A DNA stretch of 64,000 bases. Origin: the human T2T-CHM13v2.0 reference genome, Homo sapiens. The notes below the pieces were generated by a model. It saw nothing but the letters and a program-made list of their open reading frames with translations. It was not told the DNA's origin and made no database searches. The DNA is taken from NCBI RefSeq assembly GCF_009914755.1, contig NC_060932.1; one strand, written 5' to 3'. Positions 1 to 64,000 of the stretch are shown piece after piece (positions within the stretch are counted from its first letter, which is position 1; every line of letters starts with the position of its first letter). A program made the position numbers and the translations under genes.

Positions 1-75
1 CCACTGCACTCCAGCGTGAGCGACAGAGAGAGAGTCCAGTTCAAAAAATAAATAAATAATTAAAAATAAATATAA
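1..75 (+). mobile_element. Alu 3' end with A-rich tail
   Basis: ccactgcactccagc...gacagag followed by A tail. Confidence 0.85.
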
Positions 76-79
76 AGGA

Positions 80-352
80 GGCCAGGCATGGTGGCTCATG
101 CCTATAATCCCACACTGCCTGGGAGGCCCAGGAAGGAGGATCACTTGAGCCTGGGAGATCAAGACTAGCTTGGGTAACATCCCTCTCTAGAAACAATATG
201 AAAATTAGCTGGGTATGAAGGCACGTGCTTTGCAGTCCCAGCTACTCTGGAGGCTGAGGGGCAAGATCGCTTGAGCCCAGGATGTTGAGGTTACAGTGAG
301 CCATAATTGTGCCACTGCATTCCAGCTCGGGTAACAGAGGAAGACTTTCAAG
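80..352 (+). mobile_element. Alu (diverged, AluJ-like)
   Basis: ggccaggcatggtggctcatgcc...; both arms present. Confidence 0.85.
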
Positions 353-559
353 AAGACGCACAGGCATCATTTTAAGGGAATATGTATACACAACCTCAAA
401 TTCAAAGACAGATTTGCCTGAGAACATACACCTGTGTGCCATAGGAGTCATCACTTCCCACCTCCCCTTTCCCAGCCACCCTTCTCCTGTTTCACAAAAT
501 AAAACAATTCGTCCCATTCAAGCTGTCTAAACAGTTACAATGACAGTGCTGACATTTTT

Positions 560-1120
560 GTTGTTGTTGTTAAAAACCTTGCCTCTTTCATCAGCAAAGA
601 ATGCATAGTTTGTATGAAACACTGAAAAAAATGGTTTGACAGAAGTGGCTTTGTCAGCTAACTTATTTAGTAGATATTTCTCATAAGTTAAATAAATTAA
701 ATCTGCAGTTTAAAAATTTTGTTGATAATTAGTTTAAAGCACAGAAAGGAACTTTAATGAAAAATATTGTTTTGCAACAGTATACTGAAGACGACAATAA
801 CTCAGTTTTCCCAATCCTTTCCAAGTGTATCAGGTCAAACAAGGTGTCTCAAGGTAAAAAAATAACACATACAATGAACAGTCATTATGATATACCTTGG
901 CAATACCTTTTTAGATATGTTCTGGGGAGATGAATAAATAATGACTAGGTAACAAATCTTTTTCCAAGTCAGGTGGTGTTTAATTCTTTGCTTTAAATGA
1001 AAATAAAGGAAGGTCTAATTTAGTCATCAGTTAATCACCAAAACTATTTTTTGATATGTAATCTGCAAAATTCAACTGCTTGTAACATTATCTGCTTTAA
1101 ATAAATTGTTATTAATAAAC
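560..1120 (+). mobile_element. hAT/Charlie-type transposase remnant
   Basis: 646-714 translates WLCQLTYLVDISHKLNKLNLQFK, resembling the Charlie/Buster W..LAYL.DIF..LN.LN..LQ motif. Boundaries uncertain. Confidence 0.55.
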
Positions 1121-2218
1121 TTCTTTGTAAAAGTACACTAAAATATGAGTATAAAAACGAAAATTTTTCTCTTAAAAAAGTGTGTTAATTTTGTTACATG
1201 ATGATAGCATCAACTACTATAACTTTAAAAAAGTATCATCTTTATTAAAATACAATTCACAGTATATTCTTTCGAACCATATAATTCAGTGATTTTTAAT
1301 AAAGTTGTGCAATCACCACCACTATCTACATTCAGAACATTTACTCCCTAAAGAAACTCCATACCCACCAGCAGTTATTCTCCAAATCTCTTCCACCACC
1401 CTCACTAGGGACCACCTGGCAAGCACAAATCTGCATTTTCTTTATACAGATTTGCCTATTCAGGACATGTGAAATAAATGGAATCATATAAAATGTAGCC
1501 TTTTATGACTAGCTTCTTTTACTTAACATGTTTTCCAAGTTCATCCATGTTGTTGCATAAATCAGTATTTAATGTCCTTTTATTTCTAAACAACATTCCA
1601 TTGTATGGATATACCAATTGTGTTTCTTCATTTATAAATTGATGAATGTTTAGACTATTTTCTCTTTTTGGCTATTATAAATAATGCTGCTATAAATATT
1701 CATGTATAAGTTTCTGTGTAAACATGTTTTCATTCCTCCTGGGCATATATTTAGGAGTAGGATTATTGAGTCCTATGGTAATCTTGTTTATTCATTTAAG
1801 GAACTGCCAGACTCATTTTCAAAGTGGCTGCACCATTTCACATTCCCACAAGCAGCGAATGAGGGTTCCAGTTTCCCTCCAACCTCACAGACACTAACAT
1901 CTGTCCCTTTTACTTTAGGTATTGTTATGGGTATGAACGGGTATGCTATGGTTTTGATTTGCATTTCCCTAATGACTAATGACCCTCAGCTTTTTTTCAT
2001 GTGCTAATTATCCATTTGCATATCTTCTTTAGAGAAAGGCCTGTTAAAATCCTATTTTCCCTTCTTATTGGAATATTTATATTTTTATTATTCAGTTGTA
2101 AGACTTCTTTACACATTCTAGATATAATTTTCTTATCACATATGTACTTTAAAAATATCTTTTCCCATTCTGTGGGTCTTTTCATTTTTTTCCTTTCACT
2201 TTCTTGATGATGTCCTTT

Positions 2219-3093
2219 TGAAGCAGGATATTTCCCTGACCCCTTCATGGGCAGAAATGGGAGTATATGAGCACTGGAGTCAGCCAACTCCACTCACTCA
2301 AATCTGCTGTGTTCCACCCCTTGCTGGAGGGAGCAAACAGGTGAGTGGGTACGGCAGCTCGGGCAAATGCCTTCGGGCACCAGCAGGAGTGAACTCTGTA
2401 CTGGTCCCGCAGCAACATCTGGGGAGGGGTGCCAGTGACCCCTGAAGTCCCAGAGGAAGTGTTTGGGTGCTCTTTTAGCTTGGCTGTCTGCATATGGCTT
2501 AAGTGTTAACAGCTCAGTGGATCCTCTGCCTTTTTGGGTGAGATGGCTGCCTTCTGCCAGCAAGGGCAAAGGGTCAGTGTGACAGCCTTTTGCAACCACA
2601 CTTGGGGCACCTGAGCTCTTTAGCAGCATCCAGGAGAAAAGAGGTTGCACAAACAAATTGGAGGTTGGTAAATGCAGGAAATTTTATTGCCGATGGAAGT
2701 GGCTCTCAGCAGGAAGGGGAGCTGAAAAGGGGACAGAGTGGGAAGGTAAATGCCACTGAAGTTTGGCTGTCTCTGGCCAGATTCTTCTCAGAAGTTATGC
2801 TGTCAGACTGTCCCTCTGAAGTCAAGCCACTTCTCTCTGACATCCAGCTGTAGTCTCCAATGTCCAGCTGCTTCTCCTCTCTCTGCTGGCTGAGGCTGGG
2901 GCTTTTATGGGCACAGGAATGGGGGGCAGAGCAGGCCATGGGTGGTTTTGGAAAAGGCAACATTTGAACAGGAAATCAGGGATGTAAGTTCTCACTTTGG
3001 GCCACCGCATCAGGCTTTTCAGCTTGAGGGTGCAGCCCTCACTGGGGACCCATCCTCTTCTGCCCAGAATTTCCCTGCCTCTTGTCCCTATCA
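2219..3093 (-). mobile_element. Solo ERV1 LTR, MER52-like
   Basis: TG..CA ends. Minus strand starts tgatagggacaagaggcagggaaattctggg. 4-bp TSD cttt splits the L1 sequence gtcctttgaagcac. Confidence 0.85.
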
Positions 3094-4266
3094 CTTTGAA
3101 GCACAAAAGGTTTTAATTAGGTGAAATCCAGTTTACCTGTGTTTTATTTTCTTACTTGTGTATTTTATATCTAAGAAATCATTGCCTAATCCAACATCAC
3201 AAAGATTTACTCCAAAAAATTTTGTAGCATTAGCTCTTATATTTAGATATTTGACCCATTTTGATTTCATTTTTGTACGATAGAAAGCAGAGATTCAACT
3301 TCATTCTTTTACATGTGGATATTCAGTTGTTACGACATCATTTACTGGAAAGACTACTTTTCCCCCACCAAATTGTTTTGAAACTCTTTTTGAAATCAAC
3401 AGACCATAAATGTATGGGATTATTTTTAGACACTTGATTATACTGCAATGATCTAGCTGTTGAGCTTTATATCAGCATAACTCTTGATTACTGAAGCTTT
3501 GCACTGAGTTTACCATGTTAACAGTTTTAAGCATTCAGTTCAGTACTGTTTCACATTAGTATATTCACACTGTTGTGGAACAGAATTCCAAAACTTTTTC
3601 ATCTCACTAATCTCAAACTTTATACCCATTAAAGAGCTCCTCTTTTCCCCTTCATGCCAGCCACTTGTAACCAACGTTCTACTTTCTGTTTATATGAATT
3701 TAACAACTTTACTTACCTCAAACAAATGGAATCATATTTTTTCTTTTTGTGACTGGCTTATTTCACTTAGCATAATGTCCTCAAGGTTCATCCATGTTGT
3801 AGCATGTGACAGGATTTCTTTCCTTTTTAAGGCTGAACGATTTTCCATTTTATGTAGAGACAACATTTTATTTATACATAAATCTGTGGATGAACATTTG
3901 GTCTGCTTCTACTTCTTGGTTAATGTGAAAAGTGTGGCTACGAACATGGGTGGGCAAGTATCTCTTCAAAATCCAGCTTTAAACTTTTTATATATATACA
4001 TGCAGAAATGAGATTGGTGTATCACATGATAGTTATATTTCTCATTTTTTTGTGGACCCTCCAAGCTATTTTCCACAGTGATTGCACCATTTTACAATTC
4101 CTACAACAGTACGTTTCCAATTTGTCTACATCCTTGCCAAAAATAGTTTCTATTTTTTTTGATAGCAATGATCCTAGTGGGTATCAGGTGATACCCAACT
4201 GTAGTTTTTATTTGCATTTCTAGATTAGAGAATGTTGAGTATGTTTTCATATGCTTGTGAACACTT

Positions 4267-4570
<304 letters not shown>

Positions 4571-6260
4571 TGAACATTTCTAGACCATCTTTGGATAAAT
4601 ATCTATTAAAGTATTTTTCCCCTTTTAAAATCAGGATATTTGATTTTTAGATGTGGAAATATAGGAGTTCTTTACACAGTCTGATATTAACTCCTTATAG
4701 GTATATGATTTGTAAATATTTTATTCTATTCTGTAGGTTGCCTTTACACACCCCTTTGTTTTTAAGGCACAAACGTTTAAGTTTGATGTAGTCCCATTTT
4801 TGTTTTTGTTGCCTGTGCTTTTGGTGTCACAGTGAAGAAATTGCCGGCACATACAATAACGTGATGTTTTTCCCCTATGTTTTTTCTCAGGATTTTATAG
4901 TTTCAGGATTACATTTAGGTCTTTAAAACGTTGAGATAATTTTTATACACTGTGTGATATAAGGGTCCTACTTCTCTTTTTTTTGCATGAAGATACTGTA
5001 TTCACACTACCATTTTTTAAAAAGTCTGACATTTCCCCAATGAGTGGTCTTAGCACTCTTGTTGAAGATGTGAGGATTTGTGCACTCTATTCTATTCCAT
5101 TAGCCTGTCCTTATGCCAGTTCCACACTATTTTGACTACTGTAGCTTTGTAATATGTTTAAAATAACATACGATTACTCTAACTCTGTTCTTTTTCAAAA
5201 CTGTTATGATTATTTGGGGTACCTTGAACTCTCATATGATTTTTAGAACATTTTCCATCTCTGGGATAAATGTTATTGAGATTTTGATAGTAATCGTGTT
5301 GAATCTGTAGATTACTTTGTATAGTATAATATATAAAAAAATTAAGTCTTCCAGTCCATGAACATGAAATATTTTCCCTTTTATTTGCATCTTATTATTC
5401 TGCAGCATGGTTTGATAAGTTTTGAAATGGAGAAATCAGGAGTCCTCCAATTTTTTGCCTCTTTTTCTATATTTTGACTATTCTGGGCCCTTTCCATTTC
5501 CACATAAATTTCAGGATTTGTCTGTCCATTTCTTTACATACATATACAAAGTGAACTTGGATTTTCACAGTGATTCTGTGGAATCTGAAGATCAGTTTGG
5601 AGAGTACTTCAGTCTTAACAATAAAGTTCCAATACATGACTATAAAAGATCTTTCCACTTTTACAGTTCCTTTCTTCAGTATTTTATAGTTTCACTTGAA
5701 CTTATTTTGTTAAATTTATTCTCTAATATCTTGATTTTTTGATGCTACTGTAAAATTATTTCACTTTTAATGTTCATTGCTAGTATATAGCAATGCAATT
5801 GTTTTGCAAATGCTCAACTTGTATTTTGCAGCCTTGCTGAACGTCTTTAGTCCTAATAGGTTTTTTCTTTTGTATAGTCCTGAAGATCCTCTACACACAA
5901 GATCAGTTCTCCCATACAGATTCCTTTAGTTATTCCTTTTTGTTTTAAAGACACAAAATATTTTATTATGCTACATATAAACAGAGTTTTTAAAAACTGA
6001 AACATAATAGCTACATATATTTTTAGAGTACATGTGATATCTTGATATATGTATATATCGTATAATGATCAGAACAGGGCAAAAGAGACATCCATCTCCC
6101 CAAAAATTCACCCCTTCTTTGTGTTGGGAACATTTCAATTGCTCTCCACCAGTTATTTTAAGATATACAAATTATTGTTAACTATAGTCACTCTACTGCA
6201 GTACTGAACAATACATCGTGTTCCTTCTAACTGTATTTTTGTGCCCATTAACCTAACACC

Positions 6261-6720
6261 TTTTTTTTTCCTCCAGTTTGAATTTTGACTCAGCAATGTT
6301 CATGCCTAGACCTCTTACTTCTGTCGTTGGTACAGCCTGTTCCTGCTGCTGCTGCTTCTTGGTCTTCAGGTTCTCCCTATGCTTGTTCAGCCAGTGGCAC
6401 ATGATACAAGTATTCTTGGGCCACAGATCCGGGGGCTAGTATTTCTTGCCCTTGTAGAACTTCCTGAGGTTTGTTTTCTGAGTTTGGCTAATGACGGTGA
6501 GAACACAGGCAACAGATTTGGAAATGACTACAATCTAAGAGAACTGGAATGTCGGGCACCTGTCACTTCAGCGACTTACATCTGGGACAGGTCTACCTTC
6601 AGGTTGTCCAGCTGTCTTAGCAGCTCCTCTTCCTTCTTGCCTCAAAGATCCTGAGCCTTAATCTTGGCTACGGCTGCAAAAGCCACCACCGCTGCCAAAT
6701 GCCCCGAGGGAAAGAGAAAA
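6261..6720 (-). pseudogene. RPL35P: Processed pseudogene of ribosomal protein L35
   Basis: Minus strand encodes AKIKAQDL*GKKEEELLRQLDNLKVDLSQ... like RPL35. Start ATG has become GTA (6671) and there are internal stops. No introns, 5' pyrimidine (TOP) tract, poly(A) remnant at 6261, TSD gtgcccattaa at 6241 and 6721. Confidence 0.92.
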
Positions 6721-7998
6721 GTGCCCATTAATCAACCTTTCAAAACCCTTTCTAAATCCCCTGTGCCCCTCCTCCTCCTACCTTCTGGTAACCACCAATC
6801 TACTCTCTACCTTCATGAAATCTACTTTTTAAGCCCCCCCAAGTTTGAGAAAGAACATGTGGTATTTGTCGCTCTGTGCCAGTTTACTTCACTTAACATA
6901 ATGACCTCTGTGTTCCATCCACATTGCTACAAATAACATAATTTCATCATTTTCTATGGCCGAGTAATATTCCACTTATATTTATGTACCACATTTTCTA
7001 TATCCATTCATCTATAAATTAACATTTAGGTGAATTCCATATCTTGGCTAACGTGAATAGTACTACAATAAACATGGGAGTGCAGACATTTCTTGAATAT
7101 ACTGACTTCGTTTCTTTTAAATATATACCAAGCAGTGGGAATGCAGAGTCATATGGTAGTTCTATAGTTTTTCAATGAGCATTCACACTCTTTTTCATAC
7201 TGTCTTTTTCAGAGAGTGTATGAGTTTCCCTTTCTTTTCATTCTGGCCAGCACTCATTGTTTATTGTCTTTTTGATAAAAACCATTTTAACTCGGGTAAA
7301 ATGATATCTCCTGTGGTTTTGATTTGCATTTCCCTGTAACACTGAACATCTATTCATGTATCTGTTGGCCATTTCTATGTCTTCTTTTGAGAAATACCTA
7401 TTCAATCAAAAATTTTGCCCATTTTAAAATCGAGTTATTTGACCATTTGCTGTTGAGTTACTTATATATTCTGGTTATTAATCCCTTTTCAAATGGATAG
7501 CTCAAAAATATCTTCTACCATTCTGTAGCTTGTATCTTCACTTTGTTGATTATTTCCTTTACTGGGCAGAAGGGTTTTAGCTTGATGGGACACCACATCT
7601 AAATATTTTAGCATTTGTTGCTCATAATTTAGAGGTCTTCCCCTCCCCCGCCGACCCCCTGCAAAATCTTTACTCATCCCACCATTGTAGTGTTTCCCCA
7701 ATCTTTTCTTCTAGTAGTTTCATATTTTTAGTTCTTACATTTAACTCTTTAATCCAAGTTGAGGTGATTTTTGTAAATTGTGAAAGTTAAGAGTCTAGTT
7801 TGATTCTTCTTCATAAGCATATCCAGTTTTCTGAGCACCATTTATTGAAGAAACTCCCCATTCCTCAAAGTATGTTCTTGGAGCCTTTGTCAAAACTAAG
7901 TTGGCTATAAATGCATGGATTTCTAGGTTTCTCTATTCTGTTCCACTGACCAATGTGTCTATTTCCATGCCAGTACCATACTATATTGGTTACCATGG

Positions 7999-8428
<430 letters not shown>

Positions 8429-8774
8429 TGGTTCTTCTTTAAATGTCTGACAGAACTGAGCAGTGAAACTGTCAGATCATGAGCTTCCCTTTGATGGGAG
8501 ACCATTTTATTAGTGCTTTGATCTCGTTACTCATTACTGGTCTGTTCAAGTTTTTTCTTTCTTCAAAGTTCCCGATGAACTTCGTGGTTCTTGAATCTTC
8601 TTGGTAGTTTGTATGTTTCTAAAAATACCTCCACTTCTCGTTTTTCCAAGTAGTTGGGGAATACTTCTTCATAAGAGTCTCTAATGATTTTGTGTTTCTT
8701 TGTATTTCTGCGGTATCAGTAGTTATGTCTCTTTTTTTGTTTCTGATTTTATTGATTTTGGTCTTTTTTCTTAG

Positions 8775-9093
<319 letters not shown>

Positions 9094-12000
9094 AATTTTG
9101 CCAATGTTTTAAAAAACCCAACTTTTCATTTCTGTTGACCTTTTAAATTGTTTCTTAAAATCTGAACTTCACTTTTTATGCTCTGACCTTTATTGTTTCC
9201 TTCCACTAATGTTGAGTTTTTTTCCCATGCTTTTCTAGTTCTTTACAGTGTTTCATTAGATTGTTTATCTGAAATCTAAGTTTAAGAAAACATTAACACA
9301 TAATAACTATACATATTTATGGGGTACATGTGATATTTTGAAATATGCATGTAATGTGTAATAATCAAATCAGGATATTTTGGATACCCATCACTTCAAA
9401 CATTTACTACATCTCTGTGTTGGGATCATTTCAAATCTTCCAGCTATTTTGAAATATTCAACAATTATAAACTATATTCATCCTCCGGTGCTATGAAAGA
9501 ATAGGACTTATTCCTTCTAACTATATGTTTCCATTCGCCTCCCTTTAATCCCACCACCACCACTATCCACAGCCTCTGGTAAATATCATTTTACTCTCTA
9601 TGTCCATGATATCAACTTTTTAAACTCCCTCATGAGGGAGAGCATACAATATGTGTCTTTCAATGCCTGACTTACTTCACTCAATATAATGAAATGTAAT
9701 TTTATCCACGTTACCGTAAATGCCAAGATTTCATTTTAATGGAAGAGTAATATTCTATTATGTATATATGTTACATTTTCTTTGTGTATTCATAAGTTGA
9801 TGGACACAGATTAATTCCATATCTTGGCTATCAAGAATAGTACTGTAGTAAGTACAGGGATGCCCTATAACTCTGACATTAATTTCCTTCCATTTGGATA
9901 AAAACATAGTAGTGGGGTTGCTGGATCGAATGAAATTACTCCTGGGTTAAATTTATTCCCAGGTTTTTTCTTTTGTAGCTGTTATAAATGGGATTACTTT
10001 CCTGATTTCTTTTTCAACTAGTTCATTATTAGAGAATAGACACACTGCTGAGTTGTGTACACTGATTTTTTACCTTGAAACTTTACTGAGTTCATCTATC
10101 AGATCTAAGAGTTTCAGGTAGAGTCTTTAGGTTCTTCTATATATAAGATCATGTTATCTGAAGAAAGGACAATTTGAATTCCCCTTTTCAAACGTGGATG
10201 CATTTCTTTTGCCTGGTTACTCTGGCTAGGACTTCCAGTACTATATTGAATATGAGTGGTGAAGGTGAGCATCCTTATCTTGTTTTAGTTCTTAGAAGAA
10301 AGGATTTCAGTTCTGCCTCAGTATGTAGTTAGCTGCAGCTTTGTCATACATGGCGTTTACTATGATGTGTTCTTTCTATGTCTAATTTATTGAGTTTTTT
10401 TATTATGAAGGGATGTTGAATTTTATGAAACCCTTTTTTTGCATTTGAGATGCAAAAATATATAATTATATTAAAAATATAATTTTTGACCTTTTTGTGA
10501 CGTATCATGTTTATTGATTTACATATAATAAACCATCCTACCATCCCTGGAATAAAACCCACTTGATCATCGTGAATGATCTTTTTATTGATTTGTTAGA
10601 TTTGGTGTGCTGGTATTTTGCTGAGGAATTTTGCATCTAAGTTCGTCAGGAATACTGGCCTATAGTGTTTTCTTATTGTATCCTTATCTGGTTCTGGCAT
10701 CAAGGTAATTCTGGCCTCATGGAACAAGCTAGGAAAAAATCCCTCCTCTCCAATTTTTCGGAATAGTTTGAGGAGAACTGATGTTAGATCTTCTTTGTAA
10801 GTTTGTAGCATTCAGCAGTAAAAATCTCCTGGGCTCAAGCTTTTCTCTGTTAGAAGACATTTTATTACTGACTCAGTTTCATTACTCATTATTGATCTGT
10901 TCAGGTGTTCTATTTCTTCATGGCCAAATACTGGTAGTTTCCTCATGTCCAGGAATGAATCTGTTTCCCGTAGGTTCCAATTTGTTCAGACAGTTGTTCA
11001 CGATAGTCTCTAACAATCTTCTATTTTTGTGGGATATAAGTTTTACTGTCTCCTTTTTTGGTTGGGATTTTATTTGTGTCTTCTTTTTTAATCTTGGTTA
11101 GTCTATCCAGCAATTTATGAATGTTGTTTATTCTCTCAAAAAAAAAACCCAACTCTTCATTTCACTGATCCTCTGTATAGCCTTTTTTTCACCTCTAATT
11201 TAGTTCTGCTCTGACTTTATTATTTCCTGCTGTTAATTTTGTATCTGGTTTGTTCTTGCTTTTCTAGTTCCTTGAGGTGCATCAATAGGTTCTTTAAAAT
11301 CTTTCTACTTTCTTCATGTAAGTATTTGTTGCTATTAAACATCCTTTTATCATGGCTTTTGCTGTATCCCACATATTTTGATATGTTGTGTTCCCATTTT
11401 GATTTGTTTCAAGAAACTTTTTGTTTCTTATTTCTCCTTAAATCCAGTGATGGCTCATAATTGTGGCTTAATTTCCTTGTATTTGTACAATTTCCAAAGT
11501 TCTCATTGTTGATTTCTAGTTTTATTCCATCGTGGTCTGAGAAGATACGTGATATTATTTCTATTTTTTTAATCGTTGAGACTACTTTTGTTGTATAACA
11601 AATAGTCTAGCCTCAAGAATGTCCCATGTGATAAGAATACTTGTTCTGTAGCTGTTGGACAATATGTTCTGTAAATGTCTATCAAGCGCATTTGATCTAA
11701 AACGAAGTTTAAATCCAATACCTCTTTGTTGATGACTTGGCTAGATGATCAGTCCAAGGCTGAGAGTCAGTTGTTGAAGACACCTAATCTGATTTTATTG
11801 GACTCAGTCTCTCCCTTTAGATTCAATAATGTTTGCTTTCTATATCTGCATGCTCCAGTGTTGGGCGCACAAATATTTAGAATTGTTTAATCTTCTTGCT
11901 GAAATGGTCCCTCTACCATTATAGAATTACCTTCTTTGCCGCTTTTTGGCTTAAAGTCTATTTTATCTGATACTAGTGTAGCTACTCATGCTTGCTTTTG

Positions 12001-12299
12001 GTTTCTGTTTGCATGGATTATCTTTTTCCATCCCTTCACTTTGAGTCTACGTGTCTTTACCAGTAAAGTCAGTTTTTTATAGGCAGTATATAGTTAAGTC
12101 ATTTTTTTTTGTTTTTCTATTCAGCCAATCTATATTTTTTAAGGGGGGAATTTAAACTGTTTACATTCAAGGTTATTATTCAGTACTTAATTCCTGTCAT
12201 TTTGTGAATTATTTTTTGGTTTTGTGTATCCTCTCATCCTGTTCTCCTCTTATCATTGTGGTTTGCTGGTTTTCTGTAGTAGTAACACTTGCCTCCTCT

Positions 12300-12605
12300 A
12301 TTTATTTATTTATTTTTTTGTGAGACCGACACTCACTCTGTTGCCCAGGCTGGAGTGTGCAGTGGTGCGACCTTGGCTCACTGTAAGCTCTGCGTCTTGG
12401 GTTCACGCCATTCTCCTACCTCAGCCTCCTGAGTAGCTGGGACTACAGGTGCCTGCCACCAAGCCTGGCTAATTTTTTTGTATTTTTAGTAGAGACGGGG
12501 TTTCACTGTGTTAGCCAGGATGGTCTCAATCTCCTGACCTCATGATCCGCCTGCCTTGGCCTCCCAAAGTGCTGGTATTACAGGCGTGAGCCACCGCGCC
12601 TGGCC
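12300..12605 (-). mobile_element. Alu (AluY-like)
   Basis: gtaagctc...gggttcacgccattctcc diagnostic of young Alus. Confidence 0.9.
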
Positions 12606-12861
12606 GAGAGTTTTATACTTTTATGTGTTTTGATTATGACAGATATTGTCCTTTATCTTCTAAATGCAGGGCTCCCTTGACCTCTTCTTGTAGGGCCAGT
12701 AGAGTGGTGATTAACTTCAATTTTTCCTTGCTTTGGAAAGCATTTATTCTCCTTCATTTTTTATATCTTCCCCAGGTATAATATTTTTGGCTGACAGTTG
12801 TGTTTTTTTGTTTGTTCTGCTTTTCACCACTTTGGAGTTATCATTTCATTTACTCCTGGAC

Positions 12862-13294
12862 TGCAGTGGCCAAAGTAATTCCATCCACCACGTTGATTTC
12901 TTATTAACCCCAGTTCCAAGAAGGCCTCTAAGATTTCCAGTTTATTTTTACTTAAGAGCATGTACTTACCATAAATCCCATTCCTAGGTCAAAACAATGT
13001 AAATGTTATTGTACTTGCTATAATCAATGCCCTTAAGCAGTTATCCTACACAGCCCTTCTGATGCATGCATATCCTTTTTCTATGGCATATAAGCCCTAG
13101 GTCTTGGGAGTAAAGGCACAGGGATCCACCATCTTTGTCTCTTGAAGTACCTCCCAAGACACAATCCCTATTAAATGTTCCTAAGTCCCTATTAAATGTT
13201 TCTAAGAAACTGAATTTGTCAGCCTCTTTCTTTGGCCTCTCATATTCCTTGAACTTTGGGGGTAGGGTTGTATAGACTTTTCCACCGTGGAACA
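12862..13294 (+). mobile_element. Solo LTR, probably ERVL class (LTR47-like, tentative)
   Basis: TG..CA ends, 5-bp TSD tggac/tggcc interrupting L1 sequence. Confidence 0.7.
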
Positions 13295-15387
13295 TGGCCT
13301 GGAAGGTTTCTGCTAAGAAATTTGCTATTAGTGTGATAGGGATACTCTTCTCTGTGACTTGACCCCTTTGCTGTATTTAGAATTCTCTTTTTCTTGGACT
13401 TTTAACAGTTCGACTATGAAGTGGCATGGAGAAGGCCTTTCAGGGTAGAATATATTTGAAGATCTTCGAGCTTCCTATATCTAGATGTCTGTATCTCTTC
13501 CAAGACTTGAGAAGTTTTTACCTATTATTTCGTTAAATGGGTTTTCTATGCCATTACCCATCTGTTCTCTTCCAGGAAAACTGAAAATTCCACTATTTCG
13601 TCATTGTATGTGTTACATAAGCTTTCTTCGTTTTTATTTTTTTTAAAAATGTTATCTGCTCAGGTTATTTCAAAAGACCTGTCTTCAAGTTTACAAATTC
13701 TTCTGCTTGATCTAGAGTCTGTTATTGAAACTGATGATTATATTTTTTATTTTACTCTTTGAATTCTTCAGTTTCAGGATTTCTATTTAACTTCTTTCTG
13801 ACATCTTTGTTGAATTTCTCATACAGATGGTGAAATGTTTCTTTGCATTGTTCATCTGTTTTCTGTAGTACCTGGGTTTTCAGAAATATTTTGAATTCAT
13901 TTTCAGGTATTTCATAGATTTTTTTTAATATTGGCATCTGTTGCTGGAGAATTATTGTGTTCCTTTGATGGTTTCATGCTTCCTTGATTTCTCATGTTTC
14001 TTGTGTCCTTACATTTATATCTATGCATCTGGTGTAACATTTGCTTCATCCAACTCTATGGATTGGGTTTCGAAGGGAAAGACATTTTTTTCTATAGAGC
14101 TATCTATAGAGTTGTTTGGGTAAGGCGTTTTGGCTTTGATTCTGGGTGGGAGAAGCAGTGCAGTCTCCATATGACTTCTTTGACTATCTTTAGCATCAGT
14201 GGTGTCTATGAGTTCCTCAGTGGATAAAGCTGTGGCTTTTAGTAACGGCTGTAGTGAGGCTTTGCTAGTGAAAGGGACATCAGGCAGGCCAGTTCTTAGG
14301 CAACAGTGATGGCAACTCTGGGATGGATATGCAGGATCTCGGTCAACACACGTGGATATTGGTAAAAGCAGGTCAGGAGGACGAATCCTTGGTCTTCAAG
14401 TGGATTGTCTGTGTGCTAGCAGTGGCAACAATGGGCTGAGTGAATGGGTCCTCAGGCCCTTAGATGGTATGCATAATGTCTGCGGCTGCAACAGCAGCAG
14501 AGGGCTAACTTGGGGCCCCAAGCTACAGCTTTGGGTGCCAGCAGTTAGGGGTACAAAGGGCCTAGTGGCCATCACCGAGCATCCAAGTGGCACGCAGCTG
14601 GGTGGCACATGGCCGTAGGCAGGGCAGTGGCAGTCTCACTTGGTCATGCTATATAATCCTTTTTATATTTTGTTGAATTAGGTTTGTTTTAGAATGCAAG
14701 AAATATTCATAAGGGATATCTTTATCATGACTTGTCTCATTTTGGTATCAGGGTAATAGTGCTCTCATAGAATTACTTAAAAAGTGTTACTCTTTTTTTC
14801 TGAAGGGTGTAAAAAAACTGATGTTAAAACTTCTTTAAATGTCGATGCAATTCACAAGTAAAGCCATTTGATCTTAGGCTTTTCTTTGTAGGAAGTTTTC
14901 TGATTACTAAACTCTTCACTTGCTAAGGATCTATTCAGGTTTTGTTTCCTTTTGAGTTTCAGTAGTTTTTATCTTTCTAAGAATTTGTTCATTTCATCTA
15001 GGTTATCTAGCTGTTGACAATATTCACTTACAGTAGTTACTTCCATAAGGCCAATAGTAATGCCCTCTTCATTACTGATTTTAGTAATTTGAGAGTTCTT
15101 TTACTCATGGTCAGTCTAATTCAACTTTTGTCAGTTGTTGATCTTTTCAAAAAACAAGCTTCTGATTTCATTGCTTTTTCTCTATTACTCTTCTATTCTC
15201 TGTTTAATTCATCTTTGCTCTGATTATTCTTTCCCTTCTTTGGACTGAGTTTGCTTTTGTTTCTTTCATTAGGTTAGACTGTAAATTTGACATTTTTCTA
15301 AAATACAGCAATTTAGAGCAATAATTTGCAATTTGGCAATTCATCAGCTGTATACCATAAGTTTTTTATGTTGTATTTTCATTTTGC

Positions 15388-15678
15388 TTTTTTTGTTGTT
15401 GTTGAGACGTAGTCTTGCTCTGTTGCCCAGGCTGGAGTGCAGTGGCACAATCTCAGCTCACTGCAACCTCCGTCTCCTGGGTCAAGTGATTCTCTCACAT
15501 CAGCCACTCGAGTAACTGGGATGATAGGTGCATGCCACCATGCCTGGCAAATTTTTTGTATTCTGAAGTAGAGATGGCATTTCACCATGTTGGCCAGGCT
15601 GGTCTCGAACTCCTGACCTCAAAGTGATTTGCCTGCCTCGGCCTCCCAGACTGCTGGCATGAGCCACTGCAACCGGCC
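15388..15678 (-). mobile_element. Alu
   Basis: Antisense Alu consensus. Confidence 0.9.
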
Positions 15679-16072
15679 AACATATTTTTATTTTCATCAC
15701 TATCTTTTAGTTCCTCTTGTAAATTTTTTTTGGACCTATTGGTTATTTAGGAGTATATTGTATGACTACATAAATGTCCTTTAATTGATTTCTAATATCA
15801 TTCTATTATGTCCAGAAACATGTTTTGTATGTTTTCAATCCCTTTTTGCGAATTTTGTCCTATCCTTGAGCATTTTTCATGTACACTTTAAAGATTACTC
15901 TCCTGTCATCAGGTATCTGTTAGATCTAGTTGGTTTTTATGTTGTTCAAGTCTATTTCCTTGTTGATATCGTGCGTGGTGATTCTAAGCATTATTTAATA
16001 TACGGTGCTAATTTCTCAATAAAACAATTTCTCCCTCCAATTCTGTCCATTGTTCTTTCACGGCTTATTATG

Positions 16073-16942
16073 TGTTCAGAAGGAATAAGACTTTTTCCCT
16101 ACACTCATACACCACTCAACACAATAGTCACTGAAGTATGTGGGGGTTTCTCCACATTCACAACCAATTCTCCAGGAGACACCAGTTGGGTGTTTTATAA
16201 TTCAATTATAATACTATGTATCTGCTGATTTCATGAGCTCATACAGGTTAAGGGCTCAGCCCTACAAGATCACCCCAAGTTTCGGGTGTCAATTGGTAGC
16301 AGTGGGTTGTCAGTTATACTTCTGACCAATCAGCTATAAATGGGGGTTTGCAGGATCATCTATCTGGGTTTAATTTACTAGGAGGGCTCACAGAACTCAG
16401 GGAAACATTTATCCCTTTAATATCAAAGATATTGCAAAGGATATAGATAAACAGTGAGATAAAGAGATACACAGAGTGAGGTCTGAAAAGGTCCTAAGTG
16501 TTGGGGCTTCTGTCCCTGTGATGTTGGGATGCCCACCTTCCAAGCACATAGATGTACTTGCCAACCTCAAAGCTCTCCAAACCCCATACTTTGGGTTTTT
16601 ACAGAGGCTTTATAACACAGACATGGCTGATTAAATCAATGGTCAGTGGTATTAACTAAACCTTCACCCTATTCTTGCTCCCTGGAGGTGGGGTGTGTGC
16701 GGAAGGAGGGGAGGCTGAAAATTCCAACCCTCTAATCACATGGTTGTTTCCCCTAACAACCTGTCCCCTTGCTGAGCTTATCTAGGAGCTCACCAAGGCT
16801 TGCCTCATTAGAATAAACAATGCTCCTATCATTCATCCAAGGCATCTAGGAACCCTGTGTCAGAACTGCTGTCACTCAGGAGGTCCATTTCAAGAACCAG
16901 GAGCAGAGACCAAATCTGTATTTCTTATTTATCATAGTATCA
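16073..16942 (-). mobile_element. LTR, MER21-like
   Basis: caggttaagggctcagccctacaagat motif; tgtt...atca ends. Confidence 0.7.
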
Positions 16943-17039
16943 CTGGGGCTTATATTGATTGGAAGTGTTTTATCACCTTGATGAAATGACCCTTATTATA
17001 AAATGTTCTTCCTTGTTTCTAGGAAAAAATATCTTACCT

Positions 17040-18044
<1,005 letters not shown>

Positions 18045-19664
18045 CTACAGAGTCAAAAGTGTTTTTTCAGGACACCATTAATTTCTACTTTAAGGAATTA
18101 TTAAAAACATCATTTAAGTAATAATTGTCATAATTCATAACATTTTAAAACAGTAAAGTCTATGAAGCTATTTTGGTCTATGAAATCATACCTCATCCTA
18201 AATTCAGATTTACTTTAACTGCTTATTTGGCAGTGCCTTCTGTCCAATTTCAACAGTGACCATACCATTATCTATGTCAGCACAAAGATACCAATTTGAC
18301 TCACGTGGACTTTGAAACAGCCATTAGGAAAAATAGCAGTTAGGTGGGCAAGATGGATATATAGATTCAGACCAACAAAAGCCAATTCAAATACTTGGAG
18401 TCCTACGCAGTAAGCAAGTATTAGTACAATCATCCAATAGACTGTACCTTAATTTTCTTTACTGGTTCAGAGAATAAAGATAATGTGGTTTTCTATGTGT
18501 TAAAAATGTCCAACAACTTCTCGAATGCTTGACTAGCTGAAGTTGCTTTTATCTGTTGATTGTACTCCTCTGACTCACTGATCATTCTTCTAGGCAAGAA
18601 TTATTAGGAACAAAAGGTGAGGAGTCAGATCAGTCCATTTTGCTGCTTACTGGCACATATTTAAACACATTCCTTCCACTCAGGCGTTTATACCATTTCC
18701 AAAGGGAATAAAAGTAAAATGAAGTCTTTGTCATCAAGAAATACTCCTCACGATGTCTGGATTTTTTTCTCCTTGTCATGTACCAGGCTGTCTCAATTAT
18801 TTTAAAATACTATTATTCAGGCAAACACTACTCAACGAATAAAGCAAATTCTAATCAGTGATTTTGTGGCTCAAGGCTTCATAAGTATCCAAGAGAAGCT
18901 CATACACTATCACAGTTCCATTCATTTTCTTCCCAAATTAGTTTTGGATAACTTTGCATAAAAGTAGTTCTGCTCTGAAACAAATGTTGACCAGTTGCAT
19001 GCCAATAAAGTACTTTAATAATACTTTTTCATATTTTAAATTTCTTCCCATTAAATCAATAAAGCATGGAGATTTGAAAATGCCTCCTGATGCATTGAGA
19101 GGTACAGAAATGGTACCTTGAAATCAATATATTTTCTATCAAAACAGATGCAACTAAAGATGAAGCTCTGGATCATTACCTTTAAAATCAGTAGGCATTT
19201 TAATCAAACTTAAAAAATATCAAATAACAAAATAGATGACAAAGTGGAAAGTTTAAAAAAAAATTCTATTTGGAACCCCAAAATTCCAGGCAGGCCCAAT
19301 TCTTAAATATTTGGCTAATCAAGGTATCATCCTTTATGGGAGCAAATATTAATCAAAAGTCAAAATACTCTCTATATCGGAGGCCTACGTCATCCCGCAA
19401 CAATTTAAGGCTACTCTCTGCAGCGACAATATAACCATTTTCAAATGCTTTCTTATGATAAAAAGATGTTTTCTCTGTTTGTGTTCGTTTAAAGATACAT
19501 TAAATGCCCTTTAGAGCAAAGTTCCTTGATAAATTTATCATTTCTGGAAGAACTTATCCTCAATATGTTTAATACATTCCCATAAACAATTTTTAGTAAA
19601 GAATTTGGGGAAACAAGTGTCCAAGCTCTAGCAGGTTTCGTGAACTAAGGGCAAGACTCCAAAA

Positions 19665-19865
19665 CAGACAAATTCTGTAAATTTCTGTAAAGGACCAGAG
19701 AGTAAATATTTTAGGCTTTGCAAGTCATATATTCTGTTACAGTTATTCAACACTATAATTGGTGTGAAGATGTAAACAACTGGGTTTGGCTATTTACGAT
19801 AACACTGATTTACAGAAACAAGCCCCAGATGGATTTTGCCTATGAGTCATAACTTGTCTACCCCT
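19665..19865. mobile_element. MER58-like hAT MITE
   Basis: ttctgtaaaggaccagagagtaaatattttaggctttg motif. Confidence 0.6.
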
Positions 19866-20908
19866 TGTCTTAAAGAAAACCAGAAGGAAGTGGTATTGGT
19901 ACTGAGGACAACATCGTGAGTGAGCAAGCAAACAGGTTAGGCATCCTGATGTATTCTATTCTCCAAATGCAGGTTTTCGCTTTGTTAAAATAAAGGGCAC
20001 TTTCCCCTGACCATAACAGAGAAGCAGCTCCCAACTTCTGTTGCAATAACGAGAGCAAAGGGGAAAATGAAGATGGAGAATTTCATTCATATCAGGAGCA
20101 GCCAGAAACCGTATACAAGCTTCGGCACCAAACTCAGCAAGCGGGTGACCAAATCTTTGAGCGTGCCATCCCTGGCAATCTGGGGAATGTAACCTACAAA
20201 GCTCTGACCATCGCCTAACTTAAAATCAGCCCTAGGAGAGCTGCGAATAGGGCAGCTGTGTCAATCAGGTATTCACTAGGAAAGCTGACAACAGCATATA
20301 CTCTGATTCAGAGGTTGAAGAATTAAGCATAATGATTCTAAAATTCTTCATTTTTGATAGTGTCAGGTCTGGAAGCTTTGCGGAAAACGTGCTTTCGGAG
20401 AAACTAAAAGCCCTCATCATCCATTGGTAAAATCTGGCTTCATAAATCTCAGGATATTAAAAACACAGCAGGCATACTCTCCCATATGACAATTCCACCT
20501 CCTCCAACATGTTACAATAAATGGTGGAAAGGCATACTACTGATTTGGTAATTACTTCAGTTATGTGGCTCTGCTGAAAGCTCCTGTTTTGCTTTTATTT
20601 TGCATGCTTTGCTATCAAATAAGTTTGATTATGTCATGCTGCCCTCAGGTGTCCATTCCTTTTTAAATGTATGATTGGGGGGCAAAGGAGAACCCTTTGT
20701 AAATTTTAAAACCAGGACTACAGTGGATATTCAATGTGCTCTCTCACAAACCCTAATCACAGAGCTCATTTAAGTGCTAAAAGCTCAACATTTAGGAATA
20801 TCTGATATGTCACTGGGACTTCTCCCACCTGTCCTATAATATCCTGCCTTTGAAAAAGGAATCAGAGTGGTAAAAAGAAAAAAAGGAACTAAAAATAGTA
20901 CCACAGCA

Positions 20909-21352
20909 CAGTGGTTCTCAAAGCGTTTCAGAGATACTGTTCCAGATGTCCATGAGGTCAACCCTATTTTTATAGTAACACTAAAAACATTTTTTTCATT
21001 CTCTCAAATATACAGTAGAGTTTTCTAGAAGATGCATGACTTCTGATACACTGCAACCGACTATAAACACAAACAGATATGAGAATCTAGCCATCTTTTA
21101 CTAAGCCAAATATAAAAAGACTAGCAACAATTTTAAGTGCTATTCTTTAATATATTTCTCACTTAGGAAAGTATGACTATTATTCATAAATGTGTTATTC
21201 ACTTAATGGGTTTTTAATGATTTAATGCAATTTAAAAATCTTATCAGTTTCAGTTCCAGATAAATATTAATATGTAAACAAAAGATTTTGGGGCTTCTCA
21301 AAAATTTTAAGAGTATAAAGCTATCCTGGGACCAAAAAGTTTTAGAATACTG
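20909..21352. mobile_element. hAT-Charlie non-autonomous element
   Basis: TIR-like ends cagtggttctcaaa ... tttagaatactg. Confidence 0.6.
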
Positions 21353-22037
21353 AAATATCAGACTTCTATTGATATTTCATGGAAAGCACTTCCCCTAAAA
21401 TTTGAAAAGATAAACACACCTAACTCACTGTCAAATTACAAGGACTAACCAAACAATTTTTAACTTGATTGCTGTAGCAGGACTGGCATTAAAGTAAGCA
21501 ACAGGATTGGAAACAAGAGTCAGGGGTTTCAGCCACCATCATCCTCATTCCTCCCTCCTTCCTCCACAATCAATTTGCAGAAAGTAAGAAAGAGCGAAAC
21601 TGACTTAGAATTTGACCTGCTTTCCTTGATCACGTTCTATAACAGAACTGTGCCAATGTAAAAAGCTTACAGTGATAAGAAGACTGAATAATGTGTAAGT
21701 TAGATAATATGAGGTCCCTCAATAAGCCCCACTGACACAACTGATTAAAGCTACCCTGAGGTATTTTCCATATATAAACCTGTTCTTAAAAAAGCAAAAC
21801 TACCAAAAGTGGGAGGCTAGAGGGTGGGGAAAGGGGACAGGTGAAGGAACAGAGGATGGAAAAAAGGAAAGAAGGCTTTCATTCTAAGAGGTCATAGAAT
21901 CCAACAAAATTGACCAGTGCATGATTAAACTATGGCATACTTAGATAAGGATTCCTATTAAAGTCTAGACCATTGGCAATATGATAGTAAATTATATTCT
22001 CAATTTCAATTTACAATTCATCATTTTTAGATCATAA

Positions 22038-22353
<316 letters not shown>

Positions 22354-22589
22354 AACATTCTTCTATAAAAACATTTCAACACCTAATGGTTAGGTTCTCA
22401 GGCTATTCTCTATATCCTTATTGTGGAGACAGAAAGAGTATTGGTGAAAATGAACGCCAGGCCCCACTAGAAACCCTCTGCAACTGTGAGATCTAGCCCT
22501 GATCCTTCTCTTAGGACCACCGAGAAGCTGCAGGGATGACGGCCTTGGGGCCACTGTGTCTGGGAAGCTCCAAGTCAGGTAAAAACATA

Positions 22590-25250
22590 GACCAAAAGCT
22601 TCTCAAGGTGATAAGCAACCTTGGCGAAGTCTCAGGATACAAAGATCAATGTGCAAAAATCACTAGCATTCCTACACACCAAAAGTCAAGCCGACAGCCA
22701 AATCATGAATGAACTCCCGTTTATAACTGCCAACAAAAGAATAACATACCTAGGAATACAGCTAACAAGGGAAATGAAGGACCTCTTCAAGAAGAGCTAC
22801 AAACCACTGCTCAAAAAAATCAGAGATGACACTAACAAATGGAAAAACATTCCATGCTTACAGAAGACTGGAAGAGTCAGTATCACGAAAATGGCCATAC
22901 TATCCAAAGCAATTTATAGATTCAATGCTATCCCCATTAAACTACCATTGACCTTCTTCATTTAATTAGAAAAAAACTATTTTAAAATTCATATGGAAGC
23001 AAAGAACCACCCAGACAGTCAAAGCAATGCTAGGCAAAAAGAGGCAAGCTGGAGGCATCGTGCTGTCTGACTTCAAACTGTACTACAGGGCTACAGTAAC
23101 CCAAACAACATGGTACTGGTACAAGAATGAACACACAGATCAATGGAACAGAATAGAGAACCCAGAAATAAGACTGCATGCCTACAACCATCTGATCTTC
23201 AGCAAACCTGACAAAAACAAGCAATGGGGAAAGGATTCCTTATTTAATACATGGTGCTAGAAAAACTGGGTAGCCATACGCAGAAAACTGAAACTGGATC
23301 CCTTCCTTACACCATATACAAAAATCGACTCAAGATGGATTTAAGACTTAAATGTGAAACCCAAAACCAATAAAACCCTAACAGAAAACATAGGCAATAC
23401 CATTCTGCACACAGACATGGGCAAAAATTTCATGATTAAGATGTCAAAAGCAATTGGAATAAAAGCAAAAATTGACAAACGGGATCCAATCAAACTGAAC
23501 AGCTTCTGCAGAGCAAAAGAAAGTATCAGAGTCAACAGACAACCTACAGAATGCGAGAAAAATTTTGTAATTTATCCATCTGACAATGGTCTAATACCCG
23601 GCACCTACAAGGAATTTAAATGTATAAGGAAAAAACAAACAATCACATTAAAAAGTGGGCAAAGGACACAAAGAGACACTTCTCAAAAGACATATATGCG
23701 GCCAAGAAACATGAAAACAACCTTAATATCACTGATCAATATCGCAAATCAAAACCACAATGAGATACCATCTCACACCAGTCAGAATGGCTACATTATT
23801 AAAAAGTCAAAAAACAACAGATGATGGCGAGGTTGTGAAGAAAAAGGAATGCTTTTACGCTGTTGGTGGGAGTGTAAATTAGTTTAATCATTGTGGAAGA
23901 CAGTATGGTAATTCCTCAAAGACCTAGAACCAGAAATACCATTTGACCTAGCAATCCCATTACTGGGTATATATGTAAAGGAACAGAAATCATTCTGTTA
24001 TAAAGATACATGCATGCATATGTTAATTGCAGCACTATTTACAGTAGGAAAGACATGGAATCAACCTAAATGCTCATCAAGGGCTGGATAAAGAAAATGT
24101 AGTACATATACACCATGGAATGCCATGCAGCCACAAAAAGAGAATGAGATCATGTCCTTTACAGGGACAGGGATGGAGCCAGAGGTCATTATCCTTAGTA
24201 AACTAAGGCAGGAACAGAAAACCAATTACCATGTGTGCTCACTTGTAAGTGGGAGCTGAATGATGAGAACACATGGACACATGGGGCAGAACAGCTCACA
24301 GTGGGGCCTGTCAGAGGGTGGAGGGTGGGAGGAGTAAGAACATCAGGAAGAACAGCTAATGAATGCCAGGCTTAATACCTGGGTGATGGGCCAGTTAGAA
24401 TGGTGATCATTAAAAAGTCAGGAAACAACAGGTGCTGGAGAGGATGTGGAGAAATAGGACCACTTTTACACTGTTGGTGGGACTGTAAACTAGTTCAACC
24501 ATTGTGGAAGACACTGTGGAGATTCCTCAAGGATCTGGAACTAGAAATACCATTTGACCCAGCCATCCCATTACTGGGCATATACCCAAAGGATTATAAA
24601 TCATGCTGCTATAAAGACACATGCACACTTATGTTTATTGCGGCACTATTCACAATAGCGAAGACTTGGAACCAGTCCAAATGTCCATCAATGATAGACT
24701 GGATTAAGAAAATGTGGCACATATACACCATGGAATACTATGCAGCCATAAAAATGATGAGTTCATATGCTTTGTAGGGACATGGATGAAGCTGGAAACT
24801 ATCATTCTGAGCAAACTACCGCAAGGACAGAAAACCAAACACCGCATGTTCTCACTCATAGGTGGGAACTGAACAATGAGAACACTTGGACACAGGGTGG
24901 GGAACATTGCACACCCCCTGTCGTGGGGTGGGGAGAGGGAGGAGGGATAGCATTAGGAGATATACCTAATGTAAATGACAAGTTAACAGGTGCAGCACAC
25001 CAACATGGCACACACATACATATGTAACAAACCTGCACGTTGTGCACATGTACCCTAGAACTTAAAGTATAATAACAAAATAAAATAAAAAATAAAAAAA
25101 TAACTCTGTAAGGTATCAAAATAGAAAAAAAAAAAAAAAACAAAACTGGGTGACGAGATGATCTGTGCAGCAAACCACGTTGGCATTTGTTTACCTATGT
25201 AACAAACCTGCACATCCTGCACATAGACCCCTGACCTTAAAGTTAGAAAT
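22590..25250 (+). mobile_element. 5'-truncated older primate L1 (ORF2 3' part and 3'UTR), interrupted at 24390
   Basis: ORF2 peptides INVQKSLAF.., YLGIQLT.., WYWYKN..; 3'UTR resumes at 25146. Confidence 0.92.
24391..25145 (+). mobile_element. Younger L1PA 3' fragment nested in the older L1, with a bipartite poly(A) tail
   Basis: ORF2 C-terminus CWRGCGEIG...HIYTMEYYAAIK, L1PA 3'UTR, TSD ctgggtgatggg/ctgggtgacgag. Confidence 0.9.
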
Positions 25251-27836
25251 CAAAAGATCTTTGCAAATAATAATTTAGGAAAAAAAGCCAGGTAAGACAA
25301 GACAAACACGGCACCAAGGAGATAGGAGAGAGGACTCCAAAGGAGAAGGCAGTGCTAGCACAGTAGAAATTATGACCATGGATGGAATCTACAGCAGGGG
25401 AAAGCTCAGAGAGAAAACTGAATGCCAACGATAGCTTTCATGGCAGATGGCATCACCTTTCAAGGCAGAGGGCATCACAGATACAGAGAAGCACAGACAG
25501 AAGAGGTATCCACAGGGAAGATATTATCCTGCAGGACGATGAGAGGATAGCCTGCAAATGTACTTAACAGCTGCCAGTTACAATAGTGATCATTACAGAT
25601 GCAGAGAGTTCTTGAGGACATTAACTCTATGAGGTTCATCAATATCATGGAAGTCTGTGATGTTTTTGACGGTGAAAATATAAAATAGCACAATATGAAG
25701 CATTAAATTTTTAAAATAATTTTTATAACAGTCATTTTCCACTACTAATAAACCAAATATTTATCCAGTATTTAAGATTCTAGGCTCCTAGAAAGCCAAT
25801 GCAATAATTAAGTTTATAGATTAGAAAAGAAATAATGAATTCTTACAATCTATCTCACACTGAACTCCACATTTTTTTAACACTGTTCTGTTACAAAACC
25901 TAAACTTACTTTCTTCCTTGATTATATTCTTCTCCCTACCAGTAAGTTGTACTAGATATGGTTTCAACCCTTTCCAAACTTACAACCCAACACTAAAAAC
26001 ATTAGTAAGGTCGTGCCTGATCATTAAACTCAGACCACAGGGCATGATACTCAACATGCTCTGAGTATGTCAAGGGTAAAGTATATGTAGGAGGCCCAGC
26101 CCGAGAAAGAGAGCTACCTCTAAGAACCACAACCAGGCTCTTATACCAATTGTACATGGTGGGCTGGCTTCTGCCAATACTGGAGAACAGAGGGATGCTG
26201 GATAAAACTGCTACTGAAAATCTCAAGCCTTGATGTTAAAAGGTACATTTTGTCAAAAAATCTTGATTAAAAACAATGCCCTGGCTACCGCCTCTTACCA
26301 TGGCCTGACCTTGGCCAGCCACTGACTTGTGTATCTCTTGTGACTTTCTAGTTGTGGAACTGGCCAGCTGACTATGCTCTGATCTATCTCACTCCTCACT
26401 GCTATGCAATTCTATACTTAACCCTCCTACCACCTTAGAACACCAGCCCTGGGTGATAATCCTGCCAGGACGGTAGGAACCTGACTAAACTGTGACTGAA
26501 GTACAAGCAAGCTAGTTAGTGGTAGGAAACAGAACGCATTTGAAGATCCATCCAGAAAGGGAGTAAGCATAAACTTATTCTAACATATCAAATCTTATCC
26601 ATACCATTTCAAACAAGGTTGAAGAAAAAGACTTTCAACTCTTACCTTGTTGATAGTTGAAACAATATTCAATAAAACTTAGTTCCAATATAGCAAAGAA
26701 AGAAACTCTAGAGTTTAAGAGAAATGTATCTGTATGTGTAGAAGTTTAATTTACATAAGTATTTTGTAGATAAAGAGGCATTTCAAAAATAAAACAAATT
26801 ATATAGCAAATTCACCACACGACTACAATTATAAAATATTTAATTTAAGGGAATAAACTACTTGCAGACAAGTAAAAACAAGTAGATACTCTTGCTAGGA
26901 AAATGATATATCAGTCACATTTTTTTAAAAGCAGGTACTGAATTCTCCCAAATATTGTATATACTTCAGATTGTTTTTTATCTAGCCTAATTAGAGAAGT
27001 TTAACATAATCCAACATGAAATTAAAACACCTCCCCAGTGTTTTCCCATCATAGCACCTCAGCAACCTGCTACCATGTCTTCAGTGAAACCTGACTAATG
27101 AGGTCAGCCTAGCCAATACCATCAGAGAGGATTATTTGGCTTCCATGAACATTGTCTCATTCACCTCTGATCCTTACCCAAATGGCAAAGAGTATGGAAA
27201 GGAGGAGGCACACGCATGCTATATACATGTTTGTTGAAGGGGAAAGTTAGAAAAAGAAAGGGATTTCAACATGTCACATTAGCTAAATGTAAGTAAAATA
27301 TTAGTATACATTCCATTATTTTATTAGTAAGGAAATTAGCAGGCCAAACCAAGGCCCATATTAATGCATTCTCAGTGCCTCATTCCTCAGAGTAAAGGAA
27401 AGGTTCACCAAGAGCAGCCAAAACAAGTTAATCTCCCAAGAGGGGAGTCAGACCTCCTCATAGGGGAGTCAGCCCTCCCCTACTGAAAGCATATGAGGAC
27501 AAGCTGGTCTTGGCACTTCTTAGAAAGATCATGCTGCAGTATTGCTATTATGACACAATGGTAAGGAAAAAAAGAATAATGGTTGATTAGTGTACTCCCC
27601 ATGAAGATTATTCTGGCATCGGATCAAGTAATGGGTGGTCATATTCTAGGTAGTATAGCATTAAGGAGAAGGTGAAAAGGAGCAGAACAGTAGAAATAAT
27701 TCATTTTATCTCCTGCATGATTCGATTTCATAGGGGCCATGCTGACAAGTCAAACAGACACTAAAACAACAACAAAAAAATCAGGCAATCATGATGCAAG
27801 AGAAGCTACATCCAGAATTATGGATTAAAAACTTAC

Positions 27837-27839
27837 CAC
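27837..27839 (-). CDS. PSD3: Candidate 3-nt microexon GTG (Val) after ...DLHGH
   Basis: Minus strand reads ACTAAC...tttcttctatctttctcctct...ttcttctag|GTG|gtaagt. Lies in a phase-0 intron. Confidence 0.7.
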
Positions 27840-29790
27840 CTAGAAGAATAATTTATTTTTAAAATGAATCCAGAGGAGAAAGATAGAAGAAACATATTTA
27901 CATGGTTAGTTCTTATGACAGCTACTATATATTCAACAGACTTGTAACAGCATGCATTATGGAAAACTAATACATAAAACCTAAATAGACAATCCCAAGT
28001 ATATCGCACACATTTTTAAAACAGAGAACTACTTATCACCAAACACATGATCCTGAATACGACAGAGATTCACTGTTATTGATAATTTTCTCCCTCTTCT
28101 ATCAGTAATTTTGCCACGACTGCCAATTATTAATTATCCATGATTGGCCTAACTCAAGGTAATATTAAAATGTTAATTTATGTAAACTCTTTTCCATCCC
28201 AGTTGCCAAGAAGAAGCAGGATGCTTCATCTAATCTCCTTACAATTCCTTGTAAGTCTAAAGAAGAGCAAATGTCCTAGATTTGCAGCTCTAAACCTGTA
28301 GCTACTGAAACCTGGGTGTCCACAGCTCATCTAGACATCAAGCATGCTGAGATATCTAATAAAAAATAACATCTTTATTGGTTGCTACATTTCAAGTTCT
28401 TATGATTCAGATACATGCTTATGTAAAAGTATTATTAAAGCTATATTAGCTTTTTAAAAATGCAATCTAGGATTTAGTAGAAACAAATCATCAAAAATGT
28501 GACAAAAGCTCTAAGAGATCTGCAACCTTTAAAGAGAAATTGCAATATTACTGAATTTTTTTCCTCCCACCATTAAACTTTTCTCAGTTAACAGATGCTA
28601 AACGTACAACTCTTTTATGTTGATGGAACCTCAAAATATCTAGTGTGAAGGGAATTCTTCACGCTGGTGATCACTGACTTGATTCAATGTTATATGTGGC
28701 CAAACGCACTCAAAATTTTCTCCTTTGGCCAGAAAGGCTAAGGAAAAGAAGGGTGCAAAGAGCAACTGTTATCACCAAACAGCCAGACAAAGCAGTGAAA
28801 ACTTGCTTGGCCAGTAACACGAAAAAAGTGGTCATGACAATCCACTGACTGGCCATCCCTTTAACAAGCTGGATGAACATTAGATTGCGGTAGTCATGTC
28901 AAGATTCACACTGTGAAATGCCTGCATTTCCACATGGTGTATTAGCCGTGCTATACTGCCCAAGAATGCTTCCTGAAAGTATTTTCTTTTCATCTGTATT
29001 ATCTCTGGACATGTGCTACCTATGTTTACAAGCCACTAAGTGATTCTAAATTCACCTCTTATATATGGCAAAAGGAACTTTCTAGCTGAGTAGTTTGAGA
29101 TATGTTAAAATGATGTTAAAATTAGGATTCTATCACTATATCTCCTGTTTGCTTTCTGGTGGTGGAACCCTTTCTCCCTGAACCCCTTCCTCTTATAACA
29201 GCTAGTCCAACTTAATGGTCCCATAGAGCTCCATGGTTCCTTTCTTAAAAGGGAACACTATATTTTCCAAAAAAGGAAATTATGTGACTAGCAGAATATC
29301 TAAATATCAATTTTTTATATGTAATTTTTAAATTGTAAGATATATTACGGCAAATCAAGGGATAATATACTCTACACAGACACCTGATTTTCTCTTCAAA
29401 ATACAATCAGAATTCGTTAAATATGGACTAATCTATACTTACTTAGAGCAAAAATTACTTCATAGTCCCAGGTTAATGAGTATTATGAAGAGTTCGAGTA
29501 AATGCTAAAATTCTACTTCTACAAAACTTGCAAATTTATATATAATTATACATTTTAACACTTTATCTTCTATCTTAAGTAGATGATGAGACGGTAATTA
29601 GTTTGTTTTATTATTTCAACTAGTAAAAGACTAGATACGCTGAGGGGCACAAGAAAGGCTGAGTTATTCAACTCACTATGGTATGTAGGGAAAACACAAT
29701 TCACATTTTCAGATCTAATTTGTATTCTCTCCATCATTATCTATCAACTGTAATTCTCAACCAGAAAACAAAAATAAGTAAAAGCTCTGT

Positions 29791-29806
29791 CTGCCATCTA
29801 CTGGAC
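29791..29806 (-). promoter_or_regulatory. CTCF-like motif (GTCCAGTAGATGGCAG)
   Basis: Close match to the CCAGYAGRKGGCRS core; motif match only. Confidence 0.45.
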
Positions 29807-30060
29807 AAAGAAGACACAGAACACACACATTACTGCTAAAACAACTCCAGACACCAAGACGATGGATTTAAAGTCATACTCTGTGCTAGCATGTGAAATA
29901 AAAAAATTATTTCTTTTTTCAAAGATTTCTTTTTATTCACCTGCCATGGGAACCATGTAGAGAATGGGAAACGGGGAGGCAGAAAATAAATGTGTTTGAA
30001 CATAAAAGCAGAGATAAGCCCGACATGTTTTGGATCTAAGTTTCACAAATCCACACTTAC

Positions 30061-30119
30061 GTGGCCATGTAGATCGGTATTAAGAAGCATTATTGCACAG
30101 GTAAGGCAATGGACTCCAT
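30061..30119 (-). CDS. PSD3: PSD3 coding exon (59 nt): DGVHCLTCAIMLLNTDLHGH (Sec7 motif 2), ends in phase 0
   Basis: Acceptor tatctttctttag|, donor CAC|gtaagt. Conserved Sec7 LLNTDLH motif. Confidence 0.96.
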
Positions 30120-31970
30120 CTAAAGAAAGATACAAGAAAAAAAAGCATGAATTCGCTTTTCACTGTTGGACTCCACCTTATTATCACTAATAGGATACAC
30201 TCAGAACCTATGAAAACAGTACTGTGCTAGGTACAATTAGTCCTGTTTTAAGAAACAAAAAATGGATAAGAATAATTTATAGAAAGAACCTCAATGCACA
30301 GAACTGGACTCCACTGTTGATAAGTTGTTCTTACCTCTCTGGAGGACACTTTGGTAGTAGATATGTAAAGCCTTCAAACAATGTCTTTTGATACAACAAA
30401 TCGGCTTCTAGGGCTTTGCACTACAGCAATAATTAGTGATCTATACATAGTACAAGGATATCCAGACAAGCATTGCTTACAATGGGAGACAAGTAAATAT
30501 GAGCCTCCAAAGACACATTACTGTTAGGTTAAAGTCATATAAAAATGTTCTCCAAGTAGAGTTAAGATTCTCCTTTCCAAACATTACAATTAGTTGTTCT
30601 CGTTACTCTCACTCTGCTAATTCTCTACACAAGTACAGTAGACAATAGCAGTTTCAGATGCAGTAAAAATCTTTTCAATTTATGCTAAATTAGAAGGTCT
30701 AATTAATGCACTCATAAATTAAAGCCAGGGTATTTTCAAAAGTAAGTTCTTTAGTATAGTAGGTGATTTCTGTTATCAGTGTCTCTAAATAGACACTACC
30801 AAATGGCTAAAAGTATATTTATTCTAGTACCACTTTATTATCACAAGTTCTACATATATTTAAAACAAATTCTCGAAAGTATTTTAACAACTCAGCAGCC
30901 AACTCTCAAATATCCTTATCAACAGCCAATTAAGTCACGAATCCATATTTCTTGTTTTATCCAAGAATGTAAACATATTCTTAGATTTGAAGAAGGTTCT
31001 AATAAAAACGGCCCACTTTTATCTCCTTCATTCTCTTGTCAGGGCTAATGGTGACAGAGATAGTGAATAACTGGTCTGAATAGCATCAGTTTACCGATAG
31101 GAATGTGACCTTAATCAGGTGATAAACTAACTGTGACTGCAGCCTTGGACATGGAGGGGAGGTTGAGGCAAGCACCTTGGCCAATACCAAGTAAACTATC
31201 CAGGTTAATTGGCAATACTGAAGCTAAGAGGTAATTACTACTTCTTGGGAATCTAGTCTCAGGGATTTACTCCATCATCTGTAAGTTTATGAAACATTTT
31301 CCAGTCACAAGTCAAAGTGCTTCACTTCAAACACTGAAAAGTGTACTTTATTGCAGGAACTGAAATGGAGGAAAGATCTCTCTTCACAAGGTAGGTCCAC
31401 AAACAAACAGTTTACCATTAAGTCACTTACTTTGTAAAAATAGTGTAATATGCATAACCTCATAGTTTATTAAAATCATCAACAAAAGTTTGTGGTCAGT
31501 ATAGTACAATTAATATCAAACGAAAGCACCAGAGACACAGCGCAACCACCAGTGAGATTTGTTAATTTTTCCAAAACTAACTCCAACACTCAGGATACAT
31601 GGGCTTTCATCAAGAAACATAGAGACCAAATGTATAAGAAATAAGAAAACTGAAATTTCATTCATTACATAAAATCTCAGAGTGACAAACCATGAACAAT
31701 TTAAAGAAAGTACGCTGTCACACTAGAGAAGTGGAAAACAAAATAATTTAAGTAAGAGTAGAGGATATCATGCTGTCCTTAAATATTATGCTTTTAAAGA
31801 ATATTTAATGACATGAGAAAATGCTCACAATGAAATAAAAAGGCAGCTAAAAACAAAACTCTAATTCCAATTTGACATTAAATATTAAATAGACTAGAAT
31901 GAAGTAAACAGAAGTGTTAATAGTTATCACTAGGTAACTGAAGATACATAATTTCTCACAATAAAATTTA

Positions 31971-32159
<189 letters not shown>

Positions 32160-32346
32160 TTAAAAATTTAAACAGTGAAATTTTAGAAAATGCTATCACA
32201 CTCTTGCATAGTTAAAAGTCAATTTATATAAACCTAAGATATTAATTATACAAAGTAAGATATTATGAAGTTATTTCCCCCCAAAAAAATCATTTACTAG
32301 ACAGCCATTCAATATAAATTGGTATTAGTATTTAAATTCTATAAAA

Positions 32347-32609
32347 AGCACTGTGGGAGGCCAAGGCAGGTGTTCACTTGAGGTCAGGGGTTCAAAACCA
32401 GCCTGGCCAACATGGCGAAACCCCATCTCTACTAAAAATACAAAAATTAGCCGGGCATGGTGGTGGGCGCCTGTAATCCCAGCTACTCAGGAAGCTGAGG
32501 CAGGAATCGCTTGAACCCAGGAGGCGGAGGTTGCAGTAAGCTGAGGTCGCGCCACTACACTCCAGCCTAGGCGACAGAGCGAGACTCCGTTTCAAAAGAA
32601 AAAAAAAAT
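32347..32609 (+). mobile_element. Alu (AluS-like, 5'-truncated)
   Basis: Alu consensus from agcactgtgggaggcc to the A tail. Confidence 0.92.
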
Positions 32610-33769
32610 GTCCACTTAAAAGATGACAGGGTGATAACAGAGTGGTCAGTACATCAAGAAAGCCTTGGGAAGGTAGGTAATTTCCTCATTATGACCAAGT
32701 GTCAAGTAGCCAATTTTAAAAGGTCGGATTAAAAAAAAACAAAGACCGCTTAAGACTCAATACATCATCATAAAGGCTATGTTTTAAAACTCTACACGCA
32801 TCAGGGTGCTTCTGTCATTTTGTTACATGACTGTCATCTCTATTAAAGCCACTATGGATTACATTGCTTTGTGCACAGGAGATTTCTGTTAATTGTGTCT
32901 GTTATCACATTTTAATATTAATTTGTTATAGGAGGAGGAAATTGGGAGATATAAGTAATTTATTCCTTACATAATGGAATTAGTTTATGTATAAAAATAT
33001 CTTTAAATTATAGGAAGTGTGTCAAAAACCACACATTAATCTACTCGGAGTCACTAAGAGCACTGTTTATTTGAGATGAATCCAGATGACCCTCACTTGA
33101 CAATGTAGATTCATTTTCCTAAACATGAGATGGGAAGGAAAAAAAAAATCATTCAAAATGTCTAAGAAATCTTACTATGGTAAGAAACATACCATGAGCC
33201 TCATTTCTATGAAAATTTTGCCTTCTTCCTTATTATAGGTATAATTAAGATTAACAAACTATGTATTGACAAAACTTTAATTTTTCATAACTTTAATAAA
33301 CTACATCAGAATGCAAGGCAAAAATACAGATCTTTCATCCACTGATAACTGTTTTTGTTAGAAAATCTGAGTACCTTTGCTGCATGAAAAGAGCCCCACG
33401 ATAAATCACTGCAGTACTACACTCCAGTCCAAACATCCTCCCTTCACCTCCCAGACCTCAGTTTCTTGATTTGTAAAATTAAAGGGTTACACTAGATGAT
33501 CTCAGAATTCTTCCAGACATGGACATTTTATAAATAGTGTTGAAAATTAAATGCTGACTAGGTTTTACCTTCAGCTACTTAGAAACTTGTAATACAATAT
33601 AATGTAAAAAGTGAGAATCAGTGAGTTTTAGACACCTTCATCTGAAAAGGTCAGAAAAAGTGGATATTGTTGCAAACAGTTTTATAGATACTTTCTACTG
33701 ATTATGCTGACATTCATTTTTATTCCACTGAAGAGTTAATTCCAAAGTATCACCTTAAAAGGCTATTGG

Positions 33770-34087
<318 letters not shown>

Positions 34088-34153
34088 CTATAGTAAGCAA
34101 ATATAATAAGCAAATACTTAGGAAAAAAATCTAATTCTAATTCTACAATCTAT

Positions 34154-34157
<4 letters not shown>

Positions 34158-34191
<34 letters not shown>
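34158..34191. repeat. (TG)n microsatellite
   Basis: Directly visible. Confidence 0.95.
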
Positions 34192-34194
<3 letters not shown>

Positions 34195-34229
34195 AACTCA
34201 TCATTCAAAAACCAAACTCCCTACTCAAA

Positions 34230-34745
34230 ACAATTGAAAACAGGGTCTTGAAGAAATATTTGTCCACTCATGTTCACAGCAGCATTAATCACAATAGCAA
34301 AAGCATGGAAGCAACCCAAGCGTGTCCTGAAGCTGACGGTGGTATATATATTCCCCATAATGGGGTATTACTCAGCCTTAGAACGGGAAGACATTCTGAT
34401 ATATGCTACAAGAATGAACCTTGAAGACATTATGCTAAGTTAAATGAATCACAAAAAGGCAAATAATGTATATATCAATTTACATTACAGTAGTCAAAAT
34501 CATCGAGAAGAGAAGTAGAATAGTGTTTGCCAGGGGCTGGGGGAAAGGAGGGGAAGGAAAAAAAAAATCATTGTTTAACGAGTATGGAGCTTCAGTTTTA
34601 CAAGAAGAGAATCATGGAGATGGACGGTGGTGACGGCTGGACAACATTATGAATGTTTTTAATGCCACTCATTGTATACCTAAAAATTGCTAAGATGAAA
34701 GATTTTATGCTATCTGTATTCTAACACGATAAAAAAAACGAAAAA
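34230..34745 (+). mobile_element. Old L1 (L1MB/MC-like) 3' end
   Basis: catgttcacagcagcatt...gaaccttgaagacattatgctaagt...gccaggggctggggg. Confidence 0.8.
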
Positions 34746-34935
34746 CAGAAAAACTCCTACAGATGGCATTTTTTATCCAGATTCGCTTTGCTACCAATTG
34801 TTTACCACCTGAACTCAGGCTTACCAGTAGGTGTAGACTATCAATTCATGTGTCATTTCGTTAAATGAATACATTTTTCTTACTCTTTGCTGTGTTTAAT
34901 ATCTATAATACAATTTGAGCTAAGTTCACAAACTA

Positions 34936-35182
34936 CAGGTTAAACGTCCCAAACCCAAAAATAAGAAATCTAAAATGCTTCAAATCAGAGATGCTCCAAA
35001 ATCTACAACACTTTTCAGTGCTGAAATAAGGTTCAAAGGAAATGCTCCCTAAAGCATTTCAGATTTTCAGATTTGGGATGTTCACTTGGATAAGTATAAC
35101 ACAAACATCTCTAAACCTGACAAAATCCAAAATCCACAACACTTATGGACCCAAACATTTTGGAGAAGGAATACTCCACCTA
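34936..35182. mobile_element. Tigger4/MER46-like MITE
   Basis: caggtt...atactccacct ends with internal aaatccaaaatgct motifs. Confidence 0.7.
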
Positions 35183-35285
35183 TACATGGAGGTTTAAAAA
35201 AAAAATAAGATTCTAGCTAGAAGACATTACTTTCTTCTCTAAGAACTAATCATTTGAAAGCAATGACGAGCAGCAAGGAGGCTTA

Positions 35286-35417
<132 letters not shown>

Positions 35418-35474
35418 TTAAAACACACACAAAACAGGAGAGAATTCAGACTCCAGCAATGGGTCAGAACGTAC

Positions 35475-35669
35475 TTCTTGCCAAGGTGTTTTGCAACATC
35501 TGATCTTTTGAATCTGTCCAGCTGATAAAGGCGTTTGGCCAACCTTTTGGCTGCTTCCACATTGCTGCTGGTACCATTACTGAGATTTTCTGGGGTCTCC
35601 TTTTCCAAAATTTCAGTGCTCCCCATTTCAGAATGAGCTTCTAGCCGTGTTGTTTTCACCCCAGCATTG
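35475..35669 (-). CDS. PSD3: PSD3 coding exon (195 nt), start of Sec7 region: NAGVKTTRLEAHSEMGSTEILEKETPENLSNGTSSNVEAAKRLAKRLYQLDRFKRSDVAKHLGK
   Basis: Minus-strand acceptor tctctctttatcaattatcatag| and donor GAA|gtacgt. Peptide recognised as EFA6/PSD3 Sec7. Phase matches the next exon. Confidence 0.96.
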
Positions 35670-35864
35670 CTATGATAATTGATAAAGAGAGAAAATAATA
35701 GATTTTTCTTATATGGCAAAAAGGAAAATATCTGATGAAATATTGATAGTTTTCTTTTAGTTCAGCTACACTTAGATGAGATCACTGTATGTTTAAATAT
35801 TCATAAAAATTTTTTCAGTTACCATATTTTAAAGAACTAAAGAACAGATTGCCTAAATCTTAGG

Positions 35865-37150
35865 CAAGCAGTTCCCAAACTTTTCAGTCTCTAGACCTTT
35901 ACATTCTTAGAAGGACTCCATACGGCTTTCACTTATGTGGGTTATACCTACCGATATTTACCCTCGTAGTAATGAAAATAGAAACATTTTAAAAATTCAC
36001 TCACTTAAAAATAAATCTGTTTTACATAACAAATACTATAAAGATACAACTATTGTTTTCCAGAAGAACTAAAATTCACTGTTTTTTTAAAACACAAATT
36101 TCTTTAACAGCTGGCTTACTACAAGACAGTTGAATTCTAAGAGCCATTTCTACATTCAATCAGTAACAATATATTATTTTGGTTGAAACACATTAAGAAA
36201 ATGTGCCCTCACTCATATTTCATTGGAAAAAAGAAATATTTTAATATCCTTTTCAGATAATTGTGGATATTCTTTTTTGATACAACACCAAAGTGAGACA
36301 AGTGGTAGTTTCTTAAAGGATATTCTTACTTGCAATATGGAATCTAAATTTGTGTCGATTAACTTTTTGTACTCTTATATTAAAATCTATCTTATACTTT
36401 GAATGGATCTTTTAACCCTTACATGATTTTGTAACATCACACATTGGTTATCTGCAAAACATGTGTTGACACATTTCATTATATAACCTTAAAAAAATCA
36501 TATTCACTAATGTCACCATTAATGAAAAGTCTAAGTATTGGGAAGCTGCCAAACCTTTGCGGGCAGATACAAGTTTTCCAAAATCCTAACTTTTGTTCAA
36601 AAGCTCAAATGTAATCATTTGCTACAAATTATTATCAGCTGTTTTCCTTAAAGTAATAGGCTTACTCCATTTTCAAGAAAATGTTTGCCAATAACCATAG
36701 TTTGTCAGTCATTCTCTCAAGGAAAAATGACATTCAATGAAAAGAGTGACTAGTTTTTAGCCCCAACTTAAATGACAGACGAATGTTTTTCCTGGAGACT
36801 ACCAGGAACAGAAGTGCTTTATTCCCATTTCATCACACACAAAATTAAAAAGACATGATCTCAAGCGCTGAAATGAAATAAACTGTACTGGTTTCATCAA
36901 GGATTTTTTTAAAGGTGAAACTGGCCTATATTTTTATTTTGAGTGCATGACAGTGGAGAATACGATGACTAGAAGAGTTTGGTGCCGCTGCCTTAAGTTC
37001 TACTAAGACCTCCACTATTGTTTTTGCACCATAAGATATCAACGCAGTGAAAAACAAAAATAGTGTTATAATAATTAGTGTAAAACAATTTTGATCTCAT
37101 AAACCTAACTGAAGGAAGAAAGCTCCACAGGCAACACGTTGAGAACTCCG
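35865..37150. mobile_element. hAT-Charlie element remnant
   Basis: cagttcccaaactttt...ttgagaactc ends and Charlie-like internal sequence. Confidence 0.6.
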
Positions 37151-38593
37151 CCCTAGAAAGGGCTTAAAGACTACAGCCTGTGGTCAGGTATAGAGGGTTC
37201 TCTTGTATTTATAACAGTGAAACTAATGAGGATACATTAATTTCCAAATCTTTATCTTAACTTGGAAGTAAGACATGCTCATGATAAAATGTGCTTACAC
37301 GGCCTTCGAACACACTTACCACAGATGCTAAACCAAGGGCGGTCAGAATTTTTCCATAATGGATGAAATAATAAATATCGTAGGCGTGCAGGCCACATAT
37401 GGCCCCTGTCACACATGCTGCTTTGTTGTTGTTGTTTTGTTACAACCTTAAAAAACCTAAGAGCCATGCCAGCTGGGCTGAATTGGGCCCATGGATGGGA
37501 GTTTATCTGCCCTTGCTCTATCCCATAGTTCTTTAACTTGGCTTGCATTAAGCACAATAACCATTTACTGTCTAAACCAGGACACTCTAAAGGGGAAACG
37601 GAGATAATAAATCCTTAAATATTCTATTATAATCATTACAAAATAAATAAAGAAGGCATTATCAATAAAAAAGCAGTACTGCTAATGGGCATTGTTTCTT
37701 TTGGCGTGATGAAAGCATCCTTAAGACAGTGGTAACGACTAAACAACTCTGAATATGCCCAAACCACCGGATTTTATACTTTAATAAAGCAAGTGATACA
37801 GTATTTCAATTATCTCAATGGTGTTATGTTTTTAAAAATCTGAACCTAAAAAATAGGTTGTAAACTTACATCACGAAATGACAAAAACCATTGTAGTAAA
37901 AATAAATGCATTTCCAAGCAGAACTGCTCCATCTTGTCACTTATTCTACCTCATTTACAAGTTCCCTTTTCCCACTGCTCTACCAAGGAAGCACTGGCCT
38001 TATGCTTCAAGGTCACTGAAAAAGCAGCCAGGGCTCCTGGACAACCAGCTGGTATAACAAGTAGCTGCAAAGTCTCATACTCCCTCAACCACCACAGGAT
38101 TAGAAGGAGTTAACTGTCCTTAGCAACTCTTCTCCAAGCACACTTTATCGGCAAGCACCTGACATCCTGCCCTTGAAATGAAGCTCTAAGAATAGGGAAA
38201 AGAGAGAGAGTTTTTTAGACTCAACTGTGTAAAAATGTCAACTCACACATTCCCAGATGATACCATGGGAGAAGCTGGGAATACGAAGTTAGGTCTACCA
38301 AACCCATGCTGGCTTATTTTGCCATAGCTATTAATGGTAATAGTTCAGTTATTAAAACTCTAAGTCAAATACCAAACCACAGTCAATATCAATGGCAGAA
38401 CAGCAGGCATTAACTGGAACTGACCCAGGCAAACTAACATGTATGGTAACCCTCAACACCTTGAACAGTTTCCCAATACACATGCCTACCAGTTAAAATA
38501 AATTGCTTCATTATGATAAAATCTCCATGAAAATACATTTTTAAATGCATGATTTTTTCATCCTACATCTTCCTTTATAGACTTAACATTACA

Positions 38594-38730
38594 TGGCTGG
38601 GTGTGGTGGCTGAAACCTGTAATCCCTGCACACTGGGAAGCCAAGGGGAGGACTGCTTTAGCCCAGGAGTTTGAGACCAGCCTGGACAACACGGTGAGAC
38701 CCTCCTGTCTATGATGTAAACATTTTTTTA
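38594..38730 (+). mobile_element. FLAM/Alu monomer
   Basis: ggctgggtgtggtggctgaaacctgtaatcc... Confidence 0.85.
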
Positions 38731-39525
38731 AAAAGAGACTTAACACTACCATCCAGTTTTGTGAAATCTATCCCATCAGGAAACTGAATAATCATTATCG
38801 ACAGTATAACCTATAATAAGAAAACTCACAGTAGAAATTTCTTTTAGGCAATTCATGTTTACTTTGTGTTTTCCCATACAAGTGACAGAAATGTAAAATA
38901 TTTATTCCAAGAACTACGTTAATTACAATCAAGTACTTTTTATAATTATACAAAACACAAAACAAAGCCCCTGGAGTTGTGTTTCCATGTGTGCTTTTCC
39001 TATCATGTAGTAAAAACACATGTCAAAGAAAGGATTTTCTTCTTAATTAAACCACTACTCACTGCTCATTTCCCAGGGAAAATTCATGGCATTTATTTAA
39101 TCATTCTGTGCAAACAATGTAATTATACCACATATACAGTACTGGCCCAATTTTGTTCAAATACAAGAGGCTTATTCTAATGAGAACACATTTTAAAAAT
39201 TTATTACCCAAAATCATTCCATTCCTCATGTTACTCATTCTCCATATTTGCCCCTTTTCTACTATGCTGCCCAGTCCAGATGATTTCACCTAATTTTCCT
39301 CACATTCACCAAAACCATATAATTGCAAAATCTGTGTGCATCAGACTTTCTGGATCTTCTTCAAAAAGGTTTCAGTAAAAGGAGAAAATAAAGCACAAAG
39401 GATAAATATGTCCCTAGATGGCTTCATTCTGTCCATTTCACAGTTTAGGAGATTATTTGAACAAGAACCGAAATTGCTCCTTTTAAATCAGAAAGCTTGA
39501 CAATATGATGGCAATATAAACTTAC

Positions 39526-39557
39526 CAGCAACCATACAGACACCAAGAAGAGCCCAT
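39526..39557 (-). CDS. PSD3: Coding part of internal alternative first exon of short PSD3 isoform (MGSSWCLYGC[C])
   Basis: gcgATGg Kozak context at 39557 and donor CTG|gtaagt. The 32 nt (phase 2) join the 35669 exon in frame to give MGSSWCLYGCCNAGVKTT. Matches my recollection of the short isoform N-terminus. Confidence 0.85.
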
Positions 39558-39900
39558 CGCAACCCCTGGGGTGCGCCTGGACCATCCTTCCTCTCCGAAG
39601 CCCCGTCCAGTATTCTTCAGCTCCCAAGTTCAGTGACTGCCGAGCCTCACAGCCTTCCAAGAACCTGGCTCCCTGTGAGGTCACACTACTATGACCTCAC
39701 ATTCTCAGCCGAGTGTTCATTGTTGCGGTTTCTGTAATGTTTCTGCAGTTCTAATAAAAACAGCAGCCAGAACACAAGGGCCACTGTCTATCGAGAACGT
39801 AAGAAACAGTGAGCCCAGCCTCGTTCACACTTGATAAAGCCAACTCAGTGATCCCTCTCGGAGGGGATAACACCCCATTTTGTTTTCTTGAATACACAAG
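39558..39900 (-). promoter_or_regulatory. PSD3: 5'UTR/internal promoter region of short PSD3 isoform (TSS not resolvable)
   Basis: Repeat-free, GC/CpG-enriched patch directly upstream of the ATG. Confidence 0.5.
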
Positions 39901-40237
39901 ACATTGCAGCTCTAGTCTGCTGAGCATTAGATGCTTTCTGTAGTTTGGATTTTCTCTTTTCTATGGTTGTTTTATTTTCCCTCTTTTTCTTGATCAAATC
40001 ACTTTACAGCCTAGTAAGGTTGCAAATAAATAAATCCCTACCAGTCACTTAAATGTGTAAGAGACTTCCCAAAAGGTTCTCCCTGTGTTCTAGAAAATGC
40101 TTCCCTGGGGCCTTTATTTCTGACCTCCAAGTAAACATGGTAATAATTCTCTCATCAAAACACTGCATCATCAAATGAAGGACCAGATCATTGACTCTGA
40201 TCACCATGCCTTCTCACAACCTTTTGAATCATACTAA

Positions 40238-40419
40238 GATTGGCAGATTTTCCAAATAAAAATAGGGTACCCAATAAAATTTGAATTTCACATCAAAAAA
40301 CAGTGTCTAGTGTAAGTACGTCCCAAATACTGCACAGGACATACTTATACAAAAATATTATTCATCGTTTTTCTGAAATTCAAGTTTAACTAGGCATCTT
40401 ATATTTTATCTGGCAAAAC
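40238..40419. mobile_element. MER53-like palindromic MITE
   Basis: ttggcagat...atctggcaa ends; central gtcccaaatactgcacaggac. Confidence 0.7.
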
Positions 40420-41894
40420 TTCCTGAAATGTTTTTTTCTAAACTTTATTTCAAGAATTCCAATAATGGTGTTCCATGATTGCCAACTGGTAGCTTATTCA
40501 CAATTAGAATCCTTCTGGATTTTTTCACTTGTTTCTGCGATTTTATTCCTACTGTTTTTCTACAGTTTTATCAAGACTTTGTTGCCTATAATCTACTGAT
40601 TCTTCTCTAACGTCCTCTAAATACAAAAAAAACAAAACAAAAACAAAAACACAAAAACCCTCCTCTGTGTTTTCATCCTTCTCTCTTGACCTGCATGCTA
40701 CCACCACAAATGTGATAATGTAGCCACTTTACACAAATCCTACACAAGATCCATATTCTGTAGCATGTCCTAAGGCCTTTTCCAAGCTGACCCCAATTTC
40801 TTTTTTCAACCTGTCCTCTACCATTTCCCTCCTACTTGAACCACACAAATACAAGCTGTGCTCCCATGCCTTTTACGTATGTTGTTCCCTTTGCCACACT
40901 CATCACCCCCAGCCCTACCATGCCAAATTCTGTGAACTCTTAGTGCTATCTTTTAAAATCTCATCGCTTTCACCTACCACTGTCTTGAATTCTGGTTTGA
41001 ATCCTCAACACAAGGGGCGGCTGAAGGTACTCAACAGCCATCTGCTAAGAGAATGCAAGAACACAGCCATCTGCCATGTCTACTTCCTCCACTGTCTTCC
41101 ATGCTATGCTATCAATAATGGTATGTGGCACTAATTTTCCAATTCACTGTAGCTAATCCTGGAAAAAAACTGACATCAGTAGAATACTATTGCCTGTATA
41201 AAACAATATACTCAATAGTGTACTGTTTTACTTTCAATTTTTCCCAGAACTTTAATAAACAGTATACTATTGCCCGTTTCATACAGGCAATAGTATACTT
41301 TGAATTTAAATTTAAAATTTCTTTAAATTTTTATGTAATTGTGGTAATAAAACTAGGACCAAAAAGAAGTTAGGTTAAGGTGTCAAAGCTCCCTGTATGA
41401 CCCTGTATTTATAAAGTGTACCCCAAGGGTTGTACATAGAAAATAATAACAGCCACCTAGTCGAGTTGAATTTTATACATAACTTAGGCAAAGGCAAATT
41501 AGAAGAATCTCAAGGAGTGAGAAGAAATGACTTCAGCTGCAAGTGGAATAAAAAGACCAGTGGGAACAACATGACTCCTTTGCCATTCTTCAGGCTGATG
41601 ACATAGAAACACAGAAGACTGGAACCAACAGACAAGAGGGCGGGTACAAACGCACAGCTTCCAGGGCTGAAATACAAGTCAGAAGTAAGTACACCATCAG
41701 CAAAAAATAAGTAAAACCCTAAATCATAAATTGCCTCTGAAAACGGAAAAGAAAATAATTTTGTCCATCATTATCTATGGCATTTATTTCCTAGGCATTG
41801 TAGAGAGCACATCATCTAATTCCCAAAGAAATGTAAATGAGAAGTTATTCAGAAGAGCCATAGCACCCGCCATGGTACCATAAACCTAATAGGT

Positions 41895-44160
41895 TAACAA
41901 TGGTTAGGCATTTACTATGTGCCAGCCTCTGGGCTTCTTCCGAGGGATTGAATTGTCAGTCTTATGAAACAGGCAATAGTATAACCCATTTTACAGATGG
42001 GAAAACTGAGGCAAGGAGCTGGACATGGTCAGTGAGACTCCAATGCTTTACTACTTTTATAAGCTTTACTACTATCCATTTTGCTCCTGCCAGTCATCTT
42101 CTGGTATGTCTGTCTTCAATGATTCAATGAATACGTATTTAATTCCCTATACTGTGCCACATATTTTAGGTGCTTGGTAGACTACAGTAAGCAAAACAGA
42201 ATTAAAAACTTCTACCCTGGGTGGGGAGGGGAGCTAAAAATAAAGAATTTAATAAATAAGTAAATTCTACATATTAGAAGGTGACGTTTGCTCTGGAAAA
42301 AAATAGAGCAAAGATAGAAGAGGAACCCTAATTTGGGGATGAGGGTGGAAACATTTTTCTACGAAGTGGTCATGGTAGGCCTCATGGAGAAGGCAACATT
42401 TGAGCAAGATGTAAAGGAGATAAGCCTTGCAAATATGATAAAATAACAGCATTCCAAGCCCAGAGAAGGCCCAAAGGCTGCAGCATGTTAGATGTGTGAG
42501 GGCAAGCAAGAAAGCCAGAGTGGCTGGGGCAGAGGCAGTGAACGGAGAATACCCAGAGAGCAAATGGGCTTGTGGGATGGAGGTTCCCACATTTTCTCGA
42601 TTCAGAGTCTTTAATATGTAAGTTTTTTATGACACTCCAAGGCCAAAGGAAATATATTCCATTTAGTAACAGAATAATAGTGTATAAATGCTTATTAAGT
42701 TTGGACCCAACAATTTACAGTCATTTGAAAAAACAATACATACAAATTGAAAGAAAAATCATTTTTATTATTAAATAACGATTGCTTACTAATAGATGTG
42801 TGTGCCTCTGGGCCATATGACTTCCTAAATCTCGGATCAGACTGAACACCGCCACTCATTTGTTTTCTCATAGCACTTAATTTTTATCACAACAACTGGT
42901 GAAAATCCAGCTCAAAGCTATGACGTCAAAAGGAATATAGCACAATCTGATGTTGACGCTGAACTAGCTGTTCACATGATGTTTGACAGATGATGAGGAG
43001 AGCTGTGTTTCCCTTGACAATTTAAATATCCTGAGAAACACCTGTGAGCTCACTGCAATGCCCCAGAACACCTCTGCAGAGTTGGGGAACGACTTTGTTG
43101 TTTAAAGGCCTTGGGGGCCACTATGGAGACTGGTTTTTACTCCTAGTGAAATGGTTAATATTGAAGGGTTCTGAGTAAAGATCTAACATTAATTTATATT
43201 TTTAAAGGATCACTCTAAGTATTGCTTTGAAAATAGACTGGAGAAGCAGGGTGACCAGTCAGGGGGTAATGCATGTGCCAGGGAGGAGCTGGCTTGGGTG
43301 GCAGTAGGGGCTATAGGTCCCGGAGGACCTGCCAACTGGTCCTTTGGGAGGGCTGAGAGAATAGTAGTTAAGTTTTAGTCCTGAGCAACTTCAAGGGTGG
43401 GGTTACCATCGACCAAGACATGAAAGACCAAAGTTAACACAGGTTGTGAGAAAAAGAAGTTCCATTTTTGATGTGTTCACCTTGAGATGTCCATTAGCTA
43501 TCCAAGTAGGATGTGAGGACACGTGGAGATTTCAGGAAAGACACGTGCCAGGGTGCACTGCAGGGAATTCTCAGTCGCTGGCCTGCGGTGGGCCCTGGCA
43601 TTCTTCTGTTTAAGGACCAAGATGATCCTGATGCACTGTCAGAGCTTTGAGTTACCCCTCTAACACACAGGAAGTCACTATAGGTCTAAAGAGAGGAACA
43701 ACAATCAGACTTGGGTTTTGGTAAGATCAGTTTTGCTTGTGGTGTGGAGGGAAAACTGCAGGGACTCAAAATTGAGACAGAAAAACCAGCTACAAAAGGT
43801 ATCAGAATAGTACAGTCAAGAGATGAGAAACTAAATTGCGTGTCTGTGTGAATATGAAGGAAAAGCCTCCTCCGAAAGCTATTTAGAAGGTAAAATGGAA
43901 GAACGGGATGAGTGGCTTGAGATGTGCATGGAGCTATGTTCAAGGGTGGGTACAAGACTAACCCTGACTTAAAAGCTGGTGGAAGGTGATGCCACCAAAC
44001 AAGACAATGAACACAAGAGGAAGAAGAGGGAATGGGTAACAGTGTGCACACATGGAAAGAAACAAGCACTCGTGGAAGACCAGGAGTTTGGTTCGAAGAA
44101 ACGATAGGTACAAGGTACACACAGGTTAACCAGGCAGAGCTGTCTGGTAGCAATGGCAAC
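41895..44160 (-). mobile_element. MIR and L2 fragments with an inserted DNA-transposon remnant (~42580-43090)
   Basis: cccattttacagatgggaaaactgaggc MIR core; purine-rich L2 tracts. Confidence 0.6.
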
Positions 44161-46015
44161 CATCCCCTATCTGCAAGAATTCAGTAGATGTGAACTAGTC
44201 ACCCTTATGTTGGTGGAGGGAATCACCTGGGAGAGGCTAGAGCACTCAACATGACCAAAGAACACCAAAGTGCGCCAAAGAAATATGTCTAGCAGTAGTG
44301 TATTCATTTGAATTCTGTTACAACAGAAGAATTCAGGGGTCTCCCTTCATTTGTTCAGGAAATTCTACCTGTGAGTGTTCAGTTTGCCAGCAAGCAATGA
44401 TTATTAATTTAGAAGATGCCAAAAGCAATTATCTGCTGGAGAACTCCAGTTAGACCACCCAAGTTCAAACACTGGCTCCAGTGGTCACCAGTTCTGGGAC
44501 CTTAGGTAGGTAAGGTCATCATTGTCTGTAACCCTTAAGGTTTTTAGCTATAAAACAGATAATAGTATCATATTCACAAGCTGTTGTGAAGATGAGATGA
44601 GAAGATCCATGTATGATGCTTGGCATGTAAGATGTCTGGCATACGGTAAACAAAAAACGTCTGCTCCTATCACCAGATCCATCTTCGTCACCAACACCAC
44701 CAGCATCATTAAGGTTATGATGACGTGAGATAATACATGACAGCACTTTATTAAATATAAATCTCCATACAAATGTTAGTTAGCGCTCAGTAGGAATACT
44801 TAGGACAAACGTCTCAAATGAACCTGTTTTCAACAGTTACATAGAATACATTCCCTGGAAGGGACAGCCTCTTATGATTTAAGACTCTTTATAAAGGAAA
44901 CACACAAAACCTAATTAGCAGAATTCCTAAGAGCTATTTCTCTGTTCAGCACAGAAGACAAAATTCAGTCTTCACCAATAAAAAATTTTAGTAAGCATCA
45001 CATACAGATTCTGCCCCCAGCCCCACCCGCCGCATACCTTCCAAATCTCAGTCCTTTTTCTCAGCCTTGCTTTCACTATTCCAGAAGAGGGCACCCACAT
45101 GCAAGGCAGTGCCATGGAAAATGACCCAAACTCACTGTATGAGTCGGGGAGTCTGCATTTGCTCCTGAGGCACTGGCTTCCAACATAACAACTGTACTTT
45201 TCACCCATGTAGGGGTTCAAACGTTTCTAGGGGCATGATGCAGGTTTTCACTTTTTGTTTTATTTACTTATTTATTTATTTTCCTATACTAAGTTGCTGC
45301 TCTTGTGGGATAGCTCTCACATGAGAATGTAATATGTGCAAGTCAATGTTAATAAACCCATATTATAATCATTTCAAATGAATAATTTGCAAAGAAACTC
45401 TTACTGGATATCCAGCTTTAGAAATAGAAATACATTTAGATGCAAACAAATGTATATGCTCATTGTTTGCATAGAAGCTTCTTTGGGCAAGGTAGGATCA
45501 GTGAGCCCCATTTCCGGTGGACAAGACAGGAAGAGTGACTCACTTACAGTCTGACCAACTCATTTTTCTGGAGTCTTCTTAAGATGCCATTGGACATTCT
45601 GTCTGAATTTCTGTCAGGTTGAATTAGTATCAGTGTATATGCACTGGACATCAGAAGCTGGGCAGCAAAAGGCGGCACAAAGCACAAAGTAGACATGCCT
45701 TATGTGGATAAGAACTACAATTTTCATATCTTAAACAGTTTGTTTAGTGTTTATGTTAAAGAGCTGGGTACCCACACCACCACCAGTCCTTAGAATACTC
45801 ACTTCCTGTCTAGTGCACAGGTAAAATATACTTATAAATATGAATTTAGTTTGATCAAATACTCTCCTTTCTTGATTAGGTAATAAATGCTACAATCTAG
45901 CCAGGGAATATTAGAGAAGTTCTGGCCTCCCATTGCTCCCACCCCCTTTTCTCTTCTAACTCTTCCATCTTCTGGGATACAAGAGGCTGAACAAATATTT
46001 TCTATGGTTATATAA

Positions 46016-46416
<401 letters not shown>

Positions 46417-48685
46417 TAGCACAGGCGTTGCTGTGTTTCTCTTTGGCGTGTTTGGAACTGCGTATCTGTTCTGCAGTGTCCCTCTCCTGCTGACACACCC
46501 ACTGACGACATGGCCGTACCGTCTCACCTTGCACATAACTTCTACTTTCTCTTTATGCACGCTACAGGCAGTTTCTACAGCAGCAGCCTGACAACATATC
46601 CTCTCTACACTGAGTTTCCCCTAAGTGCTACCTACTACAACTACACTGAAAGCTGCTCTATGCGATATAGGGAAGGTTTCTTGGATTCACTTAATTTTGT
46701 GTGCAATGTTAAAAAAGAGGAAAGAATTAGTACCCTGGCAAGAATACAAGGAGTAAGACCCTCCCCTTAGGAAATAAAATCCTATCTCTGTCACTTCCTG
46801 CTTTCATCTCTTTAAAATATTCCAGCTCCCCTGGAGACAGATCCAAAGGGTCATCTTCATCTGGGGCTATGGGATTAACAGGGGACGTTTCCACTCTTTA
46901 GTACCCAATATGAATGAATTAGTAATAATATCAATAAATATTTTGTCTTAACATATTTTTATGAAGAATTCCAGAATGTTTACTCTGTTTAATACACTAT
47001 TTTAAGCACTTTATACTAACTCACTTAATGCCCTTGACCTTACGATAGGTACTTCCATCATTCCCATTTTACAAAAAAGGAAACTGAGGTATGGTGCAGT
47101 TAAATAACTTTGCCATGACCATTCTGCCAGCAGGAGGTAAAGCTGGGATTGGGGCTCAGCAATGGCGGCTGCAGTTGTGCATTCAGCCTCTTAACTAATA
47201 AGCTATGTGGCTTTCTAACCGATATTACTACAGGTTATACTGCACGCATAACTTTGGTGTATATAGGAACAAACATTTCTACTTTTTAAAGGACATCTGT
47301 ATATGTGTTTACTATGGTTGCATAATTAAGTATACACAACCAAACCTGCACAAATTTTCACTCCAATTATTTATTTAAACATTGACTATGTGCCAGCACA
47401 TTTCTAAGTGCTAGGGGTGCAGCCTTGCCCTTGTGGACTTTTACCTTCTAATAAGAGAGAGAAACAATAAAATACATGAAGAGTTTTCCCTCTGTTCCTG
47501 CCTTTCACCCTCCCACAAATATCTGAACATGTTACGACTCACACACTGTTCCAGGTAAATATTAGGTCTAATAAAGCATCAACAGATGAAAGTCCTTGCT
47601 TTCAAGGAGTTTACACTCAGACAGTGACATTCATAAGTGCCTTGGAGATAAATATAGCTAGGTATGCAAGAGGAGAGGGAGGGGTTGCTATTTTATTCAC
47701 AGCACTCAGAAAGTACCATGTGAGTAGAAAATAGAAGGAACTGAGGATGTGGCTTTGCAAGCTATCTTCAGATCATTTCAAACAAATGCAGGCCTGGGCA
47801 AGATGGCGTTTGGTAAGTTTTAAGTGATGGCCCAGAGGAGCCTCCATGGCTGGAGAGGAGTGAGCAAGGGGAAGAGGAGTTAAAGAGTCCCAAGGAAGGC
47901 CTGAATTCACTTACAATTTCAAAGTAGTCAATCACTTGGAAGCTTCAAAATTAACTGCCGATTCTCCAACATCCACAATCGGAGAAGGTACAACAATTTA
48001 CAAAAGGTTATTAGTATCATATATGTACTTTAGACACATGTTAGCTTCCAAAGTTCGTGGGCTGTTTCGCAGTTCCCCCTGTAATTCTGCAGTACCTCTC
48101 CATGACCATCACATCATCTAAGGGTCCAGACTCTTATCAATCACCTAATTCACCCTGTAGGTCATGGATTCAGAGCATACTCTCCCCAGCACTGTGCCCC
48201 GAGGGCTAGTCTGTGATTTTTCTAAGGCTGAATCCTTATCTTAATGAAATTTCTAACACAGCACCTTGGATAATGGCTGGGCTTTAACATACGCTCAGTA
48301 CAACTGTCCTAAATCAAATTGCAAGAAGCTTAAAGGAAAAGTCAAACAACTGTGTACTCATCTCAATGCAGCTATCAACTTGAGTAGAAGATGCCCAAAA
48401 GCAGTAATTCAAATGTTTTCTTTCATGAATCTGTATACAAAGCTGAAAGTTTCTGAGTTTTATTGTAAGCAATTTCCTTATTACGGAATCTAGAGACTCT
48501 GATCAGCGGAAATCATCTGCCAATGAGCTCTCTCTATGTTGCAGATCTTTTAATGCTTATCCCTTATTGTTGCCAAATGGGGAGCAACGTGAAAAAGTGG
48601 CAAAAGCAAAGTGGACAGAATGCAGCGGTGAAGAGGGGAAGGTCTTCAGCTCTTAATATCTAACCTAAGAAAACTAAAACCATGA

Positions 48686-49021
<336 letters not shown>

Positions 49022-50341
49022 TACGTTACCTTTATGGAAGACAACTATTGTTGTCAGTTTCTACACTTTTAAACTAGTTTTTCCTTCCCTTCATTTATTA
49101 TATTTTAAAGTAGGGAGCTACTTTTTTTTTTTAGGGAGCTATACATGATCTTACTTTGCCCTTTGATTTCACACTAGCGCCTCCTAGAACCAAACTACCT
49201 GTAAGGCGAGGAGGGTGAGCGCTGTGTTCTTTAATGTGAATTAGATGTTATCTGCCATCTAACTTAATCTCAAAGTGTTTGGTATTTTAAGACTGAAATC
49301 ATGGCATTTTGGAGGTAAAAAGAGGTTAGTGACATAAGCTGGAACAGATTCAGTTATTGGGCACAAGACAGGACAATCTGCTCTGCAAATAAACTGAGAA
49401 TTAAAGAGACCCAGTAGACAACAAATTTAGTGAATAATGTCCTCTCCATACCCCCCCAACAACCAGCAAAAAAAGGAAAGAAATAATGAAGAGTCTTTAA
49501 AATCAGTTGGGAAGAAAAACATTGCATTTTCTGGCTTTCTAAAATGTGACAAGGCCTTTACATTTATAATCTTATATTAGTGACAGTCAGAACCTCCTAA
49601 CAGATTGTTAGAGTAAATTTAAATAGGAATCCCCTTGGACTGATAAATGGGGGCAGGTGGGTTGGGGGGAAAAGTCATCCCTGCCAGGGCTCACAGGTAA
49701 ACAAGCAGAATTCAGGGCATGTCTGCCTGTTACATCAGAGACCCTTGATGTGATCCAGAGGAATTGTGGAGTAATCTGGACAAGCACCTACCTCTAGGCC
49801 ACAAGGACTTAAGAAAGTGAACTGGAGAACTTCCCGGCAAGACTACCTAACGACTGTTCATATCAAAACAACTGGTACCCAGAGACAGAACTCCTGACTC
49901 CAAATCCAACACTTTTTGTCCACTGCACCATTGTATACAGCAGAGATGACAAGGTAAACAGCTGTTGACAAAGCCAGGCTTTCCAGAGGGTAGGTTTAGT
50001 CCACAAATACTTTGACAAGTATTTTTCAAGGAAACTAAAAAAGACAGAGTCTAAAGGAGAGGATAAAGTAACAGGCAGCACAAACCAGCTTGAATCACCA
50101 AAAAGAATCCTTCAGAACCAGATCATGAGCCTTCATGAAGGGAGGGGATGAGGACAGAAGCAGCCAGAGATGCTACTCAATAGAAACAAAAAAAGCCCTC
50201 CCCAAACTCTTCCCCTGAACCTCTCCAGAGGGATAAGGCAAAAGTGCTGTTTTTGGCAAAACTATGTAAATACAAATTCATATTTCATTAGTTCCTAGAC
50301 ACATTTTTTAAATATTTCAAATTCTTTAAAATTAGAATGGA

Positions 50342-50641
50342 TTTTTTTTTTTTTTTTTTTTGAGATGGAGTCTCACTCTGTCGCCCAGGCTGGAGTGCAG
50401 TGGCGCAATGTTGGCTCACTGCAACCTCCGCCTCCAGGGTTCATGTGATTCGCCCACCTCAGCCTCCTGAGTAGCTAGGACTGCAGGCGCCCACCACCAC
50501 GCCCAGCTAATTTTTGTCTGTTTAGTAGAGATGGGGTTTCACCGTGTTGGCCAGGATGATCTTGATCTCCTGACCTCGTGATCTGCCAGCCTCGGCCTCC
50601 CAAAGTGCTGGGTTTACAGGCGTGAGCCTCCGCACCCAGCC
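50342..50641 (-). mobile_element. Alu (AluS-like)
   Basis: Antisense Alu, TSD agaatgg. Confidence 0.92.
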
Positions 50642-51142
50642 AGAATGGTTTTCTCATGCATCAACCAGTGTGAACCCTGGCAGCCAGGTGGCTGTCAGAC
50701 TTTTATTACCTGTGCACAACGCAAAATTATACTGTTGGTTTAATCTTGATTTAATTGATGTTTACAGTGTCTTCAAAAAGATGCTATAAAAGGTACTGAG
50801 ACAAAAGTATTATTTATGCAGGCAAGCATTGAGAATATGCCAAAGTCATTTGTATGTAAAAATCTGTAAGTTTAAGAATTATTAGAAACTCCAAGAGAAA
50901 GCACTGTGTCATAGTTAATTGCTGGCATTTTTTTCCTTTTTTTTTTTTTTTCTTGATTTTGTATTTAACACCATTTTCTCCAAGTGAAATGGCATATTCT
51001 TTTCTGGCAGTAGCAGAAAATATATGAAAATATACTTTTAAATATGTAAAATATAAAATATAATAAATTAAGATACTGACTTATCTCCCAATCAATAGTA
51101 TCTTAGATTCAAAAAATTTGATGTTGTTTGTTTTCACTAGTA

Positions 51143-51491
51143 CTGTCATCCCTTGGTATCTGTGGGGTACTGGTTCTAGAACACTCCCCTACAAAATACC
51201 AAAATCCATGGATGTTCAAGTCCCTGATATAAACTGGCACTCAGTATTTAAATATAACCTATATACACTCTGCTGTATACCTTAAGTCATCTCTAAGCTA
51301 CTTTTAATACCTAGACAATGTAAATGCTATGTTAATAGTTGTTATACTTTATTGTTTGGGGAATAATGACAAGAAAAAAATACGAACATTCTCAGTAGAG
51401 ATGCAATCATTTCTTTTTTTTTAAATCTATTTTCCATCTCCAGTTGGTGGAAACTGCCAATGTGGAACCCACAAATACAACAGTCTGCTGT
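51143..51491. mobile_element. MER2 (Tigger-family MITE)
   Basis: ctgtcatcccttggtatctgtgggg...gtggaacccacaaataca; TA flanks. Confidence 0.75.
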
Positions 51492-51529
51492 ATGCAGTTG
51501 CCTTAAAACTCAGTAACATTTAATTCTGG

Positions 51530-51821
51530 TTTTCTTTTCTCTTTTGAGACAGCATCCTGCTCTATCACCCAGGCTGGAGTGCAGTGGCGGAACTGCAGCC
51601 TCAGCCTCCTGGGCACAGGCAATCCTCCCTCTTCAGCCTCCTGAGTAACTGGGACCACAGGTGTGAGTCACAATGCTCAGCTAATTTTTAAAATGTTTGT
51701 AGACACAGGGGCTCATGATGTTGCCCAAGCTAGTCTCGAACTCCTGGACTTAAGTAATTCTCCTACCCCAGCCTCCCCAAATGCTGAGATTATAAAAGGC
51801 ATGGAGTCACTGCACCCAGCC
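51530..51821 (-). mobile_element. Alu (AluJ-like)
   Basis: Diverged antisense Alu. Confidence 0.88.
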
Positions 51822-52451
51822 TAACGTTTAATGTTTAAAAACAAGATTTTATTCTGTTTATTTTCATTTATAGGTCATGACATTCAAACAATGACGGCAT
51901 AAAAATTCCTTCTGCTTTGGGCAAAACAAGGTATTTTGAAATTCTTTTTTTTTTTTTGACATTTAATTCTAAAGTTTTATGGCCAATTCCTCAAACAAGA
52001 CCATTCAAAAAGCTACAGAAATTCTCTCTATTCAACGCCTTTTAAAATGCTATTTTTCAGTGTAGCTAAATGAGAATGATATTTTGTAAGCACTGCTATT
52101 ATTAGAGACTAAGAATACATTTGAGATTATTATTAGAATTTTACTTTTTCATTTTCCAAAAAAACATAATACCAGGTTCCAAAAAGCTGCACCTTGAGAT
52201 TAGAGGTAACTATTCCTCATGAAAAAAAATTACAGGTTGGATGAAATTTGCGTGAATTAGTTAAGACCAGTATTTATAATCAAGGCCTAACAAAATTACA
52301 AGCTCTTGAGTTTTTCCTAACAAAACTGAATAATATTGTTTCTCATTTGTGACCAGTTTCTATGGAAATGAACAATATTCCAGCTAATTCAAACACTGCT
52401 GCAGATAATATTAAATAGCAATGTCATTTTAATTCCAAAATTTTGACCCCC

Positions 52452-52453
52452 AC

Positions 52454-52490
<37 letters not shown>

Positions 52491-52637
52491 CCCAATAACA
52501 AAGCTCCAATTCCAGGTGGCTCTTAAACTTCTATACCCATGGCTTCAAATAATAATTTTGATTTTAAGTCATAATTTAGCCTCTCACTTCAAGTGTTTTG
52601 AGAAGGGAATACCCACACACACATGCACACACATGCA

Positions 52638-52668
<31 letters not shown>

Positions 52669-52670
52669 CA
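52452..52670. repeat. Two (CA)n microsatellites (52452-52488, 52613-52670)
   Basis: Directly visible. Confidence 0.9.
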
Positions 52671-54538
52671 AATGGTTGCTTAGAGGACAACCTCCATCCT
52701 AAGAAAAAATAAGACTGGCAAGTAATCGAGTTCTTTAACTTCTAAGCCCCCGACTGCAGAGTCACAATGCACCTTAGTACCCTTAGCAAAGACAATAAAG
52801 ACGTAAAAGTCCTTCAGAAAAGAAAAAAAATTTTCTTTGTTTCACCACCTTGATAATTTTTTGTTTACTTCCTATTTACTTTCTATCTTTTCTACATGCA
52901 ACACACTCTTTGTGAAACAGGCATTCCAACTTTTGCTAAGCTATTAGATTTACACAATAAGGTTTTTTTCTACACAGAAACTTTGGTTGAGAAGGGGCCA
53001 TGGGAAGGTCTTGTACATGATACAAAGAAATATCCTAAGAAGAAGTATGATGAATAGCCCTAAATAAAGTCTGTCCTGTGTCCCATCCAGTTCTCCAAAG
53101 GACATCATTCAGGCATCACTTGATAGCAGAACCAACCTGTGTTGTTCCTTTAGTAGTAGTACAGTCCATCCCCGGGAGTGTGTTCCAAGTACCCCTTCAC
53201 CACCCCCTAAGCTGGACAAACATACTCTTAAGAGCAATACTCCACCTGGTGCGAGAATAAAGTAGAATCATCCTCAAATTCAACTCTTAAAATGGCAAAA
53301 GTCTGTGACCTGGCTGTGATGTCCTGTGTCAAACTGTCCCTCCTACGCCAATATCTCCCTAGCGACAGTCTCTGCCTCCTGACCTAAATGACATAAGCTA
53401 TCAGTGTGAACCACTAAGCAATTCCCAACTATCTGCCTCAAGAAGCTGCATATCAGAGATGAACTCAGAAAACAGCTTGCACTCATGTTTTATGACTTTC
53501 AGAGAACACTGACATTTCAGAATGAAATTCACCACGGAAAAGTCATATGCTGACCTCCCTAGTATATTAACCCCATGTACATCTCATCTTCTCAAATAAA
53601 AAAATCCATGTCAGATGACCAGGTTCAGGTATTTTAAAGTTTACAGCACAAGAATATTTGCTTAAATGTGCTTCTCCTAGGTCCTGGCACTACCTCACTC
53701 CCATCCAGCACATGTGCTCACTCCAAAAATGGCAAGCCGATCCAATCAATCAGCTCTTGAAGTTTCAATTTAAGCTCCATTCTTTAATATTATTTCTAAA
53801 GCATATAATAGATAATATTAATCTGGTTTTATAAAGAAGGAGGAAAAGGGAGAATGGAGAGACAGGAAAAAAAAAAAAAAACCTTATCACTTCAATAACT
53901 AGAAAAGCATACCTGAAGCCAAAATAGACCTGCCAGTCTGGAACTTCCCCTCAGAGGATACACTCCTTTCTTCGGAGTCTGCAGAAAATAAAATGCACTT
54001 TGGCACCATTCTTCAAGCTCGCTTTAAAATTTCTCCTTCAACTATAATCAAGTCATCTAGACAGTCTAAGTTTTACATTTTGAATTCCTATCATTGGAAC
54101 TAGGGCTGATAAAATAAAAACTAAACATCCTTTAAATCAGTTAAAAGATCTTTACCCTAGCCACTCAAAATAAGAACAAAATACAAGTAAAGTGGCAATA
54201 ATAGCAAAGGCGTGAATTCTCCCCTCCCCTTTATTCACTAGAGGTATGAAAAGTCCTGCCCTATTGATGATCAAACCGCCTTCTGGGTCCTGCCACAAGA
54301 GATCCTGAATTCCGCAACTTATCATTGAATTCTGCAATGTCACCAGCTGCAAGTCACCCAAGAGATGACGTTTCTACACCTTGTCACACAGTACTGTCAC
54401 ATGCTAGTCACTCCATAGCAACTAAAATACTTGCAGATGTAACTCTCATTGATACCATTTAAAACTTGCCTAAGTTTTTGGGAAAATGAGGACACCATAC
54501 CTCCTCTCTCCTTACAATTACACATGGTGCTTCATCTT

Positions 54539-54540
<2 letters not shown>

Positions 54541-54587
<47 letters not shown>
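54541..54587. repeat. (CA)n microsatellite
   Basis: Directly visible. Confidence 0.95.
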
Positions 54588-54588
<1 letters not shown>

Positions 54589-54668
54589 CATTCCATGTTC
54601 ACAAGTGTTTCCTAATACGCTGACAAGGCGGCCTAGAAAGCACTATAAACTTAGTGGAGAAAAAGTGA

Positions 54669-54950
54669 GGTCAGGCATGGTAGCTCAAGCCTGTAATCCC
54701 TGCACTTTGGGTGGCTGAGGCGGGAGGATTGCTCAAGCCTAGGAGTTCGAGACCAGCCTGGACAACACCGTGAGACCTTGCCTAAATAAAACAAATTTCC
54801 AGGCTTATCTGTACATGTCTGCAGTCCTGCCTACTTGGGAGGCTGAGGCGGGAAGAGCACGTGAGCCCAGGACTTTGAGGCTACAATCAGGTATGATCAT
54901 GCCACTGCACTCTAGCCTGGGTGACAGACATGGCCGTGTCTCTAAGAAAA
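54669..54950 (+). mobile_element. Alu (AluJ-like)
   Basis: Diverged dimer. Confidence 0.85.
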
Positions 54951-56653
54951 TCAGTAACTTTTTTAAAGTGAGACCCAGGCTATGTCAATTTTCCAAAGAC
55001 ACAAAGATACTTAGATATAAAGTTAGAATTAACCACATGTATCTGTCTTCAGTCCTAGAGTACCTTCCACAGTAAACATTCCACTGCCCTTATATAGTTG
55101 AAAGGAAGGCAACATGGTGAAGAGAAAAGAAATGATAAATTTGGAGGCTCAAGCCGACCAAAGTTCAGGTCTCAGCTCTAAATTATGTCACCTTTCTCAT
55201 CCTTAGTTTCCTCATCTGTAAATACTAAGGATCAGAACACCTGCCTTACAGGGTTACTGTGGGGATTAAACAAAATCAGTAACTCAAAATTAGGTATTAG
55301 TCTTAAGATATTTAAGACTTTAATGGTTTCTGCTTCCCAGAATTCTTGATTTTACAAAATAGAAATAGAAAAATTAAATTCTGCGCAATTCCCAGAATAA
55401 ATTCAGGGGCCATCTATCACTGGCTAAGGCATACACTTTATTATCTATGGTAAATGCTACAAAGAAATGTGTAGTGTTTGGGGGAAGCAGTGAATAAAAA
55501 CAGAGATCAAGATGGCTTTGTCAACACCTGACTGCGATACAGATAACTAGAAGAGTCAAATTAGATCCCTAGGCAGAGTATCAATAACACACAGTACTTC
55601 AGCCAGCGTGCCAGGGCATACACGAGTCCAGCATCATCCTTTTAGTCAAGTATTTGAACAAACAAGAGGACAAGAATTGCCCTCTTTCCATAAGTCCCCC
55701 CAAAACAGTATTCTATAAAACCCTAGTGTGCTCTAGGCTCTGAAAAATCAAAGCTATAAAAAAATACACACATACAATGTTTTAACTTTCCAGCATTTCT
55801 CAGATTTATTTGACTATGAATCATTTTGTACCTAAACAGAATTTGAAAAACCCTGCCTTTCTGCAATACTACAATATACTAGTGCAGTCCCTGAAACTTA
55901 TGTGTGTATTAGAACTACATGGGAAATTGTTAGAGGCAACTTTAGGTCCCATCTCAGACCTAAAGTTTGAGAACCCAAAAGTTAGTTATATTTCAAAAGG
56001 CATCCTAAGTTCTAAACAAATTTAGAAAACTACTGCACCAGTAGGTTTTTAGAGTTGTCAGTTGTGAAGACCACCAGACTCTCCAAATTCAGTGTCTGTA
56101 AGAGTCACCTGGGAAGCTTGTTAAAAACACACATGGCCAGGTACCACCCCCAAGAGTCAGATTCACAGGTTCTGGGGTGCAACCCGGTTTGAGAATCACA
56201 AATGGTCTAACTAGGCATTCAGTGTCCACTGGCTATAAGCATCCTCACCGTAACTACCTTGTATTTTATTAGAGGATAAATAATAATTAGGGATATGAGT
56301 GTTGAGGGGAAGAGAATCCTATTCACTGGTACAAATTAACTCAGAGGGTTTCAGTATTTTGAATGAAGATGATTTCTTCTTTTTCCAGTCCCAGCTCAAA
56401 GGAGAGGATGATTTAAGAAATTATGATTCATACTTTGAACATTACTGTTTTAACTGATCAATATTTTCAATGGACTGAGAACAACCTGTGAAAATCTGAT
56501 CTCTTCCCTAACCTCCACACGCAACTCATTGCTGGCTTTAAAAGCATTAGCAAAATCAGCACATCCCACAGGGATCTATGTAGTCGATTCACAGTCTCTT
56601 CATTTGATCAGAATCAAGTTCTTCCGTATTTCCCCCTACAGCAAAAAGGTCCT

Positions 56654-57144
56654 GGGATGGTTAATTTTACGTGTCAACTTGACTGGGCCACAGGATATCT
56701 AGACACCTGGTTAAACATTGTTTCTGGGTGTGTTTGTGAGGCTGCTTCTAGAAGAGATGAGCGTTTGAGTGGTGGACTGAGTAAAGCGGATGGCCCTCCC
56801 CAATGTAGGTGGGTATCATCCAAAGCCCAAAGGCCTAAATGAATAAAAGGGTAGACAAAGTCTGAATTCAATCTCTTCCTGACTGCTAAACTGGGACATT
56901 TCTCTTTTCTGCCCTCAGAGCTCCTGGTTCTCAGGCTTTCATACTCAGACTACAATCTAAATTATCAGCTCTCTGTCGCTCAGGCCTTCCAACAACACCA
57001 GAGGCTTCCCTGGGTCTCCAGCTCGCAGATGGCCGATCGTGGGACTTCTTGGCCTCCGTAATCACGTGAACCAATTCCCTATAATGAATCTCATGATAGA
57101 TAGATAGCACCTATTGATTCAATTTCTCTGGAGAATCCTGTTAC
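56654..57144 (+). mobile_element. MLT2 (ERVL) solo LTR
   Basis: gatggttaattttacgtgtcaacttgactgggcc start; tctctggagaatcctg..aca end. Confidence 0.85.
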
Positions 57145-57650
57145 AATTACACTACTCTCTACATGAACTGGACCCAAAGAGAATTGTATCAGTAGCAATT
57201 TCCCTTCTAACTTGCCTAGTCCAACTTACTATATGGCTCATCAAACAGCACATCTTATTACTTTATTATTACCTTATATTCCCTGTGATGTAAATAAGAT
57301 TATTCCTCAAGATCTTTTGTATCTTTCCCTTGGGAATATAAATTGAAATGTTACCATCAAAGAAGGAAAGAGTCATATTACCTACAGCTGATTTGGGAAC
57401 ATCTACTGTGTTATCTTTGAAGTTTGAAGAATGCATGTCAGCCTCCATAAGTTTGGCAAAGGCCCTTTGGAAAGGCTTGAAGGTTTTGTTTTTGATTTTT
57501 AAAAATCTAATTATGGCTATAAACACCCAGGATCAACTTTCATTTTGTACTCAACACTGAGATGAATATTTCTAAAGCCAGAGGCAGTGTACTTTCTACC
57601 TTTCAAATGTACTGTAAGTCCTGGGCCTTAAGTGCTATAATATAATTAGT

Positions 57651-57767
57651 ACCAGCTCATACCAAAGTGATATCAATGGTATGATAATATTATCAGCTCA
57701 CACCAAAGTGATATGAATGGTATGATAATAGTATCAGCTCATACCAAAGTGATATGAATGGTATGAT
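57651..57767. repeat. 41-bp minisatellite, about 2.9 copies
   Basis: Unit atcagctcataccaaagtgatatgaatggtatgataatagt at 57651, 57692 and 57733. Confidence 0.92.
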
Positions 57768-58783
57768 GGTTCTGACATTGTTTCGTACCAATATTAATGT
57801 CACAGTTAAGAGCAGCAGCTTAAGAGGAAAACAAAGTTCTCTCACTGATATCAGTTACCAAGCATGCATCCACACCTCCTGCTGGGCACCATATGAATAA
57901 AGAGCAAAATACAGCTCCCTATACCCAGAACTTCATAGTCTAGAGAGTGAACACAAACTCTGCACAGAAAACTATATGCAAGACAGAAATAATGGACCAA
58001 CTAGTGCTTCAATGGGAAAAGGTTACACCACACACAACCCTGAACCAAAATGTGGCATTTACCAGGTGGAGAGAAAGGAAAGAAAAGTTTTCCCAGCACC
58101 AGGGATAGGTCACAGAAGACAGAGACGTGTAAGACTGAATGGCTTGTCCAAAGCAGTGCAAGAGCCAATGTCACTAGACTACAGGGTGCGAAGATGGGGC
58201 AGTCAGAGAGGGGCGTGGAATGCTTAGGCAAGGGAGCTAGGAAAAGACTTTAAGTGGGTACGAAAAATGGCCAGATTCAAGAGCGGTAACTAGGTGGTAT
58301 TATGGAAGGTGACTGGATTAAATAGATAGATTAAATGAATTGGAATTTATAAAGTGCTTAAAGCAGTATCTGGCAAGTAAGTGCTATGAGAGTGTTTTTT
58401 AAGAGGGTGAGACTGAAGATGGGGGTAGGTCCAGTTAGCAGACTCCTGCAAGGGTCGAGGTGACAGATGAGAAGGATTCCATGTAAAGTAATCAATACAG
58501 GGTGGATGGAGCAGGATTGTGAGTAAAAAAGTAAAACTGGTTGAATTTGAGGCCAATTATATATGAGAGATGAAGAAGAGGGAGGACTCAAGGTAGACTT
58601 CAAGGTTTCTGACTTGAACACCTTGGTGAATCATAGTGCCTTTAGCCAACCTTTAAGCAACACAAAGATAAGCCAGACTTTTAGGAAGGCAGCAGATTAA
58701 AAAAAAAAAAAAGAAGCAAAAGCTAGTATTTCACAACACTTAAATCATTTGGGTCTCATAAACTCCATACAAGGTAGACAATT

Positions 58784-58812
58784 TATATATACATATACAT
58801 ATATATAATATA

Positions 58813-58846
<34 letters not shown>
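58784..58846. repeat. (TA)n tract
   Basis: Directly visible. Confidence 0.9.
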
Positions 58847-58855
<9 letters not shown>

Positions 58856-59294
58856 TACAAAAAAAATGAGGTTAATGAGCTATTCCCTGAATTGCATAAT
58901 TAAAAGTTGCAGGCAGCAGAGCTACAAGCTATGTCCTCTGGCTCCTTGGCTCATGGTAATTTCCATGTCACAGATTTGCCAAAGGAAACATATCATCCTC
59001 ATACTCCAGCTTTCTACTTTTTCTCCTAAGCCAACTATAGAAAGCAGCCAAAAATCCACCCAAAAAATGACTTTAGTTTTATAGTTGCTGGTTCTTCCAT
59101 TGAAGGCTTTGTTGTACCTCCTTATTAGTAATGGGAAATACCCACAAACATTCAAGACTCAAGTTCATTTATACGTTACAGCAACAACCAAGTGACCACA
59201 TTCAAGCTTCGATACAAGAAAGCCATCTTACTCACAATTTTTTTTTTAATTCTCTTGACAAAAGGTATTTTTTACGATGAAAAGTCAAACTACT

Positions 59295-60022
59295 GGCCAG
59301 GCATGGTGGCTCATGTCTGTAATCCCAGCACCCTGGGAGGCCAAGGCAGGCAGACTGCTCGAGCCCGGGAGTTCAAGACCAGCCTGGGCAACATGGTGGA
59401 CTCCCATCTCTACCAATCAATCAATCAATACAAAGAAATACAAAAGTTAGCTGGGGCTGGGCGTGGTGGCTCATGCCTGAAATCCCAGCATTTTGGGAGG
59501 CTGAGGCAAGCAGATCACATGAGGCCAGAAGTTTGAGATCAGCCTGGCCAACGTGGCAAAACCCTGTCTCTATTATAAACAAACAAACAAAAAATTGGGC
59601 ATCGGGGCACATACCTGTAATCCCAGCACTTTGGGAGGCTGAGGCAAGCAGATCACATGAGGCCATGAGTTCAAGATCAGGCTGGCCAACATGGTGAAAC
59701 CCTGTCTTTACTAAAAATGAAAATATAAAATTCAGTTACTAAGAGGCTGAGGTGGGCGGACGGCTTGAGCCTGGGAGGCAGAGATTGCAGTGAACAGAGG
59801 TTGCTGCTACTGCACTCCAGCCTGGGCGACAGAGTGAGACTCCGTTAAAAAAAAAATACTGAAAATTTAAAAATTAGTTGGGCATGGTGGCATGTGTCTA
59901 TGGTCTCAGCTCCTAACGAGGCTGAGACAGGTGGATCAACTGAAGGCACAGGCTGTAGTAAGCTGTGATCATGCCACTGTACAGCCTGGGTAACAGTGAG
60001 AGAGACCCTGTCTCCAAGAAAA
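59295..60022 (+). mobile_element. Nested Alu cluster: older Alu split by a younger Alu with a duplicated left arm
   Basis: Three left-arm and two right-arm segments. Confidence 0.85.
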
Positions 60023-60684
60023 TTTTTTAAAAAACGGGCAAATTATCTAACATTTAGAATTTGAAAAGTATGTTCTCTATACCATAGAAAAACTAAAAAC
60101 TCATTTAAAAAACACACACAAGGGAGAAAGTTTTAAGGTTATCTAGTAACCCAAGAATCTTGAGATACATCCAAATTCTTCCATAGTTCCCCAGCAATTA
60201 GAATGGATGTCATTCCCTTTATCTAAAACGTTCTAGTGCCTATAGAATCCCGTCCATCAACGCCCTAGCATGCTGTTCCAGATTTGCTGCGTTTGGCTGA
60301 CCAAGTCTTGAGCCTCATTTCCCACTAAATTTTTCCCTTGTACACTATGTGGTCTTTGGCTCATGTTATTGTTTCCTAAGCTTCAGGTGTCCTCTCCCTT
60401 CTAGCACACACATCTACTCCTCCTGCAAGGCTCAAATCAGATGTCTCTATGAAGCCTGCGGAAACCCTCGACTGACATGACTTCACAATCTCGTAGCACT
60501 GTTGTTAAGCCTCTAATAGGGCACTTCTTTAACTGTCTTGAAATAAAATACATGAGATGAATTAAAGGATACTCTACCGTTTGAGAGAATTTTTACTACA
60601 ATTTTGTAAAAAGACATTTTTAAAAGACAACCGTTTCACAGGGCCTGATAGTAAAAAATAATAAATAAAAATAAAAAATAATAA

Positions 60685-61030
<346 letters not shown>

Positions 61031-62215
61031 TGAATGAAATAGGCTCCAGATCCCACTGAGTCCTCAAGCTCCAAGGACCTTGCTATATTAAAGCCTTTAG
61101 GTCCTACAAGTGCTGTTGCTGAAATGTGCTCAAGTTATATTTGGTGTTCCCAATTAAACTCCAATAGACCACACCTAAACCAGACTCACTGTGGGTGACT
61201 CTTGCCTTACAACAAGTTTTATACACCAAAACTTCTGGGCATCTCTTTTACTCATTTCCCAGGAGGACACAGAACACAGGCACAATGCAACTTGTTTAAA
61301 AGAACAACAGAAATTATCTTCTGTCATTCAAAGCAGAGGAGCAGATATCAGGTATCAAAGTACACTTTGGTTATCCAATCAATCACTTTCATTTGTTGGC
61401 TTTTGGGCAAACTTTTTTAAAAAATGAGTTACCTAAAGAACAACATGGTCGCGAAAGGAGATAAAAAGACTGCAGCATAACCCGAACTCCACCCCTTCGG
61501 AAGGCGTAGCTGTCCTTTGGCTGCACTGCTCCCACTGCAGTGTAGACATGGAAGTATCTGCTTCCCGTTTCAGGGTTCTCTAATCACAGACTGGATTCTT
61601 TCAACCTAAACCATCTATGAGAACAGAGCATCTTGGGGAAAGGCCAATACCATTTTCAGCTATGGAAAATACCTACAAGAGCCATTTACTGGGGAAGGAG
61701 CTTCCCTGAAACCATTCATTCTAGGAGGCAACATTGTTAAGGGCAGAGAATAATGGACTGCCTATCCAGAAAGCGAGGCAGAGGCAAAACAACTTAGAGG
61801 TTAAAAGCAAGGACTTGTGACACCGACCACCTTGGTTCAAATCCTGACTCTGACGTTTGCTTCTGTGCCTCAGTTTGCCCATCTATAAAATGGGGTAGGA
61901 GTGCACCTAAGTGCATAAAATAGGGCAGCTACTATTAATCTGGTTCTGAAGCTAAACGCCTGCATGACCTCAATCAAGTCACTTAACATCTCAGCTTCCT
62001 CATCTGTAAAGTGAAAGTATTAAATACACACCCTTCTGCAGCTCTAGAATGGCTCTGAACTTAAGTATAGTACCACCTAACTCAATGTACCAGGATTAGC
62101 AGTCTCAACTTGCTTAATTTTATTAGTCATATAGTAATTTCACATAAAATCAGTTTGATCACCGTATTTTTAGTTCCAGTTCTCCAAGGTCAACCCTCAG
62201 TTCAACATGACATCA

Positions 62216-62533
<318 letters not shown>

Positions 62534-63390
62534 CACGACATCAAACAGGTTCCCTCATGAAGACATGTTGCAAATAAATAAGCTATAGAAAATAGCCAAA
62601 AAAGGATTTGGTCTTGCTATTCATATTCAGTTCTGAGTTCAGTGTGTAATTTATAGTAACAGAATAAATATAACAAAAAAAAAATAGAAAAAGTATGGGA
62701 AGAAAGGTAAGTTTACTATAACTTGAGAAAAGTTGAAACAATGTCTTTGTATTAACTTCTGAAAACATTTTCATAAACTGGAACCATCCAGGCTCACAAA
62801 AGCAAAAACCTTCCTTTCTGTTGCCAACAAAACAGCACCAAATACTTTTATGTACATTCCTGTGTTTTCCTCCAACTGCCTTTTTCACTCTAGCTCTTGA
62901 AATATGGTCTTTATTATAGGTGGAGTTCTCATACTTTATGAGCCAGCCTGCCATTTTAGATGCTGTAAAAGCCCAGTGGATGTATCACTGCAACCCTAAA
63001 GAGTAAGGAAATTAAAGGATAAAAGTATAAAGTATAGGGTTATATCTTGCTTCACGTCCAAGGATGCACAGAGGTCATCTATGTATAAAACTGCTTTTTT
63101 TTTTCAAATTCCTCAAAACTGTGCACAACTCCAGTAAACAGAAGGCAGGCTTTCCCTTCAGTTCTGCATAGATTCACATCAGGATAAAACTCAAACGTTT
63201 TGGGCACAGGCTTATTGGCCACACTCCTTTCAACTCCAATTTCCCTACGCCGCTACTTCTGCCAACCAGTACAGCTCACTGTGGTTGCTCAAGTTCACCA
63301 ATAACATGTCAAGCATTATCCTCCAACCCCCTTTTAACTGTTAACTTAGGAAACACTGAGTGACTATTGTGTGTCAGACATAATGGTCAA

Positions 63391-63744
63391 CATATTAGTC
63401 CATTCTCACAGCGCTAATAAAGACACACCCAAGACTGGGCAATTTATAAAGGAAAGCCGTTTAGTGGGCTCACACTTCCACATGGCTGGAGAGGCCTCAT
63501 CGTCATGGTGGAAGGCAGAGGAGGAGCAAAGGCATGTCTTACATGGTGGCAGGCAAAAGAGCAGGTGCAGGGGAACTGCCCTTTATAAAACCATCAGACC
63601 TGGTGAGACCTATTCATTATCACTAGAACAGCATAGCTCCCATGATTCAATTACCTCCCACCAGGTGCCTCCCATGACACACGGGGATTATGGGAACTAC
63701 AATTAAAGATGAGATTTGGGTGGGGATACAGCCAAACCATATCA
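63391..63744 (-). mobile_element. THE1-type MaLR solo LTR
   Basis: Minus strand begins tgatatggtttggctgtatccccacccaaatctc; 5-bp TSD gtcaa/gtaaa. Confidence 0.9.
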
Positions 63745-64000
63745 GTAAACAAGGCAGATATGCTCTCTGGCATGGCAGTTTGAGGTTATAATTGAGCAGC
63801 CATGAGAGATGATTTTTAAAAAGCAACTATGTTAAAGATGAATGTTATTTTTAAAGATTTAAAATGTTACTTTAAAGGAGCAATGCAATAGAACACATAG
63901 CCTAGTCTAAGGACATCAGCCTTCCTGGAGAAAGTGACAGCGAAACTGACACTGAGGACCAGGAGCAGGAAAGCCCCAGGCAAGATAACAAGACATATTT

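What the first reader, a model, noticed from the sequence alone, without database searches (positions are those of the whole stretch)
27831..27956. Single-codon (GTG, Val) microexon candidate in the PSD3 Sec7 domain
Seen: on the minus strand a consensus branch point ACTAAC (27905-27910, also a QKI motif) is followed by a pyrimidine tract and an AG-free zone of about 70 nt, then ttcttctag|GTG|gtaagt with a perfect donor. RBFOX-type motifs lie nearby: TGCATG at 27951-27956 (upstream) and GCATG at 27738-27742 (downstream). The flanks are repeat-free. The upstream exon ends in phase 0, so inclusion adds one Val right after Sec7 motif 2 (LNTDLHGH-V). Known: cytohesin ARF-GEFs use a 3-nt microexon to switch lipid specificity. 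I recall PSD3 records differing by one residue but have not verified this. Inference: a regulated one-residue switch near the ARF6 interface. No UGC lies next to the 3' splice site, so it may be SRRM4-independent.
Basis: partly seen in the sequence, partly recalled or inferred. Interest (0 to 1): 0.8.

Follow-up and report, generated by a model that had tools for sequence, protein, structure and literature searches.

The report
Conserved one-valine microexon in PSD3
A three-base exon hidden in a long intron of the human PSD3 gene would add a single valine to the enzyme's catalytic domain; mouse PSD3 and the sister gene PSD2 carry that valine, so the exon is very probably real, although the supplied human annotation lacks it.

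Summary
Taken alone the motif is not remarkable: AGNNNGTAAGT occurs 3 times in the window against 2.39 expected.

Outside evidence supports the reading:
- The predicted product, LHGH-V-NIGKK, is the Swiss-Prot mouse PSD3 sequence. It also appears in 6 other named mammalian cluster representatives (7 of 147 proteins held).
- In human sequence the Val cannot come from shifted splice sites of the flanking exons.
- Of 17 possible Val microexons in the 32,769-nt intron, only this one has a consensus donor and a 70-nt AG-free zone.
- The homologous PSD2 intron holds the same 11-mer, cag|GTG|gtaagt, with a 78-nt AG-free zone. PSD2 records with the Val number 31 of 104, including apes and birds. One penguin isoform pair differs only by it.
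- The same ranking recovers a matching 3-nt exon candidate in CYTH3.

Verdict: a real, ancient alternative Val microexon. Three things were not tested: use in human tissue, orthology at DNA level, and any effect on ARF6 exchange. It is a new member of a known kind. Interest 0.5.

The parts
27837..27839 (-). 3-nt microexon GTG (Val), inserted in phase 0 between His (end of exon 30061-30119) and Asn (first codon of the next exon)
   Evidence: The product LHGH-V-NIGKK is seen in mouse Swiss-Prot PSD3 and 6 other mammalian records.
27840..27841 (-). 3' splice site AG (context ttcttctag|G)
27831..27836 (-). 5' splice site GTAAGT, a 6-of-6 match to the consensus, with G as the last exon base
   Evidence: It is the only one of 17 Val candidates in the intron with a 6/6 donor.
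27842..27911 (-). AG exclusion zone of 70 nt upstream of the 3' splice site, implying a distant branch point
   Evidence: Gaps this long make up 18 of 2329 AG-to-AG gaps in the intron.
27905..27910 (-). ACTAAC, the best branch-point candidate, with its branch A about 66 nt upstream of the 3' splice site
   Evidence: Its function is inferred.
27872..27892 (-). C/U-rich tract (tttcttctatctttctcctct) with UCUU/UUCU motifs. It serves as the polypyrimidine tract for the distant branch point and is a possible PTBP-type site.
   Evidence: A similar tract lies at the same distance in PSD2. Protein binding is inferred.
27738..27742 (-). GCATG 95 nt into the downstream intron (RBFOX-type motif)
   Evidence: PSD2 has TGCATG at +20. 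Binding was not tested.
27951..27956 (-). TGCATG 117 nt upstream of the microexon
   Evidence: Binding was not tested.
30061..30119 (-). Upstream constitutive Sec7 exon ending ...LNTDLHGH in phase 0, with donor CAC|gtaagtgtgg
   Evidence: plus the hub annotation.
1..27830 (-). Window part of the 30,545-nt downstream intron. The next exon (AAT ATT GGA..., NIGKK...) starts outside the window at window coordinate -2709 (G000:C8:19031291), with acceptor ctctgtttcag.

Best explanation
Window 27837-27839 (minus strand; T2T chr8:19,061,837-19,061,839) is a genuine, evolutionarily old, alternatively spliced 3-nt cassette exon of PSD3/EFA6D.

Position and effect:
- It lies 2,221 nt into a 32,769-nt intron that splits the Sec7 domain in phase 0.
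- Inclusion inserts one Val between His and Asn of ...LNTDLHGH|NIGKK....
- Relative to solved cytohesin Sec7 domains this is a one-residue lengthening directly after the conserved LH-x-H that ends motif 2.

How it is recognised (inferred from the anatomy):
- A perfect donor, with G as the last exon base.
- A distant branch point (ACTAAC, about -66) followed by a C/U-rich tract.
- An AG-free zone of 70 nt that lets the only AG be chosen.
- Because U2 and U1 complexes cannot easily sit on 3 nt at once, the two introns are probably removed one after the other.

Origin: the sister gene PSD2/EFA6C has the same exon in the same intron. The exon therefore probably predates the PSD2/PSD3 duplication. 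PSD and PSD4 have only 110- and 208-nt introns at this position and no such exon.

Shown here: the signals, the existence of the Val isoform in other species and in PSD2, and the lack of any alternative source of the Val in human DNA.

Inferred: that the mouse Val codon is orthologous to this site, that human cells include it, which factors regulate it, and that the extra residue tunes ARF6 exchange or its regulation.
For: 1. Product exists.
- LHGH|VNIGKKMT occurs in 7 of 147 proteins held after two searches.
- These are Swiss-Prot PSD3_MOUSE (P0130) and named records of Meriones, Castor, Ctenodactylus, Manis, Cynocephalus and Catagonus.
- Castor has both a Val record (X5) and a Val-less record (X2).

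2. No other source of the Val in human DNA.
- The upstream donor region reads CAC|GTAAGTGTGG, so a +3 donor would begin AG.
- The downstream acceptor is tttcag|AAT with no tandem AG. In phase 0 a tandem NAG could not encode Val anyway.

3. Uniqueness in the intron.
- The intron holds 199 AG|NNN|GT/GC sites, and 17 of them encode Val.
- Only this one has a 6/6 donor; the next best has 4/6. It also has the longest AG-free zone of the 17.

4. Paralogue.
- All four human PSD genes share the phase-0 intron position.
- The 10,929-nt PSD2 intron holds ...ccctcgcag|GTG|gtaagt at C5:140348402, 528 nt after the donor.
- That site has a 78-nt AG-free zone and ranks top of 75 candidates.
- In Markov simulations AGGTNGTAAGT arose in 4.5% (PSD3) and 1.0% (PSD2) of 1000 runs. 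The exact 11-mer arose in 2% and 0.1%.
- AG-free gaps this long are 0.8-0.9% of gaps in each intron.

5. PSD2 records.
- 31 of the 104 motif-bearing records carry LHGH-V-NIGKKMSC (120 PSD2 records were listed).
- They include Pan, Hylobates, Nomascus, rodents, carnivores and four bird genera.
- Aptenodytes X1 and X2 differ by that Val only.

6. Positive control. The same ranking in CYTH3 singles out ctgctttag|GAG|gtaggt, 452 nt after the donor, with a 135-nt AG-free zone. It fits the documented Gly-adding 3-nt exon.

7. Position in the fold. The Val aligns as a single-residue insertion against cytohesin-3: tdlhghVnigkk against tslhnh-nvrdk.
Against: - No human transcript evidence was available. 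By the hub table, none of the 35 RefSeq PSD3 transcripts has an exon here.
- None of the 12 named primate PSD3 records that contain the motif has the lone Val: 8 have no insertion, 2 skip the next exon and 2 have VS. Clustering at 90% identity hides one-residue variants, so this is weak.
- Orthology of the mouse Val codon to this site could not be checked, because no non-human vertebrate genome was at hand.
- The bare motif is at chance frequency in the window.
- The pyrimidine content next to the 3' splice site is only 0.56 at -20..-3.
- Beyond the 11-mer and a C/U tract, the PSD2 and PSD3 flanks do not align convincingly.
- 'PSD3' or 'Psd3' was not found in the supplements of two microexon surveys. 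Those tables may index by coordinates or identifiers, and one file was not searched.
- Predicted isoforms in other species may partly lean on the mouse protein as evidence, so they are not fully independent. This caution comes from my own knowledge of annotation pipelines.
Confidence: 0.82

Rival explanations
1. Chance juxtaposition of splice-like motifs in an AT-rich deep intron, never spliced in human. The Val form in other mammals would then come from elsewhere, or the human lineage has stopped using the exon while the sequence happens to persist.
For: - AGNNNGTAAGT is at background frequency, 3 seen against 2.39 expected.
- A Val-coding version arises in 4.5% of simulated introns.
- The hub's human RefSeq table has no such exon.
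- No primate PSD3 record with the lone Val was found, 0 of 12.
Against: - It needs a second coincidence in PSD2. The same 11-mer arose in 0.1% of simulations and a gap this long is 0.9% of gaps. The PSD2 Val form is documented in apes.
- The human site is the only one of 17 candidates with a consensus donor.
- All signals are intact in human.
Confidence: 0.08
2. The site works mainly as a recursive-type intermediate splice site. The upstream exon is first joined here, and a second step then removes the remaining 30.5 kb. That step uses either CAC|GTGGTA (no Val) or GTG|GTAAGT (Val). The Val form would then be a by-product of stepwise intron removal rather than a selected protein variant.
For: - A 3' splice site directly abuts 5' splice-like sequence, AG|GTGGTAAGT.
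- The intron is long, and a 3-nt exon probably has to be spliced stepwise (inference).
Against: - The regenerated zero-length donor GTGGTA matches only 3 of 6 consensus positions (read).
- The first segment is only 2.2 kb, and the intron is 32.8 kb. As I recall, described vertebrate recursive sites lie in far longer introns.
- The Val codon is kept in both paralogues, and the Val form is the mouse reference protein. This argues for selection on the protein.
- No paper linking PSD3 to recursive splicing was found.
Confidence: 0.06
3. The Val-bearing records are an annotation artefact, spread from one mouse cDNA into homology-based gene models, and no 3-nt exon exists.
For: - Three records (Prolemur, Heterocephalus, Nasalis) carry VS. 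That equals the first 6 intron bases, GTAAGT, read through to the next GT.
- This is what a protein-guided gene builder would do to fit a template that has an extra Val.
Against: - The Swiss-Prot mouse entry is, as far as I recall, cDNA-derived.
- PSD2 Val forms occur in 31 of 104 records across mammals and birds, including a pair that differs only by the Val.
- Both human genes hold an intact, top-ranked exon with the right codon in the right intron.
Confidence: 0.03

Closest known systems
Cytohesin (CYTH1/2/3) 3-nt microexon that switches diglycine and triglycine PH domains
   Same: - It is a 3-nt, frame-preserving cassette exon in an ARF-GEF, and it is evolutionarily conserved and alternatively included (passages of PMC6314551).
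- Anatomy measured here in human CYTH3: the exon lies 452 nt after the upstream donor, with a 135-nt AG-free zone, a strong donor (GTAGGT) and the top rank among 53 candidates.
- For comparison, PSD2 has 528 nt and 78 nt, and PSD3 has 2,221 nt and 70 nt.
   Different: - The cytohesin exon adds Gly in the PH domain and changes phosphoinositide preference. This one adds Val in the catalytic Sec7 domain.
- The phase is 1 in CYTH3 and 0 here.
- The CYTH3 and PSD2 exons have TGC close to the 3' splice site. PSD3 has none within 100 nt.
- No functional data exist for the PSD3 variant.
PSD2/EFA6C Val microexon
   Same: - It sits in the homologous phase-0 intron after LNTDLHGH, with the identical 11-mer AG|GTG|GTAAGT, a long AG-free zone, an upstream C/U tract and a downstream (T)GCATG.
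- The protein context is identical: LHGH-V-NIGKKM.
   Different: - PSD2 has TGC at -11 and -39, TGCATG at +20, and a GC-rich setting.
- Its Val form is widely annotated, 31 of 104 records including apes and birds. For PSD3 it is 7 of 147 proteins held, with no primate.
Neural microexon programme (SRRM4/RBFOX/PTBP1-regulated exons of 3-27 nt)
   Same: - Size class, frame preservation, location inside a structured domain, a strong donor, an upstream C/U-rich region and a downstream GCATG.
- The definition is taken from the passages seen and the abstract listed.
   Different: - No UGC lies next to the 3' splice site.
- Tissue pattern and dependence on any factor were not tested.
- PSD3 was not found in the supplements searched.

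Membership tests
Alternative cassette microexon (3-27 nt) | AG and GT splice signals flank the exon on the gene's sense strand inside an intron | tested here: met
   ttcttctag|GTG|gtaagt lies on the minus strand, 2,221 nt into the 32,769-nt intron.
Alternative cassette microexon (3-27 nt) | Frame-preserving with no stop codon | tested here: met
   The upstream exon ends in phase 0, and GTG encodes Val.
Alternative cassette microexon (3-27 nt) | Both the inclusion and the skipping products are observed | tested here: inconclusive
   Both forms exist among PSD3 records of other mammals. Mouse Swiss-Prot has the Val, and Castor has X5 with it and X2 without it. No human transcript data could be examined. 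The hub RefSeq table shows only skipping.
Alternative cassette microexon (3-27 nt) | Conservation of the exon and its splice signals across species | not testable with these tools
   No non-human vertebrate genome was available. Indirect support comes from the identical 11-mer in the paralogous PSD2 intron and from Val forms in mammals and birds.
SRRM4-dependent neural microexon | UGC motif shortly upstream of the 3' splice site (definition recalled) | tested here: not met
   No TGC lies within 100 nt upstream in PSD3. PSD2 has TGC at -11 and -39.
RBFOX-enhanced exon | (U)GCAUG in the downstream intron within about 300 nt (definition recalled) | tested here: met
   GCATG at +95 in PSD3 and TGCATG at +20 in PSD2. 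A single 5-mer within 100 nt is expected fairly often by chance, and binding was not tested.
QKI-regulated exon | Bipartite ACUAAY plus a UAAY half-site within about 20 nt (definition recalled) | tested here: not met
   ACTAAC is present, but the nearby stretch reads TAAA, not TAAY. PSD2 has no ACTAAY within 300 nt on either side.
Cytohesin-type lipid-specificity microexon | Inserts Gly in the PH-domain phosphoinositide pocket | tested here: not met
   The insertion is a Val in the Sec7 domain, aligned directly after the LH-x-H of cytohesin-3. It works like the cytohesin exon in splicing anatomy only.
Vertebrate recursive splice site | A 3' splice site abutting a strong regenerated 5' splice site in a very long intron (definition recalled) | tested here: inconclusive
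   AG|GTGGTA would regenerate a weak donor, 3 of 6. The intron is 32.8 kb. No intermediates could be examined.

The most novel reading that the evidence does not exclude
An ancient 3-nt exon, kept since before the PSD2/PSD3 duplication, lengthens by one residue the loop that follows Sec7 motif 2. By my recollection of the cytohesin and brefeldin literature, this loop borders the ARF-binding groove. In this reading the exon acts as a tissue-regulated switch of ARF6 exchange rate, ARF specificity or autoinhibition in two neuronal EFA6 exchange factors. It would be a catalytic-domain counterpart of the cytohesin PH-domain glycine switch, and the supplied human annotation of PSD3 misses it.
Probability: 0.3. 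Interest if true: 0.7.

Novelty: new member of a known kind. Interest (0 to 1): 0.5.

Why it matters
PSD3/EFA6D and PSD2/EFA6C are brain-enriched activators of ARF6 (passages). A one-residue variant inside the catalytic domain, conserved in two paralogues, is a plausible regulatory handle that has gone unnoticed in the papers I could search.

Practical consequences:
- The human gene model supplied with this window lacks the exon. Variant interpretation, isoform quantification and expression constructs for human PSD3 would all miss it.
- The mouse reference protein carries the Val and the human reference does not. Mouse and human constructs used in experiments therefore differ at this position without anyone having chosen that.
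- The anatomy shared with the cytohesin exon suggests a simple way to find other 3-nt exons. That anatomy is a position near the 5' end of the intron, a very long AG-free zone and a strong donor.

The exon is already implicit in sequence databases, so this is an annotation and function gap, not a new principle.

Tried and rejected
- Alternative donor: a +3 donor is impossible in human, because the intron would begin AG. A +6 donor gives VS, not V.
- Alternative acceptor: there is no tandem AG, and a NAG codon cannot encode Val.
- Repeat origin: the region matched only itself in the genome.
- RNA structure: the 151-nt fold has z = -0.40, and 64 of 200 shuffles fold as well. The pairing of the ACTAAC region with the exon and donor in the minimum-energy fold is therefore not meaningful.
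- Structure model: AlphaFold2 of the mouse Val form with a 24-sequence alignment was poor (mean pLDDT 41.5, residues 677-701 below 50). It placed the Val in a coil between helices 663-676 and 692-700, which I give no weight. No fold search was run on it, and the second fold job was not used.
- Wider family: among 125 motif-bearing representatives at 50% clustering, 1 unnamed PSD2-like protein has the Val. Several distant ones have loops 1-2 residues longer.
- Paralogues PSD and PSD4: their introns are 110 and 208 nt, with no Val candidate.
- Literature searches:
  - PSD3+microexon: 2 papers, both about cytohesins.
  - PSD2+microexon: the same 2 papers.
  - PSD3+micro-exon: 0.
  - EFA6+Sec7+valine+splice variant: 0.
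  - microexon+Sec7 domain: 5, judged from titles and abstract openings to be about cytohesins or to be ARF reviews.
  - PSD3+recursive splicing: 0.
  - PSD3+Srrm4: 7, none relevant by title.
  - EFA6D+splicing variants: 3.
- Papers not readable: Fukaya 2016 on EFA6D variants, cited for microexons, is not held. From my recollection of its abstract alone, its variant classes rest on N- and C-terminal insertions, not on this Val.
- Supplements: Li 2015 had 0 hits for PSD3, with file 1 not searched. MicroExonator had 0 hits for Psd3 in 7 files.
- Two identifiers for Irimia 2014 were not held.
- Paper reading closed and the search of earlier findings was not open. Further supplements that may list this exon were therefore not seen.
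- A bacterial promoter and terminator scan has no bearing on a human intron.
Full report
**1. The observation**

On the minus strand, which is the sense strand of PSD3, the window reads ...ttattcttctag|GTG|gtaagttttt....
- The AG is at 27841-27840, the exon GTG at 27839-27837 and the donor GTAAGT at 27836-27831.
- ACTAAC is at 27910-27905, TGCATG at 27956-27951 and GCATG at 27742-27738.
- The previous AG is at 27913-27912, so the AG-free zone is 70 nt.
- No TGC lies within 100 nt upstream.
- The annotated exon 30061-30119 ends CAT GGC CAC|gtaagtgtgg and translates to GVHCLTCAIMLLNTDLHGH, so the junction is in phase 0.
- The 301 nt around the site matched only itself in the genome.

**2. Is it more than chance?**

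Taken alone, barely.
- AGNNNGTAAGT occurs 3 times in the window against 2.39 expected.
- With a short pyrimidine run the count is 1 against 0.15 expected, and 14 of 100 shuffles had at least one.
- The next exon begins at window coordinate -2709, outside the window, behind ctctgtttcag. The intron is therefore 32,769 nt and the candidate lies 2,221 nt into it.
- In 1000 first-order Markov simulations of that intron, a Val-coding AGGTNGTAAGT arose in 4.5%.
- An AG-free gap of 70 nt or more is found at 18 of 2329 AG-to-AG gaps.

Such a site would turn up by chance in a small fraction of long introns.

**3. The predicted protein exists**

I translated the first Sec7 exon of the window (P0001) and searched the large protein collection for longer proteins. 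I then searched again with the 61 residues around the junction of a Val-bearing hit. Of the 147 proteins then held:
- 125 read LHGH|NIG(K/R)K with no insertion.
- 7 read LHGH-V-NIGKKMT.
- 3 read LHGH-VS-NIGKK.
- 2 skip the next exon.
- 4 have other tails.
- 6, including the query, lack the motif.

The seven Val records are Swiss-Prot PSD3_MOUSE (P0130, 1037 aa) and named records of Meriones, Castor, Ctenodactylus, Manis, Cynocephalus and Catagonus. Castor has both a Val record (X5) and a Val-less record (X2).

No named primate record has the lone Val, 0 of 12 with the motif. The collection is clustered at 90% identity, so one-residue variants are mostly hidden.

**4. Where can that Val come from?**

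- Not from the flanking exons in human sequence. A donor shifted by 3 would leave an intron beginning AG. A donor shifted by 6 (GTAAGT|GTGGAT) gives VS.
- The three VS records look like gene models that read into the intron to accommodate a Val-bearing template. This is inference.
- The downstream acceptor has no tandem AG, and in phase 0 a NAG codon cannot be Val.
- The intron holds 199 AG|NNN|GT/GC sites, and 17 of them encode Val. It also has the longest AG-free zone of the 17.

**5. The paralogue test**

- All four human PSD genes have an intron at this phase-0 position.
- PSD and PSD4 have introns of 110 and 208 nt with no Val candidate.
- PSD2 has a 10,929-nt intron. At 528 nt into it lies ...ctcttgccctcgcag|GTG|gtaagtgtag..., at C5:140348402. 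This is the same 11-mer, with a 78-nt AG-free zone. It ranks top of 75 candidates and is one of only 3 that encode Val.
- The exact 11-mer arose in 0.1% of simulated PSD2 introns, and any Val version in 1.0%. Gaps that long are 7 of 799.
- Beyond the 11-mer and a C/U-rich tract at -40 to -55, the two regions do not align convincingly. That is expected for old paralogues.
- A search with a PSD2 exon returned 120 records, 104 of them with the motif. Of these, 31 read LHGH-V-NIGKKMSC. They include Pan, Hylobates and Nomascus, rodents, carnivores, a shrew, a tenrec and four bird genera.
- Aptenodytes isoforms X1 (836 aa) and X2 (835 aa) differ by that Val and nothing else.

The same anatomy in a human-lineage genome therefore goes with a documented Val isoform. 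The most economical reading is one ancient exon kept in both genes. The choice of GTG among the Val codons fits the preference for G as the last exon base before a donor, which is established splice-site knowledge.

**6. Positive control**

Cytohesins are documented to use a conserved 3-nt exon that adds a glycine (passages). I fetched human CYTH3 and ran the same ranking.
- It singles out ctgctttag|GAG|gtaggt, 452 nt after the upstream donor.
- The AG-free zone is 135 nt, the longest gap of 405 in that intron.
- It ranks top of 53 candidates and is the only plausible one of 8 that would add Gly.

I did not check this against an annotation. The three exons share three features: a place near the 5' end of the intron, an exceptional AG-free zone and a strong donor.

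**7. Mechanism**

*Shown:* the signals, and that the Val is a one-residue insertion relative to solved Sec7 domains. Mouse tdlhghVnigkk aligns with cytohesin-3 tslhnh-nvrdk. No PSD-family Sec7 structure is solved.

*Inferred about recognition:*
- A distant branch point (ACTAAC, about -66) and the C/U tract define the 3' splice site through the AG-free zone.
- The perfect donor compensates for the absence of exon sequence.
- The two introns are removed stepwise.

*Regulation:* the C/U tract (UCUU/UUCU motifs) and the downstream GCATG suggest PTBP-type repression and RBFOX-type enhancement. GCATG is at +95 in PSD3, and TGCATG is at +20 in PSD2. This is motif-level inference only.

*Function:* from my recollection of the ARNO and brefeldin literature, the residues on either side of this loop line the ARF/Sec7 interface, so an effect on exchange or its regulation is plausible. 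It was not tested. My AlphaFold2 model was too poor to use. Distant family members have loops 1-2 residues longer, so the fold tolerates changes in length.

**8. The recalled one-residue difference**

A preprint states that UniProt lists human isoforms of 1048, 1047 (single-residue deletion) and 513 aa (passages).
- A 513-aa monkey record without the Val has the catalytic Glu at 114 and the LKKSHS serine at 476. This is the numbering the preprint uses for human isoform 3.
- The preprint says isoform 3 matches isoform 1 from residue 12 onward.
- The extra residue of the 1048-aa form therefore lies N-terminal of the Sec7 domain. This is inference, because I did not see the UniProt entry.

**9. 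What is known**

- The Val form is in sequence databases.
- By the hub table, human RefSeq (35 transcripts) has no exon here.
- I found no paper describing a PSD/EFA6 microexon.
- 'PSD3'/'Psd3' did not occur in the supplements of two microexon surveys.
Other supplements and Fukaya 2016, which is not held, may bear on this.

**10. Verdict**

This is a real, conserved alternative 3-nt Val exon shared by PSD3 and PSD2 (confidence 0.82). Use in human tissue, orthology at DNA level, regulators and function remain to be shown. It is a new member of a known kind, with interest 0.5.

Noticed in passing
G000:C5:140348402-140348404 (+), locus L010 703-705: Human PSD2/EFA6C carries the same 3-nt Val exon (cag|GTG|gtaagt) in the homologous intron. 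It has TGC at -11 and -39 and TGCATG at +20. Records with the Val number 31 of 104 motif-bearing PSD2 records.
   Followed up: yes
window 30055-30060 (-): The first six intron bases, GTAAGT, are followed by GTGGAT. This tandem +6 donor would add Val-Ser. Three records (Prolemur, Heterocephalus, Nasalis) carry LHGH-VS-NIGKK. These are probably gene-model artefacts, but a real minor donor is not excluded.
   Followed up: partly
window 5921-6691 (-), overlapping RPL35P6 6300-6716: The alternative exon listed by the hub is spliced after LHGH and encodes RWWLLQP followed by a stop, starting at 6691. It matches the tail of the 217-aa record P0003. This transcript would truncate the Sec7 domain, and its terminal exon overlaps a ribosomal-protein pseudogene.
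   Followed up: partly
window 29914-30119 (-): The extended form of the upstream exon reads through the donor. It would end the protein as LHGH-VSVDL-stop, and an AATAAA lies further on. This is another Sec7-truncating transcript.
   Followed up: no
outside the window, G000:C8:19031202-19031291 (-): The next exon (30 codons, NIGKK...DLLK) is skipped in human isoform 12 and in a Symphalangus record, giving LHGH|ALYNSIK. This removes part of the Sec7 domain in frame.
   Followed up: no
protein P0070 (Canis, 191 aa): After LHGH this dog record continues V-QNHRPRICSC..., a tail not encoded in the human window. It may be the Val microexon spliced to a dog-specific terminal exon.
   Followed up: no
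G000:C7:6289454-6289456 (-), locus L011: The CYTH3 3-nt exon candidate GAG has a 135-nt AG-free zone, the longest in its 4,724-nt intron. A very long AG-free zone combined with a strong donor near the 5' end of an intron may be a usable search rule for 3-nt exons.
   Followed up: partly
window 27831-27915 (-): The ACTAACC of the branch-point candidate is nearly complementary to the GGTAAGT spanning the exon end and donor. The two pair in the minimum-energy fold, but the fold is no more stable than shuffles (z = -0.40).
   Followed up: yes
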